Shown: positions 1 through 52,991 of the stretch, piece after piece
Position numbering within the stretch: position 1 is the stretch's first letter
Layout of the letters: each line of letters opens with the position of its first letter
Source of the DNA: a virus
DNA length: 52,991 nucleotides
Virus record (IMG/VR): IMGVR_UViG_3300011896_000001
Location: 1 to 52,991 of that record
Reading direction: 5' to 3' (one strand)
Program-made: the position numbers and the translations under genes
The notes under the pieces: model-generated
The model's database searches: none
Told to the model about the DNA's origin: nothing
Seen by the model: only the letters and a program-made list of their open reading frames with translations

Positions 1-107
1 GCGTACTTGAAACGAGATTTTAGACTTTTCCGTTCTAAGCATTCACATTCGATAGCAACATCAACATATTTTCCTTTTAGAAATTCAGATGGCTCTTTAA
101 TGAATGT
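1..107. repeat. Terminal direct duplication; identical to 52885-52991. Indicates a circular or circularly permuted molecule with 52,884 bp of unique sequence.
   Basis: Base-by-base comparison: gcgtacttgaaacgag...ggctctttaatgaatgt is present at both ends. A minus-strand ORF stays open across the junction. Confidence 0.95.
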
Positions 108-257
108 GTACCCTTTATCACCACATATTTCACAATCAACCGATGGTTTGAGCGAATCCTCTCCCGCTGGTCGGTTGGATTCCTCTGCCAGTGCCTTTTT
201 GTGCATAACTTCCGCTCGCTTCATTAAATCCTTCATTATGTCCCCCAGTTTTTCCAT
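1..257 (-). CDS. N-terminal segment of the DnaC/DnaI-like helicase loader. The gene wraps the junction and continues at 52884..52218.
   Basis: My own translation is in frame with 52218..52883: MEKLGDIMKDLMKRAEVMHKK...SVDCEICGDKGYTF...AIECEC... (CxxC...CxC zinc module). An AAAGGGG RBS lies 9 nt upstream of the ATG at 257. Alternative starts are at 236 and 206. Confidence 0.7.
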   Translation of the reverse strand, partial: MEKLGDIMKDLMKRAEVMHKKALAEESNRPAGEDSLKPSVDCEICGDKGYTFIKEPSEFLKGKYVDVAIECECLERKSLKSRFKY

Positions 258-936
258 TACCTTTCGCCCCTTTGTTTTTAAACTCTGTTTCTGATGATTC
301 AACATCTGCTAAAGTACGAATATTATTGTTAGCCCATTGCTTCAAGATTCCCTCAGCATAGTTCCATTTAGCTTGCTTTTTTAATGCGCGTTCCATAGCT
401 GCTATAACCAATTCTTCGCTTGTATCTTTAATCCACTGATCTACGTTCTGTGCCATGTACGGATTTAATATTCCAATGTTACTTTCATAGAATGAGAAGG
501 GATTCTTACTACTATTACTTATTGTTAAATTAGTATTGTTAAGATTAGTATTGTTAGTGTTTCCCTCAGACACTACCCCTAGTTTCTCTGGGACACTACC
601 CTGGTTTCCCTCAGACACTACTAGTTTCTGTGAGACACTAGGGGTAGGTAGTACGTAATAGATATTTGATAAGTTATTTCCTTGTTCATCTTTCCTGTTA
701 ACTTTTTGAATGTATCCTTTTTCTTCTAATGACTTGATACATTGGACAATTTTCTTTCTTCCGCATCCAACTTTTTCAGTTAATGTTGTTAATGAAGGGA
801 ACGCTGATTGTGTATCTCGATTCGCATGTCTTACAATCACTGCGTAAGCTTTAAACTCGTAAACATCCAAATCACAGTTGTCTATTGCGTCATTCTCTAT
901 CATGAAAAATCCGCGTCTTTTATCAATAAAATTCAT
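136..936 (-). CDS. Phage replication initiator with an N-terminal winged-helix and a C-terminal DnaD/DnaB_2 domain.
   Basis: 266-aa ORF. The C-terminal NPFSFYESNIGILNPYMAQNVDQWIK...WNYAEGILKQWANNNIRT matches the DnaD-domain pattern. The N-terminal FPSLTTLTEKVGCGRKKIVQCIKSLEEKGYI is wHTH-like. Confidence 0.9.
   Translation of the reverse strand: MNFIDKRRGFFMIENDAIDNCDLDVYEFKAYAVIVRHANRDTQSAFPSLTTLTEKVGCGRKKIVQCIKSLEEKGYIQKVNRKDEQGNNLSNIYYVLPTPSVSQKLVVSEGNQGSVPEKLGVVSEGNTNNTNLNNTNLTISNSSKNPFSFYESNIGILNPYMAQNVDQWIKDTSEELVIAAMERALKKQAKWNYAEGILKQWANNNIRTLADVESSETEFKNKGAKGNGKTGGHNEGFNEASGSYAQKGTGRGIQPTSGRGFAQTIG
559..641. repeat. Four phased iterons of about 22 bp (GTTTCnnTnnGACACTAC) inside the initiator gene; candidate lytic origin.
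   Basis: GACACTA(C/G) occurs at 569, 592, 614 and 634. gtttccctcagacactac is exact at 559-576 and 604-621. An attagtattgtta doublet lies just upstream at 527-558. Confidence 0.6.
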
Positions 937-1179
937 TTAGTTCACCTTCTTCATTTCCGTTTCATAGAAGCAATCCGTTTCGTCAATTTCACCTGTTCTA
1001 TGAATACTTTCCGTATTTACAACTCTTCTCGCTGGATAAACGCATTCGTAACCTTTTTTCGACCATTCGTATATTTTGAATCCAATATCCGCTTTTGTTT
1101 CACCACGAACATATTTGTTCTCTTTAGTTTTACTTGGAATAATGAAGCTATATCGTTTGGATCTGTACACTGTTTTCAT
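937..1179 (-). CDS. Hypothetical protein, about 80 aa from MKTVYRS.
   Basis: Track ORF 937..1200. The internal ATG at 1179 overlaps the upstream stop (TGATG), which suggests translational coupling. Confidence 0.55.
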   Translation of the reverse strand: MKTVYRSKRYSFIIPSKTKENKYVRGETKADIGFKIYEWSKKGYECVYPARRVVNTESIHRTGEIDETDCFYETEMKKVN

Positions 1180-1355
1180 CACGCATTCTCCCTTTCGCAT
1201 ACCGCTATATCGCCTTGAATTTTGATTATTTTATATCCTGGGTAGCGATCGGGAGTAATGTACTCAATCGCCTTTGCTTTTGCTTCTTTCTCATTTCGTG
1301 CGCCCTTCCACACCCACGCCGGAAGGACGACTTTCGATTGATTTTTATCTAACAT
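1179..1355 (-). CDS. Hypothetical small protein, 58 aa (MLDKNQSKVVLPAWVWKGARNEKEAK...).
   Basis: Below the track cutoff. An AGGAGTG RBS lies 8 nt upstream of the ATG at 1355, and the stop overlaps the next start. Confidence 0.5.
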   Translation of the reverse strand: MLDKNQSKVVLPAWVWKGARNEKEAKAKAIEYITPDRYPGYKIIKIQGDIAVCERENA

Positions 1356-1369
1356 AGGTTTTTCACTCC

Positions 1370-2071
1370 TTAACCTGCTTGGCTATATTGCTTTTCCCAT
1401 CCCATTAGTACTTCAATTGCTTTCGATGCAACCTGTGAGCTAATCTCGCTTAGGTTGTCAGTTCCGATGTTTCCTTTCAATGTATCTTCAATCGTTTGTT
1501 TATCAGCTTTTGCTAAAACTGAAATGTGTGCTATTTTAGCGTGTATCATTTTCATTTGTTTTTCAGATGCTTTGCCATTACCGCCTGTGTTTTGTTGCTT
1601 AGGTTGACTGTTATTATTGCTGTATGAATTAGTTTGTTGTTTACCTTTTGTATTTTTCGCATCAGCATCATCTTCATCGGTAGGAATACCGAAGAATTTA
1701 AGTAAGAAGTACCTTTCGGAATAAGTTAATGCTGATCCATATGCTTTAGATACATCATCCTGTTGCCCGAAGAATTTCCAAGGTATCGTTTCTCGCTCTT
1801 CAGGTTTTTCAGCATTTATCCATTCGTAGAATCCATCACCTTCAATAACGAAATCCGTTATCTCTCTTCCTTTTTGATTCTTATAGCTATACTGCCAAGT
1901 TTTATGTTCGCCCATCTTAGGCATTAAGATGACTTGTAACTCATCCATGTTCTTTTTGATTTTGTGGAGTATTTGAGAACCTGTTACGTAGTCATATCCG
2001 TAACTTTTCCCGTTTTTTTTGAATACATCTATTTCTTTACGAATCGCGACTAGCTTTTGCCAGAGATTCAT
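1370..2071 (-). CDS. erf: ERF-family single-strand annealing recombinase.
   Basis: 233 aa. KSYGYDYVTGSQIL...SKAYGSALTYSERYFLLKFFGIPTDEDDAD matches the ERF superfamily pattern. It lies in the replication/recombination module. Confidence 0.85.
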   Translation of the reverse strand: MNLWQKLVAIRKEIDVFKKNGKSYGYDYVTGSQILHKIKKNMDELQVILMPKMGEHKTWQYSYKNQKGREITDFVIEGDGFYEWINAEKPEERETIPWKFFGQQDDVSKAYGSALTYSERYFLLKFFGIPTDEDDADAKNTKGKQQTNSYSNNNSQPKQQNTGGNGKASEKQMKMIHAKIAHISVLAKADKQTIEDTLKGNIGTDNLSEISSQVASKAIEVLMGWEKQYSQAG

Positions 2072-2271
2072 TCTTCGCCATCTCCTTTATTGAGCATTCT
2101 CAAAACCTCAAGCGCATCTTCTAGTTCAGACACTTTATTCTCTGTTTCTTGGATATTCTCAATTACTATTGGCTTCTTTTCTTCTAATCTTTCTAACTCT
2201 CGCTTATATTCACTTAATCTCCTTTGTTCTACAGATAATGACTTTTCTAATTCCTCAATCCCTGCGTTCAA
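2068..2271 (-). CDS. Hypothetical coiled-coil protein, 67 aa.
   Basis: Track ORF with 4-nt overlaps to both neighbours; heptad-rich sequence. Confidence 0.55.
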   Translation of the reverse strand: MNAGIEELEKSLSVEQRRLSEYKRELERLEEKKPIVIENIQETENKVSELEDALEVLRMLNKGDGEE

Positions 2272-2453
2272 AACGGAATCACCTCTTCTTGTTGACTAAC
2301 ATCATAAACTTCCATAAGTGCCTGTAATCCGTATTCATAAGCCACAACCATCGATGCGGCATTAGGTTCTTTACTTTGCTTGTATCGTTCAACCAAACTC
2401 ATCATTATTTGAATTTCAGCTTCAATTTTGTTTTGTAGGCCCATCTTATTCAC
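2268..2453 (-). CDS. Hypothetical protein, 61 aa.
   Basis: Track ORF, coupled to neighbours by short overlaps. Confidence 0.5.
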   Translation of the reverse strand: MNKMGLQNKIEAEIQIMMSLVERYKQSKEPNAASMVVAYEYGLQALMEVYDVSQQEEVIPF

Positions 2454-2652
2454 CTGCTACTTTCTCTGTAGAATGAGACTTAACATATTGAGTAATGCAA
2501 TTTGTATCTGCATGTAGGTAATCTCCACCAAAGTCTAAGCAACTTTCTCCGTAGTAGATCTCGCCTTCGCAACCACAACATAGTTCAATGAAGTCTCTAG
2601 CAGATGAATCGTGAGCATTTCCGATTAACATTCCGTTTTCAACCATTTCCAC
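2446..2652 (-). CDS. Hypothetical Cys-rich small protein, 68 aa.
   Basis: Track ORF. A GGAGGAATGTGGAA ATG RBS context is present. Cysteine pattern is CCGC...C...C. Confidence 0.55.
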   Translation of the reverse strand: MEMVENGMLIGNAHDSSARDFIELCCGCEGEIYYGESCLDFGGDYLHADTNCITQYVKSHSTEKVAGE

Positions 2653-2673
2653 ATTCCTCCACTCAGTAGTTAT

Positions 2674-2702
2674 TTACTTAGAAGAAATGACCGTGTTATA
2701 AT
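2674..2702 (+). promoter_or_regulatory. Sigma-A-type promoter on the plus strand: TTACTT-17-TATAAT.
   Basis: -35 at 2674-2679, exact 17-nt spacer, perfect -10 at 2697-2702. The -10 is bracketed by an 11-bp perfect inverted repeat, gaagaaatgac (2681-2691) and gtcatttcttc (2719-2729). Confidence 0.6.
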
Positions 2703-2708
2703 AGAGGT

Positions 2709-2775
2709 AGAATATTGAGTCATTTCTTCAAAAGAGTCGATTATTAGGTGTAGTCGGCTCTTTTTATTTTGTTTT
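2709..2775 (+). ncRNA. Candidate antisense sRNA of about 65 nt with its own promoter and intrinsic terminator.
   Basis: The terminator stem gagtcga (2734-2740) / tcggctc (2754-2760) pairs fully only on the plus strand (one G-U) and is followed by TTTTTATTTTGTTTTG. There is no ORF. It is antisense to the minus-strand early operon leader. Confidence 0.5.
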
Positions 2776-2955
2776 GATGCTTTCACGCATCGGAATATCC
2801 AGGAACCCATTTACTAGGTGGGGGATACCGTTAAATTCCTGAATATTCCGACAAGCGAAGGCTTGTCCTAAGAAAGACGTCTTGGCGATGACCTGCGATG
2901 TATTATGGTGCAGCTCCCCTGTTAAGGATCATGGCTCGCTCTCGCTATTTCTTCC
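2776..2955 (-). ncRNA. Structured ORF-free intercistronic RNA element in the early operon; identity unknown.
   Basis: Three adjacent helices are present. GATGC/GCATC is at 2776-2791. A 14-bp stem at 2791-2804 / 2837-2850 has its single non-Watson-Crick pair as G-U only on the minus strand. gacaagc-gaag-gcttgtc is at 2850-2867. The tract is GC-enriched and has stops in all frames. Confidence 0.45.
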
Positions 2956-3153
2956 CTACCTGCTAGCATGGACTAACCATGATAGCAACGCTCTTAGCTT
3001 AAAGGGCTTGTTTATAGTCGCTAAGACGACTTTTATTGATTTTGGCATGTACATCTTCATTGTTATCCACAGTTTTGCGAATGGATGATCACCAGGTTTC
3101 GTGAAGCAATATTCATTGTAGAATCCCGTATTCAATTTCCCTTTAAAAATCAT
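2956..3153 (-). CDS. Hypothetical protein, 65 aa.
   Basis: Track ORF. An AAAGGGG RBS lies 9 nt upstream of the ATG at 3153. The C-terminal part runs into the structured tract, so the real end is uncertain. Confidence 0.4.
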   Translation of the reverse strand: MIFKGKLNTGFYNEYCFTKPGDHPFAKLWITMKMYMPKSIKVVLATINKPFKLRALLSWLVHASR

Positions 3154-3174
3154 TTCTCATTTCCCCTTTATCAG

Positions 3175-3312
3175 TTATTTAGCTAAAGTTATAAACTCCT
3201 TATGCATTTCCTCAACCTTATCTGCGCTGTTATGTATCCCTCTAGCTCTTAAACTGCGTATCATTTTGATGATGTTTGCTTTGTCTTCCTTATCCTTCTG
3301 CTGTTTATCCAT
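3175..3312 (-). CDS. Hypothetical small protein, 45 aa (MDKQQKDKEDKANIIKMIRSLRARG...).
   Basis: My own translation. The ATG overlaps the upstream TGA (GTGATGG). Confidence 0.4.
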   Translation of the reverse strand: MDKQQKDKEDKANIIKMIRSLRARGIHNSADKVEEMHKEFITLAK

Positions 3313-3428
3313 CACTTTTCATCCTTCATAATTCGTTTGTCTATCCGTTCCATTAGGTAAATAAATCCTGCAAGCAAGATAACTCCAACCAGTATCATTA
3401 AATGTGAGAATGTGCTTTCTTCCATCAT
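3312..3428 (-). CDS. Hypothetical single-pass membrane peptide, 38 aa (MMEESTFSHLMILVGVILLAGFIYLMERIDKRIMKDEK).
   Basis: My own translation. It starts immediately after the antirepressor stop and has a hydrophobic core of about 20 aa. Confidence 0.4.
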   Translation of the reverse strand: MMEESTFSHLMILVGVILLAGFIYLMERIDKRIMKDEK

Positions 3429-4196
3429 TTAAACCGCCTCCTGATCTTGTTCTTTCTTCAGTCGGTCTATGATGTAGGCTTGTCCTTTTGGTGTTACGTA
3501 TGTTGTTGTCCATGTGAATGCTTCACCGTTTGGTTTCTGTTTAACACCTTGTGCGATTTCAAAGTATCCTTTTTCAACTGCTGGCTGAGTTGGTTCAGTA
3601 GAACGTTTGAACATTAACTCCCATTCTCGAAGCTTTGCGAATAACTGGCGTTGACCAATTTTTACTCCTTGTTTTGTTGCTAACTTTGCAACTTCACTTA
3701 CTTTCAACGTTTGTTCAGATTGCATACACGCTTCTGCGAAGACTACCAATGGTTTCTGCTTTACGATTTGTTGTTGTGCTGCTGCAAGCTTTTCTTTCTC
3801 TTCTTTTAATTTAGTGAGAAGCCCGATTGCAAAGTCTGGATTAGTTACTGCTTGTTCCAGGACTTGATCTGTCATGTATGCTCCGTGTTTTCTAATAGAA
3901 GGAAGTACTTCGCTTGTTACCCACTTTTTGAATGCTTTCGCTTGTGGTTTGCGACTTCTCAAGACTAATGAGTAAAGTCCACTTTCATTGATTGTTTGTA
4001 ATTGTTGTATTCCACCAAGGGTGTCCATACTATGTACTCCCTTTTCATCTTCATCTAAGATTGAAATCGACGTTCTATGATTCTTAATTTCTAGTACATC
4101 GCACACATCTTTCGCTACAAACCAAACATCTTCGCCTTGCACCATCGTTCGAACTTGTCCGAACTCTTCATTATTGAAAACTTGTAATTGATTCAT
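3429..4196 (-). CDS. Phage antirepressor with a Bro-N domain and a KilAC/ANT C-terminal domain.
   Basis: 255 aa. NQLQVFNNEEFGQVRT...WFVAKDVCDVLEI...ESGLYSLVLRSRKPQAKAFKKWVTSEVLPSIRKHG is a classic BRO-N pattern. The C-terminal half is KilAC-like. Confidence 0.9.
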   Translation of the reverse strand: MNQLQVFNNEEFGQVRTMVQGEDVWFVAKDVCDVLEIKNHRTSISILDEDEKGVHSMDTLGGIQQLQTINESGLYSLVLRSRKPQAKAFKKWVTSEVLPSIRKHGAYMTDQVLEQAVTNPDFAIGLLTKLKEEKEKLAAAQQQIVKQKPLVVFAEACMQSEQTLKVSEVAKLATKQGVKIGQRQLFAKLREWELMFKRSTEPTQPAVEKGYFEIAQGVKQKPNGEAFTWTTTYVTPKGQAYIIDRLKKEQDQEAV

Positions 4197-4215
4197 TTTC
4201 TTTCCTCCTCTTATA

Positions 4216-4232
4216 GTTCACGTTTCGTGAAC
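4216..4232. promoter_or_regulatory. Operator palindrome GTTCAC-N5-GTGAAC (copy 1).
   Basis: Perfect 6-bp arms read directly, located between the cro-like and antirepressor genes. Confidence 0.6.
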
Positions 4233-4262
4233 GTTTAGGTAAAAATAATAGTTAACTTTTCG

Positions 4263-4463
4263 TTAACCTTCTACTAATTCATCGACCGAAACTCCATACA
4301 ATTTAGATAGTAAACCTAATCTGTACAAGCTCGGTTGCCTCTTACCTGACTCAAGTTGTGAATAAGCAGACTTTGTTGAATATCCAAGATAATCACCAAC
4401 ATAACCCTGACTATAACCACGATTCTTTCGTAACGCTTTGGCTTTTTCTATATTTAATTTCAT
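4263..4463 (-). CDS. Cro-like XRE-family HTH regulator, 66 aa from MKLNIEK.
   Basis: GYSQGYVGDYLGYSTKSAYSQLESGKRQPS is the HTH_3 pattern. An AAAGGTGA RBS lies before the ATG at 4463. It is the first gene of the minus-strand early operon, divergent from the CI-like gene. Confidence 0.8.
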   Translation of the reverse strand: MKLNIEKAKALRKNRGYSQGYVGDYLGYSTKSAYSQLESGKRQPSLYRLGLLSKLYGVSVDELVEG

Positions 4464-4494
4464 GTTTATCACCTTTGTTCGTTTCGTTAATTTG

Positions 4495-4523
4495 ATAATA
4501 TCATGCTGTTCACTATTTGTGAA
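4495..4523 (-). promoter_or_regulatory. Candidate early (Cro) promoter: TTCACA-17-TATTAT on the minus strand.
   Basis: -10 is the reverse complement of 4495-4500 and -35 is the reverse complement of 4518-4523, with an exact 17-nt spacer. The operator at 4508-4524 overlaps the -35 and the spacer. Confidence 0.6.
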
Positions 4524-4524
4524 C
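4508..4524. promoter_or_regulatory. Operator palindrome GTTCAC-N5-GTGAAC (copy 2).
   Basis: Perfect arms, same half-sites and spacing as copy 1. It lies inside the divergent cI/cro intergenic region. Confidence 0.65.
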
Positions 4525-4570
4525 CCCTAAATTTAATTTTCTTCAAAAAACTTAAAAAGGTTGTCTTTGA

Positions 4571-4587
4571 GTGAACTTTTCTGTTAC
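4571..4587. promoter_or_regulatory. Related site GTGAAC-N6-GTTAC, with half-sites in swapped order and one degenerate.
   Basis: Read directly; possibly a weaker third operator. Confidence 0.35.
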
Positions 4588-4617
4588 ATTTTAAATATAT
4601 ATTGAGTATATATTTAA

Positions 4618-4646
4618 TGTACAAACGCAAAAGATAATGGTATATG
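4618..4646 (+). promoter_or_regulatory. Candidate repressor-gene promoter: TGTACA-17-TATATG with a TG extension.
   Basis: Hexamers and spacing read directly. It lies about 25 nt upstream of the AAAGGGGAG RBS of 4672..5022. Confidence 0.4.
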
Positions 4647-4671
4647 GAACGTTATAAAGGGGAGAAAACAA

Positions 4672-5022
4672 ATGAATCACCAATTAATTAGTAAAAGGGT
4701 TAAGGAAATCAGGACTGAAATACTAAAAATGAGTCAATCTGAATTCATCAATGCACTTGGACTAAAAAGTAAATCCGCAGTTTCTATGTGGGAAAACGAA
4801 GAAATAGATAAATGCCCATCGAGAAAAACTTCTTTAGATATAGCCAAACTTGCAAATGTATCTGTAGCTTATGTATTAGGAGAATCTGATGAAAAGAATC
4901 CTATAACAAGCGCTCAAGATGAATTTGAAGAATTAATAACTCAATTTAAAGAAAAAGACCCAGAAAAACAAAAAGAAATAATGAGGTTGTTTAAAGACTT
5001 AATGAAACTAACAGGCGATTGA
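4672..5022 (+). CDS. CI-like XRE-family repressor, 116 aa.
   Basis: MSQSEFINALGLKSKSAVSMWENEE is an HTH_3 pattern. The RBS is strong. The gene is divergent from the cro-like gene and has a C-terminal helical extension. Confidence 0.8.
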   Translation: MNHQLISKRVKEIRTEILKMSQSEFINALGLKSKSAVSMWENEEIDKCPSRKTSLDIAKLANVSVAYVLGESDEKNPITSAQDEFEELITQFKEKDPEKQKEIMRLFKDLMKLTGD

Positions 5023-5050
5023 TAGCATTAGAAGCTACCGATCGCCTGTT
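5010..5050. terminator. Bidirectional hairpin between convergent genes: 10-bp perfect stem aacaggcgat / atcgcctgtt.
   Basis: Arms are at 5010-5019 and 5041-5050. The hairpin overlaps the 3' ends of both 4672..5022 (+) and 5028..5177 (-). Confidence 0.55.
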
Positions 5051-5177
5051 TCATTTTCATTATAATTTCAAGTGACTTTTCATCGCCTTCATGTGCTGCT
5101 TTTGTAACTTCTAATAACTGTGCTTCGAATTCTTCTACCTCTGTTATTGATACGCTTTCTAATTTCTCTTTCATCAT
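5028..5177 (-). CDS. Small acidic ORF, 49 aa (MMKEKLESVSITEVEEFEAQLLEV...), in the position of arbitrium aimX.
   Basis: My own translation. A GGGGGAAG RBS lies 8 nt upstream. It is the third unit downstream of the receptor and peptide genes and is convergent with the repressor gene. Confidence 0.45.
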   Translation of the reverse strand: MMKEKLESVSITEVEEFEAQLLEVTKAAHEGDEKSLEIIMKMKQAIGSF

Positions 5178-5344
5178 CGTAACTTCCCCCTACATCCTAT
5201 TTTGTATATTTTTGGAATTAATTACTTTTTTGCCGTTTCTTCTAAAAAGGAAATTTATCCGTAAAATACGAATGACACCGCCAGTTAAGACGATGTCATT
5301 TTTAATTTATATTTAATTAAAAGCAATGACAGAACTGGAAATAA

Positions 5345-5491
5345 TTACCAGCCCCCGCCTGGATCAGTCATCATGCGTTGAACAACAGGCTCAGATGCTT
5401 CTTGTTTATCATTCGTTTGTTGGTTATCAGTAGAAAAAGTGAACAACCCTGCTACTAATAAAATTGGTAATAAAGCTAATATTTTTTTCAA
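5345..5491 (-). CDS. Secreted signalling pro-peptide, AimP/PapR/NprX-like, 48 aa: MKKILALLPILLVAGLFTFSTDNQQTNDKQEASEPVVQRMMTDPGGGW.
   Basis: My own translation. TTG start with an AGAGGTGG RBS 6 nt upstream. The N-terminus has signal-peptide features, followed by a polar linker. The gene lies 40 nt downstream of the HTH-TPR receptor gene. Confidence 0.65.
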   Translation of the reverse strand: MKKILALLPILLVAGLFTFSTDNQQTNDKQEASEPVVQRMMTDPGGGW

Positions 5492-5531
5492 TATTTCCAC
5501 CTCTTCTTTCGAAGATAATTATACCATTTTT

Positions 5532-6683
5532 TCATAGTAAACCCAAGTAAAATTTAGGTAATTGCGAATAATGGATATTACCAGATTTTTGGCACATCAG
5601 CAAGGACTTTCGTAGTAGAGTTTCCCTCTCTTCTCCTTCGCATGTAAGAGCATAGTACGTCGTTTGGATATCTGTCCATCCTCCGTTTTTCTCTTTTAAA
5701 TCTAATAAAATCTTTTTAGCACCTAAAATATCACCTTCGAGTATCTTTGAATATGCATTTTCACTTGGATGTACAAATTCCAAGGTATCCAAATCTCTTT
5801 GATAATGAATTTTCAAGAAAGATAAGGTTTGTTGGACAAGTTTCCATTTCTTTTCTAACCCTTTGCAATTAGGTTTCCCCAATAATTCTAAGGTTTTCTC
5901 TAAATAAAACTTAGCGTTTTCGTAATTTTCAGGTTCGAATATTAATGACTCACCTATTTTCAAATATGCATTTAATTTTGGAAGTGAGAAAAAGCCATCC
6001 CACTCTAATTCATCTAATATATCTCGGCATATGGAACGAGATTCAACTACTTCTCCACCTTGTAAAGAAGTTACCGCCATTGCTTCCTTATATCTTAGTA
6101 ACAAACATTCTTTTATAAATTTATTTGTTGTGTCATTTATTTTTTCGTTAACTGACTTTAGTCTTTCATATAACGTTTTATAGTTTCCAGATTGATATTG
6201 CGCTTGACATAATAAGATCTCCGTCAAAACTTCCATTTCAATCGTTTTAACATTCTTATTCTTTTGTCTTAATAATTTGAAATAAGTTGAAGCATTCAAA
6301 CCTTCATGATATCTTCGAAAAATTATTTCGTATACTTCTGCAAATTCTCTATTTTCGGCAACATCAGAATGAGCCTCTTGATCTATAATCGCTTTCAATA
6401 ATTCGAATTTGCCTCTAATAGCTAAGTCTTCCATAGCTTCTCTTAAATTTTCAGGTTTGGGGTCTGTGTTCATTATATAGTCATTAACAACTTTCGCCTG
6501 TGAAATCAAACTCTTTTTTAATAAAATAAGCGTCTTCGAAAGATATCCGAAACTAATATCGTTAGCTCCTTTAAATACTTTGGTAACTGTAGCAGGCTTC
6601 ACTCCCCAATAATCAGCTAACTGCTTCTTCTTAAATCCAGCTACATATAATTCTCCTTCAAGATTGTTTAATACCTTCCACAC
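5532..6683 (-). CDS. RRNPP-family peptide receptor/regulator (HTH plus TPR-like repeats), AimR-like, 383 aa from the GTG start.
   Basis: The N-terminal FKKKQLADYWGVKPATVTKVF is an HTH. The rest is a long helical repeat body. The C-terminal QKSGNIHYSQLPKFYLGLL resembles the AimR tail KKSNDKFLIRLPLLEL. An AAAGGGAGG RBS lies 8 nt before the GTG at 6683; the ATG at 6782 has no RBS. Confidence 0.7.
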   Translation of the reverse strand: MWKVLNNLEGELYVAGFKKKQLADYWGVKPATVTKVFKGANDISFGYLSKTLILLKKSLISQAKVVNDYIMNTDPKPENLREAMEDLAIRGKFELLKAIIDQEAHSDVAENREFAEVYEIIFRRYHEGLNASTYFKLLRQKNKNVKTIEMEVLTEILLCQAQYQSGNYKTLYERLKSVNEKINDTTNKFIKECLLLRYKEAMAVTSLQGGEVVESRSICRDILDELEWDGFFSLPKLNAYLKIGESLIFEPENYENAKFYLEKTLELLGKPNCKGLEKKWKLVQQTLSFLKIHYQRDLDTLEFVHPSENAYSKILEGDILGAKKILLDLKEKNGGWTDIQTTYYALTCEGEERETLLRKSLLMCQKSGNIHYSQLPKFYLGLL

Positions 6684-6860
6684 TTCTTGTTCCTCCCTTT
6701 TGGAACAAAGACGCTTCGCTCTTTTTCTCAACTTTTTAAACAGGAAATTCATACCATAGTAATGCTTTAGTAATATCGGCATGTTATAATGTAAGTGTTA
6801 CTCGTGTAGTAACCGAAAAGAGACTTATGGCAGATGTTCCCCTCGTGAGTCGGGCGAACG

Positions 6861-6890
6861 GTACAAGTAGTGCTCGCAACACTCTTGTAC
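6861..6890 (-). promoter_or_regulatory. Strong hairpin (11 bp with one bulge) in the long leader upstream of the receptor gene.
   Basis: gtacaagtagtg-ctcgcaa-cactcttgtac, flanked by direct gtgagtc repeats. An extended -10 (TGGTATTAT, minus strand) lies near 6930. Confidence 0.45.
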
Positions 6891-7228
6891 ACGCTGTGAG
6901 TCTTTTTTTCGTTCCGTTTATTTTAATGTTTTCATAATACCACATTTTTCCCAAAATTCAGTCGTGCAGTTATCAGACAATTGTTGAGAAAGTTGAGAAA
7001 CAGCTTTAAATCAACGTTTCTAAGTGATGTAAAAATAAAATATGCAAATATGCATGGAACGTATAAAAGACTTCACATGCATATTTTACCACCAATCTCT
7101 CAAAATGAGAACACTAGTTCTTATTTTTATTTTCAGATTAAGTTGTTAAACGACTTAAAATTTAAAATGAGTTAATAAAACAACTAATTATAGTAGTATG
7201 ATAGTTCAATATTTATACTTTAACTATT

Positions 7229-7573
7229 ATGATACTCTTTGGACAAACTTTAAAATATTTAAGAAAGTCACGTGATTTAACTCAGACGCAATTAGCTGAC
7301 AGGCTCAATCTGAGTCAAAGTCAAATTAAGAATTGGGAAACTGACAGGTTTCAACCAGATCTTGAAACTTTAATTAGTATCGCCTCCTTCTTCAATGTAT
7401 CATTGGACGTCCTCGTTGGCTATTCTAACGAATTCCAAGATGAACCTATACAAAAGGTCATTTCTGAAACTCAAGCAACGTATGGGGCGTTGGATGAAGC
7501 TCAGAAAGAGCGTTTTTGTAATCAGGTATTGTTATTCGTTCAAATGATTAGAGACAACCGAGAAACGTTCTGA
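7229..7573 (+). CDS. XRE-family HTH regulator, 114 aa.
   Basis: FGQTLKYLRKSRDLTQTQLADRLNLSQSQIKNWETDRFQPD is a canonical HTH_3. There is no recognisable RBS before the ATG, so the transcript may be leaderless. Confidence 0.8.
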   Translation: MILFGQTLKYLRKSRDLTQTQLADRLNLSQSQIKNWETDRFQPDLETLISIASFFNVSLDVLVGYSNEFQDEPIQKVISETQATYGALDEAQKERFCNQVLLFVQMIRDNRETF

Positions 7574-7604
7574 TTTGATTTCATTTTAGAAGAAATCTTT
7601 TCCA

Positions 7605-7633
7605 TTGACCAGTGGTAAAATTTTACATAATAT
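7605..7633 (+). promoter_or_regulatory. Sigma-A-type promoter: TTGACC-17-TAATAT.
   Basis: Hexamers and exact 17-nt spacer read directly. The promoter fires into the hairpin at 7650-7675 and then toward the TM2 gene. Confidence 0.5.
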
Positions 7634-7649
7634 TACCATATTTGACATT

Positions 7650-7675
7650 GAGGGCTGCGGCTCTCTTTTTTTATT
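7650..7675 (+). terminator. Intrinsic terminator or attenuator: gagggc-tgcg-gctctc followed by T7.
   Basis: 6-bp stem with one G-U that pairs only on the plus strand. The T-run is at 7666-7672. Confidence 0.6.
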
Positions 7676-7771
7676 TTTATTCGACAGAATATGACAAAAT
7701 AGTTGTAACCATTTCTGTTATTATATGTTCTAGAAATCTTACATTTTATATTTTGGGGACGGAGTGAAAAA

Positions 7772-8107
7772 ATGAAATCTAAAGGTATTGCGTATTTATT
7801 ACATATTTTCCTTGGATTCTTAGGTGCGGGAAGATTTTATGTTGGAGATATTGGCATGGGTATCTTGAATCTTCTGACTGTTGGGGGATTCGGTTTTCTA
7901 TGGTTTATTGACTTGTTTTTATTAAGCGGACGTGTGGATTACAAGAATGCATTATTCGCTGCTCGTACTGGTGGAACTAACAATGTAAATAACGTTAATA
8001 CAGTTCAAGTTAATATAGATCCGAATATGTTGAAGGCAATGCAAACTGAACCTGCTGCTACGACACCAGGAGACAAAACTGATGGTGTAGATTTATCCAA
8101 GAATTAA
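7772..8107 (+). CDS. TM2-domain membrane protein, 111 aa.
   Basis: KGIAYLLHIFLGFLGAGRFYVGDIGMGILNLLTVGGFGFLWFIDLF matches the TM2 two-helix pattern. A GGGGACGGAG RBS is present. Confidence 0.8.
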   Translation: MKSKGIAYLLHIFLGFLGAGRFYVGDIGMGILNLLTVGGFGFLWFIDLFLLSGRVDYKNALFAARTGGTNNVNNVNTVQVNIDPNMLKAMQTEPAATTPGDKTDGVDLSKN

Positions 8108-8114
8108 TTGTATA

Positions 8115-8142
8115 GGCACTCGAAAGAGTGCTTTTATTTTTT
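8115..8142 (+). terminator. Intrinsic terminator: GCACTC-gaaa-GAGTGC followed by a T-run.
   Basis: Perfect 6-bp stem with a GAAA loop, then TTTTATTTTTT. Confidence 0.8.
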
Positions 8143-8319
8143 CTCAATGTATAAAACAACTTAACATGGTAAAATAATATTGGATGGGATTCCAATATTA
8201 TTAAAATTAAAGTGGTTCAAGTCGGAGGAAGGCGCCTTAGGGTGTCTTTTCTTTATTACTTACAAAATAACATGATAAAATAGCAATAAATAAATTTAAT
8301 GGTACGGAGGAAAGGGAAA

Positions 8320-8790
8320 ATGAAAGATGAATTAGTAAACATTAGAAGAGGTGGATGGTGTTGGTATGGTTCTTACACTTTTAAAGAAACAGATAATGTA
8401 GGTAAATTTATGACATTTGTAAAAGATGACATTTCAGATGAAATGCAAGAATTAATACTTAAAGCGATCAAACAAGGTGTCACTCCATTTATTAAACACA
8501 CCGATCCAGGCAGGCTTAAGCGTACAGGCATAATTAAGCCTTTTAATCCATATGCAAAAGACGGGACATTGGCAATTATTTGGTATTCTACTGATGAAGA
8601 AAAGGATTTAAAGAATTTAGCCAAATTTTTGATTGATAATGGATTAGTACCAAAAACTAAAGCTGGTAAATACTACAATATTTCATTTAAATATGACGAA
8701 CAAACTCGAAACGGTGAATATGGTGAACAATTTAAAGCCTCCATTTCTTTGAAAGATTTAATGGATTTAACTACCGGAGAATTTTATTAA
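8320..8790 (+). CDS. Hypothetical protein, 156 aa from MKDELVN; no family recognised.
   Basis: Track ORF 8299..8790. A GGAGG RBS lies 9 nt before the ATG at 8320. The stop TAA abuts the MITE-like element. Confidence 0.65.
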   Translation: MKDELVNIRRGGWCWYGSYTFKETDNVGKFMTFVKDDISDEMQELILKAIKQGVTPFIKHTDPGRLKRTGIIKPFNPYAKDGTLAIIWYSTDEEKDLKNLAKFLIDNGLVPKTKAGKYYNISFKYDEQTRNGEYGEQFKASISLKDLMDLTTGEFY

Positions 8791-9120
8791 AGGGGTCCCG
8801 CCAGCATTTCGGAAAAAAACCACGTTAAGGATTTTTTAGTTAATATTCCCCTGTTTTAAGGACAATACAAGGGAATAAAGAAGCATTTATGCTGTAAAGT
8901 GTAACGTATACTTTTGGAAAAGGTTTATAGTAATCATTTTGGTAATTACTTTTGGTAAAAGACTACCTCTTTGCTATCAAGAACCTTAACCAAGATTGAA
9001 TAAATTACAAAAATTATGGTTTTTGGTAACTAAAGTTTTTCTTAACGTTGTTAAAATTACTTATTTTTATGTTGAAATTTGCTTAACGTGGTTTTTTTCC
9101 GTTTCGCGGTCTGTACCCCT
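8791..9120. mobile_element. MITE-like non-autonomous element, 330 bp, with 39-bp imperfect terminal inverted repeats.
   Basis: The left end is aggggtcccgccagcatttcggaaaaaaaccacgttaag. The reverse complement of the right end is aggggtacagaccgcgaaacggaaaaaaaccacgttaag. 31 of 39 positions are identical, including a 20-bp perfect block. There is no ORF inside, and TAA is present on both flanks. Confidence 0.65.
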
Positions 9121-9163
9121 TAAATAATTATATACTCTTTTCTTTATACAATAGAAAACCCAC

Positions 9164-9847
9164 CTATTTCCGTAGGTGGGTTTCTTCAAATTCATCAGCA
9201 TCATGAAAGCCTAGATCAAACGAATATAGCGTTTCTAATGTCTCCGAAGCTCCGATATATTTCAAAATACTTTCAATATCTTTATATGATTGAAAATACA
9301 ACGTTTTTGCTTTTGGTATTTTACCATCAGTCTGTAACTTCTTCTTTTTAATCCCTAATTCCTCGAACATAAACTCATTTAAATGTTCCAAGATATCTGT
9401 AGATCCATGAATACGTAAGCGAGGTCTAACGTAAATTTTGTTGTTTTTTCGTTTCTCTTTCATTGTACCGAGATCGTGTCGCATTAAAATATAAGTTTTC
9501 ACGAATACTTCTTTATTAAACTCACCTTTAGGAAATGCTCTAGATTTTTCTTGTATCGGTGTCCAACCTAGTTCTTTAACTTTTCTGATAAACGGGTGAC
9601 TACTATTCATAGATGTGTACCATTCTACATACCCTTTATCTTCACGATATCTTGATTTTGTTTCTTTTCCAAAGAAATCAGCAAACCTCTTTACTATCGC
9701 TTGTGACTTATGAGTAAATTGAAAATAGCAATTCCCATACACATTTGTTTCATAACCATTTCGCCAAACCATACCTAAAGCCTCTGAAAATGCATCTGTT
9801 TTAATAAAATCATCTATCCAATTTTTTTCGATAAGATTATTAGCCAT
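9164..9847 (-). CDS. Hypothetical protein, 227 aa; possible degenerate double-motif LAGLIDADG-like fold.
   Basis: Two motif-like segments lie about 93 aa apart (EALGMVWRNGY and YILMRHDLGT). Each is followed by the strand / helix / ..FG or ..LGI pattern typical of that fold, but the acidic residues are not conserved. An AAGGGG RBS is present, and a terminator hairpin overlaps the stop. Confidence 0.6.
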   Translation of the reverse strand: MANNLIEKNWIDDFIKTDAFSEALGMVWRNGYETNVYGNCYFQFTHKSQAIVKRFADFFGKETKSRYREDKGYVEWYTSMNSSHPFIRKVKELGWTPIQEKSRAFPKGEFNKEVFVKTYILMRHDLGTMKEKRKNNKIYVRPRLRIHGSTDILEHLNEFMFEELGIKKKKLQTDGKIPKAKTLYFQSYKDIESILKYIGASETLETLYSFDLGFHDADEFEETHLRK

Positions 9848-10249
9848 AAAATATTCCCCTTAAATTTTATCCTTCTAATCAATTGTAAAATAAAACATTA
9901 TTTCTATAAACAAGCAATTAATCTTTTAAATTTCACGTACTATACCTGTTGTGTAAAACCTAATTCAGCAATAAGGCCTATTCTATCCTTCATCCCCTTA
10001 TCCTCTAACCAAGTAAGTAGTAAATCCTATATTTATTCCTCTATCTTAGTGAGTAGATCCCCCGGAAGTTAAACAATCTCATGTTTTTCATCTTTTCTTC
10101 GCAATTAAGCTTGACTGAAGATCTTGAAGGTTTGCATCATGTGGGAACGATTATGGAATACGGCTGGAAGGCAGATTTATCCCCTACTTTGAAAGATCAC
10201 AAAAAAAGTAATCGATCAAAATAGATGGATAAGCGTCTTGTTTTTGCCA

Positions 10250-10540
10250 TGCGGTCACTTATAAGGTATCCGTATGTATAGACCCTGTTCACTCAGCGAT
10301 TTTCACCGCATACATCCTTTTACTATGGCTTGTCCTTGTAATATCGTCCCTACACGACAAACTGAATGTACTCCCTAGCACCTTGATGCTAACGATAACC
10401 ACCGAACCTTTTAGAGAATCGTCCCTGGGTAAGTTCTCACCCGCCCTCACCAGAAGAACAGGATTCCGATGAGGGGTGCTGTTTTTGTAGGCGCATACTC
10501 TGTACCCCCTGCACGACCAACAGCTAGCCACGCACGTAAC
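10250..10540 (-). ncRNA. GC-enriched structured RNA candidate of about 290 nt; identity unknown.
   Basis: No credible ORF. The hairpin GCGGU-GAAA-AUCGC (10296-10309) pairs only on the minus strand. Further stems are CCCTCA/TGAGGG (10444-10475) and GGGUGA-GAAC-UUACCC (10427-10442). The minus-strand 5' end reads GUGCG. Confidence 0.4.
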
Positions 10541-10741
10541 ACGTTCCTCCTATATGTATAGCAGCACGGAATTACGGCTTATCAGTTTTTATTTACGTGG
10601 TATCAGGCAATTCCACGCGAACAAAAAACAAAAAGGCATCCCAAATTCCTAAATGGCCTGCGGATCCACAAGACTTCTAGGTTTAGAGATGCCCGCTATA
10701 TATCTTTTGACTACAAAAAATACAATTCTAGCATTTACTAG

Positions 10742-10770
10742 TTGAATTTTAGTCAAACAATAGATAAAAT
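10742..10770 (+). promoter_or_regulatory. Sigma-A-type promoter: TTGAAT-17-TAAAAT.
   Basis: -35 at 10742-10747, exact 17-nt spacer, -10 at 10765-10770. Confidence 0.6.
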
Positions 10771-10776
10771 GGGTAT

Positions 10777-11070
10777 ATCAAAGAAGCCTCGTGAAAAGGC
10801 ATAGTTGTTTAAGGATAGTGTTGGTGCACTACTTAAACGTAAATACTGTGGGTTAATACAGTTCGTTTCTAGCCAAGTGGTGGTACACTAGCTAGATAAG
10901 TCATTCCCGCTAAAGGTTGGTAGCCGTTAGCATATGGGAGTGGCTTTTTGTTTTGTGTTCATATTCAATTGTCTTGCTCAATCTATTTATGTAGATTTGA
11001 TTTATCAAAATATGTTTTGTTTTGTAGAATGTTGCTTGTTGTGTACTACGTTACAACAAGCTTTTTTGTT
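10777..11070 (+). ncRNA. Candidate non-coding transcript of about 290 nt, from the promoter at 10742 to a strong terminator at 11034-11070.
   Basis: The terminator is gcttgttgt-N10-acaacaagc followed by TTTTTTGTTTG, with a T-run only on the plus strand. Internal stems are TAGTG/CACTA, ACTGT/ACAGT and CTAGC/GCTAG. gttttgttttgt occurs twice. No ORF has an RBS. Confidence 0.5.
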
Positions 11071-11121
11071 TGTAAATGCCCCTATAAGTAGGTTTATACC
11101 ATCTAGTTAACTTAATTGAAG

Positions 11122-11238
11122 GATACAAAGATAGAAAGATACAAAGATACATTTATCCTTAGATACAAAGATACATAGTTTACCTTTGTGTATCTTTAGA
11201 TACAAAGATAAAAAGATAGAAAGATAAAAAGATACATA
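11122..11238. repeat. Phased 8-bp repeat array (GATA[C/G/A]AAA, about 12 units plus one inverted unit); candidate centromere (parS) or iterons.
   Basis: gatacaaa gatagaaa gatacaaa gatacatt tatcctta gatacaaa gatacata ... gatacaaa gataaaaa gatagaaa gataaaaa gatacata, read in register. Confidence 0.8.
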
Positions 11239-11317
11239 AATAAACGTTGATTTTACAAGGTTTTTGTTAAATGTCCTGTACACGTAAAATAGGGGCAATC
11301 TATTAAACATAAAAAAA

Positions 11318-11398
11318 GATACATTTATCCTTTTACTTTTCGTACAATCTCGTGTTATCATCAATTCGAGAATAAAAAGATACAAAGATACATTTATC
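11318..11398. repeat. Two further copies of GATACATTTATCC, with or without a GATACAAA unit, next to the parA promoter region.
   Basis: gatacatttatcc at 11318-11330 and 11386-11398; gatacaaa at 11378-11385. The same 13-mer also occurs at 11146-11158. Confidence 0.7.
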
Positions 11399-11440
11399 CT
11401 TTGTTACAATTATATTACAAATTTAAAAGGAGCGATTCCT

Positions 11441-12370
11441 GTGAAAAAAGGATACGTCATAATCAACGCCCAACAAAAAGGTGGAGTTGGAAAAACAACT
11501 GATTCGTGTATGGAATCTCTTGTAGCTTCTTTAATCTTTAATAAGAAAGTTTTATTTATTGATACTGACCTTCAAGGGAATGGTACATCATTTTTAGCGA
11601 AATCTTTTGATATTACTGAAATGCCTAAAACATTAATGAAATGTCTTGAAGATGGAAACTTATCAGAAGGAATTGTGCATCTGCATGAAAATCTTGATAT
11701 GATCCCATGCGGATATGATATGAGGAAGTACACTGATTTTCTAATTGAGAATTTCAACAATATTGAAGATAGAACTTTTTACCTTGCTAGATTGTTAGAA
11801 AAAATAAAATACAACTACGATTACATATTCATTGATATTCCGCCTTCAACAGATTTAAAAGTGGACAATGCTATGGTAGCTAGTGACTACATTATAGTAG
11901 TTCAAGAGACGCAACAATTTTCATATGAAGGAAGCCAACGTTTAATCTTTGAGTATATGCAGACATTAGTGGATGATTTCGGTTCGCTGGTAAAGCTACA
12001 AGTAGCTGGAGTACTTCCAGTATTACTTCAACAAAAACGTGCCCTACATAAAGAAATTGTAAAAAGTACTATCGCTACTTTTGGTGAAGAAAATGTATTT
12101 AGTACGATTATTAATAATCACGCCCGATTAGAATGGTATCCACGAATCGGACTACAATTTGAGGACCATCACGATAAAAGAATGTTAGCTTTATTCAGTG
12201 ATATTTTCTGTGAATTAGAAGAAAGAATTCATCTTTTTGAAACTGAAGGGGATATAGTTCCAGGCTACAAATACATACCTAAATACCTTGTCGATAATAA
12301 ACTTACTAAATTAGGAAAGGGGATTAACATAAGTGGCTTTAGTCAAAAGAGAACTGCCGAAAGATCCTAA
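11441..12370 (+). CDS. parA: ParA/Soj-family partition ATPase, 309 aa.
   Basis: Deviant Walker A NAQQKGGVGKTT. GTG start with an AAAGGAG RBS. Confidence 0.9.
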   Translation: MKKGYVIINAQQKGGVGKTTDSCMESLVASLIFNKKVLFIDTDLQGNGTSFLAKSFDITEMPKTLMKCLEDGNLSEGIVHLHENLDMIPCGYDMRKYTDFLIENFNNIEDRTFYLARLLEKIKYNYDYIFIDIPPSTDLKVDNAMVASDYIIVVQETQQFSYEGSQRLIFEYMQTLVDDFGSLVKLQVAGVLPVLLQQKRALHKEIVKSTIATFGEENVFSTIINNHARLEWYPRIGLQFEDHHDKRMLALFSDIFCELEERIHLFETEGDIVPGYKYIPKYLVDNKLTKLGKGINISGFSQKRTAERS

Positions 12371-12608
12371 TATAAATGATAAGGCTAATACTACAAGGAA
12401 TACTCAAGGAAAGAAAGTTTTAACAGCTCAAGATAGGAAAAACATTAAAGTTACACCTGAATCATTTAGTAAGATTAAAACCATTTGTACAATGAAGAGT
12501 ATGAAGAATTACGAATTTATTGATGAAATTTTAGAATTCTACATTGCTAATAATTTAACTGAGCGTGAGCAACGCATTTTAAAAAACATAACATCTAACA
12601 ATAAATAG
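12333..12608 (+). CDS. Small DNA-binding protein, probably RHH (ParG/omega-like centromere binder), 91 aa.
   Basis: KNIKVTPESFSKIKTICTMKSMKNYEFIDEILEFYIAN has a strand-helix-helix pattern after a basic unstructured N-terminus. GTG start with a GGAAAGGGG RBS. It overlaps the parA 3' end. Confidence 0.6.
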   Translation: MALVKRELPKDPNINDKANTTRNTQGKKVLTAQDRKNIKVTPESFSKIKTICTMKSMKNYEFIDEILEFYIANNLTEREQRILKNITSNNK

Positions 12609-12631
12609 CTTTAAGTGATTACTAAATAGGA

Positions 12632-12991
12632 GTGGTACCTTTGGAGAATAAAAGTAAATCTTTTGTAGTAACTGTTACACCTATTAATGAAAGTTCAGCT
12701 TTGAATACTCAAAGTGATCCAACTAACACGGAAAAAGAAATACTGACACCAGAGAAACCAGATCAACGTTTAGTTCCATCTAAAACCGCTAAAATTTCAC
12801 CAGCTGTTTTACTAAAGCTAAATACTCTTAAACCATTTATTCAGCAACAAGAGAGTATGGATAAAACATCAATTAACAACATCGTTGATATACTTGTTGA
12901 AAGCTACGTAGATACTCAACTGGTAAATCGACATTCTAAAGCGTATAAAGATATGTACAAACGTCTTTATGAAACACTAGAAAACAAATAA
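12632..12991 (+). CDS. Second small protein, paralogous to 12333..12608 in its C-terminal half, 119 aa.
   Basis: KTAKISPAVLLKLNTLKPF...SINNIVDILVESYVD aligns with IKVTPESFSKIKTI...NYEFIDEILEFYIA. The start is ambiguous: GTG at 12632 or TTG at 12641. Confidence 0.55.
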   Translation: MVPLENKSKSFVVTVTPINESSALNTQSDPTNTEKEILTPEKPDQRLVPSKTAKISPAVLLKLNTLKPFIQQQESMDKTSINNIVDILVESYVDTQLVNRHSKAYKDMYKRLYETLENK

Positions 12992-12996
12992 ACGAC

Positions 12997-13033
12997 AGAA
13001 GTGTCCTGGTTTTCAGGATGCTTCTTTTTTGTT
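12997..13033 (+). terminator. Intrinsic terminator of the par operon.
   Basis: agaag-tg-tcctg gtttt cagga-tg-cttct followed by TTTTTTGTTT. Confidence 0.8.
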
Positions 13034-13040
13034 TAGTATT

Positions 13041-13093
13041 ATGTATCTAAAGATAAATGTATCTTTTTATCCTTTTATCTTTGTATCTTTTTA
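13041..13093. repeat. Inverted-orientation copy of the 8-bp phased array.
   Basis: The reverse complement reads GATACAAA GATAAAAG GATAAAAA GATACATT TATCTTTA GATACAT. Together with the 11122 array it brackets the par operon. Confidence 0.75.
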
Positions 13094-13132
13094 TTTTAAG
13101 CAGGAAAACAAATACTCCTGCTTCGATTTCCC

Positions 13133-13723
13133 TCACCAGAACTTCCACCACGGCTTTTTCTTTTCTCTCACAGCAGCAACCTCATCACGAAACTCCTGCA
13201 TCATTCTCTTCGTTTCCTGCATCTCACGCAGCGTCTTCATCAGTGTCTCGTCCCTGGCTTCCAATCGTTTTTCCACACGTTCATTATGCGCTTCTACGCT
13301 CGCTTTAATTTCCTCGTTACTTTGCTTGGCCTGGTCACTTAATCGTTTCTCCATCGCTAACATACTCTGATTCATTTCTTGCGCCATAACGCTGTACTGT
13401 TCCTGTAGTTGCTGTTTAATATGGAATGGCACTAAGTCCGTTTCCTCAGCCTCTTCTTGAATCAGATCCGGATTAACTTTCTCTATTTGCTGCGCAATCA
13501 TCTTCGCTGCCTTTTCTAGCGTCATACCGTCATGCTTACTCAGTTCAATTAACTTCTCAATCACCATAATGTCATTGTCTGTGTATTGGCGTCTGCCACG
13601 ATTATCTTTCTTTACAGCGAATCCCTCACGCTGTAATACTTCCATGTACTTTCTAAGGGTGCTATCACTTATTCCTAGTCGTTTGTATACTTCACTAGCA
13701 GAATAAACAATTTCGTCCGTCAT
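13133..13723 (-). CDS. MerR-family HTH regulator with a long C-terminal coiled coil, 196 aa.
   Basis: YSASEVYKRLGISDSTLRKYMEVLQREGFAVKKDNRGRRQYTDNDIMVIEKLIEL is a canonical MerR N-domain. Confidence 0.85.
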   Translation of the reverse strand: MTDEIVYSASEVYKRLGISDSTLRKYMEVLQREGFAVKKDNRGRRQYTDNDIMVIEKLIELSKHDGMTLEKAAKMIAQQIEKVNPDLIQEEAEETDLVPFHIKQQLQEQYSVMAQEMNQSMLAMEKRLSDQAKQSNEEIKASVEAHNERVEKRLEARDETLMKTLREMQETKRMMQEFRDEVAAVREKKKPWWKFW

Positions 13724-13794
13724 AACGTCACGACACCTCCTAGTGAGAGTATTCCATGAGGTTTAAAAAAATCCTGCAAATAAAAAAGCCCTGT

Positions 13795-14382
13795 TTATAC
13801 AGAGCTTTTTTCAGCATTTCTTTTCAATTCATTAAGCCTTTTATCTAGGACCTTGAAATCTTTTGACATATCTGTCAACAATCTCATTATTTTTTCATGT
13901 TGTTCATCTTCCTTTTGTGAAATCTTTTGGTTATTTTCAATTATTTCTTGCATATGTTTGAGTCTTTTGTATTCATCTTCGAGTCTTTCTCTTTCTCTAG
14001 TTACCATAGCCTTTTTATTATTAAATCCAATTGTTACATATACAAAACCTAATGCCAAAAGACTTGCAGTAGTACTTATCGAATCAAGAGTATCTTTATC
14101 CAATGATGTTACAAACTTAGAATTCGGATAAACTAGTATACTCATTGTTGCTAAAATATATAATAAGCTATCAATAAATAGTATAAACTTGTTATTCGAA
14201 TTGTTGTGTCTTTTACTTAAAAAGTCTGCTAGTGTCAAACACAATCCTGATGCTGAGATACCAGTCACTAACGCAGAGCTAATATTCGCAGATCCTGTAG
14301 CATTCCAAAGACCTAAACCAACTATTGCCAACCCAAGATATATTGTTATTTTCTCCATATCCCAAAATAAATCTCTTTCCAT
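13795..14382 (-). CDS. Membrane protein (about 4 TM) with a C-terminal coiled coil, 195 aa from MERDLFW.
   Basis: Track ORF 13795..14499. A GGGAAGG RBS lies before the internal ATG at 14382. Confidence 0.6.
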   Translation of the reverse strand: MERDLFWDMEKITIYLGLAIVGLGLWNATGSANISSALVTGISASGLCLTLADFLSKRHNNSNNKFILFIDSLLYILATMSILVYPNSKFVTSLDKDTLDSISTTASLLALGFVYVTIGFNNKKAMVTRERERLEDEYKRLKHMQEIIENNQKISQKEDEQHEKIMRLLTDMSKDFKVLDKRLNELKRNAEKSSV

Positions 14383-14473
14383 ACCTGAACAACCTTCCCT
14401 AACGTTATATGATGTTACAATTATATAGTAAAATATTGTAATTTGATATCTTAAATACATTAGGTCTAGACTA

Positions 14474-14962
14474 TTAAATAGCCTTTGCAATCTCAACAAG
14501 CAGCCTCATAAATAAAGGAATCATTTGAACAACTATATAACCAATCCCTGCACGACTTATTAGCGAGAATCCCCGTTCCTGGCTACCAACCATAATGAAC
14601 AGCCCACCGCATAACGCTACAACGGATGCAATCGGATAGGATACGGCTTTAATCAAGAAGATAACCGGTTCAAATGCGTTTACAATACGATTGTATAATT
14701 GGCCATCTATATAATTCTTTATCTTTCCGTCGTTTGATTGCACATCTTTAAATACTTCATTTACGTCTGGATTATTTCCATCAGCAAATACATGCGGAAT
14801 ATCTATAATTTGGCTGAATATAATAGCACTACCGATCACAATACTTATTCGCGCCGCCACGGGTGCGTATTTTTTTGCTTTCTTTTTGAACAAGCTCCAC
14901 TTCTTCTTTGCTCCATAGTTACCATCCATAAAATCTTTGATGCTCATTGTCTCAGTTGCCAT
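14474..14962 (-). CDS. Membrane protein, 162 aa from MATETMSIKDF.
   Basis: Track ORF 14474..15103. An AGGGAG RBS lies 9 nt before the ATG at 14962. There are three hydrophobic segments. Confidence 0.6.
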   Translation of the reverse strand: MATETMSIKDFMDGNYGAKKKWSLFKKKAKKYAPVAARISIVIGSAIIFSQIIDIPHVFADGNNPDVNEVFKDVQSNDGKIKNYIDGQLYNRIVNAFEPVIFLIKAVSYPIASVVALCGGLFIMVGSQERGFSLISRAGIGYIVVQMIPLFMRLLVEIAKAI

Positions 14963-14981
14963 ATGGACCATCTCCCTGTTT

Positions 14982-15578
14982 TTAATGGAAATCAGTAACC
15001 GTAAATATGTTACAATCCAATCCCTCACAAAGCTTTTGGAGTTGTTTTCTGCGGTATTCCGTCGTGGTGTACCAAATAAATTTAGGAGACTTTTCAAATA
15101 CATTGCATTCCATTAATTTGCGATACTTCTGCATCTTGATACGGTTCGCGCTCATTTTCTGTTCATGATCCACTTCTACAATGTGATAACGGCCATTATC
15201 CGTAAATAATGCGTCTGCAATTATGGAAACGATACCTTTCACATTCATCTTTACTTCCTGCTTCCATGTTTTCGGGCATTCATAAGCGATGTAAATATCG
15301 TTCCTCATAATGTAATGGCGAAATTGATTCGAACGCTTGAGTATCTTCTTACTTCCGATACGTTCACGCCCTTCCTTGTTAAGATAATAAATCTTTTCTC
15401 CATCCCTAAAGCTAGACACATATTCTTCAATTCCTTTCATAACACGAGAAGCGTTCCTGTCACCGCCAAGATCGTGAAGTACCTGGATTTGCTTCCTGCT
15501 AAGAAAGCCGAGTTTCTTCAAGCTCAAGAGTATACTTTCCGTTCGCGCTTCCTTCATTGCTAACTTTTGCATTTTCAT
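14982..15578 (-). CDS. Replication-relaxation (Replic_Relax) family protein, 198 aa.
   Basis: The N-terminal wHTH is ILLSLKKLGFLSRKQIQVLHDLGGDRNASRVMKGIEE, followed by YYLNKEGRERIG and FRHYIMRNDIYI. It is paired with the FtsK-like gene. Confidence 0.7.
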   Translation of the reverse strand: MKMQKLAMKEARTESILLSLKKLGFLSRKQIQVLHDLGGDRNASRVMKGIEEYVSSFRDGEKIYYLNKEGRERIGSKKILKRSNQFRHYIMRNDIYIAYECPKTWKQEVKMNVKGIVSIIADALFTDNGRYHIVEVDHEQKMSANRIKMQKYRKLMECNVFEKSPKFIWYTTTEYRRKQLQKLCEGLDCNIFTVTDFH

Positions 15579-16794
15579 TCTCCTTTCTCGCTCTGATGTT
15601 GACGTGTGGCTTTATGATGTTATCAATTTGCTTATTATCGATATAAATTGTCTGTAGGACCTTTTTCTCGTTCGTTTGATATATAGCCCTTCCTTTTATG
15701 TTAGGAAGGCTCTCTGCACCGCCCTCGTCTAATACAGCACGGCTCCCTGCTTCTGTCTGTAATCTAAAGCAAACACGAGCGCCAATGTTTTGACGCAGTT
15801 GTGACGGCATAGCGCTATTCGTCGGATATTGGGTTGCATATATTAAACGGAATCCAGCCGCCCTGCCACGACGACCAATATCAACAATAATGTCCTGGCA
15901 CTCCTGATATGGCGCTATATCGGCTGCTTCATCTACGATTACAAAATACCGTACTGGATCCCTGGCTTCTTTTATATCTTCGTATCCTTTTTCTAGTAAG
16001 TATTCGTTTCTTTCATTCAGTTTGGTTTGCAAGTCTCTTAGAGTCTCTAGGGCTTCCTCTGGATTCTTCGCAATTGATTCGACTTGGTTTAAGAATCGGT
16101 AACGGTTGAAAGAGAGACCACCCTTCAAATCTATAAGGAATAGCTTTATATTTTCTGATTGGTTACGTACCAAGGATGTAATGATGAGCTTTAGTACATT
16201 AGATTTACCCATATCCGTCATGCCGGCAGAGATCATATGTGATAACTGGTCAAAGTCGTGTTTTATCAATCCATCCCTTGTATAACCAATAGGTACTTCC
16301 CATCCCCTACATTGCTTCATCATCTCTTCTTCAAATTTCACGAAATCAGGAATCCCTTTCTCGTAAACTCGTATTTTAAGTAACCCATCGTAAGACAGCT
16401 CAATTTCCTTTCTAACGAGTTTTTTCTTGTTTATGATGTTTTGTATTTGTTTTAAGATATCTTTTCGCAGCCGAAGAGATTTGAAGTCTTGTAGTTTAAA
16501 ATCATAAACTTTGCTCTTGTGATTTAATCCGTCCTCTAAATGTTGTATCTTTTGTTCGAAATCGGAGAAGCTAAGACCGAGCGGAATCCTATACGCATAC
16601 TCAACTCCCCATTCATTTCTCGTCTTACGGAGTAGCTGTATGGTCCTGGTCTCTTTCCCTTCTTTTACTTTCAAACCACAATTAGCGCAAATCCTTTGAA
16701 TCTTAGAGGCATCATTTGTTGCTCCTTTTTGATGCATTTTTGATAGAAAAACTACACCACCAACTGCGGCTGAACTTACTAACTCAAATATCAC
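15499..16794 (-). CDS. FtsK/SpoIIIE-family DNA translocase-like ATPase, 431 aa.
   Basis: Walker A is SAGMTDMGKSNVL and Walker B is YFVIVDEAADI. GRAAGFRLIYATQYP is also present, and there is an N-terminal TM segment. Confidence 0.9.
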   Translation of the reverse strand: MIFELVSSAAVGGVVFLSKMHQKGATNDASKIQRICANCGLKVKEGKETRTIQLLRKTRNEWGVEYAYRIPLGLSFSDFEQKIQHLEDGLNHKSKVYDFKLQDFKSLRLRKDILKQIQNIINKKKLVRKEIELSYDGLLKIRVYEKGIPDFVKFEEEMMKQCRGWEVPIGYTRDGLIKHDFDQLSHMISAGMTDMGKSNVLKLIITSLVRNQSENIKLFLIDLKGGLSFNRYRFLNQVESIAKNPEEALETLRDLQTKLNERNEYLLEKGYEDIKEARDPVRYFVIVDEAADIAPYQECQDIIVDIGRRGRAAGFRLIYATQYPTNSAMPSQLRQNIGARVCFRLQTEAGSRAVLDEGGAESLPNIKGRAIYQTNEKKVLQTIYIDNKQIDNIIKPHVNIRARKENENAKVSNEGSANGKYTLELEETRLS

Positions 16795-17106
16795 AAACTC
16801 ACACCACCCTTCTTTATGTATTCTGCAAGAATAGTCCCTGAAGATTAGAAGAGATAAAAACAGCTGTGAATCATTGAAAATACTAATTTTGTAATGTCTA
16901 AAGCAACATTCTGTGAACGAACTCTATTTGGAATAGGTAAAAAGAAGTTTTAAGAGGTCATCAATTTGGAACTGAGAATCGCAATTTGTTTGGTATGGTA
17001 AAAGGTATTCTATACAGCTTGCTCAATATTCACCATTTTTAGGGGTTTATTTTTGGTGAAACTAGGACATTACTAAGGACAACAGATTCTTTAAGGAGTG
17101 AAAGTT

Positions 17107-17331
17107 GTGTGGGGCCTTGGGAAAAAACGTACAAAATTAGGTAAATATTTAGATAAGCATGGAATTGAGCAAGAATGGTTGGTAAGGAAATCAGGTCTTG
17201 GAAGGAATACTGTAGGTGATTTAGCTAATAATCCGGATAGATCACCCACGCGAAAAACAATGCAGAAGATATTGAAGGTATTGAGGGAATTTGATTCAAG
17301 GGTTAAAGCTGATGATTTTTGGGATATGTAA
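17107..17331 (+). CDS. Small HTH regulator, about 74 aa.
   Basis: LVRKSGLGRNTVGDLANNPDRSPTRKTMQKILKVL. An AAGGAG RBS lies 8 nt before the GTG at 17107. The gene is divergent from the FtsK operon. Confidence 0.6.
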   Translation: MWGLGKKRTKLGKYLDKHGIEQEWLVRKSGLGRNTVGDLANNPDRSPTRKTMQKILKVLREFDSRVKADDFWDM

Positions 17332-17332
17332 A

Positions 17333-17367
17333 ATAAGCCGCCCACAGGACGGCTCTTATTTTTTTAC
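17333..17367. terminator. Bidirectional terminator between convergent genes: AGCCG-N9-CGGCT with flanking A and T runs.
   Basis: aaataAGCCGcccacaggaCGGCTcttattttttt. Confidence 0.7.
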
Positions 17368-18299
17368 TTCTCAAACTCCGCATATTCACCTGAAACCCAT
17401 TGATCTCCACCAACATTATACCAACCATCTCTATATCCCCAAGACTGATATCTTTCGTTTTGGTACACATTTTTTACAATATCGTAGTTTGTTCCTGGGC
17501 CAGTACGAACGCGTAATACATCAGCTGTAATAGTCACTACACCAATACCATCATTTGAAGGTTTAGAAGGTGCTGGTGCATTTTCTCCTGTAAAACGAAT
17601 GTATGATGAGTCATTATATACCCACTGATCGCCACCTAAGTTTAGCCACCCATCTGACTCACCCCATACTTGGTAGCATTCTCCTTTTCCTAATTGACGA
17701 ATAACCCCATATCCAGTACCAGGTCCTTTACGAAGGTTAACATTATTCCCCTCAATATATGCAATGCCTGTCCCACTAGATGACGATGGAGTAGGCGTTG
17801 GAGCTACGTTATTACTACCACAGTTATATGCATTTTGTACTCTTTCAATAAAGCTATTCCAACGTCCTTCTGCTAGCATACGATGAGGACAATACTTCCC
17901 ACTCCATGATTGGTGTGTGCGAACTTTACTAATTGGAATATTGTACTGCTTCATTAATTGAGCTACAACAATGGCTGCATTATCTTCCGCTTTATAATAT
18001 CTATCTCCACCATTTAAAGAGTAGCAAATCTCAACTCCGATAGATTTACGATTTCCGTTACCGCCACCATCGCCGCAATGCCAAGCGTTACGTTCTAAAG
18101 GAATTCCTTGTACAGCTTCTTTATCATCTACTGCGATATGAAAAGATACTTGGTTGTCATTACGAATCATATAAGCTACTTCGTTTTCTGCTGTAGCATC
18201 GTTGTAAGTATTGTGGACCGTGATAAATTCAGGAATCATTGTATACGGACACTTTGTACCATATTTACTTGAACTAACTAGATTTTTTCTGATTTCCAT
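17364..18299 (-). CDS. Endolysin: PlyG-like N-acetylmuramoyl-L-alanine amidase (Amidase_2/PGRP) with two SH3b domains.
   Basis: SKYGTKCPYTMIPEFITVHNTYNDATAENEVAYMIRNDNQVSFHIAVDD...NAWHCGDG...THQSWSGKYCPHRML. The C-terminal region carries a duplicated GWxNxGGDQWV motif. Confidence 0.95.
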   Translation of the reverse strand: MEIRKNLVSSSKYGTKCPYTMIPEFITVHNTYNDATAENEVAYMIRNDNQVSFHIAVDDKEAVQGIPLERNAWHCGDGGGNGNRKSIGVEICYSLNGGDRYYKAEDNAAIVVAQLMKQYNIPISKVRTHQSWSGKYCPHRMLAEGRWNSFIERVQNAYNCGSNNVAPTPTPSSSSGTGIAYIEGNNVNLRKGPGTGYGVIRQLGKGECYQVWGESDGWLNLGGDQWVYNDSSYIRFTGENAPAPSKPSNDGIGVVTITADVLRVRTGPGTNYDIVKNVYQNERYQSWGYRDGWYNVGGDQWVSGEYAEFEK

Positions 18300-18724
18300 T
18301 ACTCAACATCTCCTTTTTTATCTTCTTGTTTTTGTTTACCGCCCAAAACTTCAACTGCATTTGTCAAAGCTTGTGGAAGGGGAATTCCCATTTTCCCTGC
18401 ATTTTCTAAAAGTGAAAGCAATTCATTTCCGATAAAGAAAAAGATTGTAGCTTCACGAATAGCACTATTTGACCCTATGGCTAAATCAGCTTGAGTAGCT
18501 GCCCCGACCAAAAGAAAAAGCACCACCTTTTTGGCGATGCCTTTGAATCCAACTTTACTTTTTAATTCACCGTTATATCCTGCTGCAATTACTCCTGTTA
18601 TATAGTCGATAGCTGCCATGATAACTAGAACTTTCAACGTCGTATCCCACCCTCCCAAGAAATACCCACAAAATGCTCCGAATGTAGCTACAAATGTTTT
18701 CATTAATACATCAATACGATCCAT
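18299..18724 (-). CDS. Holin, phage_holin_4_1 type, 141 aa.
   Basis: GGWDTTLKVLVIMAAIDYITGVIAA...KSKVGFKGIAKKVVLFLLV. It lies immediately upstream of the endolysin. Confidence 0.85.
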   Translation of the reverse strand: MDRIDVLMKTFVATFGAFCGYFLGGWDTTLKVLVIMAAIDYITGVIAAGYNGELKSKVGFKGIAKKVVLFLLVGAATQADLAIGSNSAIREATIFFFIGNELLSLLENAGKMGIPLPQALTNAVEVLGGKQKQEDKKGDVE

Positions 18725-18743
18725 ATTATTTCACTCCTTTTCT

Positions 18744-18775
18744 CAAAATAAAAAAGCCTGCTATATAGCACGCTT
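18744..18775 (-). terminator. Hairpin plus T-run on the minus strand, 20 nt upstream of the holin start.
   Basis: The minus strand reads AAGCGTGCTATATAGCAGGCTT followed by TTTTTTATTTT. The stem has one central mismatch. Confidence 0.45.
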
Positions 18776-18903
18776 AGTTTTGTTGTAAAAGCTGTATTTT
18801 ATATAGTTTTTCTATTCAAACATTAAACCTTTATATAAAGAGTATTTGTTCAAGAAATTTATGGTAATATTAAATACGTATTATCTATATAAAGGAGAAA
18901 AAG

Positions 18904-20058
18904 ATGAATAAACGTTACTTAGAATTAGACTCACTACGCGGTTTAGCTGCATTATCTGTACTATTTTATCATTGTTTAAGGATATTTCCGTCCCTTGATA
19001 TTGGGGCTCCTGATTTCGTGAATGATAGTGATAATTGGTTTATTAACGCTTTACTCAATACCCCTCTACGAATATTTTGGTCTGGACACGAATCGGTAAT
19101 TTTATTCTTTATTTTGAGTGGATTTGTACTATCACTACCATATTATGCAGGGAAGAAAATAGAATATAAAACATATATACTAAAAAGGTCTATTCGAATT
19201 TATATTCCGTATGTTATTGCAACTGTTATTGCAATGATAGCAGCCATTACCTTATCTAAAAATGGGTTTTCTATTTACAGTGATTGGTTTAATCGAATTT
19301 GGACTTATGAAACTTCATTCTCAGATATTATGAATCATGTTTTGTTCTTAGGTGATTATAATGCAAATCAGTTTAATACTGTAATTTGGTCGTTAGTGCA
19401 TGAAATGCGTATTTCTATTATTTTTCCTTTTGTAATGTTTTTCGTGTTACGTTTTAATTGGAAATATAATATAAGTCTTAGTTTTGCATTAAGCTTAATC
19501 TCATTTGTGTTACTTAAAGTGTTTATGCCTACATCAAACACGAATTTTATAATTACTATTCATTACACTTCAATGTTTATAATAGGTGCATTATTAGCAA
19601 AACATATAGACGTCATTTCGAATTATTTCAAAAAACTTAGCAAATCTAGCAAAATTATTGTTTTTTTAATTGCAGTAATTTCATACACATACAATGGATT
19701 GTTCTCTAATATTGAGATTATACATAAGTTCCTTATTGATGAATATGCAATTGCAGTTGGAGGATCTTTATTTATTATTATCGCCTTATCATCAGATGTT
19801 TTTTCGAAATTTTTAAATTTAAGACCCATATTATTTTTAGGTAAAATTTCTTATAGTTTATATCTATACCATACAATAATATTATTCTCACTAATTTACA
19901 TTTTTAACGACGTACTTCCGATTTCTATAATTTTATTTAGCGTCATAATACTTTCACTTATTTTATCTAGTATTTTTTATTATCTAGTAGAATCTCCATC
20001 TATGAAATTAGGTAAAAAGATATCTAATAAAAAACACACACAAAATAAAGCAGCTTAA
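18904..20058 (+). CDS. Acyltransferase_3-family integral membrane O-acyltransferase; a moron in reverse orientation.
   Basis: YLELDSLRGLAALSVLFYHC followed by about 10 TM segments. It has its own RBS and terminator and is the only plus-strand gene inside the late region. Confidence 0.9.
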   Translation: MNKRYLELDSLRGLAALSVLFYHCLRIFPSLDIGAPDFVNDSDNWFINALLNTPLRIFWSGHESVILFFILSGFVLSLPYYAGKKIEYKTYILKRSIRIYIPYVIATVIAMIAAITLSKNGFSIYSDWFNRIWTYETSFSDIMNHVLFLGDYNANQFNTVIWSLVHEMRISIIFPFVMFFVLRFNWKYNISLSFALSLISFVLLKVFMPTSNTNFIITIHYTSMFIIGALLAKHIDVISNYFKKLSKSSKIIVFLIAVISYTYNGLFSNIEIIHKFLIDEYAIAVGGSLFIIIALSSDVFSKFLNLRPILFLGKISYSLYLYHTIILFSLIYIFNDVLPISIILFSVIILSLILSSIFYYLVESPSMKLGKKISNKKHTQNKAA

Positions 20059-20086
20059 ACCGGATGAACATCTATCCGGTTTTTTA
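20059..20086 (+). terminator. Intrinsic terminator: accggat-N8-atccggt followed by T5.
   Basis: Read directly after the acyltransferase stop. Confidence 0.8.
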
Positions 20087-20099
20087 TATAATCATTTCG

Positions 20100-20204
20100 C
20101 TAAATAGTTATTATCTTTATCAAACAATAAAGAAAAATCCAGAAATTGAAAGATATTACACAACCATAACGAATTCCTTTAATAAAGTTTCCATTAGATG
20201 CCAT
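20100..20204 (-). CDS. Possible hydrophobic micro-protein, 34 aa (MASNGNFIKGIRYGCVISFNFWIFLYCLIKIITI).
   Basis: My own translation. A GGAGG RBS lies 5 nt upstream. There is no other support. Confidence 0.3.
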   Translation of the reverse strand: MASNGNFIKGIRYGCVISFNFWIFLYCLIKIITI

Positions 20205-20323
20205 ATAAACCTCCACTTTTTATAATGTAGATGTAATGTCAATATTAAACATTTAATGTTAATTTGGTGTGGATTAAAGGTGTATATAGTGTTAATTTAT
20301 CATAAATACATCATAATACTTTA

Positions 20324-22306
20324 TCACTTTAAGATAACACTTGTATCATTATATATTCCGCTATGTGCGGTCAAATTTGTGCCACTAACTATGTCTTTTA
20401 ATATCGTTGTATTTAATGAACAATCGACATAAGCGATATCATACATACCTCGCTTTGTGATTTCTGTAATATCAGGTGTTGGGACGATTTCTTTACTCGC
20501 TACTCCTAGCCCTTTTAATTTGAAATTGCAGGATTGTTTATACAAGTTCAAGTTGAATGATCCGTTAACAATAAGTCCATATGTGTTTAAGTTAGCGATG
20601 TTACCGTTGAAGTTACTAGTACCTTGAAGAATCCCGTTTCGATAGAAAGATACAGTTTTTACACCAGCGTTATCAGTAATGGTTAGGGTTAATCTTTCTA
20701 GATGTTCTTTACTACTAGCAGTTTGAGAAACCTTATTTATAACATACTCTCTAATTGTAGATACATCTCCATGCAGTATAGTCCCTTTAGGCGTTATACA
20801 TAAATCTTCTCCTTCGACAGAAGCGTAAAATCCATACTCATTAACTCTTGTTTTCCTATCCAAATCGTATTCTATTATTTTCTGTCCATTATTTGAAGCT
20901 GCATACAATTTATCACCAGCAATATCGATTCCCTGAACATGAGTTGTATCTATTTGGAAAGAACTAACCTCATTAAAGTTCGTATTATACACATAGATAT
21001 TCGTAAGCCCACCAGCTGTTTGCCAATCAGGGCAATAAAACAGCCCTTTATGGAACGCAATTCCTGATAAACCCCCACCTGAATTTTTTGTAATCGTAAT
21101 TTCCTTTGCAAGTGACATATCGTTTGTGTTAAAAACAAATATTTTATGGTCTACAACATTTGTTGGATATCCATTTGACGGTACATATAAGTACTTACCT
21201 ACAATACATATGCCACAAGGATGACCGTAATTAGTAGGTAAAATATAACCTTTCACTAAAGTTCCATCCATTTTCCTTTTATGGACATTGTACGTATTTT
21301 TATCAAGTCTATTGTTCGATGTGTATATATATACGCCATCTGTTGTAATCCCTTGTGAAGCTCCATAACTTTCAAGTGGAATTTCTTTGATTAAATCAAA
21401 ATTAAGGTTTGTCTTGGATTTTATTTTGCCAATCCACCAGTTACTTACAGAATTTCGCACATCGACAGTTATTTTTAAATCGTTATCAATTCCAAAAAAC
21501 CATTGATTAGGTTTGAAAACAAGCCTTTTTTCGTTCTGATCATCTTGACTAAAATCTAATTTACTCTGGTCTATAGAAATAAGACAATCAATTGTGATAG
21601 GTACTTGAGCGTACTTATCGTTATGCGGAAGACTCGCCTGTTGGTTAGTATCAAATTGCCATCCGTTCGTTTGCACTGCTCCATTTTTTACTTCTTTTGC
21701 AATCTCAGAAACGCTTGAAATTTGATCTTGAACGTCTGTAATTTTATCGTGTATAGCGTCTGTGTGGTCTTTCAACGTTTCATGTTCAGTTCCATCTTTT
21801 TCCACTCGCGCTTGCACTACTTCTTGTACTACATTCCCAGCGGCGACAATTTCATCAATATCTATTCCTTCAAGTTTATTTCCAACTTGAATTGCCTTTT
21901 GAAGCGCAAGAAATTCATTGGTTGATTCTAATGCATCTTGAGACAGAATTGATTTATCTATAAAGAATTCAAACTTTCTACATTCGAGTATTTTATCTCC
22001 ATCCTCGATATGGATTTGACCGTAGCCTTTTCCATCTACCACGAGAGTTTGTGTGTTTAGTATTACTTCATATTTCCCTGTTGTGGCATCAATCGCTGTA
22101 CAATTATCTTGAAAAACGATAGTACCATCAGGCTTTTTTAAAACAATTTTAACTTGTGCATTTGTTAAATTTATAGGTTGTTTTCTATCTGTAATACAGA
22201 AGACTAAATGTGCACTGTTATGATCGTTTTGGAAGAATCTTATATTGTAAGGTGGATCTATATCAACGATTAAATCTGTAGTGAATTCGTATGTTTTTAA
22301 AGTCAC
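20324..22306 (-). CDS. Tail fibre or receptor-binding protein (BppU-N-like N-terminus with a beta-rich C-terminus), 660 aa.
   Basis: The N-terminal ~115 aa are paralogous to 22322..23455 (INLTNAQVKIVLKKPDGT...TGKYEVIL). It is the last gene of the tail module. Confidence 0.65.
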   Translation of the reverse strand: MTLKTYEFTTDLIVDIDPPYNIRFFQNDHNSAHLVFCITDRKQPINLTNAQVKIVLKKPDGTIVFQDNCTAIDATTGKYEVILNTQTLVVDGKGYGQIHIEDGDKILECRKFEFFIDKSILSQDALESTNEFLALQKAIQVGNKLEGIDIDEIVAAGNVVQEVVQARVEKDGTEHETLKDHTDAIHDKITDVQDQISSVSEIAKEVKNGAVQTNGWQFDTNQQASLPHNDKYAQVPITIDCLISIDQSKLDFSQDDQNEKRLVFKPNQWFFGIDNDLKITVDVRNSVSNWWIGKIKSKTNLNFDLIKEIPLESYGASQGITTDGVYIYTSNNRLDKNTYNVHKRKMDGTLVKGYILPTNYGHPCGICIVGKYLYVPSNGYPTNVVDHKIFVFNTNDMSLAKEITITKNSGGGLSGIAFHKGLFYCPDWQTAGGLTNIYVYNTNFNEVSSFQIDTTHVQGIDIAGDKLYAASNNGQKIIEYDLDRKTRVNEYGFYASVEGEDLCITPKGTILHGDVSTIREYVINKVSQTASSKEHLERLTLTITDNAGVKTVSFYRNGILQGTSNFNGNIANLNTYGLIVNGSFNLNLYKQSCNFKLKGLGVASKEIVPTPDITEITKRGMYDIAYVDCSLNTTILKDIVSGTNLTAHSGIYNDTSVILK

Positions 22307-22321
22307 ATTGAGACCTCCTTG

Positions 22322-23455
22322 TTAAAGTGGAATACTAACAGCTATATGGATTGTTGAGCTTGCAACTGTTCCATTGACGAAAATTCCGCCATCACTTTGG
22401 ATTGTCAACTCACAATTTGTAGTTGTAGCTCCAGATATCATAACCGCTGGAAATGCGATATTCTGAATAGGTCTAAAACCATTCGGAAGAGTAGCAAATA
22501 CTGATACATTTTGAGGATTTCTAATAGAACCAATCAAATTAACCTGGTCGCCATTTCTTTTATATTTCATAGGTCGATCGGGAACATTTGTAACCCCAGT
22601 AGTACTTAAATTATTCCATCCACTATCTGTACTTTTTTTAAATCCTTGAGCATCAAAGACCCATCCAACAAAATCTCCTTTATGAACATTTTCTTGCCAT
22701 CCTGACCATGCACCATTATCCAGGTAATTCGTAAATAATTTGTTTTGAGAGTCCTTAGCTAAGATAAAGCCGTTAGAATTGTCGCTAAGATACGATATAC
22801 CGCGAAATGCTTTATTATTAGGGGTTTGTCCTTGTACGCCGCTAACGCAGTATATAGCCCTCATTCCTGCACCTTTATTAAGAATCTCATTTAAAATATT
22901 TTTGCTTACATCCGTTACAGAAATATTAGGGGTTCCATCCTGATTGGTTATTTTAGGAACTTGTACATTATTCGCTTCAACTAATTGTTTTAGCTGATTT
23001 ACTAATGCTGTAGCATCATCAATATCTTTTCTGTAGGATTTTATTATTTCTAAAGCTTTATCAAAATCGGAAATATAGTTGGAAATTTTAAAATTTCCTT
23101 GTTTTACATCTCTTCCTAATGTAATTTTTATATCTTGAGTGCTAAAACGCTCCGTCTCATTTTTTTCACAAACAAAATAAGCGTTCCACTCACCAGGAGT
23201 TGAAACCGCCTCTTTGGAAAAAACATATTCAATTACCCCTTTAGTAACATCAACAATAGTTGCGTCATCGCGGGTAAATTTCCCAACGTTATTTATTGCT
23301 TCGTACTTAACCGTATAACCAGTTAAGTTAATTGGTCTGCCGTTCTCTTTTAAATAAACTGTTAATTTTAGTCCGCCTTTATCATTCTGCCGTGATCGTA
23401 TCGTTTTCGAAAATATAGTGTTGGCCAAATCTATAATTAAAACCTCATTACGCAA
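22322..23455 (-). CDS. Baseplate upper / tail fibre protein (BppU-N-like), 377 aa.
   Basis: INLTGYTVKYEAINNVGKFT...GVIEYVFSKEAVSTPGEW. Called from this motif and its position after Tal. Confidence 0.6.
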   Translation of the reverse strand: MRNEVLIIDLANTIFSKTIRSRQNDKGGLKLTVYLKENGRPINLTGYTVKYEAINNVGKFTRDDATIVDVTKGVIEYVFSKEAVSTPGEWNAYFVCEKNETERFSTQDIKITLGRDVKQGNFKISNYISDFDKALEIIKSYRKDIDDATALVNQLKQLVEANNVQVPKITNQDGTPNISVTDVSKNILNEILNKGAGMRAIYCVSGVQGQTPNNKAFRGISYLSDNSNGFILAKDSQNKLFTNYLDNGAWSGWQENVHKGDFVGWVFDAQGFKKSTDSGWNNLSTTGVTNVPDRPMKYKRNGDQVNLIGSIRNPQNVSVFATLPNGFRPIQNIAFPAVMISGATTTNCELTIQSDGGIFVNGTVASSTIHIAVSIPL

Positions 23456-23466
23456 CTAATCACCGC

Positions 23467-25833
23467 CTATCCATTCATTTTTGCTTCTAGAGTTGTTAAC
23501 CGCTCTATTAATAATGCGTTTTGTTCTTCTAATTTTTTTATACGTTCTTCATTTTTTTGATGTCGTTCTTCGTTTCTTTTTACATGCACTTGAAACGCTC
23601 GTGCATTTTTTGTAGTCATTGAATAGACATTTACACCTTGTTTATCGCCTTTAGCTGGCAAAACCAGACCGAAACGTCTTTCGATATCTTCAACACTCTT
23701 AAAAACAGCTCCATTAGCGATATCTTCTTCAGTTAAACTTGCATTATATCGTTCTATTTCTTCAACCTCAGCGATAAGATTATAGCTTTTTAACTGCCAT
23801 GACATCACTTCATCAAAAGCTGATTCATCCATGCTTAGAATATTTGTTTTTATAGTAGATAATGAGTTGTTTATTAGGTCATTTGTAATTAATCGATTAC
23901 AATCAATAGTCTGTTGTGCGGTCATATTCTTAGCTGTAACACGTCCCACAGCTCCATTTGAAACGTCAACATAACTCCCATAATATCCACCGGCTTTAAC
24001 GTTTTTATAGATTGTTGAACCATCTGATGCCTTTGCAACGATTTGCAGTGCTGGGAATCCTGGTTCGCCTGCGTAATTTGGGTTATATCGTAGGCGAACG
24101 CCATTTAAAAATAAATCAACATCATCATAATTTTTTTGAAAGCTCGCATATACCCATCCATCTTTTGCAATGTTAAAGTCTCCACGATGATAAATAGTAA
24201 CATCTCCACTAGATGATAAAGAAACGCTCTTATCACCAGTTAGAGATACCTTTCCGTCAATTGTCATATACAATGTTCCCGAATTATGCAGCGACCCATC
24301 TCCATTGCGTCCATTTACCATTGAAATACCAGCCGCTCGACTATTCACATCATCCTCATCAAACTGATAAATCATAAATGATCCAGATTCTACATTGCTA
24401 GAATCACTTCCTAAAATAATTGTTGGTTGAATTCCATTACTTGTCTGATAATACCCGTGATACATTCTAACTATATTGTTCTGATACAAACGCATAAATT
24501 GGCTATCTAAGGAAACGTAATTGCTAGTATTACTCGTCCTTAATTGCGTCCCTGAGATTAACTTGCCGTATATTCGCTCTGCTGCTACTCCGTCACCTGT
24601 AATTGCGGTTCTATACGTTTGTCCACCATCGTTTGAAACGCCAATACCATCCGAAGTGAGACGAATAATTCTATTAGGGTTATTTTTATCAACTAATGTA
24701 ATGCCGCCGTTTACTGGATACTGGACTTCGGTAAATGTATTATTAATCGCTATCGCTGCATTCTTTAGAAATGCATTCATAGCATCGTACTTCACAAGTC
24801 CATCCGTATTCACAATTCCACGTAATGTCTTTTCCATTTCGCCGAGCATTACATCCGCCCAGCTTAAAGGATTATTAGAGAAGGTTACATGTGTATCATA
24901 AGGTTCTAATTTATAATCATAATACTCATCGATTTGAGTAATCCTTGTATCTAAATCAAGGTTCATCGGCTCGTATATTAAAAACACATGATTTCCTACT
25001 TTAGCAACATCACGATAACCTGATTTCCTTAGGTCCCTATGTTCTATTGTTACAGTTACATAAGGAACATCTTGTAAATTTTTCTTCAGATAAGCATCTA
25101 AGGAAGCAGGATTTGTAAAACGGTCATCTTCAATTGTTTTAGCTTCTATTACACCGAATTTCGCCTGATTTGGACTATTGTACACTCGTTTTAATCCGTC
25201 TTTCCCATAACCCGTAATTCGTGTCGCTAGGTTCGTTGTATCTACGTCACGAGAAATAGATTTTATGTTAAAACCGTAACGGAATTGAAAATCGGTTTGC
25301 TCCCCTACACGATTTTTTATTGTAAGTCTGTCATTCTCGTTAATAATTTCAACTTCATATCTTTCTAGCCCTTTAGCAAGCATAGAAGAACGACTTTCAC
25401 GTCCTAGGTTCTCAAAATCTGCTGTAGTTATAGGGAAATCACCGATTAACTCGTACTTATTTTGATATGGTGTCCCATTAAATAATTCACCAAAGAAAGT
25501 AACAATATTCATTCGCCCTGTGAATTTTTCGCCATTAACGCCCATATACTGAGAGTTCGCCATATCTGCATAAAATTTTTGCACACATTTAACTAACTTC
25601 ATTTTTCCGCTTTTACCAAAGTTTCGTTCGGAAGTATTTTTAATTACATATTGTTCTCCATAAAAATAGATATAAGACTCTTCTGCGACCATAAGGTAAG
25701 AGTGATTGTTTTTAGGTGTGTTAAACACTGTAAAACTTAATATTCGTTCACCGTTCAGAGTGGTTTGCCGATGTAAATCTTTAAAATCACTCACCATTTC
25801 TTGATTCTGATTTAAATCTTCTACTATAAGCAA
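23467..25833 (-). CDS. Tail-associated lysin / minor structural protein (Tal, prophage-tail endopeptidase family), 788 aa.
   Basis: The N-terminus has the phage minor structural protein pattern (LSFTVFNTPKNNHSYLMVAEESYIYF). It follows Dit and has a C-terminal coiled coil. Confidence 0.75.
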   Translation of the reverse strand: MLIVEDLNQNQEMVSDFKDLHRQTTLNGERILSFTVFNTPKNNHSYLMVAEESYIYFYGEQYVIKNTSERNFGKSGKMKLVKCVQKFYADMANSQYMGVNGEKFTGRMNIVTFFGELFNGTPYQNKYELIGDFPITTADFENLGRESRSSMLAKGLERYEVEIINENDRLTIKNRVGEQTDFQFRYGFNIKSISRDVDTTNLATRITGYGKDGLKRVYNSPNQAKFGVIEAKTIEDDRFTNPASLDAYLKKNLQDVPYVTVTIEHRDLRKSGYRDVAKVGNHVFLIYEPMNLDLDTRITQIDEYYDYKLEPYDTHVTFSNNPLSWADVMLGEMEKTLRGIVNTDGLVKYDAMNAFLKNAAIAINNTFTEVQYPVNGGITLVDKNNPNRIIRLTSDGIGVSNDGGQTYRTAITGDGVAAERIYGKLISGTQLRTSNTSNYVSLDSQFMRLYQNNIVRMYHGYYQTSNGIQPTIILGSDSSNVESGSFMIYQFDEDDVNSRAAGISMVNGRNGDGSLHNSGTLYMTIDGKVSLTGDKSVSLSSSGDVTIYHRGDFNIAKDGWVYASFQKNYDDVDLFLNGVRLRYNPNYAGEPGFPALQIVAKASDGSTIYKNVKAGGYYGSYVDVSNGAVGRVTAKNMTAQQTIDCNRLITNDLINNSLSTIKTNILSMDESAFDEVMSWQLKSYNLIAEVEEIERYNASLTEEDIANGAVFKSVEDIERRFGLVLPAKGDKQGVNVYSMTTKNARAFQVHVKRNEERHQKNEERIKKLEEQNALLIERLTTLEAKMNG

Positions 25834-25856
25834 TTGTTCATCTCACCCCTTTCTTT

Positions 25857-26696
25857 CTATAAGTAGTGATACCTGAATCCGAAGGCTATTTCGAAATTAC
25901 TAGCTCCAGAGATAGTAATGTTGTTCCATCCTGGTTTTAGGCGTATATAATAACGACTTGTATTGCGGAATATACTAGCACCTTGCTTAAACGATCTGAT
26001 TCCCGTTATAAAGATTAGATCATTAGGATTTGACGAACCGTAATATTGCCAATAAATCGGTTCCCCGAATGGATCTAAAATAGATTTGTTTGTTATTTTC
26101 AACTGATTAGAAGCACCTATAAAACTTATATCTAAATCCATGTATCGTGAATCTATTTCAACATTACCTGCATTAAATACCCATAAGTCTGTTTCGTTAT
26201 GAAATACATATTGAATAGGCTTATCTAGAACGAATCTGGATAACACATCTGAGTTGTATAATTTCTCCATGAAATCATGTTCATCAGTCCGGAACGTGGA
26301 CATAGCGAATGGTGGATTATCAGCAGTAAACTTAACCTCGAAAAAACCGTACATTCTTTGTTGGTCAAAATCATAACTGTCATCAGCTACAACAAGCCAT
26401 CTCTTTTCAGGAATTCGCATGTCGTAGATAAAAAAATATTCATTGCTTCTAAACAAATTAAAAACTTCATCTCTCTCTGTTGCGTAAGTTTCCATACTTC
26501 CTGCTTTCAAACAAAAAACCCCAGTGATTTCACGGGGTTCAATATCAGCAACTTGTCCTATACTACCTGGCCGCCCTATAACTTGCTCACGAGGACGGTT
26601 ATATTTAGGAGATGGGACGCGGAAATCTAATGTCATAATTCCCACGTCACTTAACAGAGTTTTTTCACCACTAAAACGCTCAATTAAAACGTCCAT
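25857..26696 (-). CDS. Distal tail protein (Dit, Sipho_tail family), 279 aa.
   Basis: Called from position between the tape measure and Tal, and from size. Confidence 0.7.
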   Translation of the reverse strand: MDVLIERFSGEKTLLSDVGIMTLDFRVPSPKYNRPREQVIGRPGSIGQVADIEPREITGVFCLKAGSMETYATERDEVFNLFRSNEYFFIYDMRIPEKRWLVVADDSYDFDQQRMYGFFEVKFTADNPPFAMSTFRTDEHDFMEKLYNSDVLSRFVLDKPIQYVFHNETDLWVFNAGNVEIDSRYMDLDISFIGASNQLKITNKSILDPFGEPIYWQYYGSSNPNDLIFITGIRSFKQGASIFRNTSRYYIRLKPGWNNITISGASNFEIAFGFRYHYL

Positions 26697-26699
26697 TAA

Positions 26700-29600
26700 T
26701 CATCTTCCTTTTAAATAAGATTTGATCTGAATATTACTAGATTGCATATCACTTATGATTGGCTCAGTAACTCGTGCCATCTCATATCCATCTACAATAA
26801 GCACATTTTCGATTACTGTGGGTTTTTGTTGTACTGTAGCAGCATTTCCAGAAGCGCCATTTTGCGATTTCACCATTGCACTTTGACCAAAATTAGAAGT
26901 TGGAGTGCTTGAAATACTAGAAGGTGTCTTATATCCTGCTGAAACCATTGGAACCGAAGGGCCGGACACCGTTCCCATAGATATGTTGCCCAGTGTTATC
27001 TCATCTGTTAATGGATCAAACGCTTCTTTTACTGTTTCGGCCATGGTCTTAGCTGCTCGATACACTGGATTTTCCATTGAACTAATACCCTTTACTAACC
27101 CTTGTCCTGTGTATACACCATAATCTCGCATTAAACGAGATGGAGAATGTATAACTAAAAAACCACTTACTGCATCAGCTACACTACTAGCAACGCTTAC
27201 TGCTGCATCCCATGCTGCGTTAACCATTGAACCAATACCGTTAATTAAACCTTGGATAGCATTAACACCAAGGTCGAATAAATCGATATCGCCCAATGAA
27301 TCAAGTAATTGACTACCTATTTCTATACCGGAACTAAATATTTCTCCGAGTAAACTTAAAATACCATCAATTAGAGCTCCTATTAATTGTATTCCTGCAG
27401 AAAGTAATTGCGGTAAATTTTGAATAATAGCTTTTAATAATTCTCCTATTAATCTAATTCCTGCTGCAATCAATTGAGGAAGTACTTTGATAATACCTTC
27501 AATCAGTTTTGTTAAGATTTTTACACCTGCATCAATAATTAAAGGTAAATTTTGCACAATAACTTCTGTAAACTTATTGATAATTTTTATTACCGCATCG
27601 ATAATTTGCGGAAGGACTTTAATAATACCTTCGATAAGTTTAGTTAAAATTTGAATCCCTGATTCAATAATTTGCGGTAAGTTCTGCAAAATAGAGTCAG
27701 TAAATTGTGTGATAATTTGAAGTGCTGCATCTATAAGTTGCGGTAATATCTGAATTATCCCTTGGATCAACGAATTGAGAATTTGTATACCAGCATCAAT
27801 AATTAAAGGTAAATTTTGTACAAGAGAATCCATCAATGTTGTAATGATCTGCATTGCAGCGTCTATTAGTTGTGGTAATATTTGAATTATCCCGTTGATA
27901 AGAGCCATTAAAATTTGTATACCAGCATCAATTAATTGTGGGATTAATGGGATTATAGTTTGTACTAAAGTTGTTATAATTTGAATCCCTGCGTTGATAA
28001 TTAATGGCAACACCTGCGTTATTCCTTGGACTAATGCATTTATAATTTGTGTAGATGCATTAATCATTTGTGGTAACGCTTGAATCATTGCAGATACTAA
28101 CGTTTGGATTAGCGAAATACCAATAATTATAATTTGTGGCAACAATGTAGTTAAGGTTGTGACAAATGTTGTGATTATCTGAGAAATTACCGTTACCACT
28201 TGAGGGAGAGCTTGTGTAATTCCCTGAACAATACCCACTATTATTTTTACACCTTGTTCTAAAAATACTGGCAATTGAGTTGAAACGAAATTCGTAAATG
28301 TAGAAACAAGCGTATTCATTATCTCTCCAAACTTTTGAACCAACACTTCTCCACTTACTCCAAATGCATCTGCCATGTGAGCAAATAACGTTGAAACCCC
28401 AATTACTAATCCAGGAACTCCACCAAGTAAGATGGCGATTATGCTAGGTATTAATTTAGCAAACAAGTCCGTTATTTGCGTGAAATCTCCATGGAAAGCA
28501 CTTACTACAGCTTCTTTAATACTAGCGAAAGTCTCTCGTAACCTTTCACCGAAGTTTAAGATCATCGTAATTAAATTATCATTAAGACCCATAGATTTCA
28601 TGATTTCTGCGCCATTGTCACTATTACCAGCCAACGATGCGATAAAACCTTTAATGACTGCTTTTACAGTATTCAGCGCACTATTAAGGGCACGACCAAA
28701 AGAGACAACCTTTTCGATTGCCCCAACGGGAATTCCAGCAGCAACAAGTAAGTCAATATCAGCTGTACCACCAGCTTTCACTTCTTGTCCAAATGCTTTT
28801 AATAATAATTTAATTGAATTTAGATTGTGATTAACTTTCGCCCCTGCTTTTGTAAAAGCGTTAATAGCATTATCTGATATACCTGCCGCTTTCAACAAAT
28901 CTATATCAGCGCTTCCTTGTTGTTTTACTTCTTTACCAAATGCTCCAATAAGCATACTAATAGAATTTAAATTATGGCGAACCTTATCACCTGCGGTAGC
29001 TATTTTTGCAGCTGTTTCTTCAGAAATACCTGTAGCCTTCATAATTTCCATTGCTGCATCTGTATTACCTCGTAATCCCGCGGAGAATCCCTTGATAATA
29101 CTAGACAATTGAATGAACGGTTTCTTGATCATATCAACATGTTTATTTATAAGTTGAATTGTATCGTCACCAATACCTATAGAGTAAAGTAAGTCTTGCC
29201 CTTTAATTGGATTTCCGAATATCAACTGTGCAAAACCTTTTATTGCCTTACCTAAGTTATTAACAGCCTTTCTAAATGGTTCTACATTTTTATAAGCATA
29301 ACTTAATCCAACGGCTAATCCCGCCAAAGCGGCCGCTACTGCCCACGCTACAGGGCTCGCCATAGCTAAAACCATCACGGCAGGTTTAATAACCATCCAT
29401 AAAGCAGCAAATGCAGCTCTATATCCTTTTAGTAATCCCATTCCTGCCCCTAAGGGTAGCAATAGGAGTGTTAAGGCTGGAACAAGCATCATGGTCCCTT
29501 GTATAAATCTTGCTAATGCGGGATGTGCTTCATTAAATGCGGTAACCATTTTAGCCATAGCCGTGACGGTGTTATATATCGGTATCATCATAGCAGCGAA

Positions 29601-30392
29601 TGCATCACGCATAGGCTTAAGTGCATCAGTTAAAGCTTCTATCATATCCTTATACGCTTTTGCATATTTAGGGTTCATTTCCATATTAGCTTGATGTAAC
29701 TTACCATAAAACATCACAGCACTAATACCAACAACTAAGAAGGCTTGAGTCATCCCCATAATTGATTGGTTAATAATTCGTATCTGATCGTTCAATTGTT
29801 TAGCATTAGCTGTCGGCCCAAGAAACTCCAATGCTAATTGGGCCGCAGAGCTTCTATTAGCTAACCTTTCCATAGCATCGGTTGCAGCTAACGTTCCGCG
29901 TGAAAGGTTATACAAAGGATTACCCATTCGTTGCAGATTCGCTTTAAGTTTACTAGACGTAGTAGACATGTTATTCATCATACCGATTGTTTGTAATAAA
30001 CTAGCCTGCATGAATACATCATTTGCCATCATCGCATCATTTGCTGCTTTTTCAGCAGCGCCAATTGCATTAATCTGAGAAATTAAATCCTGAGCACTAC
30101 CGGAATACGTTGCCATTCCCATAGCGGCATCAAGATAAGCTAACTTTGTTCTTTTTAACTCTTCAATATGCGGACGCATAGCTTCTCTTTGTTCTGCTTT
30201 TAGTCGCCTTAATCTTCGGCTATACTCACTTGTAGAATCACCCATATTTTCAAGACTGCGATTGTATTGGCGTGAGCACGCAGTAGTTGCTCTGGTAAAC
30301 TCGTTTAATTGACGTTGCATATCCGACATTTCACGTCTAATCTGATCTGTTTCAGCTCTGAATTGTACCACTAATTCTTCTTGTGTCGCCAA
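26700..30392 (-). CDS. Tape measure protein, 1230 aa.
   Basis: Called from size, TM-like central block and position. About 16 tandem ~20-aa LPQ(L/I)IDAGIQI-type repeats occupy roughly 27360-28290. Confidence 0.95.
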   Translation of the reverse strand: MATQEELVVQFRAETDQIRREMSDMQRQLNEFTRATTACSRQYNRSLENMGDSTSEYSRRLRRLKAEQREAMRPHIEELKRTKLAYLDAAMGMATYSGSAQDLISQINAIGAAEKAANDAMMANDVFMQASLLQTIGMMNNMSTTSSKLKANLQRMGNPLYNLSRGTLAATDAMERLANRSSAAQLALEFLGPTANAKQLNDQIRIINQSIMGMTQAFLVVGISAVMFYGKLHQANMEMNPKYAKAYKDMIEALTDALKPMRDAFAAMMIPIYNTVTAMAKMVTAFNEAHPALARFIQGTMMLVPALTLLLLPLGAGMGLLKGYRAAFAALWMVIKPAVMVLAMASPVAWAVAAALAGLAVGLSYAYKNVEPFRKAVNNLGKAIKGFAQLIFGNPIKGQDLLYSIGIGDDTIQLINKHVDMIKKPFIQLSSIIKGFSAGLRGNTDAAMEIMKATGISEETAAKIATAGDKVRHNLNSISMLIGAFGKEVKQQGSADIDLLKAAGISDNAINAFTKAGAKVNHNLNSIKLLLKAFGQEVKAGGTADIDLLVAAGIPVGAIEKVVSFGRALNSALNTVKAVIKGFIASLAGNSDNGAEIMKSMGLNDNLITMILNFGERLRETFASIKEAVVSAFHGDFTQITDLFAKLIPSIIAILLGGVPGLVIGVSTLFAHMADAFGVSGEVLVQKFGEIMNTLVSTFTNFVSTQLPVFLEQGVKIIVGIVQGITQALPQVVTVISQIITTFVTTLTTLLPQIIIIGISLIQTLVSAMIQALPQMINASTQIINALVQGITQVLPLIINAGIQIITTLVQTIIPLIPQLIDAGIQILMALINGIIQILPQLIDAAMQIITTLMDSLVQNLPLIIDAGIQILNSLIQGIIQILPQLIDAALQIITQFTDSILQNLPQIIESGIQILTKLIEGIIKVLPQIIDAVIKIINKFTEVIVQNLPLIIDAGVKILTKLIEGIIKVLPQLIAAGIRLIGELLKAIIQNLPQLLSAGIQLIGALIDGILSLLGEIFSSGIEIGSQLLDSLGDIDLFDLGVNAIQGLINGIGSMVNAAWDAAVSVASSVADAVSGFLVIHSPSRLMRDYGVYTGQGLVKGISSMENPVYRAAKTMAETVKEAFDPLTDEITLGNISMGTVSGPSVPMVSAGYKTPSSISSTPTSNFGQSAMVKSQNGASGNAATVQQKPTVIENVLIVDGYEMARVTEPIISDMQSSNIQIKSYLKGR

Positions 30393-30411
30393 AATCTCAC
30401 CTACCTTTCAA

Positions 30412-30690
30412 TCAACCGAAGTTGAGATTTTGTAAGAATTGCATATCTTCCTCGGCTTGCTTCGCACGATTTTCAATAGATTTTTTCTTCTGTTCATCAG
30501 TAATCATTTTAGATCTATCAAATAAATCTTTTGGTTTCATGGTCTTCTTTGGATTACTGTGATAAACCGAGCGCATCATCAGCGCAAATATGCTGTATGT
30601 TTGCAATTCATCCAGATACTGTTCATTTCTCCCTGTCATCATGTTTTGAAACTCACGAGGAGTTAGGTTCATTACCTCATTTGGCAACAA
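30412..30690 (-). CDS. Tail assembly chaperone extension ORF (gpT-like), probably made by a -1 frameshift.
   Basis: Its frame is open continuously upstream to the slippery site at 30861-30867. There is no convincing independent RBS (TTG start). Confidence 0.6.
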   Translation of the reverse strand: MLPNEVMNLTPREFQNMMTGRNEQYLDELQTYSIFALMMRSVYHSNPKKTMKPKDLFDRSKMITDEQKKKSIENRAKQAEEDMQFLQNLNFG

Positions 30691-30725
30691 ACCTAAGTAT
30701 CTGAATCCGTCTTGCTGTACTTTAT

Positions 30726-31148
30726 CTATTTCTTCTCTAGAGAAGTCTGCGGTTCGTCGTCCGTCCCGTACATTTCCTCCGCAATCTCCTTGAACTCTGG
30801 ATTCTTCGCTAGTAATTGTTTCTTCATTCGATTTTTGTACTGCTTCGTCTTCGCTTTGTAGAAAAAATTGTCCGCTACCACTTCGTTAAGGACATCTTCA
30901 ATGTATTGTTGTGTGATTTTCTCTTCTACAAACAGTTTTTCAATAGCAACTGTAACTTTAGCTCGTGTAAATCCTTCTTCTGTATGCATTAATCCGAAAT
31001 AAACCGCATCTTCAAACAAGTCTAAATCACCTTGTAAACAAGCAGCGATAACTTGGTTTGCACCACCCTCATATTTCTTATTCAGTTCTGCAATAGATTT
31101 ATAAGTAAGTTTTAATTCATATTCTTTTCCTTCGATTTCAAAACGCAT
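30726..31148 (-). CDS. Tail assembly chaperone (gpG-like), 140 aa from MRFEIEG.
   Basis: Called from position between the major tail protein and the tape measure. A GGAG RBS lies 10 nt before the ATG at 31148. Confidence 0.7.
   Translation of the reverse strand: MRFEIEGKEYELKLTYKSIAELNKKYEGGANQVIAACLQGDLDLFEDAVYFGLMHTEEGFTRAKVTVAIEKLFVEEKITQQYIEDVLNEVVADNFFYKAKTKQYKNRMKKQLLAKNPEFKEIAEEMYGTDDEPQTSLEKK
30861..30867 (-). promoter_or_regulatory. Candidate -1 programmed frameshift heptamer T TTT TTC.
   Basis: The zero frame reads aaT TTT TTC. I translated the -1 frame from here and found no stop until the end of the 30412..30690 ORF. Confidence 0.5.
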
Positions 31149-31213
31149 ATATATCAATCTCCTTTTAATTGGATGTTATTTTTATATTTAAAAAGAGCGG
31201 TATAAAACCACTC

Positions 31214-31687
31214 TTATGCATTAGCCCCAGCAGGGATTTCAGTTAATGTTTCTTCACTTACAGTTCCAGAAAGTTTAGCTTCTAAAGAGTAAGTCGCAAA
31301 TTCACCAGTAGATGCTGATTTTTCAAAAGAAGTCATCATGTAAGTTCCTTTTTCAGCTTTTAATGTACGTTTGTTAATTTCATAGATTTCAATGTATTCT
31401 TTATTACGCAGCTTTTTCTTTGCTGCATCAATAAATGGATCTCCTTCAGAAACAATCCCTTCAAAAGAACGAGTCTCTGTTACTTTTCCATAATCAGAAA
31501 TCGTTCTATCCTTCGACTCTGCTTCAATTTCATCAGCTTCAATAGAATGAGATGAATCAGTTTGGTCAAACGGACGAATCAGTTTAGTTTTTAATGGATC
31601 AGTGGGATCAGGAATTACTACTGCATAAATAAATTCATCACCGCGGTACATCTTATTTGAAGTAGCAGTCGCTTGTGTTTCAGCCAT
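31214..31687 (-). CDS. Major tail protein, 157 aa.
   Basis: Called from position upstream of the chaperone pair, size and composition. A terminator-like hairpin follows. Confidence 0.7.
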   Translation of the reverse strand: MAETQATATSNKMYRGDEFIYAVVIPDPTDPLKTKLIRPFDQTDSSHSIEADEIEAESKDRTISDYGKVTETRSFEGIVSEGDPFIDAAKKKLRNKEYIEIYEINKRTLKAEKGTYMMTSFEKSASTGEFATYSLEAKLSGTVSEETLTEIPAGANA

Positions 31688-31702
31688 GCGTTACACTCTC
31701 CT

Positions 31703-32104
31703 TTAATTTATATAGCTTTGTTCATATTCAAAAATCATTGTTAATTGAGCAGAACCTACCTCAACTGGAGCGGTAGTCACTCTTCTAAAATAGACGGTAT
31801 CAGTCGATTCACTTCCATCCTCATTCCGAAGATTTAATGTATAACCGCTATGTCTAATCAAGTTCGCAATTCCGTCAGATAGCTCCATAGCTTCCTCTGT
31901 TGTTGCATTAAAAAACCTCACTGTCATTGTGTACAGTAAGGTAAAGGTATCCTTTGTATTTTTCAAATCATTCGTTGATAAGTGCGGGAAGTACACTGAA
32001 GGTATCCTTATTTCTTCTGGAACCTGTTCATGATACGCAAATGTACCTTGTGGCAGGTTATCAAAGATGAAAGCTTTCATAGAACCATGTATTTGTGCAT
32101 ACAT
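31703..32104 (-). CDS. Tail terminator / tail completion protein (position-based), 133 aa.
   Basis: Gene order only. Confidence 0.5.
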   Translation of the reverse strand: MYAQIHGSMKAFIFDNLPQGTFAYHEQVPEEIRIPSVYFPHLSTNDLKNTKDTFTLLYTMTVRFFNATTEEAMELSDGIANLIRHSGYTLNLRNEDGSESTDTVYFRRVTTAPVEVGSAQLTMIFEYEQSYIN

Positions 32105-32107
32105 AAT

Positions 32108-32593
32108 CTAACCTCCATGTACCCATTGCCTAAATTTACGGTCGAATGCAGTTTGGAACATGCGCTCATATATTGCTACTGCGTTATCCCAATATGGACG
32201 ACCTTCTATGAATTTAGCAGTAAGCATCATTCCGGTAGGTGCATGCGGATCATATTCAAAGTTATGACCTTCCCATCTACCAGGGACAAATCGTCTTACC
32301 TGCTGCCATCCATCATTTTGAAGCTTCGCATACTCCACATTTGTGCCAACCTCTAAAACCAATCCGCCATCAGAGGAACGCCATACGTTCCCATCGCCAC
32401 CCTTATCAAACGAGTTGAGCAGCCGTCTTGTATCTACAACCGCTAATGAAATGATTTGATTTTGAACCTCTTCTAGAAATTGAAATCCGCTAGCTTCAAG
32501 CCATAAGGCTACGTTCTGGTCTAGTCCGTTTGCCATACGATTCAACTTGGCGCTGAATTCACGGAATCCTCTAGTTCTTATTTGGCTAGCCAT
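32108..32593 (-). CDS. HK97 gp10-family neck/tail component, 161 aa.
   Basis: The N-terminal GFREFSAKLNRMANGLDQNVALWLEASGFQFLEEVQNQI pattern, plus position. Confidence 0.65.
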   Translation of the reverse strand: MASQIRTRGFREFSAKLNRMANGLDQNVALWLEASGFQFLEEVQNQIISLAVVDTRRLLNSFDKGGDGNVWRSSDGGLVLEVGTNVEYAKLQNDGWQQVRRFVPGRWEGHNFEYDPHAPTGMMLTAKFIEGRPYWDNAVAIYERMFQTAFDRKFRQWVHGG

Positions 32594-32970
32594 GGCTCAC
32601 TCTTCCTCTCTGCTATGGCTTTTATATGATAAACCTCGCCAGTAAGTGGATGCACTACTGGAAAAGGATTACGTATATAGTAAGTGACATTTGTATTCTT
32701 CTTGATCACTTTGTCATTATGTTTAATATCTGTACCAGGCATAAACAACACTCGTGTATGCTGTTCATTTAATTGGTTTGGTGCAGATTGTATTGCAGTG
32801 GGTCTAGAAATCGCTACATTTTCTGCAAAGTAGCAGCTTTGTTCTGCTATATTAGGAGTATCACTGTAGGAATAAACCTCTTCTCCTGGTTGCCCATACT
32901 TACCTGGCTTTGTTTCCTTCTGTAAATGGTAAATATCACATTCGTGGACCATCATCCCTTGCAGTGACAT
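32578..32970 (-). CDS. Head closure / head-tail adaptor protein, 130 aa.
   Basis: Gene order and size. Confidence 0.55.
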   Translation of the reverse strand: MSLQGMMVHECDIYHLQKETKPGKYGQPGEEVYSYSDTPNIAEQSCYFAENVAISRPTAIQSAPNQLNEQHTRVLFMPGTDIKHNDKVIKKNTNVTYYIRNPFPVVHPLTGEVYHIKAIAERKSEPWLAK

Positions 32971-33371
32971 TATATAGTCCTCATTTTGAATGTGACTTTC
33001 CTTTTACCTGCGTTAGGTATAAATCTCTTTAATAAATTAAGCACATCAGGTTTAGTGATACTTGAGCTATCCTTCGTATATGAATAATCCCCACCACCAA
33101 CACTTTCGGACTTAATACCTCTCATTGCGTTTGTATCAGCATTTGTACACGCATAATACTGAGATAATTTCTTACAAGCTAGTTTTACCTCTTCGGGAAT
33201 TACTGGGAATTTCGTTTTATCAGCAAAATTAGCTATGTTAGGGATATTATTAATCTCTGTTTCTGCTTCAAGTATGTCCTGCTCCAATAGAGGAACAGGA
33301 CGATTTTTGACTTCAGGTAATACTGTATAATCAATCAATTCTTGAGCAGTAATAAGTGCCATACTTATCAC
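32970..33371 (-). CDS. gp6-like head-tail connector protein, 133 aa.
   Basis: The N-terminal ITAQELIDYT...LLEQDILEAETEI pattern, plus position. Confidence 0.55.
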   Translation of the reverse strand: MISMALITAQELIDYTVLPEVKNRPVPLLEQDILEAETEINNIPNIANFADKTKFPVIPEEVKLACKKLSQYYACTNADTNAMRGIKSESVGGGDYSYTKDSSSITKPDVLNLLKRFIPNAGKRKVTFKMRTI

Positions 33372-33375
33372 TCCC

Positions 33376-33606
33376 TTATTTAGTTGTTGTAATTGTAGAG
33401 TTCACTGTCGAGTTAGGAGCAGCTGCATCTGCAACAGTAGCTACACGATGCTTACCATCGTTAACATGTTGATTGTATTTTGATTGCACATCACCAATTT
33501 GAGACTTTAAAGAGTTTAGATCATCTACAATCGATGTTAACAACGCACCTAAATCAGTGTTTAAATACGCGCCAGCTTTACCGATATCTTTTGGAATCTT
33601 AGGCAT
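33376..33606 (-). CDS. Hypothetical head-module protein, 76 aa.
   Basis: Track ORF in an operonic position. Confidence 0.5.
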   Translation of the reverse strand: MPKIPKDIGKAGAYLNTDLGALLTSIVDDLNSLKSQIGDVQSKYNQHVNDGKHRVATVADAAAPNSTVNSTITTTK

Positions 33607-33790
33607 TTACTTCACCTGCTTCTGGATTCTTATATTTAGACGGTTCTTTTACTTCTTCTAAATCCTCGTATGAATCTAGTAATTCATCACGTTCTTTTGC
33701 AGTAACCTTATGAGGTTCACCTGCATGAAAAAAGCGCCCTTCACCAATATGAAGAACGCCACTTTCATTTTTATATTGTACGTATGGCAT
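33599..33790 (-). CDS. Hypothetical head-module protein, 63 aa.
   Basis: Track ORF directly after the capsid gene. Confidence 0.5.
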   Translation of the reverse strand: MPYVQYKNESGVLHIGEGRFFHAGEPHKVTAKERDELLDSYEDLEEVKEPSKYKNPEAGEVNA

Positions 33791-33808
33791 TATTCTATCC
33801 TCCTATTC

Positions 33809-34726
33809 TTATAGCTTAGAACCTGTCATCCATGCAACTGCATCAACTTCACGGATTACGCAGTCTAAGTAAGCAAATAAGATGTGGTAAGTTGCATCTT
33901 TAGCAGCTGCAGTAGCACCTTGAGCAGTACGATTATAACGTAAGTCACGAGTAAATACAGGTTTTAAGTTCTCGCGTGGCGTTAACATAGCGAATCCTGA
34001 TTGCATTTCTTGTACAATCTCAACATCGTAACCTGCTAATTTAGAAACTTTACCATCGATTAATACCGCGTCACCTAAGTTAGTTTGACGAGTAGTTAAT
34101 AGGGACATTAACTTGTCATGCGTTTTTTGTGTAATGAACCAAGCAATGTCATTACGAGTTTTAAATTTATCAGGTAATACTGCTACATGGTCCACAAACG
34201 CTTGAATAGTTACGTCATTTGCAGCTAAATCAGTTTTATTTGTAGAGACTTTAGCCTTTTTAACAAATCCATCGATAATTTTAACGAATGGATCAGCAGA
34301 AGTAGTATCACCATTAAAGATTAAATCCTGTAAGTCGGTACCGAATTGCTCTTGAATCATGCCGATAATTACGTCTTCAACATTTTGACCACGGGAAGCT
34401 AATGCATACCACACATCATCATTTTGAATCCATTCATCCCACTTAACCTTCTTAACAGCATAAGGGATTTGACCCGGAGCAATTGAGCCTACACCAGTTG
34501 GAGTATCAGTTTTAGACGCTTCACGCAATTTACGTTTACCAACACTTAATGTATCGATATTACCAGCAGGAGCTTTCTTGTAGTACGGTTTTAATTTAGG
34601 TAATACTGTAGCTTTATTAATCGTATCGCGTAAAAACGCTTCTGCTTCCGCCTGTGGTAATGGTACGTTTACATCTTTTAAAACGATTTCTGTAGAACCA
34701 CCTGCAATAATTTGTCCGTTATTCAT
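33809..34726 (-). CDS. Major capsid protein, 305 aa.
   Basis: Called from position after the protease/scaffold gene, size and strong RBS. Confidence 0.75.
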   Translation of the reverse strand: MNNGQIIAGGSTEIVLKDVNVPLPQAEAEAFLRDTINKATVLPKLKPYYKKAPAGNIDTLSVGKRKLREASKTDTPTGVGSIAPGQIPYAVKKVKWDEWIQNDDVWYALASRGQNVEDVIIGMIQEQFGTDLQDLIFNGDTTSADPFVKIIDGFVKKAKVSTNKTDLAANDVTIQAFVDHVAVLPDKFKTRNDIAWFITQKTHDKLMSLLTTRQTNLGDAVLIDGKVSKLAGYDVEIVQEMQSGFAMLTPRENLKPVFTRDLRYNRTAQGATAAAKDATYHILFAYLDCVIREVDAVAWMTGSKL

Positions 34727-34741
34727 ATATATGTTTCCTCC

Positions 34742-36007
34742 TTAGTTACCAAAGTGTCTAGCGTAACCGCCAGTAGATTTTTGTACGTTTGTATGACCAT
34801 CTGTATCTTGTTGGTTGCTGATGCCTTGAGACTTTTTAAGATCTTCTAACTCCTTTATGATTGGAGCAGTAGCAGCTTCAACAGCTTTCTCAACCGCAAG
34901 TTCCTCAGGTGTCTTTTCTGGTTCGATATTTAAATGTTTCTTAACTGTTTCTAGCTCCTTTTTAAGCGGTGCTACAACATCTTCTAGCGCTTTTGTTAAT
35001 TGTTCTTGATTCATATTATCTTCCTCACTTCCTGCGCCTTCCGTTGAAGGTGTGACGCGTGTTTTTAGATTTGTTAATGATTCAATAGCTGCATCAATAT
35101 CAGCCATATTTGTATTGCTAATTTTCTTACCTGCCTTTTCTACTTCTTCAACAAGAGATACAGTAGGTTTGTTTTCCCATGCCTTCACAACAGTTTCTGT
35201 CCCTTTTAATTCATTGATAATCTCAACAAATTCTAGTGCAGCTGCTTCGATACGATCTAAGTCGATAGCATCAGCAGTAGGGGCATTCCAAAGAGACTGA
35301 TAAAAAGTATCTTCTAGAGCAGAGAAAGAAGCGTTCACATCGCGACGATGTTTGTTCTGATTGAACTTATCTCTAACTTCGCCTTTAGTAATTCCGTTAG
35401 TGATACCATCGGTTGTGAACTCACCAATCTCTTTTGCAACATGCAATGGGTTGATTTTTCCACCAAAAAAGCCCTTCACCAATTGGAAGAAGGACTTCAT
35501 TTGTTTCTCTTCAGTTTTCGTTACTTCTTCCTCAATCACTTCTGTTTCAGCGATTCCTGCAAGAGAATAGCCTTGGAATTCACCTTTCTTAACAGCTTCC
35601 CATGTTTCCTCATCTGCTTTTGTAGTAAGGATCCATGTACCTTTCTTTACAGGTTCACCATTAAGCTCCATATCAGCAGGGGCAATATATGATTCAACAA
35701 CTTCTCCAACTCCTGCTACAAAGTCGTGATTCTTATCGATTTGGCGGTACTTGAGCATAAACTCATGCGCAGCCTTTTCAATTGTCTTAGCATCCGCGAA
35801 ATCCCCGTGAGCGTCGATTGTATCAGGCTCATATACAATTCCATAGACAAGACGTTCTGCTTCATCATCAGACTTAATAACCTTCACAGGCTTCTCGAAG
35901 TTTGGTTGTTCTTCTGATTTCGTCAAAAAGAACTTGCGTTGGTTTGCTCCATTCTCTACAAAAGAGACATGTGAAACCTGCAAGTTCTTCAGCTTACGTT
36001 TTTTCAT
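34742..36007 (-). CDS. XkdF-like prohead serine protease fused to an acidic scaffold-like C-terminus, 421 aa.
   Basis: VSHVSFVENGANQRKFFLTK and VYGIVYEPDTIDAHGDFADAKTIEKAAHEFM match the XkdF (S78_2) pattern. The C-terminal half is helical and rich in E and K. Confidence 0.8.
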   Translation of the reverse strand: MKKRKLKNLQVSHVSFVENGANQRKFFLTKSEEQPNFEKPVKVIKSDDEAERLVYGIVYEPDTIDAHGDFADAKTIEKAAHEFMLKYRQIDKNHDFVAGVGEVVESYIAPADMELNGEPVKKGTWILTTKADEETWEAVKKGEFQGYSLAGIAETEVIEEEVTKTEEKQMKSFFQLVKGFFGGKINPLHVAKEIGEFTTDGITNGITKGEVRDKFNQNKHRRDVNASFSALEDTFYQSLWNAPTADAIDLDRIEAAALEFVEIINELKGTETVVKAWENKPTVSLVEEVEKAGKKISNTNMADIDAAIESLTNLKTRVTPSTEGAGSEEDNMNQEQLTKALEDVVAPLKKELETVKKHLNIEPEKTPEELAVEKAVEAATAPIIKELEDLKKSQGISNQQDTDGHTNVQKSTGGYARHFGN

Positions 36008-36021
36008 TTATTCACCTCCTT

Positions 36022-36558
36022 TCAAGGTTTAGGCTTTACAGTGAATCCACTCATTGTATAATTAGTGAACTCTTCCGTTGACGCTTTTATATTTATTTCG
36101 GTGATCCCATGTATTTCTTCACCATTTATAAAGACTTCACCACATGGCTTATCGTCACGCGCTACAAATATCAAAGCAGGTGGTTCATCGAATTCGAGAG
36201 CGAACTTTTTTTCTGGTTTAGATGTTTTCAAAGGACGACCAAACCTATCTGCTCCTACATATACTTCCGAAGCGTCAGAGTCATCATTATCTGAGTACTT
36301 GTAAAAATCAGGGTTCATCTCATTCTTTCGATTCGGTTTAAAACGAACCAGTAATGTATACTCTTCAGCATATTCTGCCGCATCAATAGAATCAGTAGTT
36401 AGTAAACTGCAATGAGTTATTGTATCTTTCGCTTTAATAAGTTCTGTTATGTGATTTACGGAAAAATGATTTAACTCCATTGGTTTCAATCCGAAATATT
36501 TATTAAGAGACGCATATAAATCATTCACAACTTTGTTGTATTCTTCTATATGTTTCAT
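36022..36558 (-). CDS. Hypothetical protein, 178 aa.
   Basis: Track ORF between the MuF-like and protease genes. Confidence 0.6.
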   Translation of the reverse strand: MKHIEEYNKVVNDLYASLNKYFGLKPMELNHFSVNHITELIKAKDTITHCSLLTTDSIDAAEYAEEYTLLVRFKPNRKNEMNPDFYKYSDNDDSDASEVYVGADRFGRPLKTSKPEKKFALEFDEPPALIFVARDDKPCGEVFINGEEIHGITEINIKASTEEFTNYTMSGFTVKPKP

Positions 36559-37505
36559 TTCTTACTCAACTCCTTCAAAGTTTCTTCCCTAATCTTCTGC
36601 TTCTCTTCTTCAGATAGACCTAAAATATTATTATCTACCGCAGGACTAAGAACGCAATGACAATTTATTCTCTCTTTACCACTTAACGAACTATCCCGTG
36701 GAAACATGCAACGTTCACCAGATCCAGGTAGTTCAAACTCTTCTTCTACTAGAACCGTTGTACCGTCATACGCCACATGATTATCACGAGGTTGGTTATT
36801 CTTCGCACCGCTATGACGCCACTTCTTCCCAGTGACAGCAGGAGATTGGCGATATGATTCGAATTGAGAAGCAGAGCATGCTGCAAGGACCTCTGTCTGC
36901 GCTGTCCTCTTCGCTCTTTTACGGTCGAATTCCGGAAGCTTCGCAAGTTCTCTCGCAATTTCTTTAATGCCTTTACCCTTTTCCAATCCCTCGTTTAAGA
37001 TACGTTCTACTGCTTTATGAGAGTTAATCTGCATGATTTTTCCTAATTCATCCGACCAACTATCAATCCACTTTGTAGTGCGTTTTGAGAAGATATTAAA
37101 CTGGATATCCGGGTCAATTGCATCCATGAAAGCTTTTGCCATGTCCTTCATCGTGTAATTAAGGAATTTCCTAGCTGCTTTGCTCAAGCTTTTAGCGAAT
37201 GTATCCGCTCCAAATAGGCTACCAGTGACAAAGTCGATAATGTCCTTTATCTTGATACCCTTCTCTACAGCATCCTTCTTCGTATAGTTCTTAATCCCAT
37301 CGACGAAGTATTTCTTCTGCTTCCGAAGCAGTTTAGCGATTTCTTTTTCGAACTCCTCAACGTATCCTGGTAACATGTCCAGTACTTCTAAATCATCAGG
37401 TAATGAAGCAGTAAAGTCGTCAGCGTCGGCCTTTTCAATCCACTCATTCAATGAATCCAGTATCTTATCAATCTTCTGCATTTTGCATCGACTCCAATAA
37501 GTCAC
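36555..37505 (-). CDS. Minor capsid / head morphogenesis protein (Mu F / SPP1 gp7 family), about 308-316 aa.
   Basis: KWRHSGAKNNQPRDNHVAYDGT...ERINCHCV matches the Phage_Mu_F C-terminal pattern. The start is ambiguous: GTG at 37505 or ATG at 37481. Confidence 0.8.
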   Translation of the reverse strand: MTYWSRCKMQKIDKILDSLNEWIEKADADDFTASLPDDLEVLDMLPGYVEEFEKEIAKLLRKQKKYFVDGIKNYTKKDAVEKGIKIKDIIDFVTGSLFGADTFAKSLSKAARKFLNYTMKDMAKAFMDAIDPDIQFNIFSKRTTKWIDSWSDELGKIMQINSHKAVERILNEGLEKGKGIKEIARELAKLPEFDRKRAKRTAQTEVLAACSASQFESYRQSPAVTGKKWRHSGAKNNQPRDNHVAYDGTTVLVEEEFELPGSGERCMFPRDSSLSGKERINCHCVLSPAVDNNILGLSEEEKQKIREETLKELSKK

Positions 37506-39006
37506 GTAAGTCTTTCATCACATTGACCAAATCCTCATTTGAATTGCTGTCAGCTGACTTTTGCAACGTTTCTCCTAATCCTTTTTGCCAACCGCCTACC
37601 TTACGATGTCTTTCGAGTACTAAAGCAACTGGCTCATTCATTTCTGGAATATCGTAATCGGAGAACTCTTTATTCAACATGTTACCAGCTATATTACGCA
37701 TATCTTGGAATGTTAATCCACCCTTATCTGCAAGCACCTCGATGGTTTTAACCATATCCTCAGTGTTACTAATCTCAGACTTACGTAGGTTCACATATAC
37801 GTGTTTTAACCCATACGGAAGCAGCAGAACATTATTGATAATGAACTCCAAGTTGTTACGTTCTGGTTCAAATACCTGTTCTTCTGTTATTTCACGCACA
37901 GATTCAGCAGTTGCTCTGTTAAAGTCCCGAATATAACCTACATACACATCCGGTAATCGGAATGCTGATTGTACTTTTTGACGTGACTTCTCATCATACT
38001 CAAGGAATAGAGCATCGTTTTGTAGGATATCAGCTAAAGATTTAAGTTCAATATCCACCGGCGTCGGCGTATCCCCTACAATACCTTCCTCAGCGCTTTC
38101 CACTTGTAACAAGAGATATTTATGTTGATTATCCTCACCTTCAACATTCGAAACGTAATCAGTTATGGCTGCTTCACTTTCTTCTGATAAAATCCCATTC
38201 TTCAATAAGATAGCCATTGGAATATGACGCCCTTGTTTGAAATAGCGAAGATTTAATTCTTCTGCCTTCCTAGCACCAACCATGTGAACAACATGCGATA
38301 CCCAACGAGGAATTCCATATGGCCCATTACCAATCTTCAAATGGATGACTTCAGTAGCGTTTTTTTCTCCTAACGAAATTTCGGAAAACTCACCAGTCTC
38401 TTTATTTAAGAAGCGTGGATCGCCAAACTCTTTGAAGTAAGTATCTACTGCTCTTACTCGTTGTACATAGCGGCGGAATACCTTCTTACGCTTAATTTCT
38501 TTTCCATTTATTAAGTACGTTACCTCTTGAGGTTTATTATCCTTACGCGTCACTCTCATGTACTGTGGTAACATATTTATTAATTCAGTAGGTTTTCCTT
38601 CTAAATTCCGAATAACCTCAATATATCCATTGCCAGTCGTCTCTTTATCGTCAATACCCGTTTCGAGAATCTCCTTAAATGGCTTTTCAAAGCTGAATTG
38701 CGGAATAATCTCTGTATCAACTAGTGTCCACTCCGCTTTCATTTCAGGAGTTTCCTTGTCATCCTCTTGTTTATATTTCATTTCATGACCAAATCCAGCT
38801 ATATTACGTTTGTAAGCATCAATGCATTGTCCAAGAATGGTGCTGTTCTCTCTAATCTGCTGTAGGTCTTCTATTCTATAAGGTGGTTCAATAATGTCAT
38901 TTACTGCATACTTCTCTTCTTCGCTCTCTTGCTGACGTGATAGCACCTGAGTGTTTGTTCCTGCCGCCTTAATTACTTTGGCACTAACCTTCCTTTTATT
39001 CGTCAT
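37468..39006 (-). CDS. Portal protein, 512 aa.
   Basis: Called from size and position directly after terL. Confidence 0.8.
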   Translation of the reverse strand: MTNKRKVSAKVIKAAGTNTQVLSRQQESEEEKYAVNDIIEPPYRIEDLQQIRENSTILGQCIDAYKRNIAGFGHEMKYKQEDDKETPEMKAEWTLVDTEIIPQFSFEKPFKEILETGIDDKETTGNGYIEVIRNLEGKPTELINMLPQYMRVTRKDNKPQEVTYLINGKEIKRKKVFRRYVQRVRAVDTYFKEFGDPRFLNKETGEFSEISLGEKNATEVIHLKIGNGPYGIPRWVSHVVHMVGARKAEELNLRYFKQGRHIPMAILLKNGILSEESEAAITDYVSNVEGEDNQHKYLLLQVESAEEGIVGDTPTPVDIELKSLADILQNDALFLEYDEKSRQKVQSAFRLPDVYVGYIRDFNRATAESVREITEEQVFEPERNNLEFIINNVLLLPYGLKHVYVNLRKSEISNTEDMVKTIEVLADKGGLTFQDMRNIAGNMLNKEFSDYDIPEMNEPVALVLERHRKVGGWQKGLGETLQKSADSNSNEDLVNVMKDLRDLLESMQNAED

Positions 39007-40322
39007 TAAGCTGCTTCACCTCTTTTCTTTTTCTTCTTTTTACGTAATCCGTAAATAACTGTATTAACAAAGTATCTCGTTTCGTCCATATGGTGATCAT
39101 TCTCTTTCAACGGCTTATCTTCACCACGTTCTACAGATTTCTCATCCCATATATAAGAAGCGAATTCTTTAAATGTTTCATTGCAGCAGTCATTAAAATA
39201 AATAATGCCCGTGTTAAGTGCAACCCCGACATTCCCAATGCCCTCTTTAACATTATTTCGGGCCTTATATACTTTCCGCTTGTTTCTAACTAATAAAGCT
39301 ATAAATGAAGCAGCAGACGGGTCAACTACTGTACCGCGAATTGGCAAATCTCCTACGAATTTTTCAAAGTCCTCGTAGTATTCCTGATCTGTTTTCTGCT
39401 TCTCTGTTTCTCTACCGCTATAACGGTACTCTTTCACCTTGTACCATACTTCTTTATCTTTTTTGATACATTTCCCCCATAATCCATATACCATAGCATT
39501 CTGTGTACCATAGTCACATGAGACAAAGTATTCAACGTATTCCCTTTCAATTGTAGGGACTTTATGCTTATCCTCATCAAACATATCGAATATAAGTCCG
39601 GAAGCAGCTGCCCAAAGGCCTAATATATATCGTTTGAAGAAGACTCCACTGTACATCTTGTAATAGCGCTGTTTTACTTTTTCGGACAAAGATAAGTTAT
39701 CATCCATCGTAAAGCGAATGTGTAGTAAGTTCTTTTCCTTCGCCTTATCTAGCCATTCTGTTTTAAACCAATGGTACGGCCCACCAGGGTTGCAGTTAAA
39801 CCAGACTTTTGAACCTTCTACAGAACAACGGCCAGTTGCTTGGTTAACAAATGAACGAACCATAAGCACAACTTCATCAAAGAAACATCCCGCTAAAGTA
39901 ATACCTTGTATAAGATCCTGCGACGCTTCATCTTTACCCCCAAAGATATAAAAGAAGTTTGTCACGCCATCTTTAGTAATAGTAAGCATATTCTCACTTC
40001 GATGGTCCTTAACCTTATACCCACGAGACTTAAGCATTTTTTTAAGTGGCGTTATAACGTTACGACGGTGCGAACCAATCGTTTTACCACACATACCAAA
40101 GTTCTCGCCTTCAAATGATTCCATTGCCCACATAACGTAGGATAGAGCCATTGATACAGTTTTACCTGCACGAATAGAACCATCGCAAATAATCCCGTCA
40201 TAATTTTTAACGGGACTGTTAGGCTTCCACCAGGTCAATACCTTCATCTGCTTCTTGGAGAATGGCTTAAATTTGAATGGAGCAGGTTTCTTTTTACGCT
40301 TCGGAATCGTCGTCATGGTCAT
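39006..40322 (-). CDS. terL: Terminase large subunit (PBSX-type), 438 aa.
   Basis: FKFKPFSKKQMKVLTWW..., Walker A DGSIRAGKT, and a C-terminal nuclease region with DHHMDETRY. Confidence 0.9.
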   Translation of the reverse strand: MTMTTIPKRKKKPAPFKFKPFSKKQMKVLTWWKPNSPVKNYDGIICDGSIRAGKTVSMALSYVMWAMESFEGENFGMCGKTIGSHRRNVITPLKKMLKSRGYKVKDHRSENMLTITKDGVTNFFYIFGGKDEASQDLIQGITLAGCFFDEVVLMVRSFVNQATGRCSVEGSKVWFNCNPGGPYHWFKTEWLDKAKEKNLLHIRFTMDDNLSLSEKVKQRYYKMYSGVFFKRYILGLWAAASGLIFDMFDEDKHKVPTIEREYVEYFVSCDYGTQNAMVYGLWGKCIKKDKEVWYKVKEYRYSGRETEKQKTDQEYYEDFEKFVGDLPIRGTVVDPSAASFIALLVRNKRKVYKARNNVKEGIGNVGVALNTGIIYFNDCCNETFKEFASYIWDEKSVERGEDKPLKENDHHMDETRYFVNTVIYGLRKKKKKKRGEAA

Positions 40323-41238
40323 CCCACACTTCCTCTACCTTACCTTCTAGCGCTTCTTTGAAACCATCGTCTTCGTACTCATCACCATCTTCACCTTTAA
40401 TACGAGCAGTGTCAGCTTTAATCTTATCAATTTGAGATTTTTGTACTTCCATCTGCATCTTATGGCGTTCCTCTTCAATTTGTCGCTTGAAGTTGTCAGG
40501 AACTAAGTCGAAGTACTGTGCCAATTTATCCAAGGCTTTCATCTTGTCAGCTAGCTTAATGGAAATACCATCACGCCCTTGTTTCACTTCAGTAATAATC
40601 GAACCATCTACCATATCGGAATCAGCTAGATCAATATAGTTCATCATTCGTGTTTCAGTAATAAACTCCGTCACTTCATTTCCATCTTCATCTACTGATG
40701 TTTTTTCTAATGGTTCTAATTCAACTTCTCTTTGGCCGAAGGTCACATAGTTTGTAATATCAGCAAAAGCAATCTTAATGTACTCTTTAAGCACATCCAT
40801 AGCTTCTACAAATACATTCTCGACTAACTCACCTTTAAGCTCTTTTATATAGGAAGAAACTCGTTCACGCCTTAACAATCGACTAGCCTGTACATGAGCG
40901 CTTTCCTTCGTATACCCACTTTTAAGAGCTGCCTGAGTTCCATTAAAATACTTTACATAATACAAGCAGAAAAGACGCTCCTTCTCACTGAGTTCTTCGT
41001 CTTCTAAGATTGCCTTCAATTTCTTCTTTGTTTTAGGGTTTTCCACTTTGGTAATTACCTTTTTACCAGTGGTAATATTACCGGTAATATTTTCGTCCCA
41101 TTTATCCTTGGATTTCCACTTTCTAACGAGAGAAATACTCTTCCCTAACTCATCAGCGATTTCTTCAATAGGCTTTTCACCCTTTGAATCTTTGTACATC
41201 TCAAACGCTTTATCTCTTTCTACGCTTCGTCTGCTCAC
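40294..41238 (-). CDS. terS: Terminase small subunit (Terminase_2 type with an extra N-terminal HTH), 314 aa.
   Basis: LSEKERLFCLYYVKYFNGTQAALKSGYTKESAHVQASRLLRRERVSSYI. GTG start. Confidence 0.9.
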   Translation of the reverse strand: MSRRSVERDKAFEMYKDSKGEKPIEEIADELGKSISLVRKWKSKDKWDENITGNITTGKKVITKVENPKTKKKLKAILEDEELSEKERLFCLYYVKYFNGTQAALKSGYTKESAHVQASRLLRRERVSSYIKELKGELVENVFVEAMDVLKEYIKIAFADITNYVTFGQREVELEPLEKTSVDEDGNEVTEFITETRMMNYIDLADSDMVDGSIITEVKQGRDGISIKLADKMKALDKLAQYFDLVPDNFKRQIEEERHKMQMEVQKSQIDKIKADTARIKGEDGDEYEDDGFKEALEGKVEEVWDDHDDDSEA

Positions 41239-41280
41239 GTCACATCACCCACCACCTATATGTTAATAAGAAGTAATCCG

Positions 41281-41445
41281 CTATTTCTTAGCGAACAATA
41301 TACATAGCAATACAAACAGGATAAAAGACATATATGATTGTATAGGGTCTTTTCCTCTTGTTATTTCTGCATATATCACCGCTAAATCCACTAAAGTACA
41401 AATAAGGAACGCTAATATAACGCCCCATCCTGATATGTTTCTCAT
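41281..41445 (-). CDS. Two-TM hydrophobic small protein, 54 aa (MRNISGWGVILAFLICTLVDLAVIYAEITRGKDPIQSYMSFILFVLLCILFAKK).
   Basis: My own translation. A GAGGTG RBS lies 8 nt upstream. It is the first ORF of the terminase operon. Confidence 0.45.
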   Translation of the reverse strand: MRNISGWGVILAFLICTLVDLAVIYAEITRGKDPIQSYMSFILFVLLCILFAKK

Positions 41446-41515
41446 CTATCACTCACCTCATGGTAATCCCTAATTTAGTCTTGAAAATCTCTAAAACTCG
41501 ATGTATTATATTTTT

Positions 41516-41590
41516 GTGTTTTCTCAGTTCCCGAGCCGAGAATACATCATCACTTCTGAAAGGACCCGAACTCCAGCGGGTTCTTTTTAT
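41516..41590 (+). ncRNA. Candidate antisense sRNA 1, about 75 nt, with its own promoter and terminator.
   Basis: The promoter is TTGAAA (41481-41486), exact 17-nt spacer, TATTAT (41504-41509). The terminator is ggacccg-N8-cgggttc (41562-41583) followed by T5. There is no ORF. Confidence 0.6.
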
Positions 41591-41629
41591 TTACTTGAAC
41601 TCATTTTTGAATTATTGTATTATATTTTC

Positions 41630-41688
41630 GGGTCTTGCTCCATAAATCATTATCAGGAGAATCTGCAGGTTTGCAGGTTCTTTTTTTG
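41630..41688 (+). ncRNA. Candidate antisense sRNA 2, about 58 nt, with its own promoter and terminator.
   Basis: The promoter is TTGAAC (41595-41600), exact 17-nt spacer, TATTAT (41618-41623). The 13-mer tgtattatatttt is shared with unit 1. The terminator is a 9-bp stem at 41659-41680 (GGTT loop) followed by T7. Confidence 0.6.
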
Positions 41689-41689
41689 T

Positions 41690-41716
41690 AAAATAAAAAA
41701 GCAGCTTATTAGCTAC
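41690..41716 (-). terminator. Minus-strand terminator after the 82-aa gene: GTAGCT-aata-AGCTGC followed by TTTTTTATTTT.
   Basis: Read on the minus strand; it overlaps the stop codon of 41713..41961. Confidence 0.55.
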
Positions 41717-41961
41717 TGTAGTTGTTCAACTATCTCATTAAATAACTGTTTCCCTTTTTCCGGATATCTTTCTAATCCACCATCAGCAAAATATTCACCT
41801 TCACTATTTATCATCTCAATCAGCACTTCACCCTTCTCCCAAACCTGCAAAGAGAATGCTACACATGATTCGAATTCTTTTAATGCTTCTTCTCTGTCTG
41901 CTGTCGCTAACATAATATCCGTATCAGTGTTATCCCACATCACAACTGTATAGATCAGCAT
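41713..41961 (-). CDS. Hypothetical protein, 82 aa.
   Basis: Track ORF. Confidence 0.6.
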   Translation of the reverse strand: MLIYTVVMWDNTDTDIMLATADREEALKEFESCVAFSLQVWEKGEVLIEMINSEGEYFADGGLERYPEKGKQLFNEIVEQLQ

Positions 41962-42259
41962 GAAATCACCTCAAATGAATTTTATGATTAATTTATATAA
42001 TGCACTGTAAATTAACATCTATATCATAATAAATTAGTCAAAATGTATACATAGGTTAATAGAGAATAATATAGTCTTCTTACAGAAAGGCATATACTTA
42101 TATCTACTTATAATTTATGTATCCAACACATACATATAGGTATACATAACTATTAACTAAAAAAAATCATCGTTAACTATCTCTATTTTTATCCGTGTGT
42201 GGAGAACTCCCTTTTGATTTGTATATAGACGTGTAAGCAAATTAGAAGGAGGTTCTACT

Positions 42260-42358
42260 ATGAAAGCAGAACAACAACCGAGCAACAAATTATCACCTGA
42301 GCTTATTTTCGCTATTGCGGAATTAATCCGAGCTCTCCATGAAGCAGGAATCATTTGA
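42260..42358 (+). CDS. Plus-strand micro-gene, 32 aa (MKAEQQPSNKLSPELIFAIAELIRALHEAGII).
   Basis: My own translation. An AAGGAGG RBS lies 8 nt upstream. An 11-bp perfect terminator stem follows immediately. Confidence 0.5.
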   Translation: MKAEQQPSNKLSPELIFAIAELIRALHEAGII

Positions 42359-42375
42359 TTCCTGCTTTTCTATTT
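42342..42375 (+). terminator. Intrinsic terminator: aagcaggaatc-attt-gattcctgctt followed by a T-run.
   Basis: Perfect 11-bp stem overlapping the micro-gene stop. Confidence 0.8.
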
Positions 42376-42400
42376 TCGTTCGTTGTGTTCGTTTGTTTTG

Positions 42401-42742
42401 TTAAAGTACTTCTGTCAAAATGCGAAACGATTTATACATCTGGTCTTCAATAGTAATTTCAATAGGCTTGCCAACTAACTCAGATACAGTATTTTCTTTT
42501 GCCTCTTCAAGTATCTTATGTACATCTTTTATGACTTTTTGGAATGCTGCATTCTTCTGCTCTTCGGAATCCCAATTGCAATGGTCACTTACATTTATTA
42601 AATGTTTTCCACCACAGTTAACGCCACTATTACCATCAAAACGAAATTCTAATTGTAATCCCATTAAGAATGGTCTGTCTCTATGATTTCCAAACTCCGC
42701 TTTCACGATTTTACCTAAGTACTTTTGTTCCATTTCCCTCAC
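42401..42742 (-). CDS. Hypothetical protein, 113 aa.
   Basis: Track ORF. The GTG start overlaps the upstream stop. Confidence 0.65.
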   Translation of the reverse strand: MREMEQKYLGKIVKAEFGNHRDRPFLMGLQLEFRFDGNSGVNCGGKHLINVSDHCNWDSEEQKNAAFQKVIKDVHKILEEAKENTVSELVGKPIEITIEDQMYKSFRILTEVL

Positions 42743-42849
42743 CCTTTCTCCCTACATGCAACACGTTTGCGCTTATCTTTCCTTAACAACAAACAAGACG
42801 CCACCCAGATCACGGCAGCGCCTACGATAATTGCTATTGGTTTAATCAT
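42739..42849 (-). CDS. Small membrane peptide, 36 aa (MIKPIAIIVGAAVIWVASCLLLRKDKRKRVACREKG).
   Basis: My own translation. ATGA and GTGA overlaps link it to both neighbours. Confidence 0.4.
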   Translation of the reverse strand: MIKPIAIIVGAAVIWVASCLLLRKDKRKRVACREKG

Positions 42850-43025
42850 TCGCTGATTACAATTTTAAAAGTAACTTCTATTTCATTACCTAATGCCGGT
42901 TTGCTCACATCTAATAATTTAAAACCAGTATTCAATAATGAATTTTTACATTCCATAAACGTCGCTTGTTCTATGTTATCTGTTGGGTCATAAGTAACAG
43001 TTGTTATCGTTTTTACTTCCATCAT
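42846..43025 (-). CDS. Hypothetical protein, about 59 aa from MMEVKTITT.
   Basis: Track ORF 42846..43082. An AGGAAGGG RBS favours the internal ATGs at 43025 or 43022. Confidence 0.55.
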   Translation of the reverse strand: MMEVKTITTVTYDPTDNIEQATFMECKNSLLNTGFKLLDVSKPALGNEIEVTFKIVISE

Positions 43026-43171
43026 TCCCTTCCTAACCAAATGTCCATTTTGTTCAAATATAAGAATTACAGAACAACACAATTACTCATACATCGGCAT
43101 ATCTGCTACTGTGACTAAACTGGCACACGAATATATGAGGTTTACTATTATGTTGTTGTGTAATTTCTATA

Positions 43172-43206
43172 TAACAAACAAAAAAGCCATCACCGAAGTG
43201 ACAGCT
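43172..43206 (-). terminator. Strong minus-strand intrinsic terminator: AGCUGUCAC-UUCG-GUGAUGGCU followed by U6GUUUGUU.
   Basis: The 9-bp stem includes two G-U pairs that become C-A mismatches on the plus strand, so it is strand-specific. It has a UUCG tetraloop. Confidence 0.8.
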
Positions 43207-44100
43207 CTTTACAAATTATAAAAATATTAAAGGGGATGGGAGAAATCATTCACGAAAGGGGAATTTCGCAATCATTTCAAGGTCAAGATTACTCTCAACC
43301 TTCTCAAAACAACCGATACATACAATGTGACTCAGGTTTTTAGCTCTTTGGCTATCCTGGTTATCGTGTTCGGTTGCTTGGAGAAGGAAAAGACCTTCTC
43401 ATTTATCCTCCGTGGAGTTTGCCAATACTTTGGCTGTCCCGTGACTTCAGGGTGTCACATACCACTTTCCTTATTGGTCAATACATCGGTTGTTGGGAAC
43501 CTTAGCTGACCAAATCGTTTTATACAATGTAATTATATCTAGAGGGAATATGTTTATTCCGTCCCCCTGTTTGAACCTACACAACCTGTAGCGGCACCCA
43601 CTCACTGCACTACTTGTATTGGCTCAAACAAAGAGCGGAACTCTTTGCCTAACGAAAGATGTGAGTAATTCGTTAAAATTAATTGATCATTCGTTCTAAA
43701 TTGATGAAGCAGCTCTGTATTCCTATTAATATTTAGAAACGCGTAATCATCCAATCATGGACCATCACCCCATTTCCATTTTCAAGAACAACATTAACAG
43801 AGAATAAGAGGTACTATGTTCACCATCAACCCAGAGGACATGGCGGTCTCTGAGCTGATTACTAAACACAATAGAAACAGCATGACGAATGCGAGTTATC
43901 TCACACCCGCCACACTGGAATATGTCATTGTAATTAACTCATTGGTCTTTTCGTCTTAACGCGGGTTCTTACCGCCTTGCCCGCCCTACTATGCGGTATA
44001 CGTTACCGTGACATTCTCGCATAAGAACGTTTCACTTATAGGTGTACTAATCCTCTTCGATATGCGGTTGTCAAAGGGCTTGTACATATAATTTATAATT
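43207..44100 (-). ncRNA. ORF-free, GC-enriched structured transcript of about 0.9 kb between arpU and the terminator; identity unknown.
   Basis: There is no credible ORF on either strand. Perfect stems are at 43381-43400 (7 bp), 43629-43647 (7 bp), 43545-43560 (6 bp), 43441-43458, 43832-43851 and 43994-44008. No terminator separates it from arpU. Confidence 0.5.
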
Positions 44101-44150
44101 TTTAGCATTTTATTTAGTCCCCCAAAAAGTTCGCGTTTTGTTCGCTATTT

Positions 44151-44522
44151 TTAAATGATTCCTAGTGCTGTAGCAATCAATTTAACCGCACTCTGCTTCT
44201 TCTCATAGAAATATGTCTTCTTAAGTAGAAGATCATGATAAACATCTGAATCTTTTACTCTCTCGTTTGTCAGGAACTTACGCTCAACGATATTACGCTC
44301 ATCCTCATCTAATAAATTGTTAAGTGCCTTCTCTACCTGCTGCACCTTCCATTTACTCGTATTCCTTGAATCACGCAACTCAGGGAATAAACTGATTCCT
44401 TCCTGCTCCACATCATTACTAAATCTCATCTTGAGTGCTCTGTACTCCTTTAATACGCTTACTACTTCCTTTTGTACTTTTTTATCATCTACAGCCGGTA
44501 ATAAAGTTAATTGTCTCTCCAT
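44151..44522 (-). CDS. arpU: ArpU-family late transcriptional regulator, 123 aa.
   Basis: LPAVDDKKVQKEVVSVLKEYRALK...NLLDEDERNIVERKFL matches the ArpU-family pattern, supported by size. Confidence 0.75.
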   Translation of the reverse strand: MERQLTLLPAVDDKKVQKEVVSVLKEYRALKMRFSNDVEQEGISLFPELRDSRNTSKWKVQQVEKALNNLLDEDERNIVERKFLTNERVKDSDVYHDLLLKKTYFYEKKQSAVKLIATALGII

Positions 44523-44560
44523 GAAGGAATCCCCCTATTTCTGAATTTGTCTTTTTAACA

Positions 44561-44577
44561 TCACGTAAGGTACGTGA
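44561..44577. promoter_or_regulatory. Palindrome TCACGTA-agg-TACGTGA upstream of arpU.
   Basis: 7-bp perfect arms, about 40 nt upstream of the arpU start. Confidence 0.4.
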
Positions 44578-44663
44578 AATTTTACTATCTCATTGTTGAA
44601 TAAGGGAACGATGCTTAGTAAAGTAGCCCCCACCAATCTACTCTGCATGGTTCCGCTATCCAT

Positions 44664-44810
44664 TTACTTCTTTAATGAATCTAGTACTTGTTTCAATTCG
44701 CAATCATCACTATGATAATCACTGTATGAGCAATACGGACAATCATTACCAAAGAAACCTTGTGAAAACTCAAGTTCTTCTAGCAACTTAATTACTCGTT
44801 CTTTATCCAT
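44664..44810 (-). CDS. Small Cys-containing protein, 48 aa (MDKERVIKLLEELEFSQGFFGNDCPYCSYSDYHSDDCELKQVLDSLKK).
   Basis: My own translation. A GGAGG RBS lies 5 nt upstream. Confidence 0.45.
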   Translation of the reverse strand: MDKERVIKLLEELEFSQGFFGNDCPYCSYSDYHSDDCELKQVLDSLKK

Positions 44811-44821
44811 TTCTACCTCCA

Positions 44822-45028
44822 TTAAGCTGTTTTCTTATTAATAGTACATCCTCTACTGAACTGCCATCCATCATTTAAATGGTCCATCAACTCCTGATAC
44901 GTAAATACATCGAATATCGTAACGCACTGACTATCTCCAAATCCTGGTTCTTTTCGGAACAACATATATTCTTGCGTACCTTCGTATCTCTTTATGATGC
45001 TCACTCCTTTATGATCTCGTCCATTCAC
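44822..45028 (-). CDS. Hypothetical protein, 68 aa.
   Basis: Track ORF. Confidence 0.55.
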   Translation of the reverse strand: MNGRDHKGVSIIKRYEGTQEYMLFRKEPGFGDSQCVTIFDVFTYQELMDHLNDGWQFSRGCTINKKTA

Positions 45029-45431
45029 CTAACTTCTTGTCCCATATCACAACGATTAGCTCTTGTTTGTTTAAGTACTCCCATAGCTTCTTACGTATCG
45101 GGAATCCTTCATTAATTGCCTTCTTGCTTCCTTTCACATCCACAATCTCTACACGCCCGTCTGAGTACGTTACTTTAAAATCTGGTGTAAACTTCATAGC
45201 TGACTTTTTCGACTTACCTGACTTCGTTATGCTGCTCTTAATTTCAAAAGTTGGTACTAAGGTGTAGGATGGATGGCACTCGATATGAGCAACATCCTCC
45301 CGTCCCTTTAAGTACTTGTAATAATTCATCTCTGATTGTGAATCAAAATCTATTCCGTCATAAGTTACTTTCTTCTGTTTGATCCGTGGCGCATTCTTTT
45401 TCTTAGTTGTTACCTTTCTCTTTCTAATCAA
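45009..45431 (-). CDS. DUF1064-like protein (predicted PD-(D/E)XK-fold nuclease), 140 aa.
   Basis: YDGIDFDSQSEMNYYKYL...FTPDFKVTYSDGRVEIVDVKG matches the DUF1064 pattern. TTG start with a GAGGT RBS. Confidence 0.65.
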   Translation of the reverse strand: MIRKRKVTTKKKNAPRIKQKKVTYDGIDFDSQSEMNYYKYLKGREDVAHIECHPSYTLVPTFEIKSSITKSGKSKKSAMKFTPDFKVTYSDGRVEIVDVKGSKKAINEGFPIRKKLWEYLNKQELIVVIWDKKLGEWTRS

Positions 45432-45459
45432 CTAGTAACCTCACTTTCTATTAAAAGGA

Positions 45460-45696
45460 TTATTTTGTTAAAAACTTTAAATACTCTACTTCTGTTACGC
45501 ATTCGAAATCATAAAATCTCTGGTTATTATCAGTAATCACATAATGAGTTTCTTCCAATGGATCGTCATCAAATAAATAAAGATATATACCACCATGTGT
45601 TAAATCATACGGTTCTTTATCTATAACTCTTATATGTGTAGCTTCTATTTGATTGCATGGAACTAATCTAACGTTGAGTATCTCCATCTTTATCAA
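45460..45696 (-). CDS. Hypothetical protein, 78 aa.
   Basis: Track ORF. Confidence 0.6.
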   Translation of the reverse strand: MIKMEILNVRLVPCNQIEATHIRVIDKEPYDLTHGGIYLYLFDDDPLEETHYVITDNNQRFYDFECVTEVEYLKFLTK

Positions 45697-45883
45697 AATG
45701 CTCCTTCTTTTGTTTAGTTTCTTGACGATTAATGAATTCTTTCAAAATTAAAATCGTGGCTTCTTTTGTTGTATATCCAAACCGCTTTGCAAATTCTTCT
45801 GCATGAGCATGAATATACCCACGAAAAAAATATAATTTTTCTCCTTCTGTCATTTGATTGGTTATTTTTATTTCATTATTCAT
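45668..45883 (-). CDS. Hypothetical protein, 71 aa.
   Basis: Track ORF. Confidence 0.55.
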   Translation of the reverse strand: MNNEIKITNQMTEGEKLYFFRGYIHAHAEEFAKRFGYTTKEATILILKEFINRQETKQKKEHFDKDGDTQR

Positions 45884-46049
45884 TTTCTACTTCAGCACAT
45901 TCATCGCATTCAAATTCCCAATGGCCTTTTTTATCGGGGAAATAATGACTTGCAGGTTCTCCGCAAGCACACCAGAATCGAGTCATGTCATCCCTATACT
46001 GCACACCTCCGTCTTCTCTTTGTATCAATGTCAATTCGCCTTTAATCAT
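45876..46049 (-). CDS. Zn-ribbon-like small protein, 57 aa from MIKGELT.
   Basis: Cysteine pattern CAC...CDEC. A GGGGAGGAAGAGGG RBS lies before the ATG at 46049. Confidence 0.55.
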   Translation of the reverse strand: MIKGELTLIQREDGGVQYRDDMTRFWCACGEPASHYFPDKKGHWEFECDECAEVENE

Positions 46050-46144
46050 TTCCCTCTTCCTCCCCTGAATAAAACTCAATATTCCGTCAATACTGTAGAT
46101 ACCATGATAATCCTTTCTCCTTGTTCCCCCTTGGAGATGAGCAG

Positions 46145-46378
46145 TTAGCTTTTGCTAGCTGCTCTTTTTAATTTGCGCCTTTCCTTTCTTTTGTCAGCTC
46201 TTTCAGCGAACCACTTTGGACACATCCAACCTATCCATACTGTTGAACTCTCTTGACATTCTATAGTGAAATTACGATGCAATTTACGTTTTCGGTTACG
46301 CTCCTTAATTTTTTTAAGGCGTTCATGCTCTCCACCAGCAGTTAATGTAGCTCTCCATCTATACATCCTCATATCCAT
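46145..46378 (-). CDS. Highly basic hypothetical protein, 77 aa.
   Basis: Track ORF, rich in K and R. Confidence 0.55.
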   Translation of the reverse strand: MDMRMYRWRATLTAGGEHERLKKIKERNRKRKLHRNFTIECQESSTVWIGWMCPKWFAERADKRKERRKLKRAASKS

Positions 46379-46407
46379 TCCCCTTTTCTACAAAATGAAA
46401 TTTTTGT

Positions 46408-46572
46408 TTAATTTTTCTTAATTGTTATTTCATTGCCGCATTGACACTCTATAAATACATCCGGCTGATAAATGCATTCAATTTCGCCATCTAACTGTAT
46501 TTCTCTTTCATCATTCAAACCATCTTTAAAAGCGACTACATTACCGCAGGTGCAGCATTTTATTTCGAACAT
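46408..46572 (-). CDS. Zn-ribbon small protein, 54 aa (MFEIKCCTCGNVV...IECQCGNEITIKKN).
   Basis: My own translation. A GAAAGGAG RBS is present. Cysteine pattern is CxxC...CxC. Confidence 0.5.
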   Translation of the reverse strand: MFEIKCCTCGNVVAFKDGLNDEREIQLDGEIECIYQPDVFIECQCGNEITIKKN

Positions 46573-46604
46573 ATCCTTATCTCCTTTCTACTAAAATGAA
46601 GTTT

Positions 46605-46874
46605 TTATTTAGCTACTTGATAAGCTTTACAAACCCATGATTCATCTTCGTCTGCATCATCCGCAAAGAATATTTCTATCTTCAATTTCAAACCATTCTC
46701 CATTACGGCCGTCGCCTCAAATACTCCGCTTATATGATCGAATTTCTTGATATCCTCGTCCTCTAACATTCCGAATTCTTCTGGGAGACTATCGTAGAAT
46801 TTTTCTACTGCATTTTCTAAATCATACTGACTTTTATATGTTTGTTCGTGAACTAACTGGACCACCATTTTCAT
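46605..46874 (-). CDS. Hypothetical acidic protein, 89 aa.
   Basis: Track ORF. Confidence 0.6.
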   Translation of the reverse strand: MKMVVQLVHEQTYKSQYDLENAVEKFYDSLPEEFGMLEDEDIKKFDHISGVFEATAVMENGLKLKIEIFFADDADEDESWVCKAYQVAK

Positions 46875-46905
46875 TCTCCTTTTCTAATAAAATAGCGTTT
46901 TTGTA

Positions 46906-47118
46906 TTAATCTTCTCCTCTGAAAACAACAGCTATATGATCTGTATTTAGTGCACATGGTAAGTACAATCCGTTTCTTAAATCAAAAAGCATTATAAATT
47001 TTTCTTCATTCAACATATCCATAATGTCGCTAAAACTTTCTTTGCTAAATAGCGTTATCAGTTCATCCTCATTTTTTAGTGATACATATAATTTCCGATA
47101 CTTGTCCAACAATTCCAC
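46906..47118 (-). CDS. Hypothetical protein, about 68-70 aa.
   Basis: Track ORF. Confidence 0.55.
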   Translation of the reverse strand: MELLDKYRKLYVSLKNEDELITLFSKESFSDIMDMLNEEKFIMLFDLRNGLYLPCALNTDHIAVVFRGED

Positions 47119-47145
47119 CTCTTATTCTCAAATAAAGATTTTGTT

Positions 47146-47298
47146 CTATTTCACGCCTTTTCCGAAACACTTACTACATTGTGCTTTTTCACCAGTATCC
47201 CGAATCGAATAATTATAAATAGATTTAAACTTAATATCAGGTACCGTTATAAAAACAAATCCTTTACCACCGCACGCCTTACACTTTCTTGCTGCCAT
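47146..47298 (-). CDS. DnaJ-type zinc-finger mini-protein, 50 aa (MAARKCKACGGKGFVF...CSKCFGKGVK).
   Basis: My own translation. Two CxxCxGxG motifs and a GAGGTG RBS. Confidence 0.5.
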   Translation of the reverse strand: MAARKCKACGGKGFVFITVPDIKFKSIYNYSIRDTGEKAQCSKCFGKGVK

Positions 47299-47337
47299 CC
47301 GCCATCACCTCACTCTCTATTAAAATAAGAATTTTGT

Positions 47338-47709
47338 TTAAATTTCATCCTCATTTTCTAGCTGCACAAAATCAACCGATTCAGAATAATATCCGTTTGA
47401 TTCACCTAACCAACGTAATGTTACATATCCCTTGATTGTTGCTAATTTATAAAACGTCCATGTGCTACTTCCCCAATCGTTATCTGGTCCATCTTGACTA
47501 ACTTCTTCTGCCATAGTTATAGGTGAACCAATAAGATCATCTAAATCTCCAATAATTTCTTCAATCCCAACCCCCTCACAGCACTCTTGCTCATGATACA
47601 TTTTGTAAACTTCACCATCAGAGGTATAGAATAATAGTTCGTTCGGAACATCTTGCTTAATTTTTGTTAAAACTTTCCCTTCCAAAATATCAAATGATAC
47701 ATAATCCAT
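47338..47709 (-). CDS. Hypothetical protein, 123 aa, with an EQxCCE motif; paralogue of 48500..48928.
   Basis: YHEQECCEGVGIEEIIGDLDDLIG aligns with DDEQSCCENFGYFMSEDDFNDFIG. Confidence 0.65.
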   Translation of the reverse strand: MDYVSFDILEGKVLTKIKQDVPNELLFYTSDGEVYKMYHEQECCEGVGIEEIIGDLDDLIGSPITMAEEVSQDGPDNDWGSSTWTFYKLATIKGYVTLRWLGESNGYYSESVDFVQLENEDEI

Positions 47710-47746
47710 TTCTCATCCGCCCTTTCTATTCAAATAACTATTTTGT

Positions 47747-48466
47747 TTAAATTTCATGTAGTTCGCCGATATAAGCTGTAACATATTGAATATGAGATTC
47801 TTGATTGTTATTTCCGAAACATGTCTCTATTCGGTCTATGTTTATACTTGGGAATCTTTCTTCCAATAGGCTTATCAATAACTTTTTATTAGTATCGTTA
47901 TCCGCTAATTGCAACTCGTTATCTTCTTTCATAAGGATGAATCCCCGATCACGTAATTGTTGGATTTTATCTACTTCATCTTTTTTATCCGATATTGGTT
48001 TTTTGCTAAAGATTCTACTAAGTCGAGTTAAACTAAAAGCGAACTTTACATCCAGCCCACCATACTCAGTGAAGGTCATTTCAGAAATATAATTAAATCC
48101 AATTTCTCTCCACCAGCCTTTAATTTTATTAGTTAATGCATTAAGCTGTTCACTCAAACCATCAATAGGCTTCATATCAGCCATTTTTTGTTCTAGTTCT
48201 CTAATACGTAAATTTGCATTCCTAAGATCAGCACTACGTCTTTCTCGTTCCTTAGCTAAATCAGATTCGTAATTTGTTTCTTTAGCTATAACTGAAATAT
48301 GACTTTCTGATAAAGAAATAAGTGTACCCTTCATCTCTTCTGTTAACTTATCTTTTGATAACCATTCATGCATTTGTTGTGCTGCAAAACATAAATCTTT
48401 TAATCTCTTTAAAGTGACCGACTTTTGATCTTCATTCAAAATAACTAATGGTTTTTGATTTTCCAC
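47747..48466 (-). CDS. Hypothetical coiled-coil protein, 239 aa.
   Basis: Track ORF with a GTG start. Confidence 0.65.
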   Translation of the reverse strand: MENQKPLVILNEDQKSVTLKRLKDLCFAAQQMHEWLSKDKLTEEMKGTLISLSESHISVIAKETNYESDLAKERERRSADLRNANLRIRELEQKMADMKPIDGLSEQLNALTNKIKGWWREIGFNYISEMTFTEYGGLDVKFAFSLTRLSRIFSKKPISDKKDEVDKIQQLRDRGFILMKEDNELQLADNDTNKKLLISLLEERFPSINIDRIETCFGNNNQESHIQYVTAYIGELHEI

Positions 48467-48499
48467 TTCTCATTCCCCTTTTCGATTAAAATAACGCTT

Positions 48500-48928
48500 T
48501 TATAACACTTCATCATGATTAATTTGTTTTGAAATAACTTTAGCTTCATGACCGTAATATCCGTTATGTTCGTTGTAAGCTACAAATTGGAGAGTCCCTT
48601 TAGATGTGACGATATCGACGAACATTACATCACCTTCAAAGTACTCACTTTCTATATCCAAATCATGCTTTTCAAGAAGCCCTTCTTTTAATTCCGTATC
48701 AGTTATTTTTACATCAATAAGTTGCGCACCTATAAAATCGTTAAAATCATCTTCTGACATAAAGTAACCAAAGTTTTCGCAGCAAGATTGTTCATCATCA
48801 ATCAATAGCTTGATTACCTGTTCGTTTGTCGTTATAGCGTAACCACTCATGCTTGCCCATCGCACCTTCTCTTGATGCTCTTCAATTTTTAAGATTTGTT
48901 CCATTTTTAGTTCCTCCCTTGTTTTCAT
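48500..48928 (-). CDS. Hypothetical protein, 142 aa, with an EQxCCE motif.
   Basis: Track ORF; see 47338..47709. Confidence 0.65.
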   Translation of the reverse strand: MKTREELKMEQILKIEEHQEKVRWASMSGYAITTNEQVIKLLIDDEQSCCENFGYFMSEDDFNDFIGAQLIDVKITDTELKEGLLEKHDLDIESEYFEGDVMFVDIVTSKGTLQFVAYNEHNGYYGHEAKVISKQINHDEVL

Positions 48929-48947
48929 ACAAAATTCAAATTTTGTT

Positions 48948-49394
48948 TTACATTACTCCCGTTGATCCAAACCCACCAACGCCGCGCTCGCTATCCGATA
49001 GTTCGTCCACTTCTTCAAAATGAGCTGTTACTACCGGCGCTATGACGCCTTGAGCGATGCGAGTTCCCTTTTCAATTACATGTGCTTTCATATTTAAACT
49101 TATTGATCTTTCAGTATTATCAACCAACACCCCAACTTCTCCACGGTAGCCACTATCCACTGTTCCAAGAACAACTCTCAACTTTGTATTACGCGTCATA
49201 CCGCTACGCGGGCGTACCTGTAATTCATAACCTGGTGGAATCTCGAAAGCTAATCCGGTTTGTACAACTTTTGTTTCGCCTGGCCAGATAATCGTGTCCT
49301 CCGCTGCTACAAGATCAAAACCGCTATCTCCTGGCTTCGCATATCGCGGCAACTCCACATCTCTTACTCGCTTTATCTTTGTTCTTAAGTTCAT
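48948..49394 (-). CDS. dut: dUTPase (trimeric type), 148 aa.
   Basis: AKPGDSGFDL, RPRSG, GTVDSGYRGE and GGFGSTG motifs. Confidence 0.95.
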   Translation of the reverse strand: MNLRTKIKRVRDVELPRYAKPGDSGFDLVAAEDTIIWPGETKVVQTGLAFEIPPGYELQVRPRSGMTRNTKLRVVLGTVDSGYRGEVGVLVDNTERSISLNMKAHVIEKGTRIAQGVIAPVVTAHFEEVDELSDSERGVGGFGSTGVM

Positions 49395-49407
49395 TCCATT
49401 CCGCTCC

Positions 49408-49575
49408 TTATAAGTAACTTTTCAACTCTTTCTTCCGATTTTTCAACTCATCCAAAGCTTTTCTCGTCTTCTGCCTTTCACCATCCATCATGACTAGGTG
49501 GTATTCTAGATTACTAATATCGCTTTCTACCTTTTTAAGCTCACCTTCCACCTGTATTTTGGTTTCTTTCTTCAT
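49408..49575 (-). CDS. Hypothetical coiled-coil protein, 55 aa.
   Basis: My own translation (MKKETKIQVEGELKKVESDISNLEYH...). A GGAGGG RBS is present. Confidence 0.45.
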   Translation of the reverse strand: MKKETKIQVEGELKKVESDISNLEYHLVMMDGERQKTRKALDELKNRKKELKSYL

Positions 49576-49585
49576 GCAATCCCTC

Positions 49586-49867
49586 CTACAGTCCTAATGC
49601 TTTCATGATCTTTCCGATATTTTCATCGAAGCCAATTAATGGTTTATAATCAGTCGAACCTTCCTCTGGGTCGATAAGAAATGTAGGCAGTGAATTCGAT
49701 TTTAATTGTTCTGTTAAAAATTTATAATCATGCTCATTTTCATCTACATTTCTTTCAATCAATTCAACATTTTCTTTTATTTCCGGTGGTAGGTTTTCCA
49801 AATTCGCTTTCGCTCTCATGCATTTCGAACAAGAATTTCCCGTAAACATAACGATCTTAGTTGCCAT
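49586..49867 (-). CDS. Glutaredoxin/NrdH-like thioredoxin-fold protein, 93 aa.
   Basis: VMFTGNSCSKCMRAK contains a CxxC motif, followed by LPTFLI. Confidence 0.75.
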   Translation of the reverse strand: MATKIVMFTGNSCSKCMRAKANLENLPPEIKENVELIERNVDENEHDYKFLTEQLKSNSLPTFLIDPEEGSTDYKPLIGFDENIGKIMKALGL

Positions 49868-49933
49868 TCTCCTCAGTCTCCTTCGCTTCTGCTAATAATT
49901 GAGTTACTTCAAACGTGCCATGCTCTGTATATT

Positions 49934-50128
49934 TCATTGTTCTTCCTCCTCATAATCTGCTAAGATATCTTCTAAACCAATTGCCGTTCCTTCTAATGTG
50001 TGCCACTGTCCACGGTGGAATCCCGCTAACCCCAAGTCACCTTTTTCAAATGCTTCATCCGCTTGTTTCCTGCTCTCAATTGCCGATTCGTGTAAACCTT
50101 TTATAAATTCCTCAATCGCTTCTCTCAT
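49934..50128 (-). CDS. Hypothetical protein, 64 aa.
   Basis: Track ORF. Confidence 0.55.
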   Translation of the reverse strand: MREAIEEFIKGLHESAIESRKQADEAFEKGDLGLAGFHRGQWHTLEGTAIGLEDILADYEEEEQ

Positions 50129-50217
50129 AACTCCCAGCCCCTTTTATCAATTTAAATAATTCCTGCTCACTCATTTCATAAAGCTGACGTCCAGTACTTT
50201 CTTCTTTGTAAACCCCT

Positions 50218-50904
50218 TTAAGCAGAAGTACTTCTATGTAGATTCGCTTTTTGTTCACGATTGAAATACCTCTTATTTTTCACTACTGGAATTGTCATTG
50301 CGTCTTCCTTGCTCCACCCTTTATAAACGCGTTGGTAGTATGTTTTTTCGCTTATTCCATTTTTTATCGCTATAGCCGCATTGCTGATTCTTTTAATTGG
50401 TTTTTTTGTCGCCGCTTCCATTGGGTCAAAACCTAAATCCATAACCCTTTTATAAAATGTTTGATAAGCAATTCCGTTACTTTTAGCAATTTCTAATTCT
50501 TCTTTATACTCTTTAGAAAAATTCTTATGTTTTAATGGTTGTGTCGCCGCTTCGTATGGTGTCATTCCTCTTCTGAGACGAGCATAAAACGCTTCAGTTC
50601 CAATTCCATTGTCTAGTGCCATTTGAAGCTCCACGCTGTATTTATTGCATTTAACAGCAGCTTCATGAGGATCCATTCCATCTTTTATTCTCTTTTTATA
50701 AGTGCCATAATTAATGCCGTTCAATTCAGCTAACAACATTAGAGTGCGATCTGTTTGTTTGTTTTTTGTATTATGAAGAGGTTGTGTGATAGCTTTCTCA
50801 ACCGACCAACCATATTCATTTACACGTTGATATACATTTTTCTTTGAAATACCGTTTCTATTTGCAATTAAATACTGTTCGTCTGTGATGTATATTCTTG
50901 TCAT
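50218..50904 (-). CDS. Protein built from five tandem HTH-like repeats of about 35 aa, 228 aa.
   Basis: The repeat NGIsxxT(F/Y)YxRxxxGWsxEEAxTxP occurs at about residues 9, 53, 91, 133 and 173. Confidence 0.7.
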   Translation of the reverse strand: MTRIYITDEQYLIANRNGISKKNVYQRVNEYGWSVEKAITQPLHNTKNKQTDRTLMLLAELNGINYGTYKKRIKDGMDPHEAAVKCNKYSVELQMALDNGIGTEAFYARLRRGMTPYEAATQPLKHKNFSKEYKEELEIAKSNGIAYQTFYKRVMDLGFDPMEAATKKPIKRISNAAIAIKNGISEKTYYQRVYKGWSKEDAMTIPVVKNKRYFNREQKANLHRSTSA

Positions 50905-50905
50905 T

Positions 50906-51457
50906 TTAAACTTCCTCCTTATCTTTCATTGAGCGACGTCTTCCTGGATGGATTACCGGCCTCGTTGCTGCTGTTTCTAAATCTAATTTCTGATGATAGA
51001 TACGTGTGTAAAAGGTGTTACGTTTAATGCCATTCCTCTTTGCTATCTCTAACCATTCATTCATTGTGTTCATCTTTCTTACTGGTTTTGTAGCAGCTTC
51101 TTCATATCCCCAACCTAATTGCAACCTACTATAAAAGGTTGTTTTTGAAATTCCATTCTCAAGAGCTATCTTTGTCCATTTTCCATGTTTACGTTCTTTA
51201 CATACCCCTAATGGAGCAGTAATCGCTTCTTCTATACTCATCCCCGATTCATTAATTCTTGAGTACACAGTGTAGTAAGATATTCCGTTTGACTCCGCAA
51301 TTTCTTTCTCTTCTTTCGTGATTGCTCCTTCATGAACCGGAATTGTTGTCGCTTCTTTTATCGTCCAACCGTTTTTAATTCTGCTGTACAATGTGTGGTA
51401 GTTGATTCCGTTATTTAATGCTTTTTGTAAATTTTCTTCGCTTATCCAACTCGGCAT
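50906..51457 (-). CDS. Paralogue built from four copies of the same HTH-like repeat, 183 aa.
   Basis: The repeats begin at about residues 7, 48, 93 and 132. The gene is adjacent to 50218..50904. Confidence 0.7.
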   Translation of the reverse strand: MPSWISEENLQKALNNGINYHTLYSRIKNGWTIKEATTIPVHEGAITKEEKEIAESNGISYYTVYSRINESGMSIEEAITAPLGVCKERKHGKWTKIALENGISKTTFYSRLQLGWGYEEAATKPVRKMNTMNEWLEIAKRNGIKRNTFYTRIYHQKLDLETAATRPVIHPGRRRSMKDKEEV

Positions 51458-51467
51458 TTTCTCCCTC

Positions 51468-51737
51468 CTAATCTAGTGCCAAAAATTCAGCCCTTGTACG
51501 ATTCGAATGTTTTATCTCAATCTTCTGAATACCCTTACCATGCTCTTCTATCGCTTCATTCCACGCTTCGTTTTCTGTATCAGTATCAAAGCAATCCATC
51601 TTTTGTTTTTCGTCTTGATCGAAGAAATGGACTTCGTATGACGTTATAACGCTAGGCTTTGCTAGGAATCGCTCGGCTGTGCTCTTTGCGGCATAATCGA
51701 AACTTCCCACAACATCTTCAAGTGTTAGTTGTTTCAT
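51468..51737 (-). CDS. Hypothetical protein, 89 aa.
   Basis: Track ORF. Confidence 0.6.
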   Translation of the reverse strand: MKQLTLEDVVGSFDYAAKSTAERFLAKPSVITSYEVHFFDQDEKQKMDCFDTDTENEAWNEAIEEHGKGIQKIEIKHSNRTRAEFLALD

Positions 51738-51955
51738 GCTCCTAACCCCATTGGACGAGATTTAATTTTGTTTTTATCCGCCTGATCCATGATTAGTGCC
51801 GCAACTTCTAATTGATGTCTGCCCATCTCTACTGCAATTTCAATGATGTTTTTGCCCTCTTTCCACATTTCTTGAAGCCTAATAACTTCACTTTCATCAA
51901 ATACAAGGTCCAGCTCTTCTAAAGCGATATACATGTTACGACGCGAGTTCTTCAT
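51734..51955 (-). CDS. Hypothetical protein, about 73 aa from MKNSRRN.
   Basis: Track ORF 51734..52021. An AGAGGAAG RBS lies before the ATG at 51955, which removes most of the overlap with the upstream gene. Confidence 0.5.
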   Translation of the reverse strand: MKNSRRNMYIALEELDLVFDESEVIRLQEMWKEGKNIIEIAVEMGRHQLEVAALIMDQADKNKIKSRPMGLGA

Positions 51956-52199
51956 GTACTTCCTCTGTTGCGCTGCTATTGTGTAATTCTCCATTTCCAT
52001 TTCCGTTCCAAGTCTCGCCATCCCATTTCCCCTCCATTTGTAATTGATGAATTGCTCTTAATCTCGCCATAACGGCATGACGCTTTCTATCTACTTCCTC
52101 AGGCGTTTGATTCGCCGCCTCGCAAACGCATGGTCCAAATTGATATATACCCGTTCCAATGTCATTCTGAATTACTCCTGTTCCGTTACATGCACACAT
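51936..52199 (-). CDS. Small Cys-motif protein, 87 aa (N-terminal CxCxGxG...CxC).
   Basis: Track ORF; MCACNGTGVIQNDIGTGIYQFGPCVCE. Confidence 0.55.
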   Translation of the reverse strand: MCACNGTGVIQNDIGTGIYQFGPCVCEAANQTPEEVDRKRHAVMARLRAIHQLQMEGKWDGETWNGNGNGELHNSSATEEVHEELAS

Positions 52200-52217
52200 C
52201 TTAATTCCCCCTTTTAT

Positions 52218-52991
52218 TTATGCCGTTCTATAACTAACTCCCTTAACTTGGTACAAGTATTTCTTGCTCATTCCATACAAACGATCAGCTGCCGCAAATC
52301 CTATTTTGTCTTCCAATGTGTCTAAGTCTTCATTGCTTGTATACCAAATCGGTAAATTCCGTAAGTATCGTTCATTAATAATCTTGTAATACATATCCTC
52401 TTTGAACTCGCTGTACTTCGATTTTGCTATGTCATCCCACACAAGAATGTCACAAGTGCATAAGTCATGAAGTAATTCGTTTAATCGCTTTTTATTGTCA
52501 TTTAGGAACGCTGCATTTTGTATTTCAGCCATAATATTCACATCCTGAACACATAACACTCGTATCCCTCTTAAACGCCCTGTACGCTCATCTACGACCT
52601 TGAATTTATTCAAAGCGTATTTAGCTGCTGCTATTTGTAAATGAGTCTTACCTAATCCATACGAGTTGTTTTCCTGACGCATTTTGTTTCGTTCTCCTGG
52701 AGGCAAACTTTTTAATCTCGTTTCACCAACTGACGCAATAAAACCGATACTATTCATCTTTGAATCTCTAATTTCGTTAAAGACTTTCAAATACTCGATC
52801 ATAGCATCATATAAAACTTTCTGCACTTCTGCTTCTCTTATGTAGTTATCGAATCGTGCATTTTCAAACTCAGATGGAATCATTGCGTACTTGAAACGAG
52901 ATTTTAGACTTTTCCGTTCTAAGCATTCACATTCGATAGCAACATCAACATATTTTCCTTTTAGAAATTCAGATGGCTCTTTAATGAATGT
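52218..52991 (-). CDS. DnaC/DnaI (IstB-like AAA+) helicase loader. The 3' part is shown here; the ORF runs through the terminal duplication and its 5' end is at 108..257.
   Basis: Walker A is NSYGLGKTHL and Walker B is ILVWDDIAKS. My translation of 52884-52991 is stop-free in the same frame. Confidence 0.85.
   Translation of the reverse strand, partial: TFIKEPSEFLKGKYVDVAIECECLERKSLKSRFKYAMIPSEFENARFDNYIREAEVQKVLYDAMIEYLKVFNEIRDSKMNSIGFIASVGETRLKSLPPGERNKMRQENNSYGLGKTHLQIAAAKYALNKFKVVDERTGRLRGIRVLCVQDVNIMAEIQNAAFLNDNKKRLNELLHDLCTCDILVWDDIAKSKYSEFKEDMYYKIINERYLRNLPIWYTSNEDLDTLEDKIGFAAADRLYGMSKKYLYQVKGVSYRTA
52885..52991. repeat. Second copy of the terminal duplication, identical to 1-107.
   Basis: Exact 107/107 identity, read directly. 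Confidence 0.95.

What the first reader, a model, noticed from the sequence alone, without database searches (positions are those of the whole stretch)
41446..41712. Two tandem, paralogous sRNA mini-genes antisense to the leader of the terminase (late) operon, next to a hydrophobic 54-aa ORF
The 267-nt gap before the terS operon carries two back-to-back plus-strand units. Each has a near-consensus sigma-A promoter (TTGAAA or TTGAAC, exactly 17 nt, TATTAT), and they share the 13-mer tgtattatatttt. Each also has a strong intrinsic terminator (41562-41590 and 41659-41688). The predicted products are about 75 and 58 nt with no ORF. Everything around them is transcribed the other way. The upstream gene ends in a minus-strand terminator at 41690-41716, so the late promoter and leader must lie exactly under these units. 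The first downstream ORF (41281-41445) is a two-TM hydrophobic peptide, and the layout resembles type I toxin-antitoxin loci. The sRNAs could silence leaky late, terminase or toxic-peptide expression in lysogens.
Basis: partly seen in the sequence, partly recalled or inferred. Interest (0 to 1): 0.78.

Follow-up and report, generated by a model that had tools for sequence, protein, structure and literature searches.

The report
Mobile two-gene small-RNA cassette before terminase
The gap in front of this Bacillus cereus-group prophage's packaging genes holds an optional, roughly 215-bp insert with two small non-coding RNA genes; the same genes are shuffled among more than 160 Bacillus plasmids, other prophages and some chromosomes, their target is unknown, and they are not a toxin-antitoxin pair with the neighbouring 54-aa ORF.

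Summary
Two plus-strand units lie between terS/orf54 and the upstream gene. Each has a TTGAAA/C-17-TATTAT promoter, a G·U-containing hairpin and a T-run.

Comparative data show they are real, autonomous genes. The conserved block starts at the first -35 and stops at the last T-run. It matches 164 B. cereus-group plasmid records and dozens of IMG/VR prophages. Promoter hexamers and two single-stranded motifs are better conserved than spacers and loops. The hairpins show compensatory changes and pair well only on the plus strand. Rfam has no match.

The units occur singly, together, as a recombinant hybrid (promoter 1 fused to sRNA2), or flanking a cassette of two small membrane proteins. They also occur in non-phage contexts.

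Phage 0105phi7-2 has the identical flanks with nothing between them, so the module is a moron-like insertion. That empty site leaves no room for a late promoter. Late-direction transcription therefore probably reads through the upstream terminator and crosses the module antisense. This step is inferred.

The 54-aa ORF is an orphan present in 4 of 88 loci, so the type I toxin-antitoxin reading is not supported. Function is unproven. No target stood out in silico.

The parts
41471..41685 (+). The inserted module as a whole (units U1 + U2). It is absent from the otherwise identical site in phage 0105phi7-2.
   Evidence: Alignment A5. The left flank is identical up to ...GGTAATCCC. The right flank resumes at TT(T/G)(A/T)TAAAATAAAAA GCAG. 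The conserved block across 8 diverse loci has the same limits (A2).
41481..41509 (+). Promoter P1 (-35 TTGAAA, 17-nt spacer, -10 TATTAT).
   Evidence: 10/12. In loci not selected on U1, identity to the window is 0.98 for each hexamer and 0.84 for the spacer, with spacer length kept.
41516..41592 (+). Predicted sRNA1 (~75 nt). It has a 5' hairpin (41516-41547), a conserved single-stranded ACAUCAUCACUU (41544-41555) and terminator T1 (41558-41587 plus T-run).
   Evidence: Fold. On 39 unique copies, 96.3% of pair cells are paired; the T1 helix is 99.8% paired, with GC<->AU changes. Standard pairs (G·U allowed) number 863/896 on the plus strand and 741/896 on the minus strand. Frame-breaking indels rule out a conserved ORF.
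41595..41623 (+). Promoter P2 (-35 TTGAAC, 17-nt spacer, -10 TATTAT).
   Evidence: 9/12. In loci not selected on U2, identity is 0.96 for the -35, 0.98 for the -10 and 0.875 for the spacer.
41630..41688 (+). Predicted sRNA2 (~58 nt). It has a conserved single-stranded AUAAAUCAUUAUC (41642-41654) and terminator T2 (41655-41684 plus T7).
   Evidence: Fold. On 31 unique copies, 97% of cells are paired and 3 pairs have compensatory changes; 0/500 shuffles reach the observed values for cells paired, pairs changed on both sides or the covariation score. Plus-strand pairs 388/400, minus-strand 314/400. An 8-nt deletion in L004 rebuilds a hairpin.
41689..41717 (-). Terminator-like hairpin (T_up) of the upstream gene orf82. 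It converges on T2 and is part of the phage-context flank, not of the mobile module.
   Evidence: It is also present in phages with the empty site.
41446..41470 (-). Short leader and ribosome-binding site of the first late-direction gene (orf54 here). This is the left flank of the insertion.
   Evidence: It is 100% identical over 26 nt in phage 0105phi7-2, where a different 80-aa gene follows.
41281..41445 (-). orf54, an orphan 54-aa hydrophobic ORF. It is adjacent to the module but not part of it.
   Evidence: No Pfam, PHROG, PADLOC or NCBIfam family matches.

Best explanation
What it is. The 41471-41685 segment is an optional, moron-like insertion carrying two autonomous sRNA genes that are probably paralogous. 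Each gene is a complete unit: a sigma-A promoter, a short RNA and an intrinsic terminator. The predicted RNAs are about 75 and 58 nt.

How it moves. The units belong to a small modular set that recombines through its shared promoter core (TGTATTATATTTT) and terminator half (GCrGGTTCTTTTT). It circulates among temperate phages, phage-plasmids, megaplasmids and some chromosomes of the B. cereus group. It often travels with a same-strand pair of small membrane-protein genes (phrog_4766).

Most likely mechanism (inferred, not shown). Both RNAs are made constitutively, including in the lysogen. They act as base-pairing riboregulators through their conserved single-stranded motifs: ACAUCAUCACUU in sRNA1 and UAAAUCAUUAUC in sRNA2. 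The mRNA targets are unidentified and could belong to the host or to a rival mobile element.

Secondary effect in phages (inferred). In the phage the module sits head-on inside the late-direction transcription path, between a leaky upstream terminator and the first late gene. It should therefore also act as a barrier. Convergent transcription and duplex formation would oppose transcripts leaking from upstream morons into terS, lysis and other late genes. Massive late transcription after induction would override this.

Shown: the anatomy, the conservation pattern, strand-specific structure, modularity and the insertion polymorphism. Inferred: expression, trans-targets, and read-through of the upstream terminator.

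The confidence given is for the whole statement. That the units are genuine, autonomous, mobile sRNA genes I put at about 0.8. That their main role is trans-acting base pairing I put at about 0.4-0.45.
For: Boundaries and distribution:
- The conserved block runs exactly from promoter to terminator (A2).
- 164 PLSDB records match, all Bacillus; 88 of them match over at least 80% of the query.
- Further IMG/VR and GTDB copies were found.

Conservation profile:
- Promoter hexamers (0.96-0.98) exceed spacers (0.84-0.875).
- Single-stranded motifs (0.98-0.99) exceed hairpin loops (0.79-0.87).
- This is the profile expected of an expressed, seed-bearing sRNA.

Structure:
- Compensatory changes occur, and G·U pairs make the hairpins valid only on the plus strand.

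Autonomy:
- U1 alone lies 36 nt after plasmid rep genes.
- U2 alone follows cas68-cas76 on conjugative plasmids.
- U1+U2 occur in non-phage megaplasmid and chromosomal loci.

Recombinants:
- Natural recombinants keep an intact unit: U1-only and the P1::sRNA2 hybrid.
- Only two cargo types use this promoter type in the held loci: 69 sRNA1 and 58 sRNA2.

Insertion and orientation:
- The empty site in phage 0105phi7-2 shows an insertion polymorphism.
- In every locus with a detectable terS (about 60, with at least two terS types and terL at about 25% identity between types), the units lie upstream on the opposite strand.
- Empty-site phages leave no room for a promoter after T_up, so late-direction transcripts must read through it.
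Against: - There are no expression data of any kind.
- No target scored above shuffled controls, whether among the window's translation-initiation regions, the cassette mRNA or 783 kb of held loci.
- Part of the sRNA1 single-stranded stretch varies (CACUU[C/U/A/G]UGAAA(A)GG) once copies are sampled without bias. Only about 12 nt is near-invariant.
- The copies are closely related (78-99% identity), so covariation is modest, and conservation partly reflects recent spread.
- The constant orientation in phages may reflect a single ancestral insertion rather than selection.
- Related phages do without the module, so it is not essential for late gene control.
Confidence: 0.5

Rival explanations
1. 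The sRNAs act purely in cis as antisense or insulator elements. Their only role is to block or degrade late-direction read-through into terS, in the manner of lambda OOP or P22 sar. They have no trans targets.
For: - The position and head-on orientation before the first late gene are invariant in about 60 terS-linked loci.
- Every phage variant keeps at least one unit, with P1 next to the late gene.
- Empty-site phages imply read-through of T_up.
- No trans target was found.
Against: - Intact units persist where nothing conserved lies opposite them: after rep genes, on chromosomes, on megaplasmids.
- Single-stranded motifs are conserved more than loops. A purely cis-antisense RNA does not need this.
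- The orientation evidence is not independent if all phage copies descend from one insertion.
Confidence: 0.25
2. Type I toxin-antitoxin locus. orf54 is a membrane toxin whose mRNA is silenced by sRNA1 and/or sRNA2.
For: - orf54 is small and hydrophobic, and has a good ribosome-binding site.
- sRNA1's conserved motif can form about 10 bp, with one bulge, across the orf54 ribosome-binding site and start codon (by eye; duplex -14.7 kcal/mol).
Against: - orf54 is present in 4 of 88 module loci (window, L053, L040, L052).
- Its exact sequence is on 2 contigs, and there is one homologous cluster in the 5.8-billion-protein set.
- The module is more than 100 times as widespread, and usually abuts terS or orf70 instead.
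- sRNA1 is transcribed away from orf54 without overlap.
- The duplex energy lies within the range of shuffled seeds (-14.4 to -19.7).
- No toxin family matches orf54, and no Rfam antitoxin family matches.
Confidence: 0.03
3. The units are regulatory parts of the cas68-cas76 small-membrane-protein cassette. U1 would be a 5' leader or attenuator, or a trans antitoxin. U2 would be a 3'-UTR sRNA and terminator. The window holds a cassette-less remnant.
For: - The cassette is bracketed by the units in most loci where it was detected, as U1-cas68-cas76-U2 or U1-U2-cas68-cas76-U2', including non-phage loci. In a few loci no unit was detected on one side.
- T2 would terminate the cassette mRNA.
Against: - Most loci have units without the cassette.
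- The cassette has its own predicted promoter, TTGTAA-17-TAAAAT.
- No complementarity between the sRNAs and the cassette mRNA exceeds shuffles.
- Units without the cassette keep intact promoters and terminators.
Confidence: 0.1
4. There is no RNA function. The block is a dispersed DNA repeat (a bcr-type element or recombination linker) or a bidirectional promoter/terminator insulator, and its promoter-like and terminator-like features are incidental. The minus-strand reading of each -10 box is TATAAT, which could serve as a late promoter.
For: - The element is restricted to the B. cereus group, low in copy number and 100-300 bp long, like the bcr repeats.
- Unit junctions often fall at TTTAT-like sequences.
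- AAAATATAATACA on the minus strand of both units gives a perfect -10.
- High identity could reflect recent spread.
Against: - Conservation peaks on the plus-strand -35, which a minus-strand promoter does not need.
- The minus-strand TATAAT has no -35 and no shared upstream sequence in the U1-only versus hybrid variants.
- The hairpins pair well only on the plus strand.
- A deletion rebuilt a hairpin.
- bcr18 and bcr7 are excluded by their reported absence from Bti genomes whose plasmids carry the module.
Confidence: 0.12

Closest known systems
Phage morons (independent promoter-gene-terminator units inserted between genes of late operons, as described for lambdoid phages such as HK97 and HK022; from my own knowledge)
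   Same: Each unit has its own sigma-70-type promoter and intrinsic terminator. Closely related phages differ by presence or absence at the same site (empty site in 0105phi7-2). The module is dispensable, and expression in the lysogen is expected.
   Different: The cargo is non-coding RNA rather than protein. The orientation is head-on to the host operon. The same units also live on plasmids and chromosomes and recombine with one another.
Lambda OOP RNA and P22 sar RNA (short constitutive antisense RNAs of temperate phages; from my own knowledge)
   Same: They are about 60-80 nt, have their own promoter and intrinsic terminator, and are transcribed against lytic-direction transcription.
   Different: OOP and sar overlap defined coding or ribosome-binding regions (cII, ant). 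Here the overlapped stretch is an untranslated spacer, the opposing transcript is only inferred, and the units also exist without any opposing gene.
Bacillus prophage type I toxin-antitoxin loci (bsrG/SR4, txpA/RatA, yonT/SR6; from my own knowledge)
   Same: An sRNA lies next to a small hydrophobic ORF in a Bacillus prophage.
   Different: Those pairs overlap convergently at their 3' ends and are inherited together. Here there is no overlap with orf54, no co-inheritance, and no family match for RNA or peptide.
bcr repeats of the B. cereus group (bcr1-bcr18; PMC6542083, PMC6199540)
   Same: They are restricted to the group, are dispersed on chromosomes and plasmids, have a few copies per genome, are structured, and have TTTAT-like junctions.
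   Different: bcr7 and bcr18 are excluded. The bcr papers I could read do not describe these as promoter-to-terminator sRNA genes.
RsaE/RoxS-type seed-bearing Firmicute sRNAs
   Same: A short sRNA with a conserved single-stranded pyrimidine-rich motif ahead of an intrinsic terminator. sRNA1's UCACUUCU resembles the anti-Shine-Dalgarno sequence. A sub-threshold RsaE-like gene sits 1.5 kb away in the same accessory region.
   Different: There is no sequence or structure match of U1 or U2 to RF01820 or to any other Rfam family. They have no C-rich repeats.

Membership tests
Independent sRNA gene (sigma-A promoter + intrinsic terminator, non-coding) | A promoter with conserved -35 and -10 hexamers at fixed spacing. 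| tested here: met
   Hexamer identity is 0.96-0.98 against 0.84-0.875 for the spacers, and the 17-nt spacing is kept.
Independent sRNA gene (sigma-A promoter + intrinsic terminator, non-coding) | A strand-specific terminator hairpin plus U-run, maintained by compensatory change. | tested here: met
   The helices are 97-99.8% paired, with GC<->AU and AU<->CG changes. Pairing on the plus strand far exceeds pairing on the minus strand.
Independent sRNA gene (sigma-A promoter + intrinsic terminator, non-coding) | No conserved reading frame. | tested here: met
   Frame-breaking indels occur inside both RNAs in alignments A3 and A4 and. There is no ribosome-binding site or start codon in a suitable place.
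Independent sRNA gene (sigma-A promoter + intrinsic terminator, non-coding) | A discrete transcript is detected. | not testable with these tools
   No transcriptome data were available. The literature search by sequence found nothing.
Type I toxin-antitoxin system | The antitoxin RNA is complementary to the toxin mRNA, either by cis overlap or by an extended trans match. | tested here: not met
   sRNA1 starts at ~41516 and runs away from orf54 (41445-41281). The best duplex, -14.7 kcal/mol, lies within the range of shuffled seeds.
Type I toxin-antitoxin system | Toxin and antitoxin are inherited together. | tested here: not met
   orf54 is in 4 of 88 module loci. Its exact sequence is on 2 contigs, and it has one homologous cluster.
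Type I toxin-antitoxin system | The small hydrophobic peptide is toxic when expressed. | not testable with these tools
   The sequence is hydrophobic, but no toxin family matches it.
Known Rfam RNA families (including Bacillus type I antitoxins, RsaE and Bacillus-plasmid motifs) | A covariance-model match at or near the gathering score. | tested here: not met
   The best hits have E-values from 0.46 to 8.8 and align only to terminator hairpins.
Phage moron | Its own promoter and terminator, inserted between genes, with presence/absence polymorphism among related phages. | tested here: met
   empty site in 0105phi7-2; PfNC7401.
Cis-antisense RNA of a late transcript (OOP/sar-like) | An opposite-strand transcript spans the sRNA genes. 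| not testable with these tools
   It is inferred only. There is no room for a promoter between T_up and the next ribosome-binding site in empty-site phages. ArpU-type late promoters lie next to the activator gene.
bcr repeats (B. cereus group) | Sequence match to a bcr1-bcr18 consensus. | not testable with these tools
   The consensus sequences are not held. bcr7 and bcr18 are excluded indirectly.

The most novel reading that the evidence does not exclude
The units are members of a previously unrecognised cassette system for mini-genes in the B. cereus group. In it, sRNA genes and small-membrane-protein genes are bounded by shared promoter and terminator 'adaptor' sequences. These adaptors let the cassettes be swapped, fused and deleted by recombination, and moved between phages, plasmids and chromosomes. 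In temperate phages the sRNA cassettes would be kept head-on before terS as a gatekeeper of the late operon, while their conserved seeds also regulate host or rival-element mRNAs.
Probability: 0.2. Interest if true: 0.7.

Novelty: new member of a known kind. Interest (0 to 1): 0.5.

Why it matters
If they are expressed, these would be two new and widespread sRNA families carried by B. cereus, B. thuringiensis and anthracis-like mobile elements. These organisms have few characterised sRNAs.

The natural variants form a ready-made genetic series. They include the empty site, U1 only, the P1::sRNA2 hybrid, U1+U2, and versions with or without the membrane-protein cassette. This series can be used to test how phage-borne sRNAs affect lysogen physiology, late-gene silencing or competition between mobile elements.

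The work also shows that the region between arpU and terS in these phages is a hot spot for RNA genes, and possibly for anti-defence genes.

Tried and rejected
1. Rfam at gathering and at E<=10: no family matched the units.
2. INPHARED phage genomes: no match to the module itself, although PLSDB and IMG/VR hold many copies.
3. Trans-target prediction with RNAduplex gave nothing above shuffled controls. I tested the translation-initiation regions of all 191 ORFs of at least 50 aa in the window, the cas68-cas76 mRNA, and exact reverse-complement seeds in 783 kb of held loci.
4. My first impression that a 19-nt stretch of sRNA1 is invariant was an ascertainment artefact, because I had scanned with that 19-mer. 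A promoter-anchored scan showed variation in its 3' half.
5. XrrA/XrrB of pXO1 were considered as possible identities. I did not pursue this. [quoted passage not shown]
6. bcr18 was considered because it is plasmid-only. It is excluded by its reported absence from Bti genomes whose plasmids carry the module.
7. A cos or pac site, or a terS recognition site, was rejected. The same module precedes unrelated terS and terL types and also occurs without any terminase.
8. Small conserved ORFs on either strand inside the units were rejected because of frame-shifting indels.
9. PADLOC and NCBIfam gave nothing for orf54, orf82, cas68 or cas76.

Full report
OBSERVATION

- P1 is TTGAAA-17-TATTAT at 41481-41509.
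- P2 is TTGAAC-17-TATTAT at 41595-41623.
- The shared 13-mer TGTATTATATTTT lies inside a 21-nt repeat that is 86% identical.
- T1 is an 11-pair hairpin at 41558-41587 followed by a T-run.
- T2 is a 13-pair hairpin at 41655-41684 followed by T7.
- A minus-strand terminator-like hairpin (T_up) for orf82 lies at 41717-41700.

The predicted RNAs are about 75 nt (MFE -23.8 kcal/mol, z -3.2) and about 58 nt (MFE -16.9, z -2.5).

Promoter-like sites alone are at chance level in this AT-rich DNA (14 found, 12.9 expected). Terminator-like sites are enriched (11 found, 1.3 expected). The case therefore rests on comparative evidence.

THE MODULE IS CONSERVED EXACTLY FROM PROMOTER TO TERMINATOR

Rfam has no match at gathering or at E<=10. 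The INPHARED phage set has no match to the gap.

PLSDB gives 164 records, all Bacillus. In 88 of them the match covers at least 80% of the query, at 78-99% identity.

An alignment of eight diverse copies (A2) shows that similarity begins about 10 nt before the P1 -35 and ends at the T-run of T2. The flanks are unrelated.

Exact-pattern scans added 9 loci in GTDB species genomes. These are B. cereus-group species and close relatives, plus one genome labelled 'Paenibacillus sp. 102'. The scans also added dozens of IMG/VR prophage contigs.

SIGNATURES OF EXPRESSED RNA GENES

I measured identity to the window in loci that were not selected on the unit being measured.

| Region | U1 | U2 |
|---|---|---|
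| -35 | 0.98 | 0.96 |
| spacer | 0.84 | 0.875 |
| -10 | 0.98 | 0.98 |
| 5' hairpin loop | 0.79 | n/a |
| single-stranded motif | 0.99 (CATCACTT) | 0.98 (ATAAATCATTATC) |
| terminator loop | 0.87 | 0.83 |

On 39 unique U1 copies, 96.3% of pair cells are paired. The T1 helix is 99.8% paired, with a GC<->AU switch and G·U intermediates.

On 31 unique U2 copies the T2 helix is 97% paired, with three pairs changed on both sides. None of 500 shuffles reaches the observed values for cells paired, pairs changed on both sides or the covariation score.

Many pairs are G·U, so standard pairing is much better on the plus strand: 863/896 and 388/400 there, against 741/896 and 314/400 on the minus strand. 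In L004 an 8-nt deletion inside T2 rebuilds a shorter hairpin. Indels break any reading frame.

A caveat I had to correct: the apparent invariance of a 19-nt stretch in sRNA1 came from scanning with that 19-mer. A promoter-anchored scan shows CACUU[C/U/A/G]UGAAA(A)GG variants, and only ACAUCAUCACUU is near-invariant.

The copies are closely related. Covariation is therefore real but modest.

MODULARITY

Across 88 loci the units occur in several arrangements:

- U1+U2 together.
- U1 alone, fused to the downstream A-tract by T1/T2 recombination.
- A hybrid with P1 fused to the sRNA2 body, through recombination in the shared TGTATTATATTTT.
- U1-[cas68-cas76]-U2.
- U1-U2-[cas68-cas76]-partial U2.

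cas68 and cas76 are paralogous two-segment membrane proteins of 68 and 76 aa (phrog_4766, function unknown). They have their own predicted promoter.

A regular-expression search for this promoter type in all held loci finds only two cargoes, 69 sRNA1 and 58 sRNA2.

The two RNAs share the promoter core, their first bases (GUGUUUU and GGGUCUU), an AUCAUYAY motif and the terminator 3' half. They are therefore probably paralogous.

CONTEXTS

In every locus with a detectable terS (about 60), the units are upstream of terS on the opposite strand. These loci include a 314-aa Terminase_2 type and a 252-aa type whose terL is only about 25% identical. The first late-direction gene is terS itself, an orf70 (phrog_2395) or, rarely, orf54.

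The units also occur away from phages:

- U1+U2 between a hydrolase gene and a cell-wall-binding protein gene, next to an ArsR regulator gene, and next to IS elements on megaplasmids.
- Next to a TnpB gene, and next to a LacI-family regulator gene on chromosomal contigs, one of them 1.8 Mb long.
- U1 alone, 36 nt downstream of plasmid replication-initiator genes on the same strand.
- cas68-cas76-U2 on conjugative plasmids and beside a cry gene.

The units therefore do not depend on the late operon.

INSERTION POLYMORPHISM AND THE LATE PROMOTER

Phage 0105phi7-2 has the same left flank (...CATGGTAATCCC, including the ribosome-binding-site leader) and the same right flank (TTTATAAAATAAAAAGCAG..., which is T_up). 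Nothing lies between them. The module, window ~41471-41685, is thus an insertion of about 215 bp, that is, a moron.

In that phage and in PfNC7401, T_up is followed within 11-13 nt by the ribosome-binding site of the next late-direction gene. No promoter fits there, so late-direction transcription must read through T_up.

The window's ArpU-family activator (44151-44522; TIGR01637, 59.5 bits) lies about 2.9 kb upstream. In the Ltr/ArpU paradigm, the activator's direct-repeat binding sites lie immediately downstream of its gene, just upstream of the late promoter (PMC3753634). GCGAAC-N5-GCGAAC-N6-GGGGAC sits just after arpU (by eye).

The weaker claim, that the sRNAs are antisense to a transcript heading for terS, is plausible by inference.

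A residual alternative is the perfect TATAAT that each -10 box gives on the minus strand. It has no -35, and it has no common upstream sequence in the U1-only and hybrid variants.

THE 54-aa ORF

orf54 accompanies the module in only 4 of 88 loci (window, L053, L040, L052). Its exact sequence is on two contigs. A search of 5.8 billion proteins returns a single cluster. It matches no Pfam, PHROG, PADLOC or NCBIfam family.

sRNA1 is transcribed away from it. The best sRNA1-orf54 duplex, -14.7 kcal/mol, lies within the range of shuffled seeds. The type I toxin-antitoxin reading is therefore not supported.

MECHANISM

Shown: two autonomous, conserved, strand-specific promoter-RNA-terminator units, which are modular and mobile, inserted head-on before the late genes.

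Inferred as most likely: the sRNAs are made constitutively and act through their conserved single-stranded motifs on unidentified mRNAs. sRNA1's UCACUUCU resembles the anti-Shine-Dalgarno sequence and could pair with GGAGGUGA-type sites using two G·U pairs. In phages they would secondarily act as a convergent-transcription and antisense barrier against leakage from upstream morons into the late operon.

I could not find targets, and I have no expression data.

Rivals: a purely cis barrier (0.25); regulatory parts of the cas68/cas76 cassette (0.10); a DNA repeat or insulator without RNA function (0.12); a type I toxin-antitoxin pair with orf54 (0.03).

COMPARISON AND NOVELTY

The module works like a moron whose cargo is sRNA. 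In its phage position it resembles the lambda OOP and P22 sar antisense RNAs. It is not a member of any Rfam family.

Identity with one of the low-copy bcr repeats of the B. cereus group could not be tested, because the consensus sequences are not held. bcr7 and bcr18 are excluded. A text search for the motifs found no paper.

I rate it a new member of a known kind, of moderate interest. The natural allelic series makes it unusually testable.

Noticed in passing
window 2954-3031 (-): Pistol ribozyme (RF02679), 59.3 bits against a gathering score of 34.5, E 2.4e-8. It was the only Rfam hit at gathering threshold in the window.
   Followed up: no
window 43180-43280 (-): RsaE/RoxS-like sRNA below the Rfam threshold: 46.3 bits against a gathering score of 79, E about 1e-6. 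It has the two C-rich motifs (AUUCCCCUUU and CAUCCCCUUU), a promoter-like site with an extended -10 at 43298-43271, and a strong terminator at 43210-43181. A phage-borne RoxS-like gene may be worth its own look.
   Followed up: partly
window ~43190-44150 (-): About 950 nt directly downstream of the ArpU-like activator gene have no ORF longer than 50 aa. The stretch is conserved, and unannotated, in Bacillus phages 0105phi7-2, 250, IEBH, PfNC7401 and LY4. It may be a long structured leader of the late transcript. If late transcription must pass several terminators, this is where a cis-acting antitermination RNA could lie (speculation).
   Followed up: partly
window ~44115-44146 (-): Direct repeats GCGAAC-N5-GCGAAC-N6-GGGGAC lie immediately after the arpU stop codon. 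They are candidate ArpU boxes by analogy with the 7-nt repeats described in PMC3753634. Seen by eye only.
   Followed up: no
window 42260-42368 (+): Another plus-strand mini-unit: a 32-aa ORF with a GAAGGAGG ribosome-binding site (weak match to phrog_33789) and its own terminator at 42341-42368. An AT-rich, inverted-repeat-rich region at 41962-42260 separates it from the divergently oriented orf82.
   Followed up: no
L002 3303-3749; L023 3472-3918 (relatives, not in the window): cas68 and cas76 are paralogous small membrane proteins (phrog_4766, function unknown). In most loci where they were detected, sRNA units lie on both sides of them, in phage, plasmid and chromosomal loci alike. No defence or toxin family matches them.
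   Followed up: partly
L052 1438-1707: A Tad2-like (PF11195, anti-Thoeris) gene sits in the same arpU-terS accessory region of the one other phage lineage that carries orf54. This suggests the region is an anti-defence and accessory hot spot.
   Followed up: no
L003 1-1845 and 3500-3886; L001 3272-4096: In some relatives a group II intron reverse transcriptase/maturase gene and GIY-YIG nuclease genes lie next to the module. The junction before terS attracts several kinds of mobile DNA.
   Followed up: no
unit junctions, e.g. window 41584-41594; L023 ~3388-3400; empty site L054 2352-2362: The boundaries of units and cassette often coincide with TTTAT or one-mismatch variants, and the empty site reads CCCTTTATAAAAT. 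TTTAT is the motif reported for bcr repeat insertion. It is low in information in AT-rich DNA, and I did not test it statistically.
   Followed up: no

Follow-up and report, generated by a model that had tools for sequence, protein, structure and literature searches.

What occupies the kilobase that separates a late regulator gene from the late genes in this Bacillus phage, if not a protein-coding gene? The window analyzed here is the whole of IMG/VR record IMGVR_UViG_3300011896_000001 (52,991 nt), and the tract in question is read in the minus-strand sense. The initial annotation had described positions 43083-44150 as free of ORFs, which is borne out, since the longest ORF on either strand is 60 aa and none of the ten small ORFs of the tract matches a PHROG family. 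With an SD at 43027-43034, the ATG at 43025 is the likeliest start of the downstream ORF, so that the non-coding span becomes 43026-44150, across which no credible ORF was found. The GC enrichment that had been reported is present but only mild (39.5% for the tract against a window mean of 36.1 ± 3.1%, with 13.5% of equal-sized windows being equally GC-rich). The flanking gene at 44154-44522 (minus strand), whose stop codon is located at 44153-44151, belongs to the ArpU family as had been proposed, with a TIGR01637 score of 59.5 bits (NCBIfam cut-off 43.1) and a match to PHROG 248, transcriptional activator (E = 3.6e-25). No tRNA was detected by ARAGORN in the window and ten relatives; in the L130 copy, one expansion in the RNA contains a T-arm-like sequence. 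A motif thought to be shared with a second structured tract at 10250-10540 did not survive inspection: GGCGGGTGNGAGA occurs a single time in the window (43899-43911), and the other tract carries only GGCGGGTGAGAA with no further similarity to 43083-44150. The common element is a trivial one, merely GGCGGGTG with GAGA or GAGAA, and nothing else in common was found by blastn-short.

A homologous and unannotated tract was found in more than 100 B. cereus-group phages and prophages, each time in the equivalent position immediately 3' of a late regulator gene. B. anthracis and B. thuringiensis belong to this bacterial group. Each of the 11 related GenBank phages leaves 585-1870 nt unannotated at this locus. 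Intact protein genes at the locus in related phages would have meant that the tract is debris, as the initial annotation had cautioned; no credible one was found in the 11 annotated records, and the tract is not debris. In CUBc25, it contains short hypothetical ORFs only, and in phiS58, a single 201-nt glimmer ORF is annotated on the opposite strand. Among 111 loci, the stretch without same-strand ORFs upstream of the conserved seed (described below) typically measures 450-1150 nt, and the upstream gene encodes an ArpU-like protein in 46, an Xpf-like sigma factor in 14 and a sigma-r4-like protein in 7, the remaining loci having assorted small ORFs or a methylase at this position, part of these ORF calls being spurious. 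The exact 16-mer of the seed is present in at least 119 IMG/VR stretches, mostly members of the RNA family. A 15-mer proved to be a poor query for scanning genome contigs, returning mostly chance matches; among the matches listed, the true members (five confirmed) were all from B. cereus-group genomes, and the family was found here only in this group. Its members range from 0.5 to 1.1 kb, the copy of the window being about 0.9 kb, and whole domains are swapped, inserted or deleted from one relative to another. The sequence of the tract is nevertheless better conserved than that of the neighboring genes.

Folding and comparative analyses agree on the sense of the RNA. For the single sequence, the minus strand folds with -304.8 kcal/mol (z = -7.0) and the plus strand with -226.7 kcal/mol (z = -2.8). 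In an alignment of 69 non-redundant copies with 154 consensus pairs, the alifold energy reached -290.7 in the minus and -221.1 in the plus sense, against -143 ± 9.8 for column shuffles (z = -15), and the minus-sense alignment contains 567 G-U cells versus 79 A-C cells. Compensatory changes are located in the elements named below as H2, D, E, Pc, Pd and the terminator. Hairpins T1 and H2 together are 97.6% paired with 14 compensatory pairs, domain D is 95% paired with 11 and the 3' core is 92.4% paired with 23 pairs changed on both sides (alignment A3, 54 sequences). In all three, none of 500 shuffles attained the observed percentage of pairing, number of compensatory pairs or covariation score; for the 3' core, this was the case for all five measures. 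A large structured minus-strand RNA with its own terminator at the junction of regulator and late genes, as initially proposed, is supported by the homologues, the compensatory changes and the strand asymmetry. The six short helices listed at the outset all exist, and four coincide with helices that covary in relatives, namely 43381-43400 (Pb), 43629-43647 (the basal hairpin of domain D), 43832-43851 (upper H2) and 43994-44008 (within the 5' domain). When all column pairs were scanned without bias, the helices recovered were all local, with a span of at most 96 nt, and no pseudoknot, closing helix or long-range helix had meaningful compensatory support, which makes the RNA resemble a chain of locally folded domains.

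The 3' end of this chain is the part that resembles a known RNA. A search of Rfam 15 over the tract returned nothing except for the last 101 nt (43280-43180), which align with RF01820 (RsaE/RoxS, a C-rich sRNA that controls central and redox metabolism in Bacillales) over model positions 1-112 with 46.3 bits (E = 4.8e-6), below the gathering score of 79. Relatives score about 47-51 bits (e.g. 47.4 and 51.1), and full-model matches occur in three module types. This RsaE/RoxS-like module (43180-43280, minus strand) consists of hairpin Pe (43278-43242), the seed UCCCAUCCCCUUU (43241-43229) and the terminator (43208-43183 followed by a U-tract). As in RsaE/RoxS, the Pe loop, UUCCCCU, presents a CRR1-type CCCC. 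The segment UUUCUCCCAUCCCCUUU (43246-43229) is identical over 18 nt to the RF01820 consensus around CRR2/CRR3 and unpaired in the MFE and centroid folds, giving a single-stranded CRR2-AU-CRR3 arrangement with identical spacing. Waukesha-type copies additionally have the UCACA...ACAU...GAACGUGAA of RsaE/RoxS. The module ends, like RsaE/RoxS, in a Rho-independent terminator, which had been assigned to the minus strand only; indeed, its stem (43208-43183) has a UUCG loop and two G-U pairs, with a U-tract on the minus strand only. A terminator scan identified 43210-43181 followed by UUUUUUGUUU on the minus strand, with predicted activity, and the stem shows seven compensatory pairs in relatives. 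The RsaE/RoxS link is the one tie to known biology that the initial annotation had missed, the terminator being the 3' end of the module.

The module also departs from RsaE/RoxS in several respects. While RsaE/RoxS is a free-standing gene of about 110 nt with a regulated promoter of its own (ResD, Rex or SrrAB), the module forms the phage-borne 3' end of a ~0.9-kb RNA, the outer stem of its hairpin 1 is shortened and it has no conserved promoter directly upstream. In the commonest variant of the family (type B), a hairpin lacking C-rich loops takes the place of the CCCC-loop hairpin, and the seed is altered in a minority of relatives, e.g. to CUUCCCCUUUAGG or UCCUAUCCC. A promoter directly 5' of the module was considered and rejected, as the only promoter-like match (43298-43271) falls on hairpin Pd, which covaries, and relatives do not keep the -10 of this match. 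Without a break, the module continues upstream into further conserved structure, the upstream half of the 3' core (43279-43423, minus strand), which comprises Pa (43417-43408, with a UNCG-type loop), Pb (43400-43381), Pc (43384-43371/43315-43302) and Pd (43302-43279). Within the 3' core, GAGAAG, CUUCUCC, GGAGAAGG and UUCUCC can form mutually exclusive pairings.

Based on these features, we propose that the tract encodes a modular phage RNA of about 0.9 kb whose RoxS-like 3' module would pair in trans with ribosome-binding sites, an explanation to which we assign a probability of roughly 0.45. The RNA would be transcribed from the minus strand, starting near 44083 after a promoter-like element and a repeat and ending at the terminator (43208-43176), and would fold as a succession of domains: a 5' domain closed by T1, then H2, a G-rich strand, H3, D, E, F and Pa to Pd. 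Its last ~100 nt would represent a diverged copy of the Firmicute sRNA RsaE/RoxS. The seed and the CCCC loop, assisted in most relatives by C-rich loops of domain D, would pair with G-rich SD regions in mRNAs of the host's RoxS regulon, which serves central and redox metabolism, and/or in phage mRNAs, and seed pairing would block translation and alter mRNA stability. How stable the seed is, how it is processed and how accessible it is would depend on the long upstream scaffold, while the terminator would simultaneously insulate the downstream genes. Promoter and transcription start, timing of expression, any processing, targets and action in trans are thus predictions of the model. In B. subtilis, RoxS prevents 30S binding to ppnKB through pairing of CRR3 with the SD, and RNase Y processes this sRNA (PMC4409812). 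Points against this explanation include the RF01820 score, which remains below gathering (46 versus 79), the type B and altered-seed variants, the weak promoter-like element of the window, some 800 nt of conserved upstream structure that are not explained by a 100-nt sRNA, and the conserved G-rich strand, which could sequester the seed.

The phage window itself offers few candidates for such pairing. The spacer to the next gene (43026-43179, minus strand) includes a conserved motif at 43187-43157, an insertion of ~90 nt flanked by inverted repeats (43164-43151/43081-43066) and the SD at 43034-43027; its two conserved blocks are separated by about 10 nt in phage 250, PfNC7401 and CUBc25 and by about 95 nt in the window. 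Pairing of the seed with the ribosome-binding site of the next gene exceeded its own background in only ~8% of loci, the window not being among them, and a 9-nt perfect complement, AAGGGGAUG, exists in just four relatives; this site was rejected as the seed target. Complements of the seed number nine in the window, versus 3.8 expected. The best of them, at 50130-50143, falls in the SD region of a 64-aa ORF (49934-50128) and is a lead only. The candidate sites are weak, and none within the phage window is a convincing target.

Apart from one sub-module, the family was found neither in Rfam 15 nor in the literature searched and appears to be a new one of temperate B. cereus-group phages. The literature search yielded nothing on a phage-encoded RsaE/RoxS or on an ArpU-adjacent non-coding RNA, and nothing in the genome paper of 0105phi7-2. 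The terminal hairpin of the PfNC7401 and L101 copies matches RF03075 (DUF3800-VIII) with 60-62 bits (gathering score 40.2), so that an alternative 3' module of the family is already represented in Rfam. There is no RF03075 match in the window, which has an ordinary UUCG terminator instead, and a DUF3800 protein, considered as a partner, is absent from the next ORFs of PfNC7401.

The 5' end of the RNA bears on how it is transcribed. Directly after the arpU stop codon lies a direct repeat, GCGAAC-N5-GCGAAC (44129-44145, minus strand), the sole such repeat in the window (0.03 expected by chance) and possibly a binding site for a regulator. At the same position, relatives have two to four direct repeats of other sequence, e.g. 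CGGATAAA, CCGACAAAA or GCAGAGAAA. The repeat is followed by a promoter-like stretch (44085-44120, minus strand) with a -10-like TATATG (44090-44085) and the conserved start GTACAAGCCC. The -35 is poor and the element weak in the window; relatives have TTGATA, TTGAAA or TTGCAA, 17-18 nt and TTAATG or TATAGG at a fixed distance from ACAAGCCC, the point at which cross-phage sequence conservation begins. The 5' end of the RNA is therefore probably near 44083-44079, although read-through from arpU is possible. Wherever the 5' flank was examined, repeats and promoter-like element travel with the RNA unit, and their presence after arpU, which the initial annotation had missed, argues against a plain arpU 3' UTR.

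The 5' domain (43918-44083, minus strand) contains several short helices, of which 44077-44073/44056-44052, 44008-44004/43998-43994 and 43984-43980/43965-43961 have two compensatory pairs each. It has no Rfam match, and BLAST showed 91-96% identity with its closest GenBank counterparts (phages 250, IEBH, LY4 and 0105phi7-2). Hairpin T1 (43864-43917, minus strand) follows, with an 18-bp stem (43917-43900/43895-43878) that includes six G-U pairs, a content which makes it minus-strand-specific, and a U-rich tail. The terminator scan recovered 43917-43878 with the U-rich UUUCUAUU/UUUCUAUUGU on the minus strand, and T1 resembles an internal terminator. This second terminator-like hairpin, inside the tract itself, had been overlooked when arpU and the tract were described as not being separated by a terminator. 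In 20 diverse copies, 98.9% of T1 cells are paired, 11 of the 18 pairs being invariant and six varying on one side with pairing kept (GU to AU, UA to UG). Hairpin H2 (43814-43871, minus strand; 43871-43862/43823-43814 and 43858-43849/43835-43826, ~20 bp) shows both-side changes in 14 of 20 pairs, with 95-98% of cells paired. For T1 and H2 together, slid controls were only 32-48% paired.

A first rival, which we consider rather unlikely and which takes up the antitermination or late-switch role initially suggested, is that the tract would be a cis-acting leader of the late operon. Transcription would start at a late promoter directly after arpU, the RNA would form the first 0.9 kb of the late transcript, and T1 and the final terminator would stop RNA polymerase unless the RNA or a bound factor confers resistance, through processive antitermination as in HK022 put, B. 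subtilis EAR or lambda Q/PR'-tR', or through attenuation. Such a role would fit an RNA unit that always lies directly 3' of a late regulator, of three different families, with a direct-repeat site just upstream that has no counterpart elsewhere in the phage and two terminator-like hairpins in series, of which T1 is almost invariant. Moreover, in Waukesha-type phages, about 12 nt separate the terminator from the SD and ATG of the next gene, too few to accommodate a promoter, so that read-through is required in these phages. Yet many relatives have a promoter-like element of their own after the terminator: among 100 contexts 3' of it, an extended -10 (TGnTAWAAT) occurs in 14 and a TGTCGAAW motif in 34. 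The entire 5' domain with T1 is missing from the Waukesha and L025/L041 classes, and T1 has no conserved alternative antiterminator pairing, the candidate CCCGCG/GGCGGG being lost in PfNC7401. Furthermore, Rfam recognized no curated antitermination or leader RNA, its sole match being the RsaE-like end, although put-like antitermination elements are poorly covered by models. A cis-acting leader would be compatible with a trans-acting by-product.

For the trans-acting RNA that we favor, the arrangement resembles that of StxS and lambda 6S, where a terminated transcript next to a late regulator doubles as a regulatory RNA. By analogy, all three are non-coding, directly follow the late regulator gene and have an intrinsic terminator before the late genes. 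StxS and 6S are both short, lambda 6S RNA measuring roughly 200 nt, whereas the phage RNA reaches 0.5-1.1 kb with an elaborate fold. Here, ArpU- or sigma-type activators take the place of Q antiterminators as late regulators, and both the promoter and read-through are predictions. StxS is the terminated PR' leader of Stx phages and acts as a trans-acting sRNA (PMC7547250).

The middle of the RNA raises the question of whether the seed is free to act. A G-rich, SD-like single strand, AAUGGAAAUGGGGUGAUGGU (43761-43780, minus strand), recurs in conserved form in different module classes, with about 10 of 12 positions complementary to the 3' C-rich seed. In the alifold consensus, its GGGG pairs with CCCC 43235-43232 in 93% of cells; this pairing shows no covariation because both sides are invariant. 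The strand might act as an anti-seed, a decoy or a stabilizer. It is followed by hairpin H3, UCCA-UGAU-UGGA (43750-43761, minus strand), with a conserved loop and a covarying stem (UCCA/UGGA, UUCA/UGAA, UUUA/UAAA, GCUCA/UGAGU and GUUC/GAAC). A mini-ORF in this region (SD plus AUG AUU GRN UGA, ~43772-43745), considered as a ribosome-loading stabilizer, was rejected because several relatives have lost the AUG and the region folds into the hairpin with the covarying stem.

After a variable linker that aligns poorly between relatives (43649-43749, minus strand), domain D (43558-43648, minus strand) is built from a basal hairpin (43648-43641/43635-43628), a long helix (43633-43615/43583-43565) and an apex (43614-43584). 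Changes on both sides affect 11 of its 24 pairs, and the unbiased scan recovered 19 bp with 10 compensatory pairs. None of 500 shuffles equaled domain D in four of five measures, 94 of 500 doing so for further pair types, and slid controls were 31-49% paired. The apex of most relatives contains extra C-rich motifs, e.g. UUCCCC or CCUCCUCUCCAUCCCCUU, giving three to five such motifs over domain D and the 3' module; that of the window is G-rich instead. S. aureus RNAIII is likewise a long multi-hairpin regulatory RNA with several C-rich loops as seeds against SD regions. RNAIII is chromosomal, controlled by quorum sensing and encodes delta-haemolysin, while the phage RNA has no ORF and no sequence or model similarity to it. 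Hairpin E (43541-43568, minus strand; AGGGGGA, loop CGGAAUAAACAUAU, UCCCUCU) has at least five stem sequences in relatives, each of 7-10 bp, around a conserved loop that opens with YGGAAnAAA. Since the base of helix D shares nucleotides with the 5' arm of E, the two are alternatives. Variable domain F (43424-43540, minus strand), with GGUCA...UGACC (43511-43476) and the helix initially listed at 43441-43458, occurs in a subset of relatives, with GGCU..GGCC versus GGUU..AACC seen by eye, and in the MFE fold; it is the least well supported part of the RNA.

A more ambitious version of the trans-acting model, which we regard as rather unlikely, would make the RNA a kilobase-sized modular phage riboregulator at the late junction that combines mimicry of the RoxS/RsaE seed with a G-rich anti-seed (sponge or self-masking) and takes over the host sRNA network of redox metabolism and the TCA cycle. 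The switch formed by GAGAAG, CUUCUCC, GGAGAAGG and UUCUCC would expose or hide the seed, and the same transcript might also control whether the packaging genes are reached by read-through.

The G-rich strand could alternatively be the active part of the molecule. As a decoy, this strand or the array of C-rich loops would titrate host RoxS, 30S subunits via the anti-SD or an RNA-binding protein, with no mRNA regulation by the RNA's own seed. A sponge of RoxS with G-rich sites, RosA, is reported for B. subtilis (PMC8216469), and both the conservation of the G-rich strand across module classes, with its complementarity to a RoxS-type seed, and the multiple C-rich motifs per molecule in most relatives would suit such a role. 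However, its pairing partners are both invariant and hence without covariation, the same complementarity is expected of any SD-like sequence, and the domain D apex of the window has no C-rich loops. We consider this explanation improbable.

Least probable among the functional RNA readings is that of a large "ornate" RNA comparable to ROOL or GOLLD, which would serve a biochemical or architectural purpose in its own right and to which the RsaE-like tail would be incidental. The resemblance to ROOL and GOLLD that had been suggested stands as regards size class (0.5-1.1 kb) and phage context, to which may be added conserved loops on covarying stems (YGGAAnAAA in E, UGAU in H3) and a sequence conservation exceeding that of the neighboring genes. 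ROOL and GOLLD are large structured RNAs, often found in prophages, with an unknown function and no associated ORF (PMC5737381), traits that the phage RNA shares. It differs from them in having no model match, adjacent tRNA or supported long-range architecture. The Rfam search proposed by the initial annotation was negative: ROOL, GOLLD, HEARO, OLE, raiA and group I/II introns gave no match at the gathering threshold over the whole window or in 15 relatives, nor at E ≤ 10 on 42900-44300, 43860-44100 and 43300-43880. By these models, the RNA is not a member of ROOL or GOLLD. Covarying long-range helices, multi-stem junction closures and pseudoknots, which would characterize an ornate RNA, were not recovered, the helices being local, and the exchange of domains between relatives is unlike a compact catalytic or cage-forming fold.

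A tract that is non-functional as RNA, whether pseudogene debris, a passive arpU 3' UTR or a DNA element (cos/pac, origin or regulatory DNA), is very improbable and, judging from the comparative sequence data, already largely refuted: although terS follows about 1.9 kb downstream, and packaging signals can occur in such a position, double compensatory substitutions, the large excess of G-U over A-C, the far better folding of the minus strand, the absence of a credible protein gene in the 11 annotated records and of PHROG matches among the small ORFs, and the occurrence of the RNA unit 3' of genes other than arpU all argue against it.

Collectively, the sequence comparisons establish that the family exists, that its structure is conserved with the minus strand as the RNA sense, that a terminator is present and that the 3' module resembles RsaE. 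To our knowledge, phage regulatory RNAs are known mostly from E. coli prophages, with almost nothing comparable in Gram-positive phages. The present family, with more than 100 copies, is located in B. cereus-group phages at the early-to-late switch, and it fills a previously unexplained gap of about 1 kb in the annotations of as many phages and prophages. Its modular scaffold, in which domains are exchanged between phages like the protein genes of mosaic genomes, represents an unusual mode of RNA evolution. If the mimicry of RoxS/RsaE is true, this RNA would be a phage copy of a conserved host sRNA that reprograms central metabolism, and would thus constitute an RNA counterpart of auxiliary metabolic genes.

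The tract spans 43026-44150, between the gene of an ArpU-family regulator (44151-44522, minus strand; TIGR01637, 59.5 bits vs a cut-off of 43.1; PHROG 248) and the late genes, and its minus strand is the direction of the genes around it. Following the regulator gene and the tract, small ORFs on this strand lead to terS (40294-41238, minus strand) and to an ORF (39006-40322, minus strand) which matches large-terminase genes annotated in related phages. The initial annotation described the tract as ORF-free, and this holds. The next credible start below 44150 is an ATG at 43025 with its SD at 43027-43034, and no ORF longer than 60 aa was found up to it on either strand (longest open frame 60 aa), none of its ten small ORFs matching a PHROG. 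The tract is also GC-richer than its surroundings as had been stated, if mildly so (39.5% vs 36.1 +/- 3.1%). Similarly, none of 11 GenBank phage records has a credible gene at the homologous place. The gap there measures 585-1870 nt; its annotation consists of nothing but short hypothetical ORFs in CUBc25, and includes a single glimmer ORF of 201 nt, read from the other strand, in phiS58.

Folded by itself, the minus-strand RNA (44085-43176) reaches -304.8 kcal/mol (z = -7.0), compared to -226.7 (z = -2.8) for the plus strand. All six short perfect helices noticed earlier are present, as is the intrinsic terminator with two G-U pairs (stem 43208-43183, UUCG loop, U-tract). The statement that no terminator separates the tract from arpU overlooks T1 (43917-43878), another hairpin within the tract that looks like a terminator; its pairing is unbroken across the copies compared, with 11 pairs invariant and 6 varied on one side with pairing kept. 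The motif said to be common to the tract and to 10250-10540 amounts to 8-12 matching nt, which is trivial. The latter interval belongs to a second ORF-poor stretch (~9850-11440, ORFs all <= 92 aa), in which nothing matched Rfam at gathering threshold or resembled the 43-44 kb tract.

Conservation was analyzed on an alignment of 69 non-redundant full-length tracts (784-1097 nt), whose alifold consensus comprises 29 helices with 154 pairs. A subset of 23 sequences has a consensus energy of -290.7 in the minus sense, versus -221.1 for the reverse complement and -143 +/- 9.8 for 15 column-shuffled alignments (z = -15), and G-U cells outnumber A-C cells (567 vs 79), the bias to be expected if the minus strand is the one read as RNA. 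The tracts of related B. cereus-group phages exhibit compensatory changes in T1 and the following helix H2 taken together (97.6% of cells paired, slid controls 32-48%; 14 of 38 pairs changed on both sides), in domain D (95%, slid controls 31-49%; 11 of 24 pairs) and in the 3' core, which includes helices Pa-Pd (54 sequences; 92.4%, slid controls 42-51%; 23 pairs). None of 500 shuffles reached the observed values for T1+H2 and the 3' core on all five measures; the same was true of domain D on four of five, further pair types being reached in 94/500. Hairpin H3 has a covarying stem with a UGAU loop, and hairpin E at least five different stems beneath a conserved YGGAAnAAA loop. When all column pairs were scanned without bias, the same local helices came out, and neither a pseudoknot nor a long-range closing helix was supported. 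We put at about 0.9 the probability that the tract belongs to a family of conserved structured RNAs read from the minus strand.

Between relatives, domains are inserted, swapped or lost whole: Pb can be expanded, the RsaE-type hairpin has three versions, alternative F domains are found, and the Waukesha and L025 classes lack the 5' domain. With local helices only and such domain swapping, the molecule appears to be built from semi-independent structured modules in a row and not as one compact fold. In the relative L130, the Pb expansion is an insertion between GAGAAATGG and CTTGCTCTTCTCC carrying a tRNA T-arm-like GAGGGTTCGATTCCCTC flanked by complementary CTAAATCAA and TTGATTTAG; ARAGORN called no tRNA in it. 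In another relative, L169 (IMG/VR 2519899781_000002), the 3' core lacks everything between the Pb 3' arm CUUCUCCCAG and the seed UUUCUCCCAU, which is fused to Pb, a deletion that looks like recombination between two CUUCUCCCA repeats.

Permissive E-value Rfam searches, covering the families that the initial annotation had evoked, returned no match to ROOL, GOLLD, HEARO, raiA, OLE or intron models in any part of the tract. The only meaningful match is RsaE/RoxS (RF01820) at 43280-43180, minus strand (46.3 bits, E = 4.8e-6, full model), below the gathering score of 79. In B. subtilis, RoxS is defined by a first hairpin with a CCCC loop, by CRR2/CRR3 with CCC-AU-CCCC spacing and by a terminator (PMC4409812). 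The matched stretch likewise has a first hairpin with a CCCC loop, a single-stranded UUUCUCCCAUCCCCUUU equal to the consensus over 18 nt, CRR2/CRR3 spacing included, and a closing terminator; therefore the "textbook terminator" of the initial annotation is the 3' end of an RsaE-like module. In two relatives, the alternative terminal hairpin is a full DUF3800-VIII match (60-62 bits vs gathering 40.2), located at 2938-3000 in L004 (phage PfNC7401) and 7649-7711 in L101, both on the minus strand. This Rfam motif, previously characterized only by association with DUF3800 genes (PMC5737381), is thus, in these relatives at least, one alternative for the 3' module of a larger RNA; no DUF3800 protein turned up in the ORFs that follow in PfNC7401. 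Besides this tail and hairpin, the RNA has no family in Rfam 15. At gathering threshold, the sole match in the whole window lies outside the tract, a full-length Pistol self-cleaving ribozyme (RF02679; 2954-3031, minus strand; 59.3 bits vs 34.5, E = 2.4e-8), and ARAGORN found no tRNA in the window.

Directly after the arpU stop, there is a direct repeat GCGAAC-N5-GCGAAC (44145-44129) that occurs nowhere else in the window. At this position relatives have 2-4 repeats with other sequences, followed by TTGATA/TTGAAA/TTGCAA, 17-18 nt, TTAATG/TATAGG and the conserved GTACAAGCCC, where conservation starts. These elements suggest a putative regulated promoter with a start near 44083, the -35 box of the window being poor. 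The post-terminator sequence is heterogeneous: among 100 distinct contexts of relatives, 34 have a TGTCGAAW motif (...TTCTGTCGAATAGATAGAG...), 16 a TTGTAAACYRG...GTTCCYRGTTTAGAG element able to form a hairpin, and 14 an extended -10 (TGnTAWAAT), any of which may be a late or moron promoter or another RNA element. Compared with phages 250, PfNC7401 and CUBc25, the window has ~90 nt inserted at 43066-43164, between the RNA terminator and the next gene, bounded by inverted repeats ATTACACAACAACA (43164-43151) and TGTGTTGTTCTGTAAT (43081-43066); this insertion may be a miniature mobile element.

BLAST against GenBank phages indicates that the tract is a mosaic. Phages 250, IEBH, LY4 and 0105phi7-2 share its 5' third (44101-43752) at 91-96% identity, its middle is variable, and its 3' portion is found again in phages of the Cecivirus, Waukeshavirus and Beceayunavirus types. 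When IMG/VR was scanned for exact copies of the 16-nt seed and of a 15-nt T1 piece, each pattern gave at least 119 stretches, the matches listed including at least ~90 distinct 3' modules and at least 105 copies of the 5' module. A genome scan was mostly noise, the true members among the matches listed being all from B. cereus-group genomes. The same-strand ORF-free length upstream of the seed is typically 450-1150 nt. The upstream gene is ArpU-like at 46 loci, whereas 14 loci have an Xpf-like sigma factor there and 7 a small protein that matches sigma-70 region 4 weakly, so that the unit follows late regulators of three kinds; elsewhere a methylase or one of various small ORFs precedes it, certain of these ORFs being spurious calls within the tract. 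The unit also occurs after other genes and, in the cases examined, brings its own 5' flank.

For the function of this RNA we infer, as the first-ranked reading, a trans-acting regulator. Termination at 43176-43208 would produce an RNA whose RoxS-like seed, with extra C-rich loops in relatives, pairs with SD regions of host and/or phage mRNAs, the scaffold setting its stability, processing and seed exposure. This is reminiscent of StxS/lambda 6S, in which a terminated transcript beside a late regulator is itself an sRNA (PMC7547250). In most relatives, the domain D apex carries extra C-rich motifs, such as UUCCCC or even CCUCCUCUCCAUCCCCUU, and one RNA thereby offers 3-5 potential anti-SD seeds; the apex of the window is G-rich instead. 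A conserved G-rich, SD-like strand (43780-43761) is complementary to the seed at ~10/12 positions and alifold pairs the two, both sides being invariant. Mutually exclusive pairings are possible between GAGAAG, CUUCUCC, GGAGAAGG and the UUCUCC of the seed. Against a trans-acting role stand the below-threshold RsaE score, the lack of the CCCC hairpin in the commonest variant, a seed altered in a minority of relatives and the conservation of 800 nt upstream, which it leaves unexplained. Moreover, no convincing target was found among seed complements in the window or downstream RBS of relatives, seed-complement sites in the window being weakly enriched overall (9 vs 3.8 expected). The best in-phage candidate, AAGGGGCTGGGAGT (50130-50143, minus strand), complementary to the seed at 12/14 positions, forms the SD region of a 64-aa ORF (49934-50128, minus strand).

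The foremost competing reading is a late leader or antitermination element acting in cis, which could coexist with trans action. It is favored by the strict position of the unit behind late regulators, by the serial arrangement of two terminators and by the layout of Waukesha-type phages, in which the next gene begins ~12 nt past the U-tract. Promoter-like elements that many relatives have past the terminator weaken it, as does the lack of the 5' domain in two classes. A sponge or decoy role is possible, as is a ROOL/GOLLD-like one. The compensatory changes and the strand asymmetry all but exclude that the tract is pseudogene debris, a passive UTR or an element acting at the DNA level. In the full-text literature searched, outside which most subscription journals fall, we came across neither a phage-borne RsaE/RoxS nor an arpU-adjacent non-coding RNA of Bacillus phages. 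This RNA, which we classify with both the large phage-associated structured RNAs and the C-rich Firmicute sRNAs, deserves experimental follow-up.

What the first reader, a model, noticed from the sequence alone, without database searches (positions are those of the whole stretch)
45432..48947. Conserved motif of about 30 nt repeated in nine consecutive intercistronic gaps of the early region
Every gap between the small early genes from 45.4 to 48.9 kb carries the same sequence. In the coding (minus) sense it reads stop, ACAAAA, nnn(n), TTATTTTA, n, TAGAAAGG, then the start. Several copies form an A/U mini-hairpin (ACAAAAT...ATTTTGT) just before the SD. This conservation far exceeds what an RBS needs and is absent from the other operons of the phage. 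Possible roles are a binding site for an early regulator or host factor, an RNase processing or translational-coupling signal, or recombination linkers that allow shuffling of small gene cassettes.
Basis: seen in the sequence. Interest (0 to 1): 0.65.

Follow-up and report, generated by a model that had tools for sequence, protein, structure and literature searches.

The report
Addressed linkers between phage gene cassettes
Between the small accessory genes of this Bacillus cereus-group phage and its relatives sits a short conserved sequence; each position has its own 5-letter signature, the signatures keep a fixed order, and single genes are swapped between phages exactly at these points.

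Summary
The motif is real and far above chance. In coding (minus) sense it reads stop, AYAAAA, N4-5, YATTTK, RN, then the Shine-Dalgarno sequence. It fills 9 of the 12 gene junctions between the dUTPase and DUF1064 genes, and a tenth copy lies at 43036-43053. It is not a promoter, a terminator or a conserved RNA hairpin.

The new result is comparative. About 150 related loci, all from B. cereus sensu lato phages of at least four genera, carry the same array. The 5 nt between ACAAAA and ATTT form about 12 discrete "addresses". Their order is nearly invariant: TTTGA > GCGTT > TAGTT > TTCTT > TCCTT > TCTTT > TCGTT > ACGCT > ACTTC > ATTTC > TAATC. The genes between two given addresses are mostly unrelated from phage to phage.

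Homology blocks end at the linkers: 93% of blocks reaching a linker junction stop there, against 67% at other junctions inside the arrays. Of the >=95% identical blocks lying within arrays, 60% begin and end in linkers. The linker after dUTPase stays 15-18/18 identical (all but one locus >=16/18) while dUTPase falls to 67% nucleotide identity.

The best reading is position-specific intercistronic linkers that act as short homology patches for single-cassette exchange. The phage encodes an Erf annealing protein. A cis-regulatory role for the shared core is not excluded.

The parts
48905..48950 (-). Linker 1, address TTTGA (core 48929-48946). It runs from the dUTPase stop to the start of cassette 1 and is a perfect 7-4-7 palindrome, ACAAAAT TTGA ATTTTGT.
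   Evidence: It follows dUTPase in 31 of the dUTPase-anchored loci, with the core 15-18/18 identical to the window's (all but one locus >=16/18) at 67-93% dUTPase nucleotide identity.
48467..48503 (-). Linker 2, address GCGTT (core 48486-48503; the stop TAA lies inside the core, ATAAAA).
47710..47749 (-). Linker 3, address TAGTT (core 47729-47746).
   Evidence: Homology blocks to L058, L073 and L042 end here.
47299..47340 (-). Linker 4, address TTCTT (core 47320-47337).
   Evidence: The Booya (95.8%) and phBC6A51 (96.7%) single-cassette matches end here.
47110..47148 (-). Linker 5, address TCTTT (core 47127-47144). The downstream start is ambiguous: GTG 47118, TTG 47112 or TTG 47109.
46869..46908 (-). 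Linker 6, address ACGCT (core 46887-46904).
   Evidence: The PfNC7401 block 46870-47113 (93%) ends here.
46573..46608 (-). Linker 7, address ACTTC (core 46591-46608; the stop lies inside the core).
46373..46410 (-). Linker 8, address ATTTC (core 46390-46407).
45432..45468 (-). Linker 9, address TAATC (core 45451-45468). ACAAAA is coding here and the TAA of the address is the stop codon. It precedes the DUF1064 nuclease-like gene.
   Evidence: The same linker precedes RecU in BceA1, and in IEBH a small hypothetical gene that is followed by DUF1064.
43023..43053 (-). Tenth linker copy, address TGGAC. It has no upstream ORF and precedes a 58-aa gene (start 43022).
   Evidence: It is conserved about 2.2-3.7 kb downstream of TAATC in many loci.
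46408..48904 (-). Seven single-gene cassettes: 48500-48904 (DUF7448), 47747-48466, 47338-47709 (DUF7448), 47146-47298 (zinc-ribbon-like), 46906-47118, 46605-46868 and 46408-46572. All are of unknown function.
45460..46372 (-). A four-gene cassette in the slot ATTTC > TAATC. Its internal junctions carry no linker, and it contains a separate conserved hairpin element (46040-46175).
48948..49394 (-). dUTPase gene, the conserved upstream anchor of the array.
   Evidence: Pfam PF00692, E = 2e-25.
45009..45431 (-). DUF1064 / TnsA-like nuclease-fold gene, the conserved downstream anchor of the array.
   Evidence: Pfam PF06356, E = 4e-21.
1370..2071 (-). ERF-superfamily single-strand annealing protein of the same phage. 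It is the candidate enzyme for short-homology exchange; this assignment is inferred, not shown.
   Evidence: Pfam PF04404, E = 6e-21. Properties of Erf/Red-beta-type recombinases come from PMC3945230.

Best explanation
The motif copies are position-specific intercistronic linkers. They divide the accessory-gene array between dUTPase and DUF1064/ArpU into exchangeable cassettes.

Each linker has three parts: a left arm (the last 1-2 codons, the stop, and AYAAAA), a 5-nt address unique to that position, and a right arm (YATTTK, RN, and a strong Shine-Dalgarno sequence placed 7-9 nt before the start).

Shown by comparison:
- The same ordered set of about 12 linkers is shared by B. cereus-group temperate phages of several genera.
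- The genes between a given pair of linkers are mostly unrelated from phage to phage.
- Homology between phages starts and stops inside the linkers.
- Gene families mostly stay in their slot. When they shift by one slot, they carry the arms with them and the addresses stay in place.

Inferred:
- Exchange happens by short-homology recombination between matching linkers of co-resident phages or prophages, most plausibly through the phage's own Erf annealing protein.
- The address plus arms favour in-register exchange. Orthologous linkers share a median perfect run of 16 nt, up to 45, whereas linkers within one genome share only about 7 nt. This would limit deletions within a genome.
- The unstructured A/U-rich spacer and the consensus SD give any incoming ORF a ready translation start.
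For: Reality and distribution.
- 70 loci from IMG/VR were found by pattern. Most carry 5-13 copies on one strand.
- In species-representative genomes, arrays occur only in B. cereus s.l. species; the other hits are single chance matches.
- The array is present in PfNC7401 and IEBH (Cecivirus), B83 (Pushchinovirus) and BceA1 (Beceayunavirus), and in degenerate form in Wbeta.

Order.
- 330 of 342 adjacent address pairs follow one order in the pattern-derived set.
- 319 of 329 do so in a motif-independent set of 80 loci found through dUTPase.

Cassette diversity.
- The arrays hold 250 protein families in 440 ORFs. For example, TTTGA > GCGTT has 23 different contents in 29 instances, and the slot length ranges from 161 to 975 nt.

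Island of identity.
- In 5,888 same-address pairs, similarity rarely extends beyond about 9 nt to the left or about 25 nt to the right of the 18-nt core. About 3% of pairs extend 30 nt or more.

Breakpoints.
- 948 of 1015 homology blocks (93%) stop at linker junctions. The figure is 480 of 716 (67%) at non-linker junctions inside arrays and 50% outside arrays.
- Of 111 blocks of >=95% identity lying inside arrays, 67 have both ends in linker zones, which make up 14% of array length. Of those 67, 52 span exactly one cassette.
- In the window itself: Booya 95.8% over 47323-47752, phBC6A51 96.7% over 47129-47341, B83 91.8% over 48480-48905, PfNC7401 93% over 46870-47113.

Slot behaviour.
- Families are mostly slot-faithful.
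- One-slot shifts keep the arms with the gene and the addresses in place. Examples are the DUF7448 gene in L042 compared with the window, and family 24.
- Families pair with different neighbours across every linker.

Constraint.
- The TTTGA core stays 15-18/18 identical (all but one locus >=16/18) while the adjacent dUTPase ranges from 93% down to 67% nucleotide identity.

Enzyme.
- The phage encodes Erf.
- Erf/Red-beta-type recombinases work on short and diverged homology. The MEPS is 23-27 bp for Red-beta against 31-34 bp for RecA (PMC3945230).
- 17% of orthologous linker pairs share a perfect run of >=23 nt.
Against: - No recombination event was observed directly; everything is inferred from extant sequences.
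- The median perfect identity between orthologous linkers (16 nt) is below the published MEPS of Red-beta. Many pairs would therefore recombine inefficiently.
- Recombination alone does not obviously explain why the core (AYAAAA...ATTT) is shared by all slots, or why linkers are more conserved than the neighbouring coding gene. Both facts could instead reflect a direct function.
- Non-linker junctions in the arrays are also frequent breakpoints (67%).
- My ORF calling and family clustering are crude: ORFs of >=25-40 aa, with 50% coverage required for clustering.
Confidence: 0.6

Rival explanations
1. The motif is a cis-regulatory site. The shared core would be bound on the mRNA or the DNA by a phage or host factor, for example a translational operator, an RNase or processing signal, or a stoperator-like silencing site. 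It would be conserved by purifying selection, and the coincidence with mosaic boundaries would be a by-product. This reading could also be true together with the linker role, as for PeSLs.
For: - The core is strictly strand-specific and sits in a fixed register. The stop codon starts at -4 to +1, and the start codon lies at +29/30 or +37/38.
- The core is shared by all slots and has partial dyad symmetry (AAAA..TTTT), with the left half better conserved.
- It is more conserved than the adjacent dUTPase gene.
- It persists in copies that lack an upstream or a downstream ORF.
- Multi-HTH proteins are encoded just upstream, at 50218-51457.
Against: - One factor does not explain why the 5-nt addresses differ between slots yet are conserved within a slot and in order.
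- There is no RNA structure and no covariation, and no Rfam family matches.
- No copies lie in the immunity or arbitrium region of the window or of PfNC7401, as repressor stoperators would require.
- No expression data are available. The only RNA runs found hold relatives as contigs, without read ends.
Confidence: 0.27
2. The linkers are relics of descent. An ancestral array arose by tandem duplication of a unit made of an intergenic region plus a gene. The intergenic regions are paralogues that diverged once, which produced the addresses, and they have no present role. On this reading they are simply the parts that gene replacement left untouched.
For: A shared core combined with position-specific differences and a fixed order is what duplication followed by divergence would give.
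Against: - Neutral relics should decay at least as fast as neighbouring genes. Instead the linker stays 15-18/18 identical while dUTPase drops to 67% identity.
- Replacement by illegitimate joins would not leave the linkers intact on both sides in hundreds of independent cassettes.
Confidence: 0.06
3. The motif is a promoter/terminator cassette of the PeSL type, or a set of sigma-70 promoters in front of each small gene.
For: It is A/T-rich, lies in front of every small gene, and contains TATTTT/TTTAAT-like hexamers.
Against: - None of the 26 promoter-like sites coincides with a linker, and their count (26) is below the shuffle mean of 41. None of the 15 terminator-like sites coincides with a linker either.
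- The conserved part is too short to hold -35 and -10 elements with 17-nt spacing. A transcription start there would also fall in or after the SD.
- No stable stem-loop forms.
Confidence: 0.02
4. The similarity is due to chance, from A/T richness plus an ordinary ribosome-binding site.
For: The window has 36% G+C, and the right-hand part of the motif is a normal Bacillus SD.
Against: - 13 matches against 0.82 expected, together with the PWM and shuffle test.
- The motif recurs with identical addresses and order in about 150 loci.
- Outside the B. cereus group there are only isolated single chance matches in 596 Gb.
Confidence: 0.005

Closest known systems
Botstein/Susskind 'linker' sequences of the modular theory of phage evolution, and the short conserved gene-boundary sequences reported in lambdoid phages (for example the nin region, HK620 comparison). 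Cited as summarised in PMC2839356 and from my own knowledge.
   Same: Both are short sequences conserved between phages at module boundaries. They are flanked by unrelated genes and are proposed to target homologous exchange and to keep the incoming module in a proper regulatory context.
   Different: Here the system works at single-gene resolution, with about 12 linkers in a row. All are variants of one core, each has its own 5-nt signature, and the signatures keep a fixed order across several phage genera. I know of no such ordered series for lambdoid phages.
PeSLs (promoter-early stem-loops) of T4-type phages RB49/phi1 (Arbiol et al. 2010, PMC2839356).
   Same: Both are repeated regulatory motifs in a hyperplastic region full of small ORFans. 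Insertions, deletions and replacements are bounded by the repeats, and the repeats are proposed to serve as homology for cassette shuffling by the phage's own recombination system.
   Different: PeSLs are sigma-70 promoters joined to terminator stem-loops, and they insulate cassettes at the level of transcription. The present linkers have neither element, lie within one operon and supply only stop-to-start context. PeSLs carry no positional addresses. Mini-circles were shown for PeSLs; nothing equivalent is shown here.
Start-associated sequences (SAS) and extended SAS of Cluster K mycobacteriophages (Pope et al. 2011, PMC3203893).
   Same: Both are asymmetric conserved repeats in one orientation, restricted to the non-structural genes and placed just upstream of starts, often overlapping the upstream stop. 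They are associated with genes of different families, they contain or abut the SD, and RNA pairing is not supported. In the ESAS, the left inverted repeat is better conserved than the right. Function is unknown in both cases.
   Different: The sequences are unrelated: SAS is the 13-bp GGGATAGGAGCCC, placed 3-7 bp from the start. In Cluster K, ESAS tends to go with a gene family. Here the signature goes with the position, not with the gene. No ordered addresses or breakpoint association were reported for SAS.
Stoperators of Cluster A mycobacteriophages (mentioned in PMC3203893; details from my own knowledge).
   Same: Both are many copies of a short asymmetric site in short intergenic gaps, oriented with transcription.
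   Different: Stoperators share their sequence with the immunity operator and are bound by the repressor. Here no copies lie in the immunity region, and the copies are confined to a single array.
Integron attC sites and cassette arrays (from my own knowledge; the comparison is also made in PMC2839356).
   Same: Both are arrays of single-gene, mostly promoterless cassettes separated by short conserved sites.
   Different: attC sites fold as hairpins, belong to the cassette rather than to the position, and need an adjacent integrase. Here there is no hairpin, the addresses are positional, and no integrase lies next to the array.
Intergenic repeats of halovirus HF2 (PMC8707807; only its title and the start of its abstract were seen).
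   Same: Both are short A/T-rich repeats in intergenic regions of a virus genome.
   Different: The HF2 repeats carry promoters (per the paper's title; reporter-fusion design per the abstract start). The present ones lack promoter features.

Membership tests
Recombination 'linker' sequences (Botstein-type modular exchange) | A short sequence conserved between phages whose flanking genes on both sides are unrelated. | tested here: met
   Same-address pairs share only the island: the core, plus at most about 9 nt to the left and about 25 nt to the right, in about 97% of 5,888 pairs. Cassette contents are mostly unrelated.
Recombination 'linker' sequences (Botstein-type modular exchange) | Homology breakpoints between genomes coincide with the sequence. 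| tested here: met
   93% of blocks terminate at linker junctions, against 67% and 50% at other junctions. 60% of the >=95% identical blocks have both ends in linkers, which make up 14% of array length.
Recombination 'linker' sequences (Botstein-type modular exchange) | Recombination actually occurs there at elevated frequency. | not testable with these tools
   This needs phage crosses or deep sequencing of lysates. There is only indirect support: Erf is encoded, and published MEPS values are given in PMC3945230.
PeSL (promoter-early stem-loop) cassettes | A sigma-70-type promoter within the repeat. | tested here: not met
   No promoter-like site coincides with any linker.
PeSL (promoter-early stem-loop) cassettes | A stable stem-loop or terminator within the repeat. 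| tested here: not met
   MFE values range from -1.6 to -6.7 kcal/mol, and z-scores from -2.6 to +1.3 with no common fold. No terminator-like site lies at a linker.
Structured cis-regulatory RNA (hairpin ACAAAAU...AUUUUGU) | Base pairs maintained by covariation across copies. | tested here: not met
   For positions 1 and 16 the counts are C-A 211, C-G 86, U-A 55 and U-G 55. The top mutual information is only between neighbouring spacer positions. No Rfam family matches.
Mycobacteriophage SAS/ESAS | The 13-bp GGGATAGGAGCCC consensus placed 3-7 bp upstream of the start codon. | tested here: not met
   The sequence is different, and the core lies 29-38 nt upstream of the start. The SAS definition comes from PMC3203893. 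The resemblance is analogy only.
Stoperator-type repressor sites | The same site also forms the operator in the immunity region. | tested here: not met
   No PWM hit of >=10 bits lies in the AimR/HTH region (5.5-9 kb) of the window or in the 38-42 kb immunity region of PfNC7401. Binding itself was not testable.
Integron attC cassette sites | Imperfect inverted repeats that fold, belong to the cassette and have an integrase next to the array. | tested here: not met
   Only the TTTGA linker is palindromic. The addresses stay with the position when a gene shifts slot. The genes flanking the array are dUTPase and DUF1064, not an integrase.

The most novel reading that the evidence does not exclude
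The array may be a dedicated, position-addressed cassette-exchange system, a natural counterpart of a modular cloning standard. The constant arms (stop-AYAAAA and YATTTK-SD) would be recognised by a phage function that targets breaks or annealing to the linkers. Candidates are Erf together with the DUF1064/RecU-type nuclease that always follows the last linker, or the upstream multi-HTH proteins. The 5-nt addresses would keep exchanges in register. Accessory genes, possibly including counter-defence genes, would then be swapped one at a time across phage genera at rates far above ordinary mosaicism.
Probability: 0.15. Interest if true: 0.85.

Novelty: new variant of a known kind. Interest (0 to 1): 0.7.

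Why it matters
The idea that phages swap modules through conserved linker sequences is more than 40 years old, but it has few clear molecular examples. Here is a widespread natural system in which single genes are bounded by about 12 recognisable, ordered linkers. The hypothesis becomes directly testable: cross two phages, mutate one address, delete erf.

The linkers also give a simple computational handle for cataloguing the accessory-gene pool of B. cereus-group temperate phages. That pool holds at least 250 small protein families of unknown function, in the genome region where regulators of phage-host conflict are typically found. The linkers also mark the natural boundaries at which genes are tolerated and expressed in these genomes.

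If the shared core proves to be a regulatory site, that would be a new cis-element of Firmicute phages.

Tried and rejected
- RNA hairpin: rejected. There is no covariation, folds are no better than shuffles in all but one of the nine copies and share no common structure, and Rfam has no match.
- Promoter or terminator: rejected.
- Chance or A/T richness: rejected.
- Repressor stoperator: there are no copies in the immunity regions. Binding was not tested.
- Expression evidence: no RNA run holds this phage. Two RNA(?) runs hold relatives, but only as assembler contigs without read ends. They show only that those relatives share linker-sized pieces with the window (joints at 46408>46583, 46606>46876, 47338>48477, 47749>48929) and say nothing on processing.
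- Four-gamete test at cassette-family level: uninformative, because there are too many families with too few instances. It showed only that families have two or more different partners across every linker.
- Identity over a 38-nt linker window: about 72% even for unrelated cassettes. The near-perfect island is therefore about 18-25 nt, not the full gap.
- Literature: six of the eight searches sought prior descriptions. They found PeSLs, SAS and Rad52-like relaxed recombination, but no description of this motif in B. cereus-group phages. The held library is incomplete, so this is not proof of novelty.
One PHROG call failed on a wrong frame and was repeated.

Full report
CONTEXT. The window is a temperate siphophage of the Bacillus cereus group, very likely a complete circular plasmid-prophage. 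On the minus strand it encodes an AimR arbitrium receptor, an antirepressor, an ERF-family annealing protein and DnaD- and DnaC-like loaders; the operon wraps across the window ends. These are followed by two multi-HTH proteins, a glutaredoxin-like protein and dUTPase (48948-49394). Next come the small genes in question, then a DUF1064 nuclease-like gene (45009-45431), an ArpU-type gene as annotated in the relatives (no Pfam match here), about 1 kb of non-coding DNA, and the terminase and structural genes. The closest named relatives are PfNC7401, IEBH, vB_BtS_B83, phage 250 and PfIS075. They match only in patches covering 4-23% of the region, so the region is highly mosaic.

THE OBSERVATION. 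Read in coding sense, the gaps carry: stop, AYAAAA, four or five variable bases, YATTTK, RN, (T)AGAAAGG (the Shine-Dalgarno sequence), then 7-9 nt, then the start. They occupy eight consecutive junctions from dUTPase onward, plus the junction before DUF1064. The three junctions in between (46080-46144, about 45880, about 45690) lack the motif. A tenth copy lies at 43036-43053. The degenerate pattern has 13 matches against 0.82 expected. A PWM that excludes the SD gives leave-one-out scores of 8.8-19.9 bits, where 2.1 hits of >=12 bits are expected per window. The genes upstream (49.4-52.9 kb) are joined by overlaps or by bare SD sequences and have no motif.

WHAT IT IS NOT. None of the promoter-like or terminator-like sites in 41-53 kb falls on a linker. 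Folding the nine copies gives weak and mutually different structures (MFE -1.6 to -6.7 kcal/mol; z from -2.6 to +1.3). The proposed A/U hairpin appears only in copy 1, at -3.2 kcal/mol and z = 0.25. In 423 unique copies from relatives, the would-be pair 1-16 is C-A in 211, C-G in 86, U-A in 55 and U-G in 55, so there is no covariation. The only strong mutual information is between neighbouring spacer positions. Rfam finds nothing there.

RELATIVES: A FAMILY-WIDE ARRAY. An exact-pattern scan of IMG/VR returned 70 loci, most with 5-13 PWM hits on one strand. The same scan of one genome per species (596 Gb) found arrays only in B. cereus s.l. species (B. proteolyticus, B. pfraonensis, B. fungorum, B. 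gaemokensis, B. manliponensis). It gave isolated single chance hits elsewhere. Arrays are present in PfNC7401 and IEBH (Cecivirus), B83 (Pushchinovirus) and BceA1 (Beceayunavirus), and in decayed form in Wbeta. Columns outside the PWM are independently conserved: a stop codon starting at -4 to +1 and the SD at +18 to +29.

THE KEY FINDING: ORDERED ADDRESSES. The five bases between ACAAAA and ATTT are not random. About a dozen alleles account for nearly all copies, and the nine copies in the window each carry a different one. Across loci the alleles occur in one order: TTTGA > GCGTT > TAGTT > TTCTT > (TCCTT) > TCTTT > (TCTCT) > TCGTT > ACGCT > ACTTC > ATTTC > TAATC. A further TGGAC linker lies about 2.2-3.7 kb downstream. 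In the pattern-derived loci, 330 of 342 adjacent pairs obey the order. In 80 loci fetched through dUTPase homology alone, hence independent of the motif, 319 of 329 do so. Arrays vary from 2-3 to 12-13 linkers, because slots can be missing without the order changing.

VARIABLE CASSETTES BETWEEN FIXED LINKERS. The distance between two given addresses varies widely; ACGCT > ATTTC, for example, ranges from 113 to 1491 nt. The contents are mostly unrelated: 250 protein families among 440 ORFs, 23 different contents in 29 instances of TTTGA > GCGTT, and 28 in 34 instances of GCGTT > TAGTT. Among 5,888 pairs of distinct same-address linkers, similarity usually ends within about 9 nt to the left and about 25 nt to the right of the 18-nt core. 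Only about 3% of pairs extend 30 nt or more. Per-slot consensus sequences run from about -8 (AAA nTT TAA, so the last one or two codons belong to the linker) to about +26..+35. The cassette proteins of the window have no known function; two are DUF7448 paralogues and one is a zinc-ribbon-like peptide.

BREAKPOINTS. Homology blocks between the window and relatives begin and end in linkers. Examples are 46870-47113 (PfNC7401, 93%), 46889-47340 and 48480-48905 (B83), 47321-47749 (L042) and 47720-48489 (L058). Named phages of other genera share single cassettes bounded in the same way: Booya 95.8% over 47323-47752 and phBC6A51 96.7% over 47129-47341. Over 67 loci, 93% of blocks that reach a linker junction stop there (948 against 67 that cross). 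The figure is 67% at non-linker junctions inside the arrays and 50% outside. Of 111 blocks of >=95% identity lying inside arrays, 67 have both ends in linker zones, which make up 14% of array length. Of those, 52 span exactly one cassette. Families pair with different neighbours across every linker.

ANATOMY OF THE LINKER. Gene families are mostly faithful to their slot. When a family turns up one slot away, the gene keeps its right arm (for example TATTTGAATAGAAAGGGyGGATGAGAA-ATG) and its left arm (...GAAATTTAA-ACAAAAT), while the addresses on either side are those of the new position. The DUF7448 gene in L042 compared with the window shows this, as does family 24. The arms therefore travel with the genes and the address stays with the position. 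This is the expected outcome if crossovers fall in the arms: in register most of the time, and occasionally between neighbouring slots through the shared core. Orthologous linkers share a median perfect run of 16 nt (IQR 14-19; 17% of pairs reach 23 nt or more; up to 45). Different linkers within one genome share a median of 7 nt. This fits in-register exchange with little intragenomic deletion.

CONSTRAINT. In 31 of the dUTPase-anchored loci the TTTGA linker follows the dUTPase stop directly. There its core stays 15-18/18 identical to the window's (all but one locus >=16/18), whether dUTPase is 93% or 67% identical at the nucleotide level. Linkers thus change more slowly than a neighbouring protein-coding gene. 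Either they are homogenised by continual exchange or they are under direct selection. Some copies persist without an upstream ORF (BceA1 TTTGA, window TGGAC). Others persist without a downstream SD and start, being followed by terminator-like hairpins in IEBH, PfNC7401 and Wbeta.

MECHANISM: WHAT IS SHOWN AND WHAT IS INFERRED. It is shown that the linkers are the boundaries of single-cassette mosaic exchange in a large phage population and that they form an ordered, position-specific series. It is inferred that exchange proceeds by short-homology recombination between matching linkers. The phage's own ERF-family protein (1370-2071) is the obvious candidate. Erf, RecT and Red-beta recombine short and diverged sequences far better than RecA, with a MEPS of 23-27 bp against 31-34 bp (PMC3945230). 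It is also inferred that the unstructured A/U-rich spacer with a consensus SD gives any incoming ORF a working start. The shared core and the strong conservation leave room for a second, regulatory function: a factor binding the mRNA or the DNA. I rate that at about a quarter and note that it is not exclusive of the linker role. PeSLs of T4-type phages are both regulatory and recombinogenic (PMC2839356).

COMPARISON WITH KNOWN SYSTEMS. Functionally this is the Botstein-type linker concept, and it is closest to PeSL-mediated shuffling. It fails the PeSL membership features, having neither promoter nor stem-loop. It resembles Cluster K SAS/ESAS in position, asymmetry and lack of RNA pairing (PMC3203893), but it is unrelated in sequence, and its signature tracks the position rather than the gene family. 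It is not stoperator-like, since there are no copies in the immunity region. It is not integron-like, since there is no folding, no integrase, and the addresses are positional. Searches of the held literature found no description of this motif or of its ordered addresses in B. cereus-group phages; this does not prove that none exists.

VERDICT. The recombination-linker reading is supported and sharpened into an ordered set of addressed linkers. The hairpin reading is rejected. The regulatory readings remain open. This is a new variant of a known kind, of clear interest to phage genomics because it makes the linker hypothesis experimentally testable at single-gene resolution.

Noticed in passing
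window 2954-3031 (-): A Pistol self-cleaving ribozyme (Rfam RF02679, 59.3 bits against a gathering score of 34.5, full-length match). It lies in the early operon between the antirepressor gene (3429-4196) and the Erf gene (1370-2071).
   Followed up: no
window 46040-46175 (-), inside the slot ATTTC > TAATC: A second conserved element, not related to the linker, is found in 44 related loci (41 distinct sequences) at 70-97% identity. It begins with a hairpin, GAGCAGCTAGC-AAAA-GCTAACTGCTC, which overlaps the stop of gene 46145-46372 and is preceded by an A-run; read on the + strand it looks like an intrinsic terminator (46139-46164). About 30 variable nt follow, then the invariant block TCTACAGTATTGACGGAATATTGAGTTTTATTCAGGGGAGG just before the next start. 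Three stem pairs show compensatory changes. Its function is unknown; it may be a promoter for a phage factor, or the terminator of an antisense RNA.
   Followed up: partly
window 43083-44150: About 1 kb without ORFs lies between the ArpU-like gene and the TGGAC linker. The corresponding gap is also non-coding in PfNC7401 (1105 nt) and B83 (922 nt), and it is partly conserved in 5-9 loci. There is no Rfam hit. It contains terminator-like hairpins at 43917-43878 and 43210-43181.
   Followed up: partly
window 1-17000 and 52218-52991: The window looks like a whole circular plasmid-prophage. The early operon runs across the window ends (DnaD-like 136-936, DnaC-like 52218-52991). It also carries ParA (11441-12370), an FtsK-like ATPase (15499-16794), an AimR arbitrium receptor (5532-6782) and an acyltransferase (18904-20058).
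   Followed up: partly
window 48500-48904 and 47338-47709: Two DUF7448 paralogues sit in slots 1 and 3 of the same array. The neighbouring linkers TAGTT and TTCTT share an 18-nt left arm (ATGAAATTTAAACAAAAT), so two unrelated proteins end in Glu-Ile-stop. The last codons of cassette proteins are therefore partly supplied by the linker.
   Followed up: partly
L091 (B. fungorum), L186/L187, L127: A few loci break the address order in a way that looks like partial duplication of the array or two adjacent arrays. An example is TTTGA ACGCT ATTTC TAGTT ACGCT ... in L186/L187.
   Followed up: no
L110 (phage Wbeta, record about 35.2-37.2 kb); L111 (IEBH) 6904, 7844, 8263: Some linker copies keep the left arm, the address and TATTT but are followed by a G+C-rich terminator-like hairpin instead of an SD and start. 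The slot TCGTT > ACGCT often holds about 150 nt with no ORF (12 of 30 instances).
   Followed up: no
window 44800-49500, runs X22/X23: Assembler contigs of two RNA(?) runs from another organism match the window mainly in linker-sized pieces (24-34 nt) and in the 46.1-kb element. The joints jump from linker to linker. This is consistent with related arrays that carry other cassettes, and it says nothing about RNA processing.
   Followed up: partly
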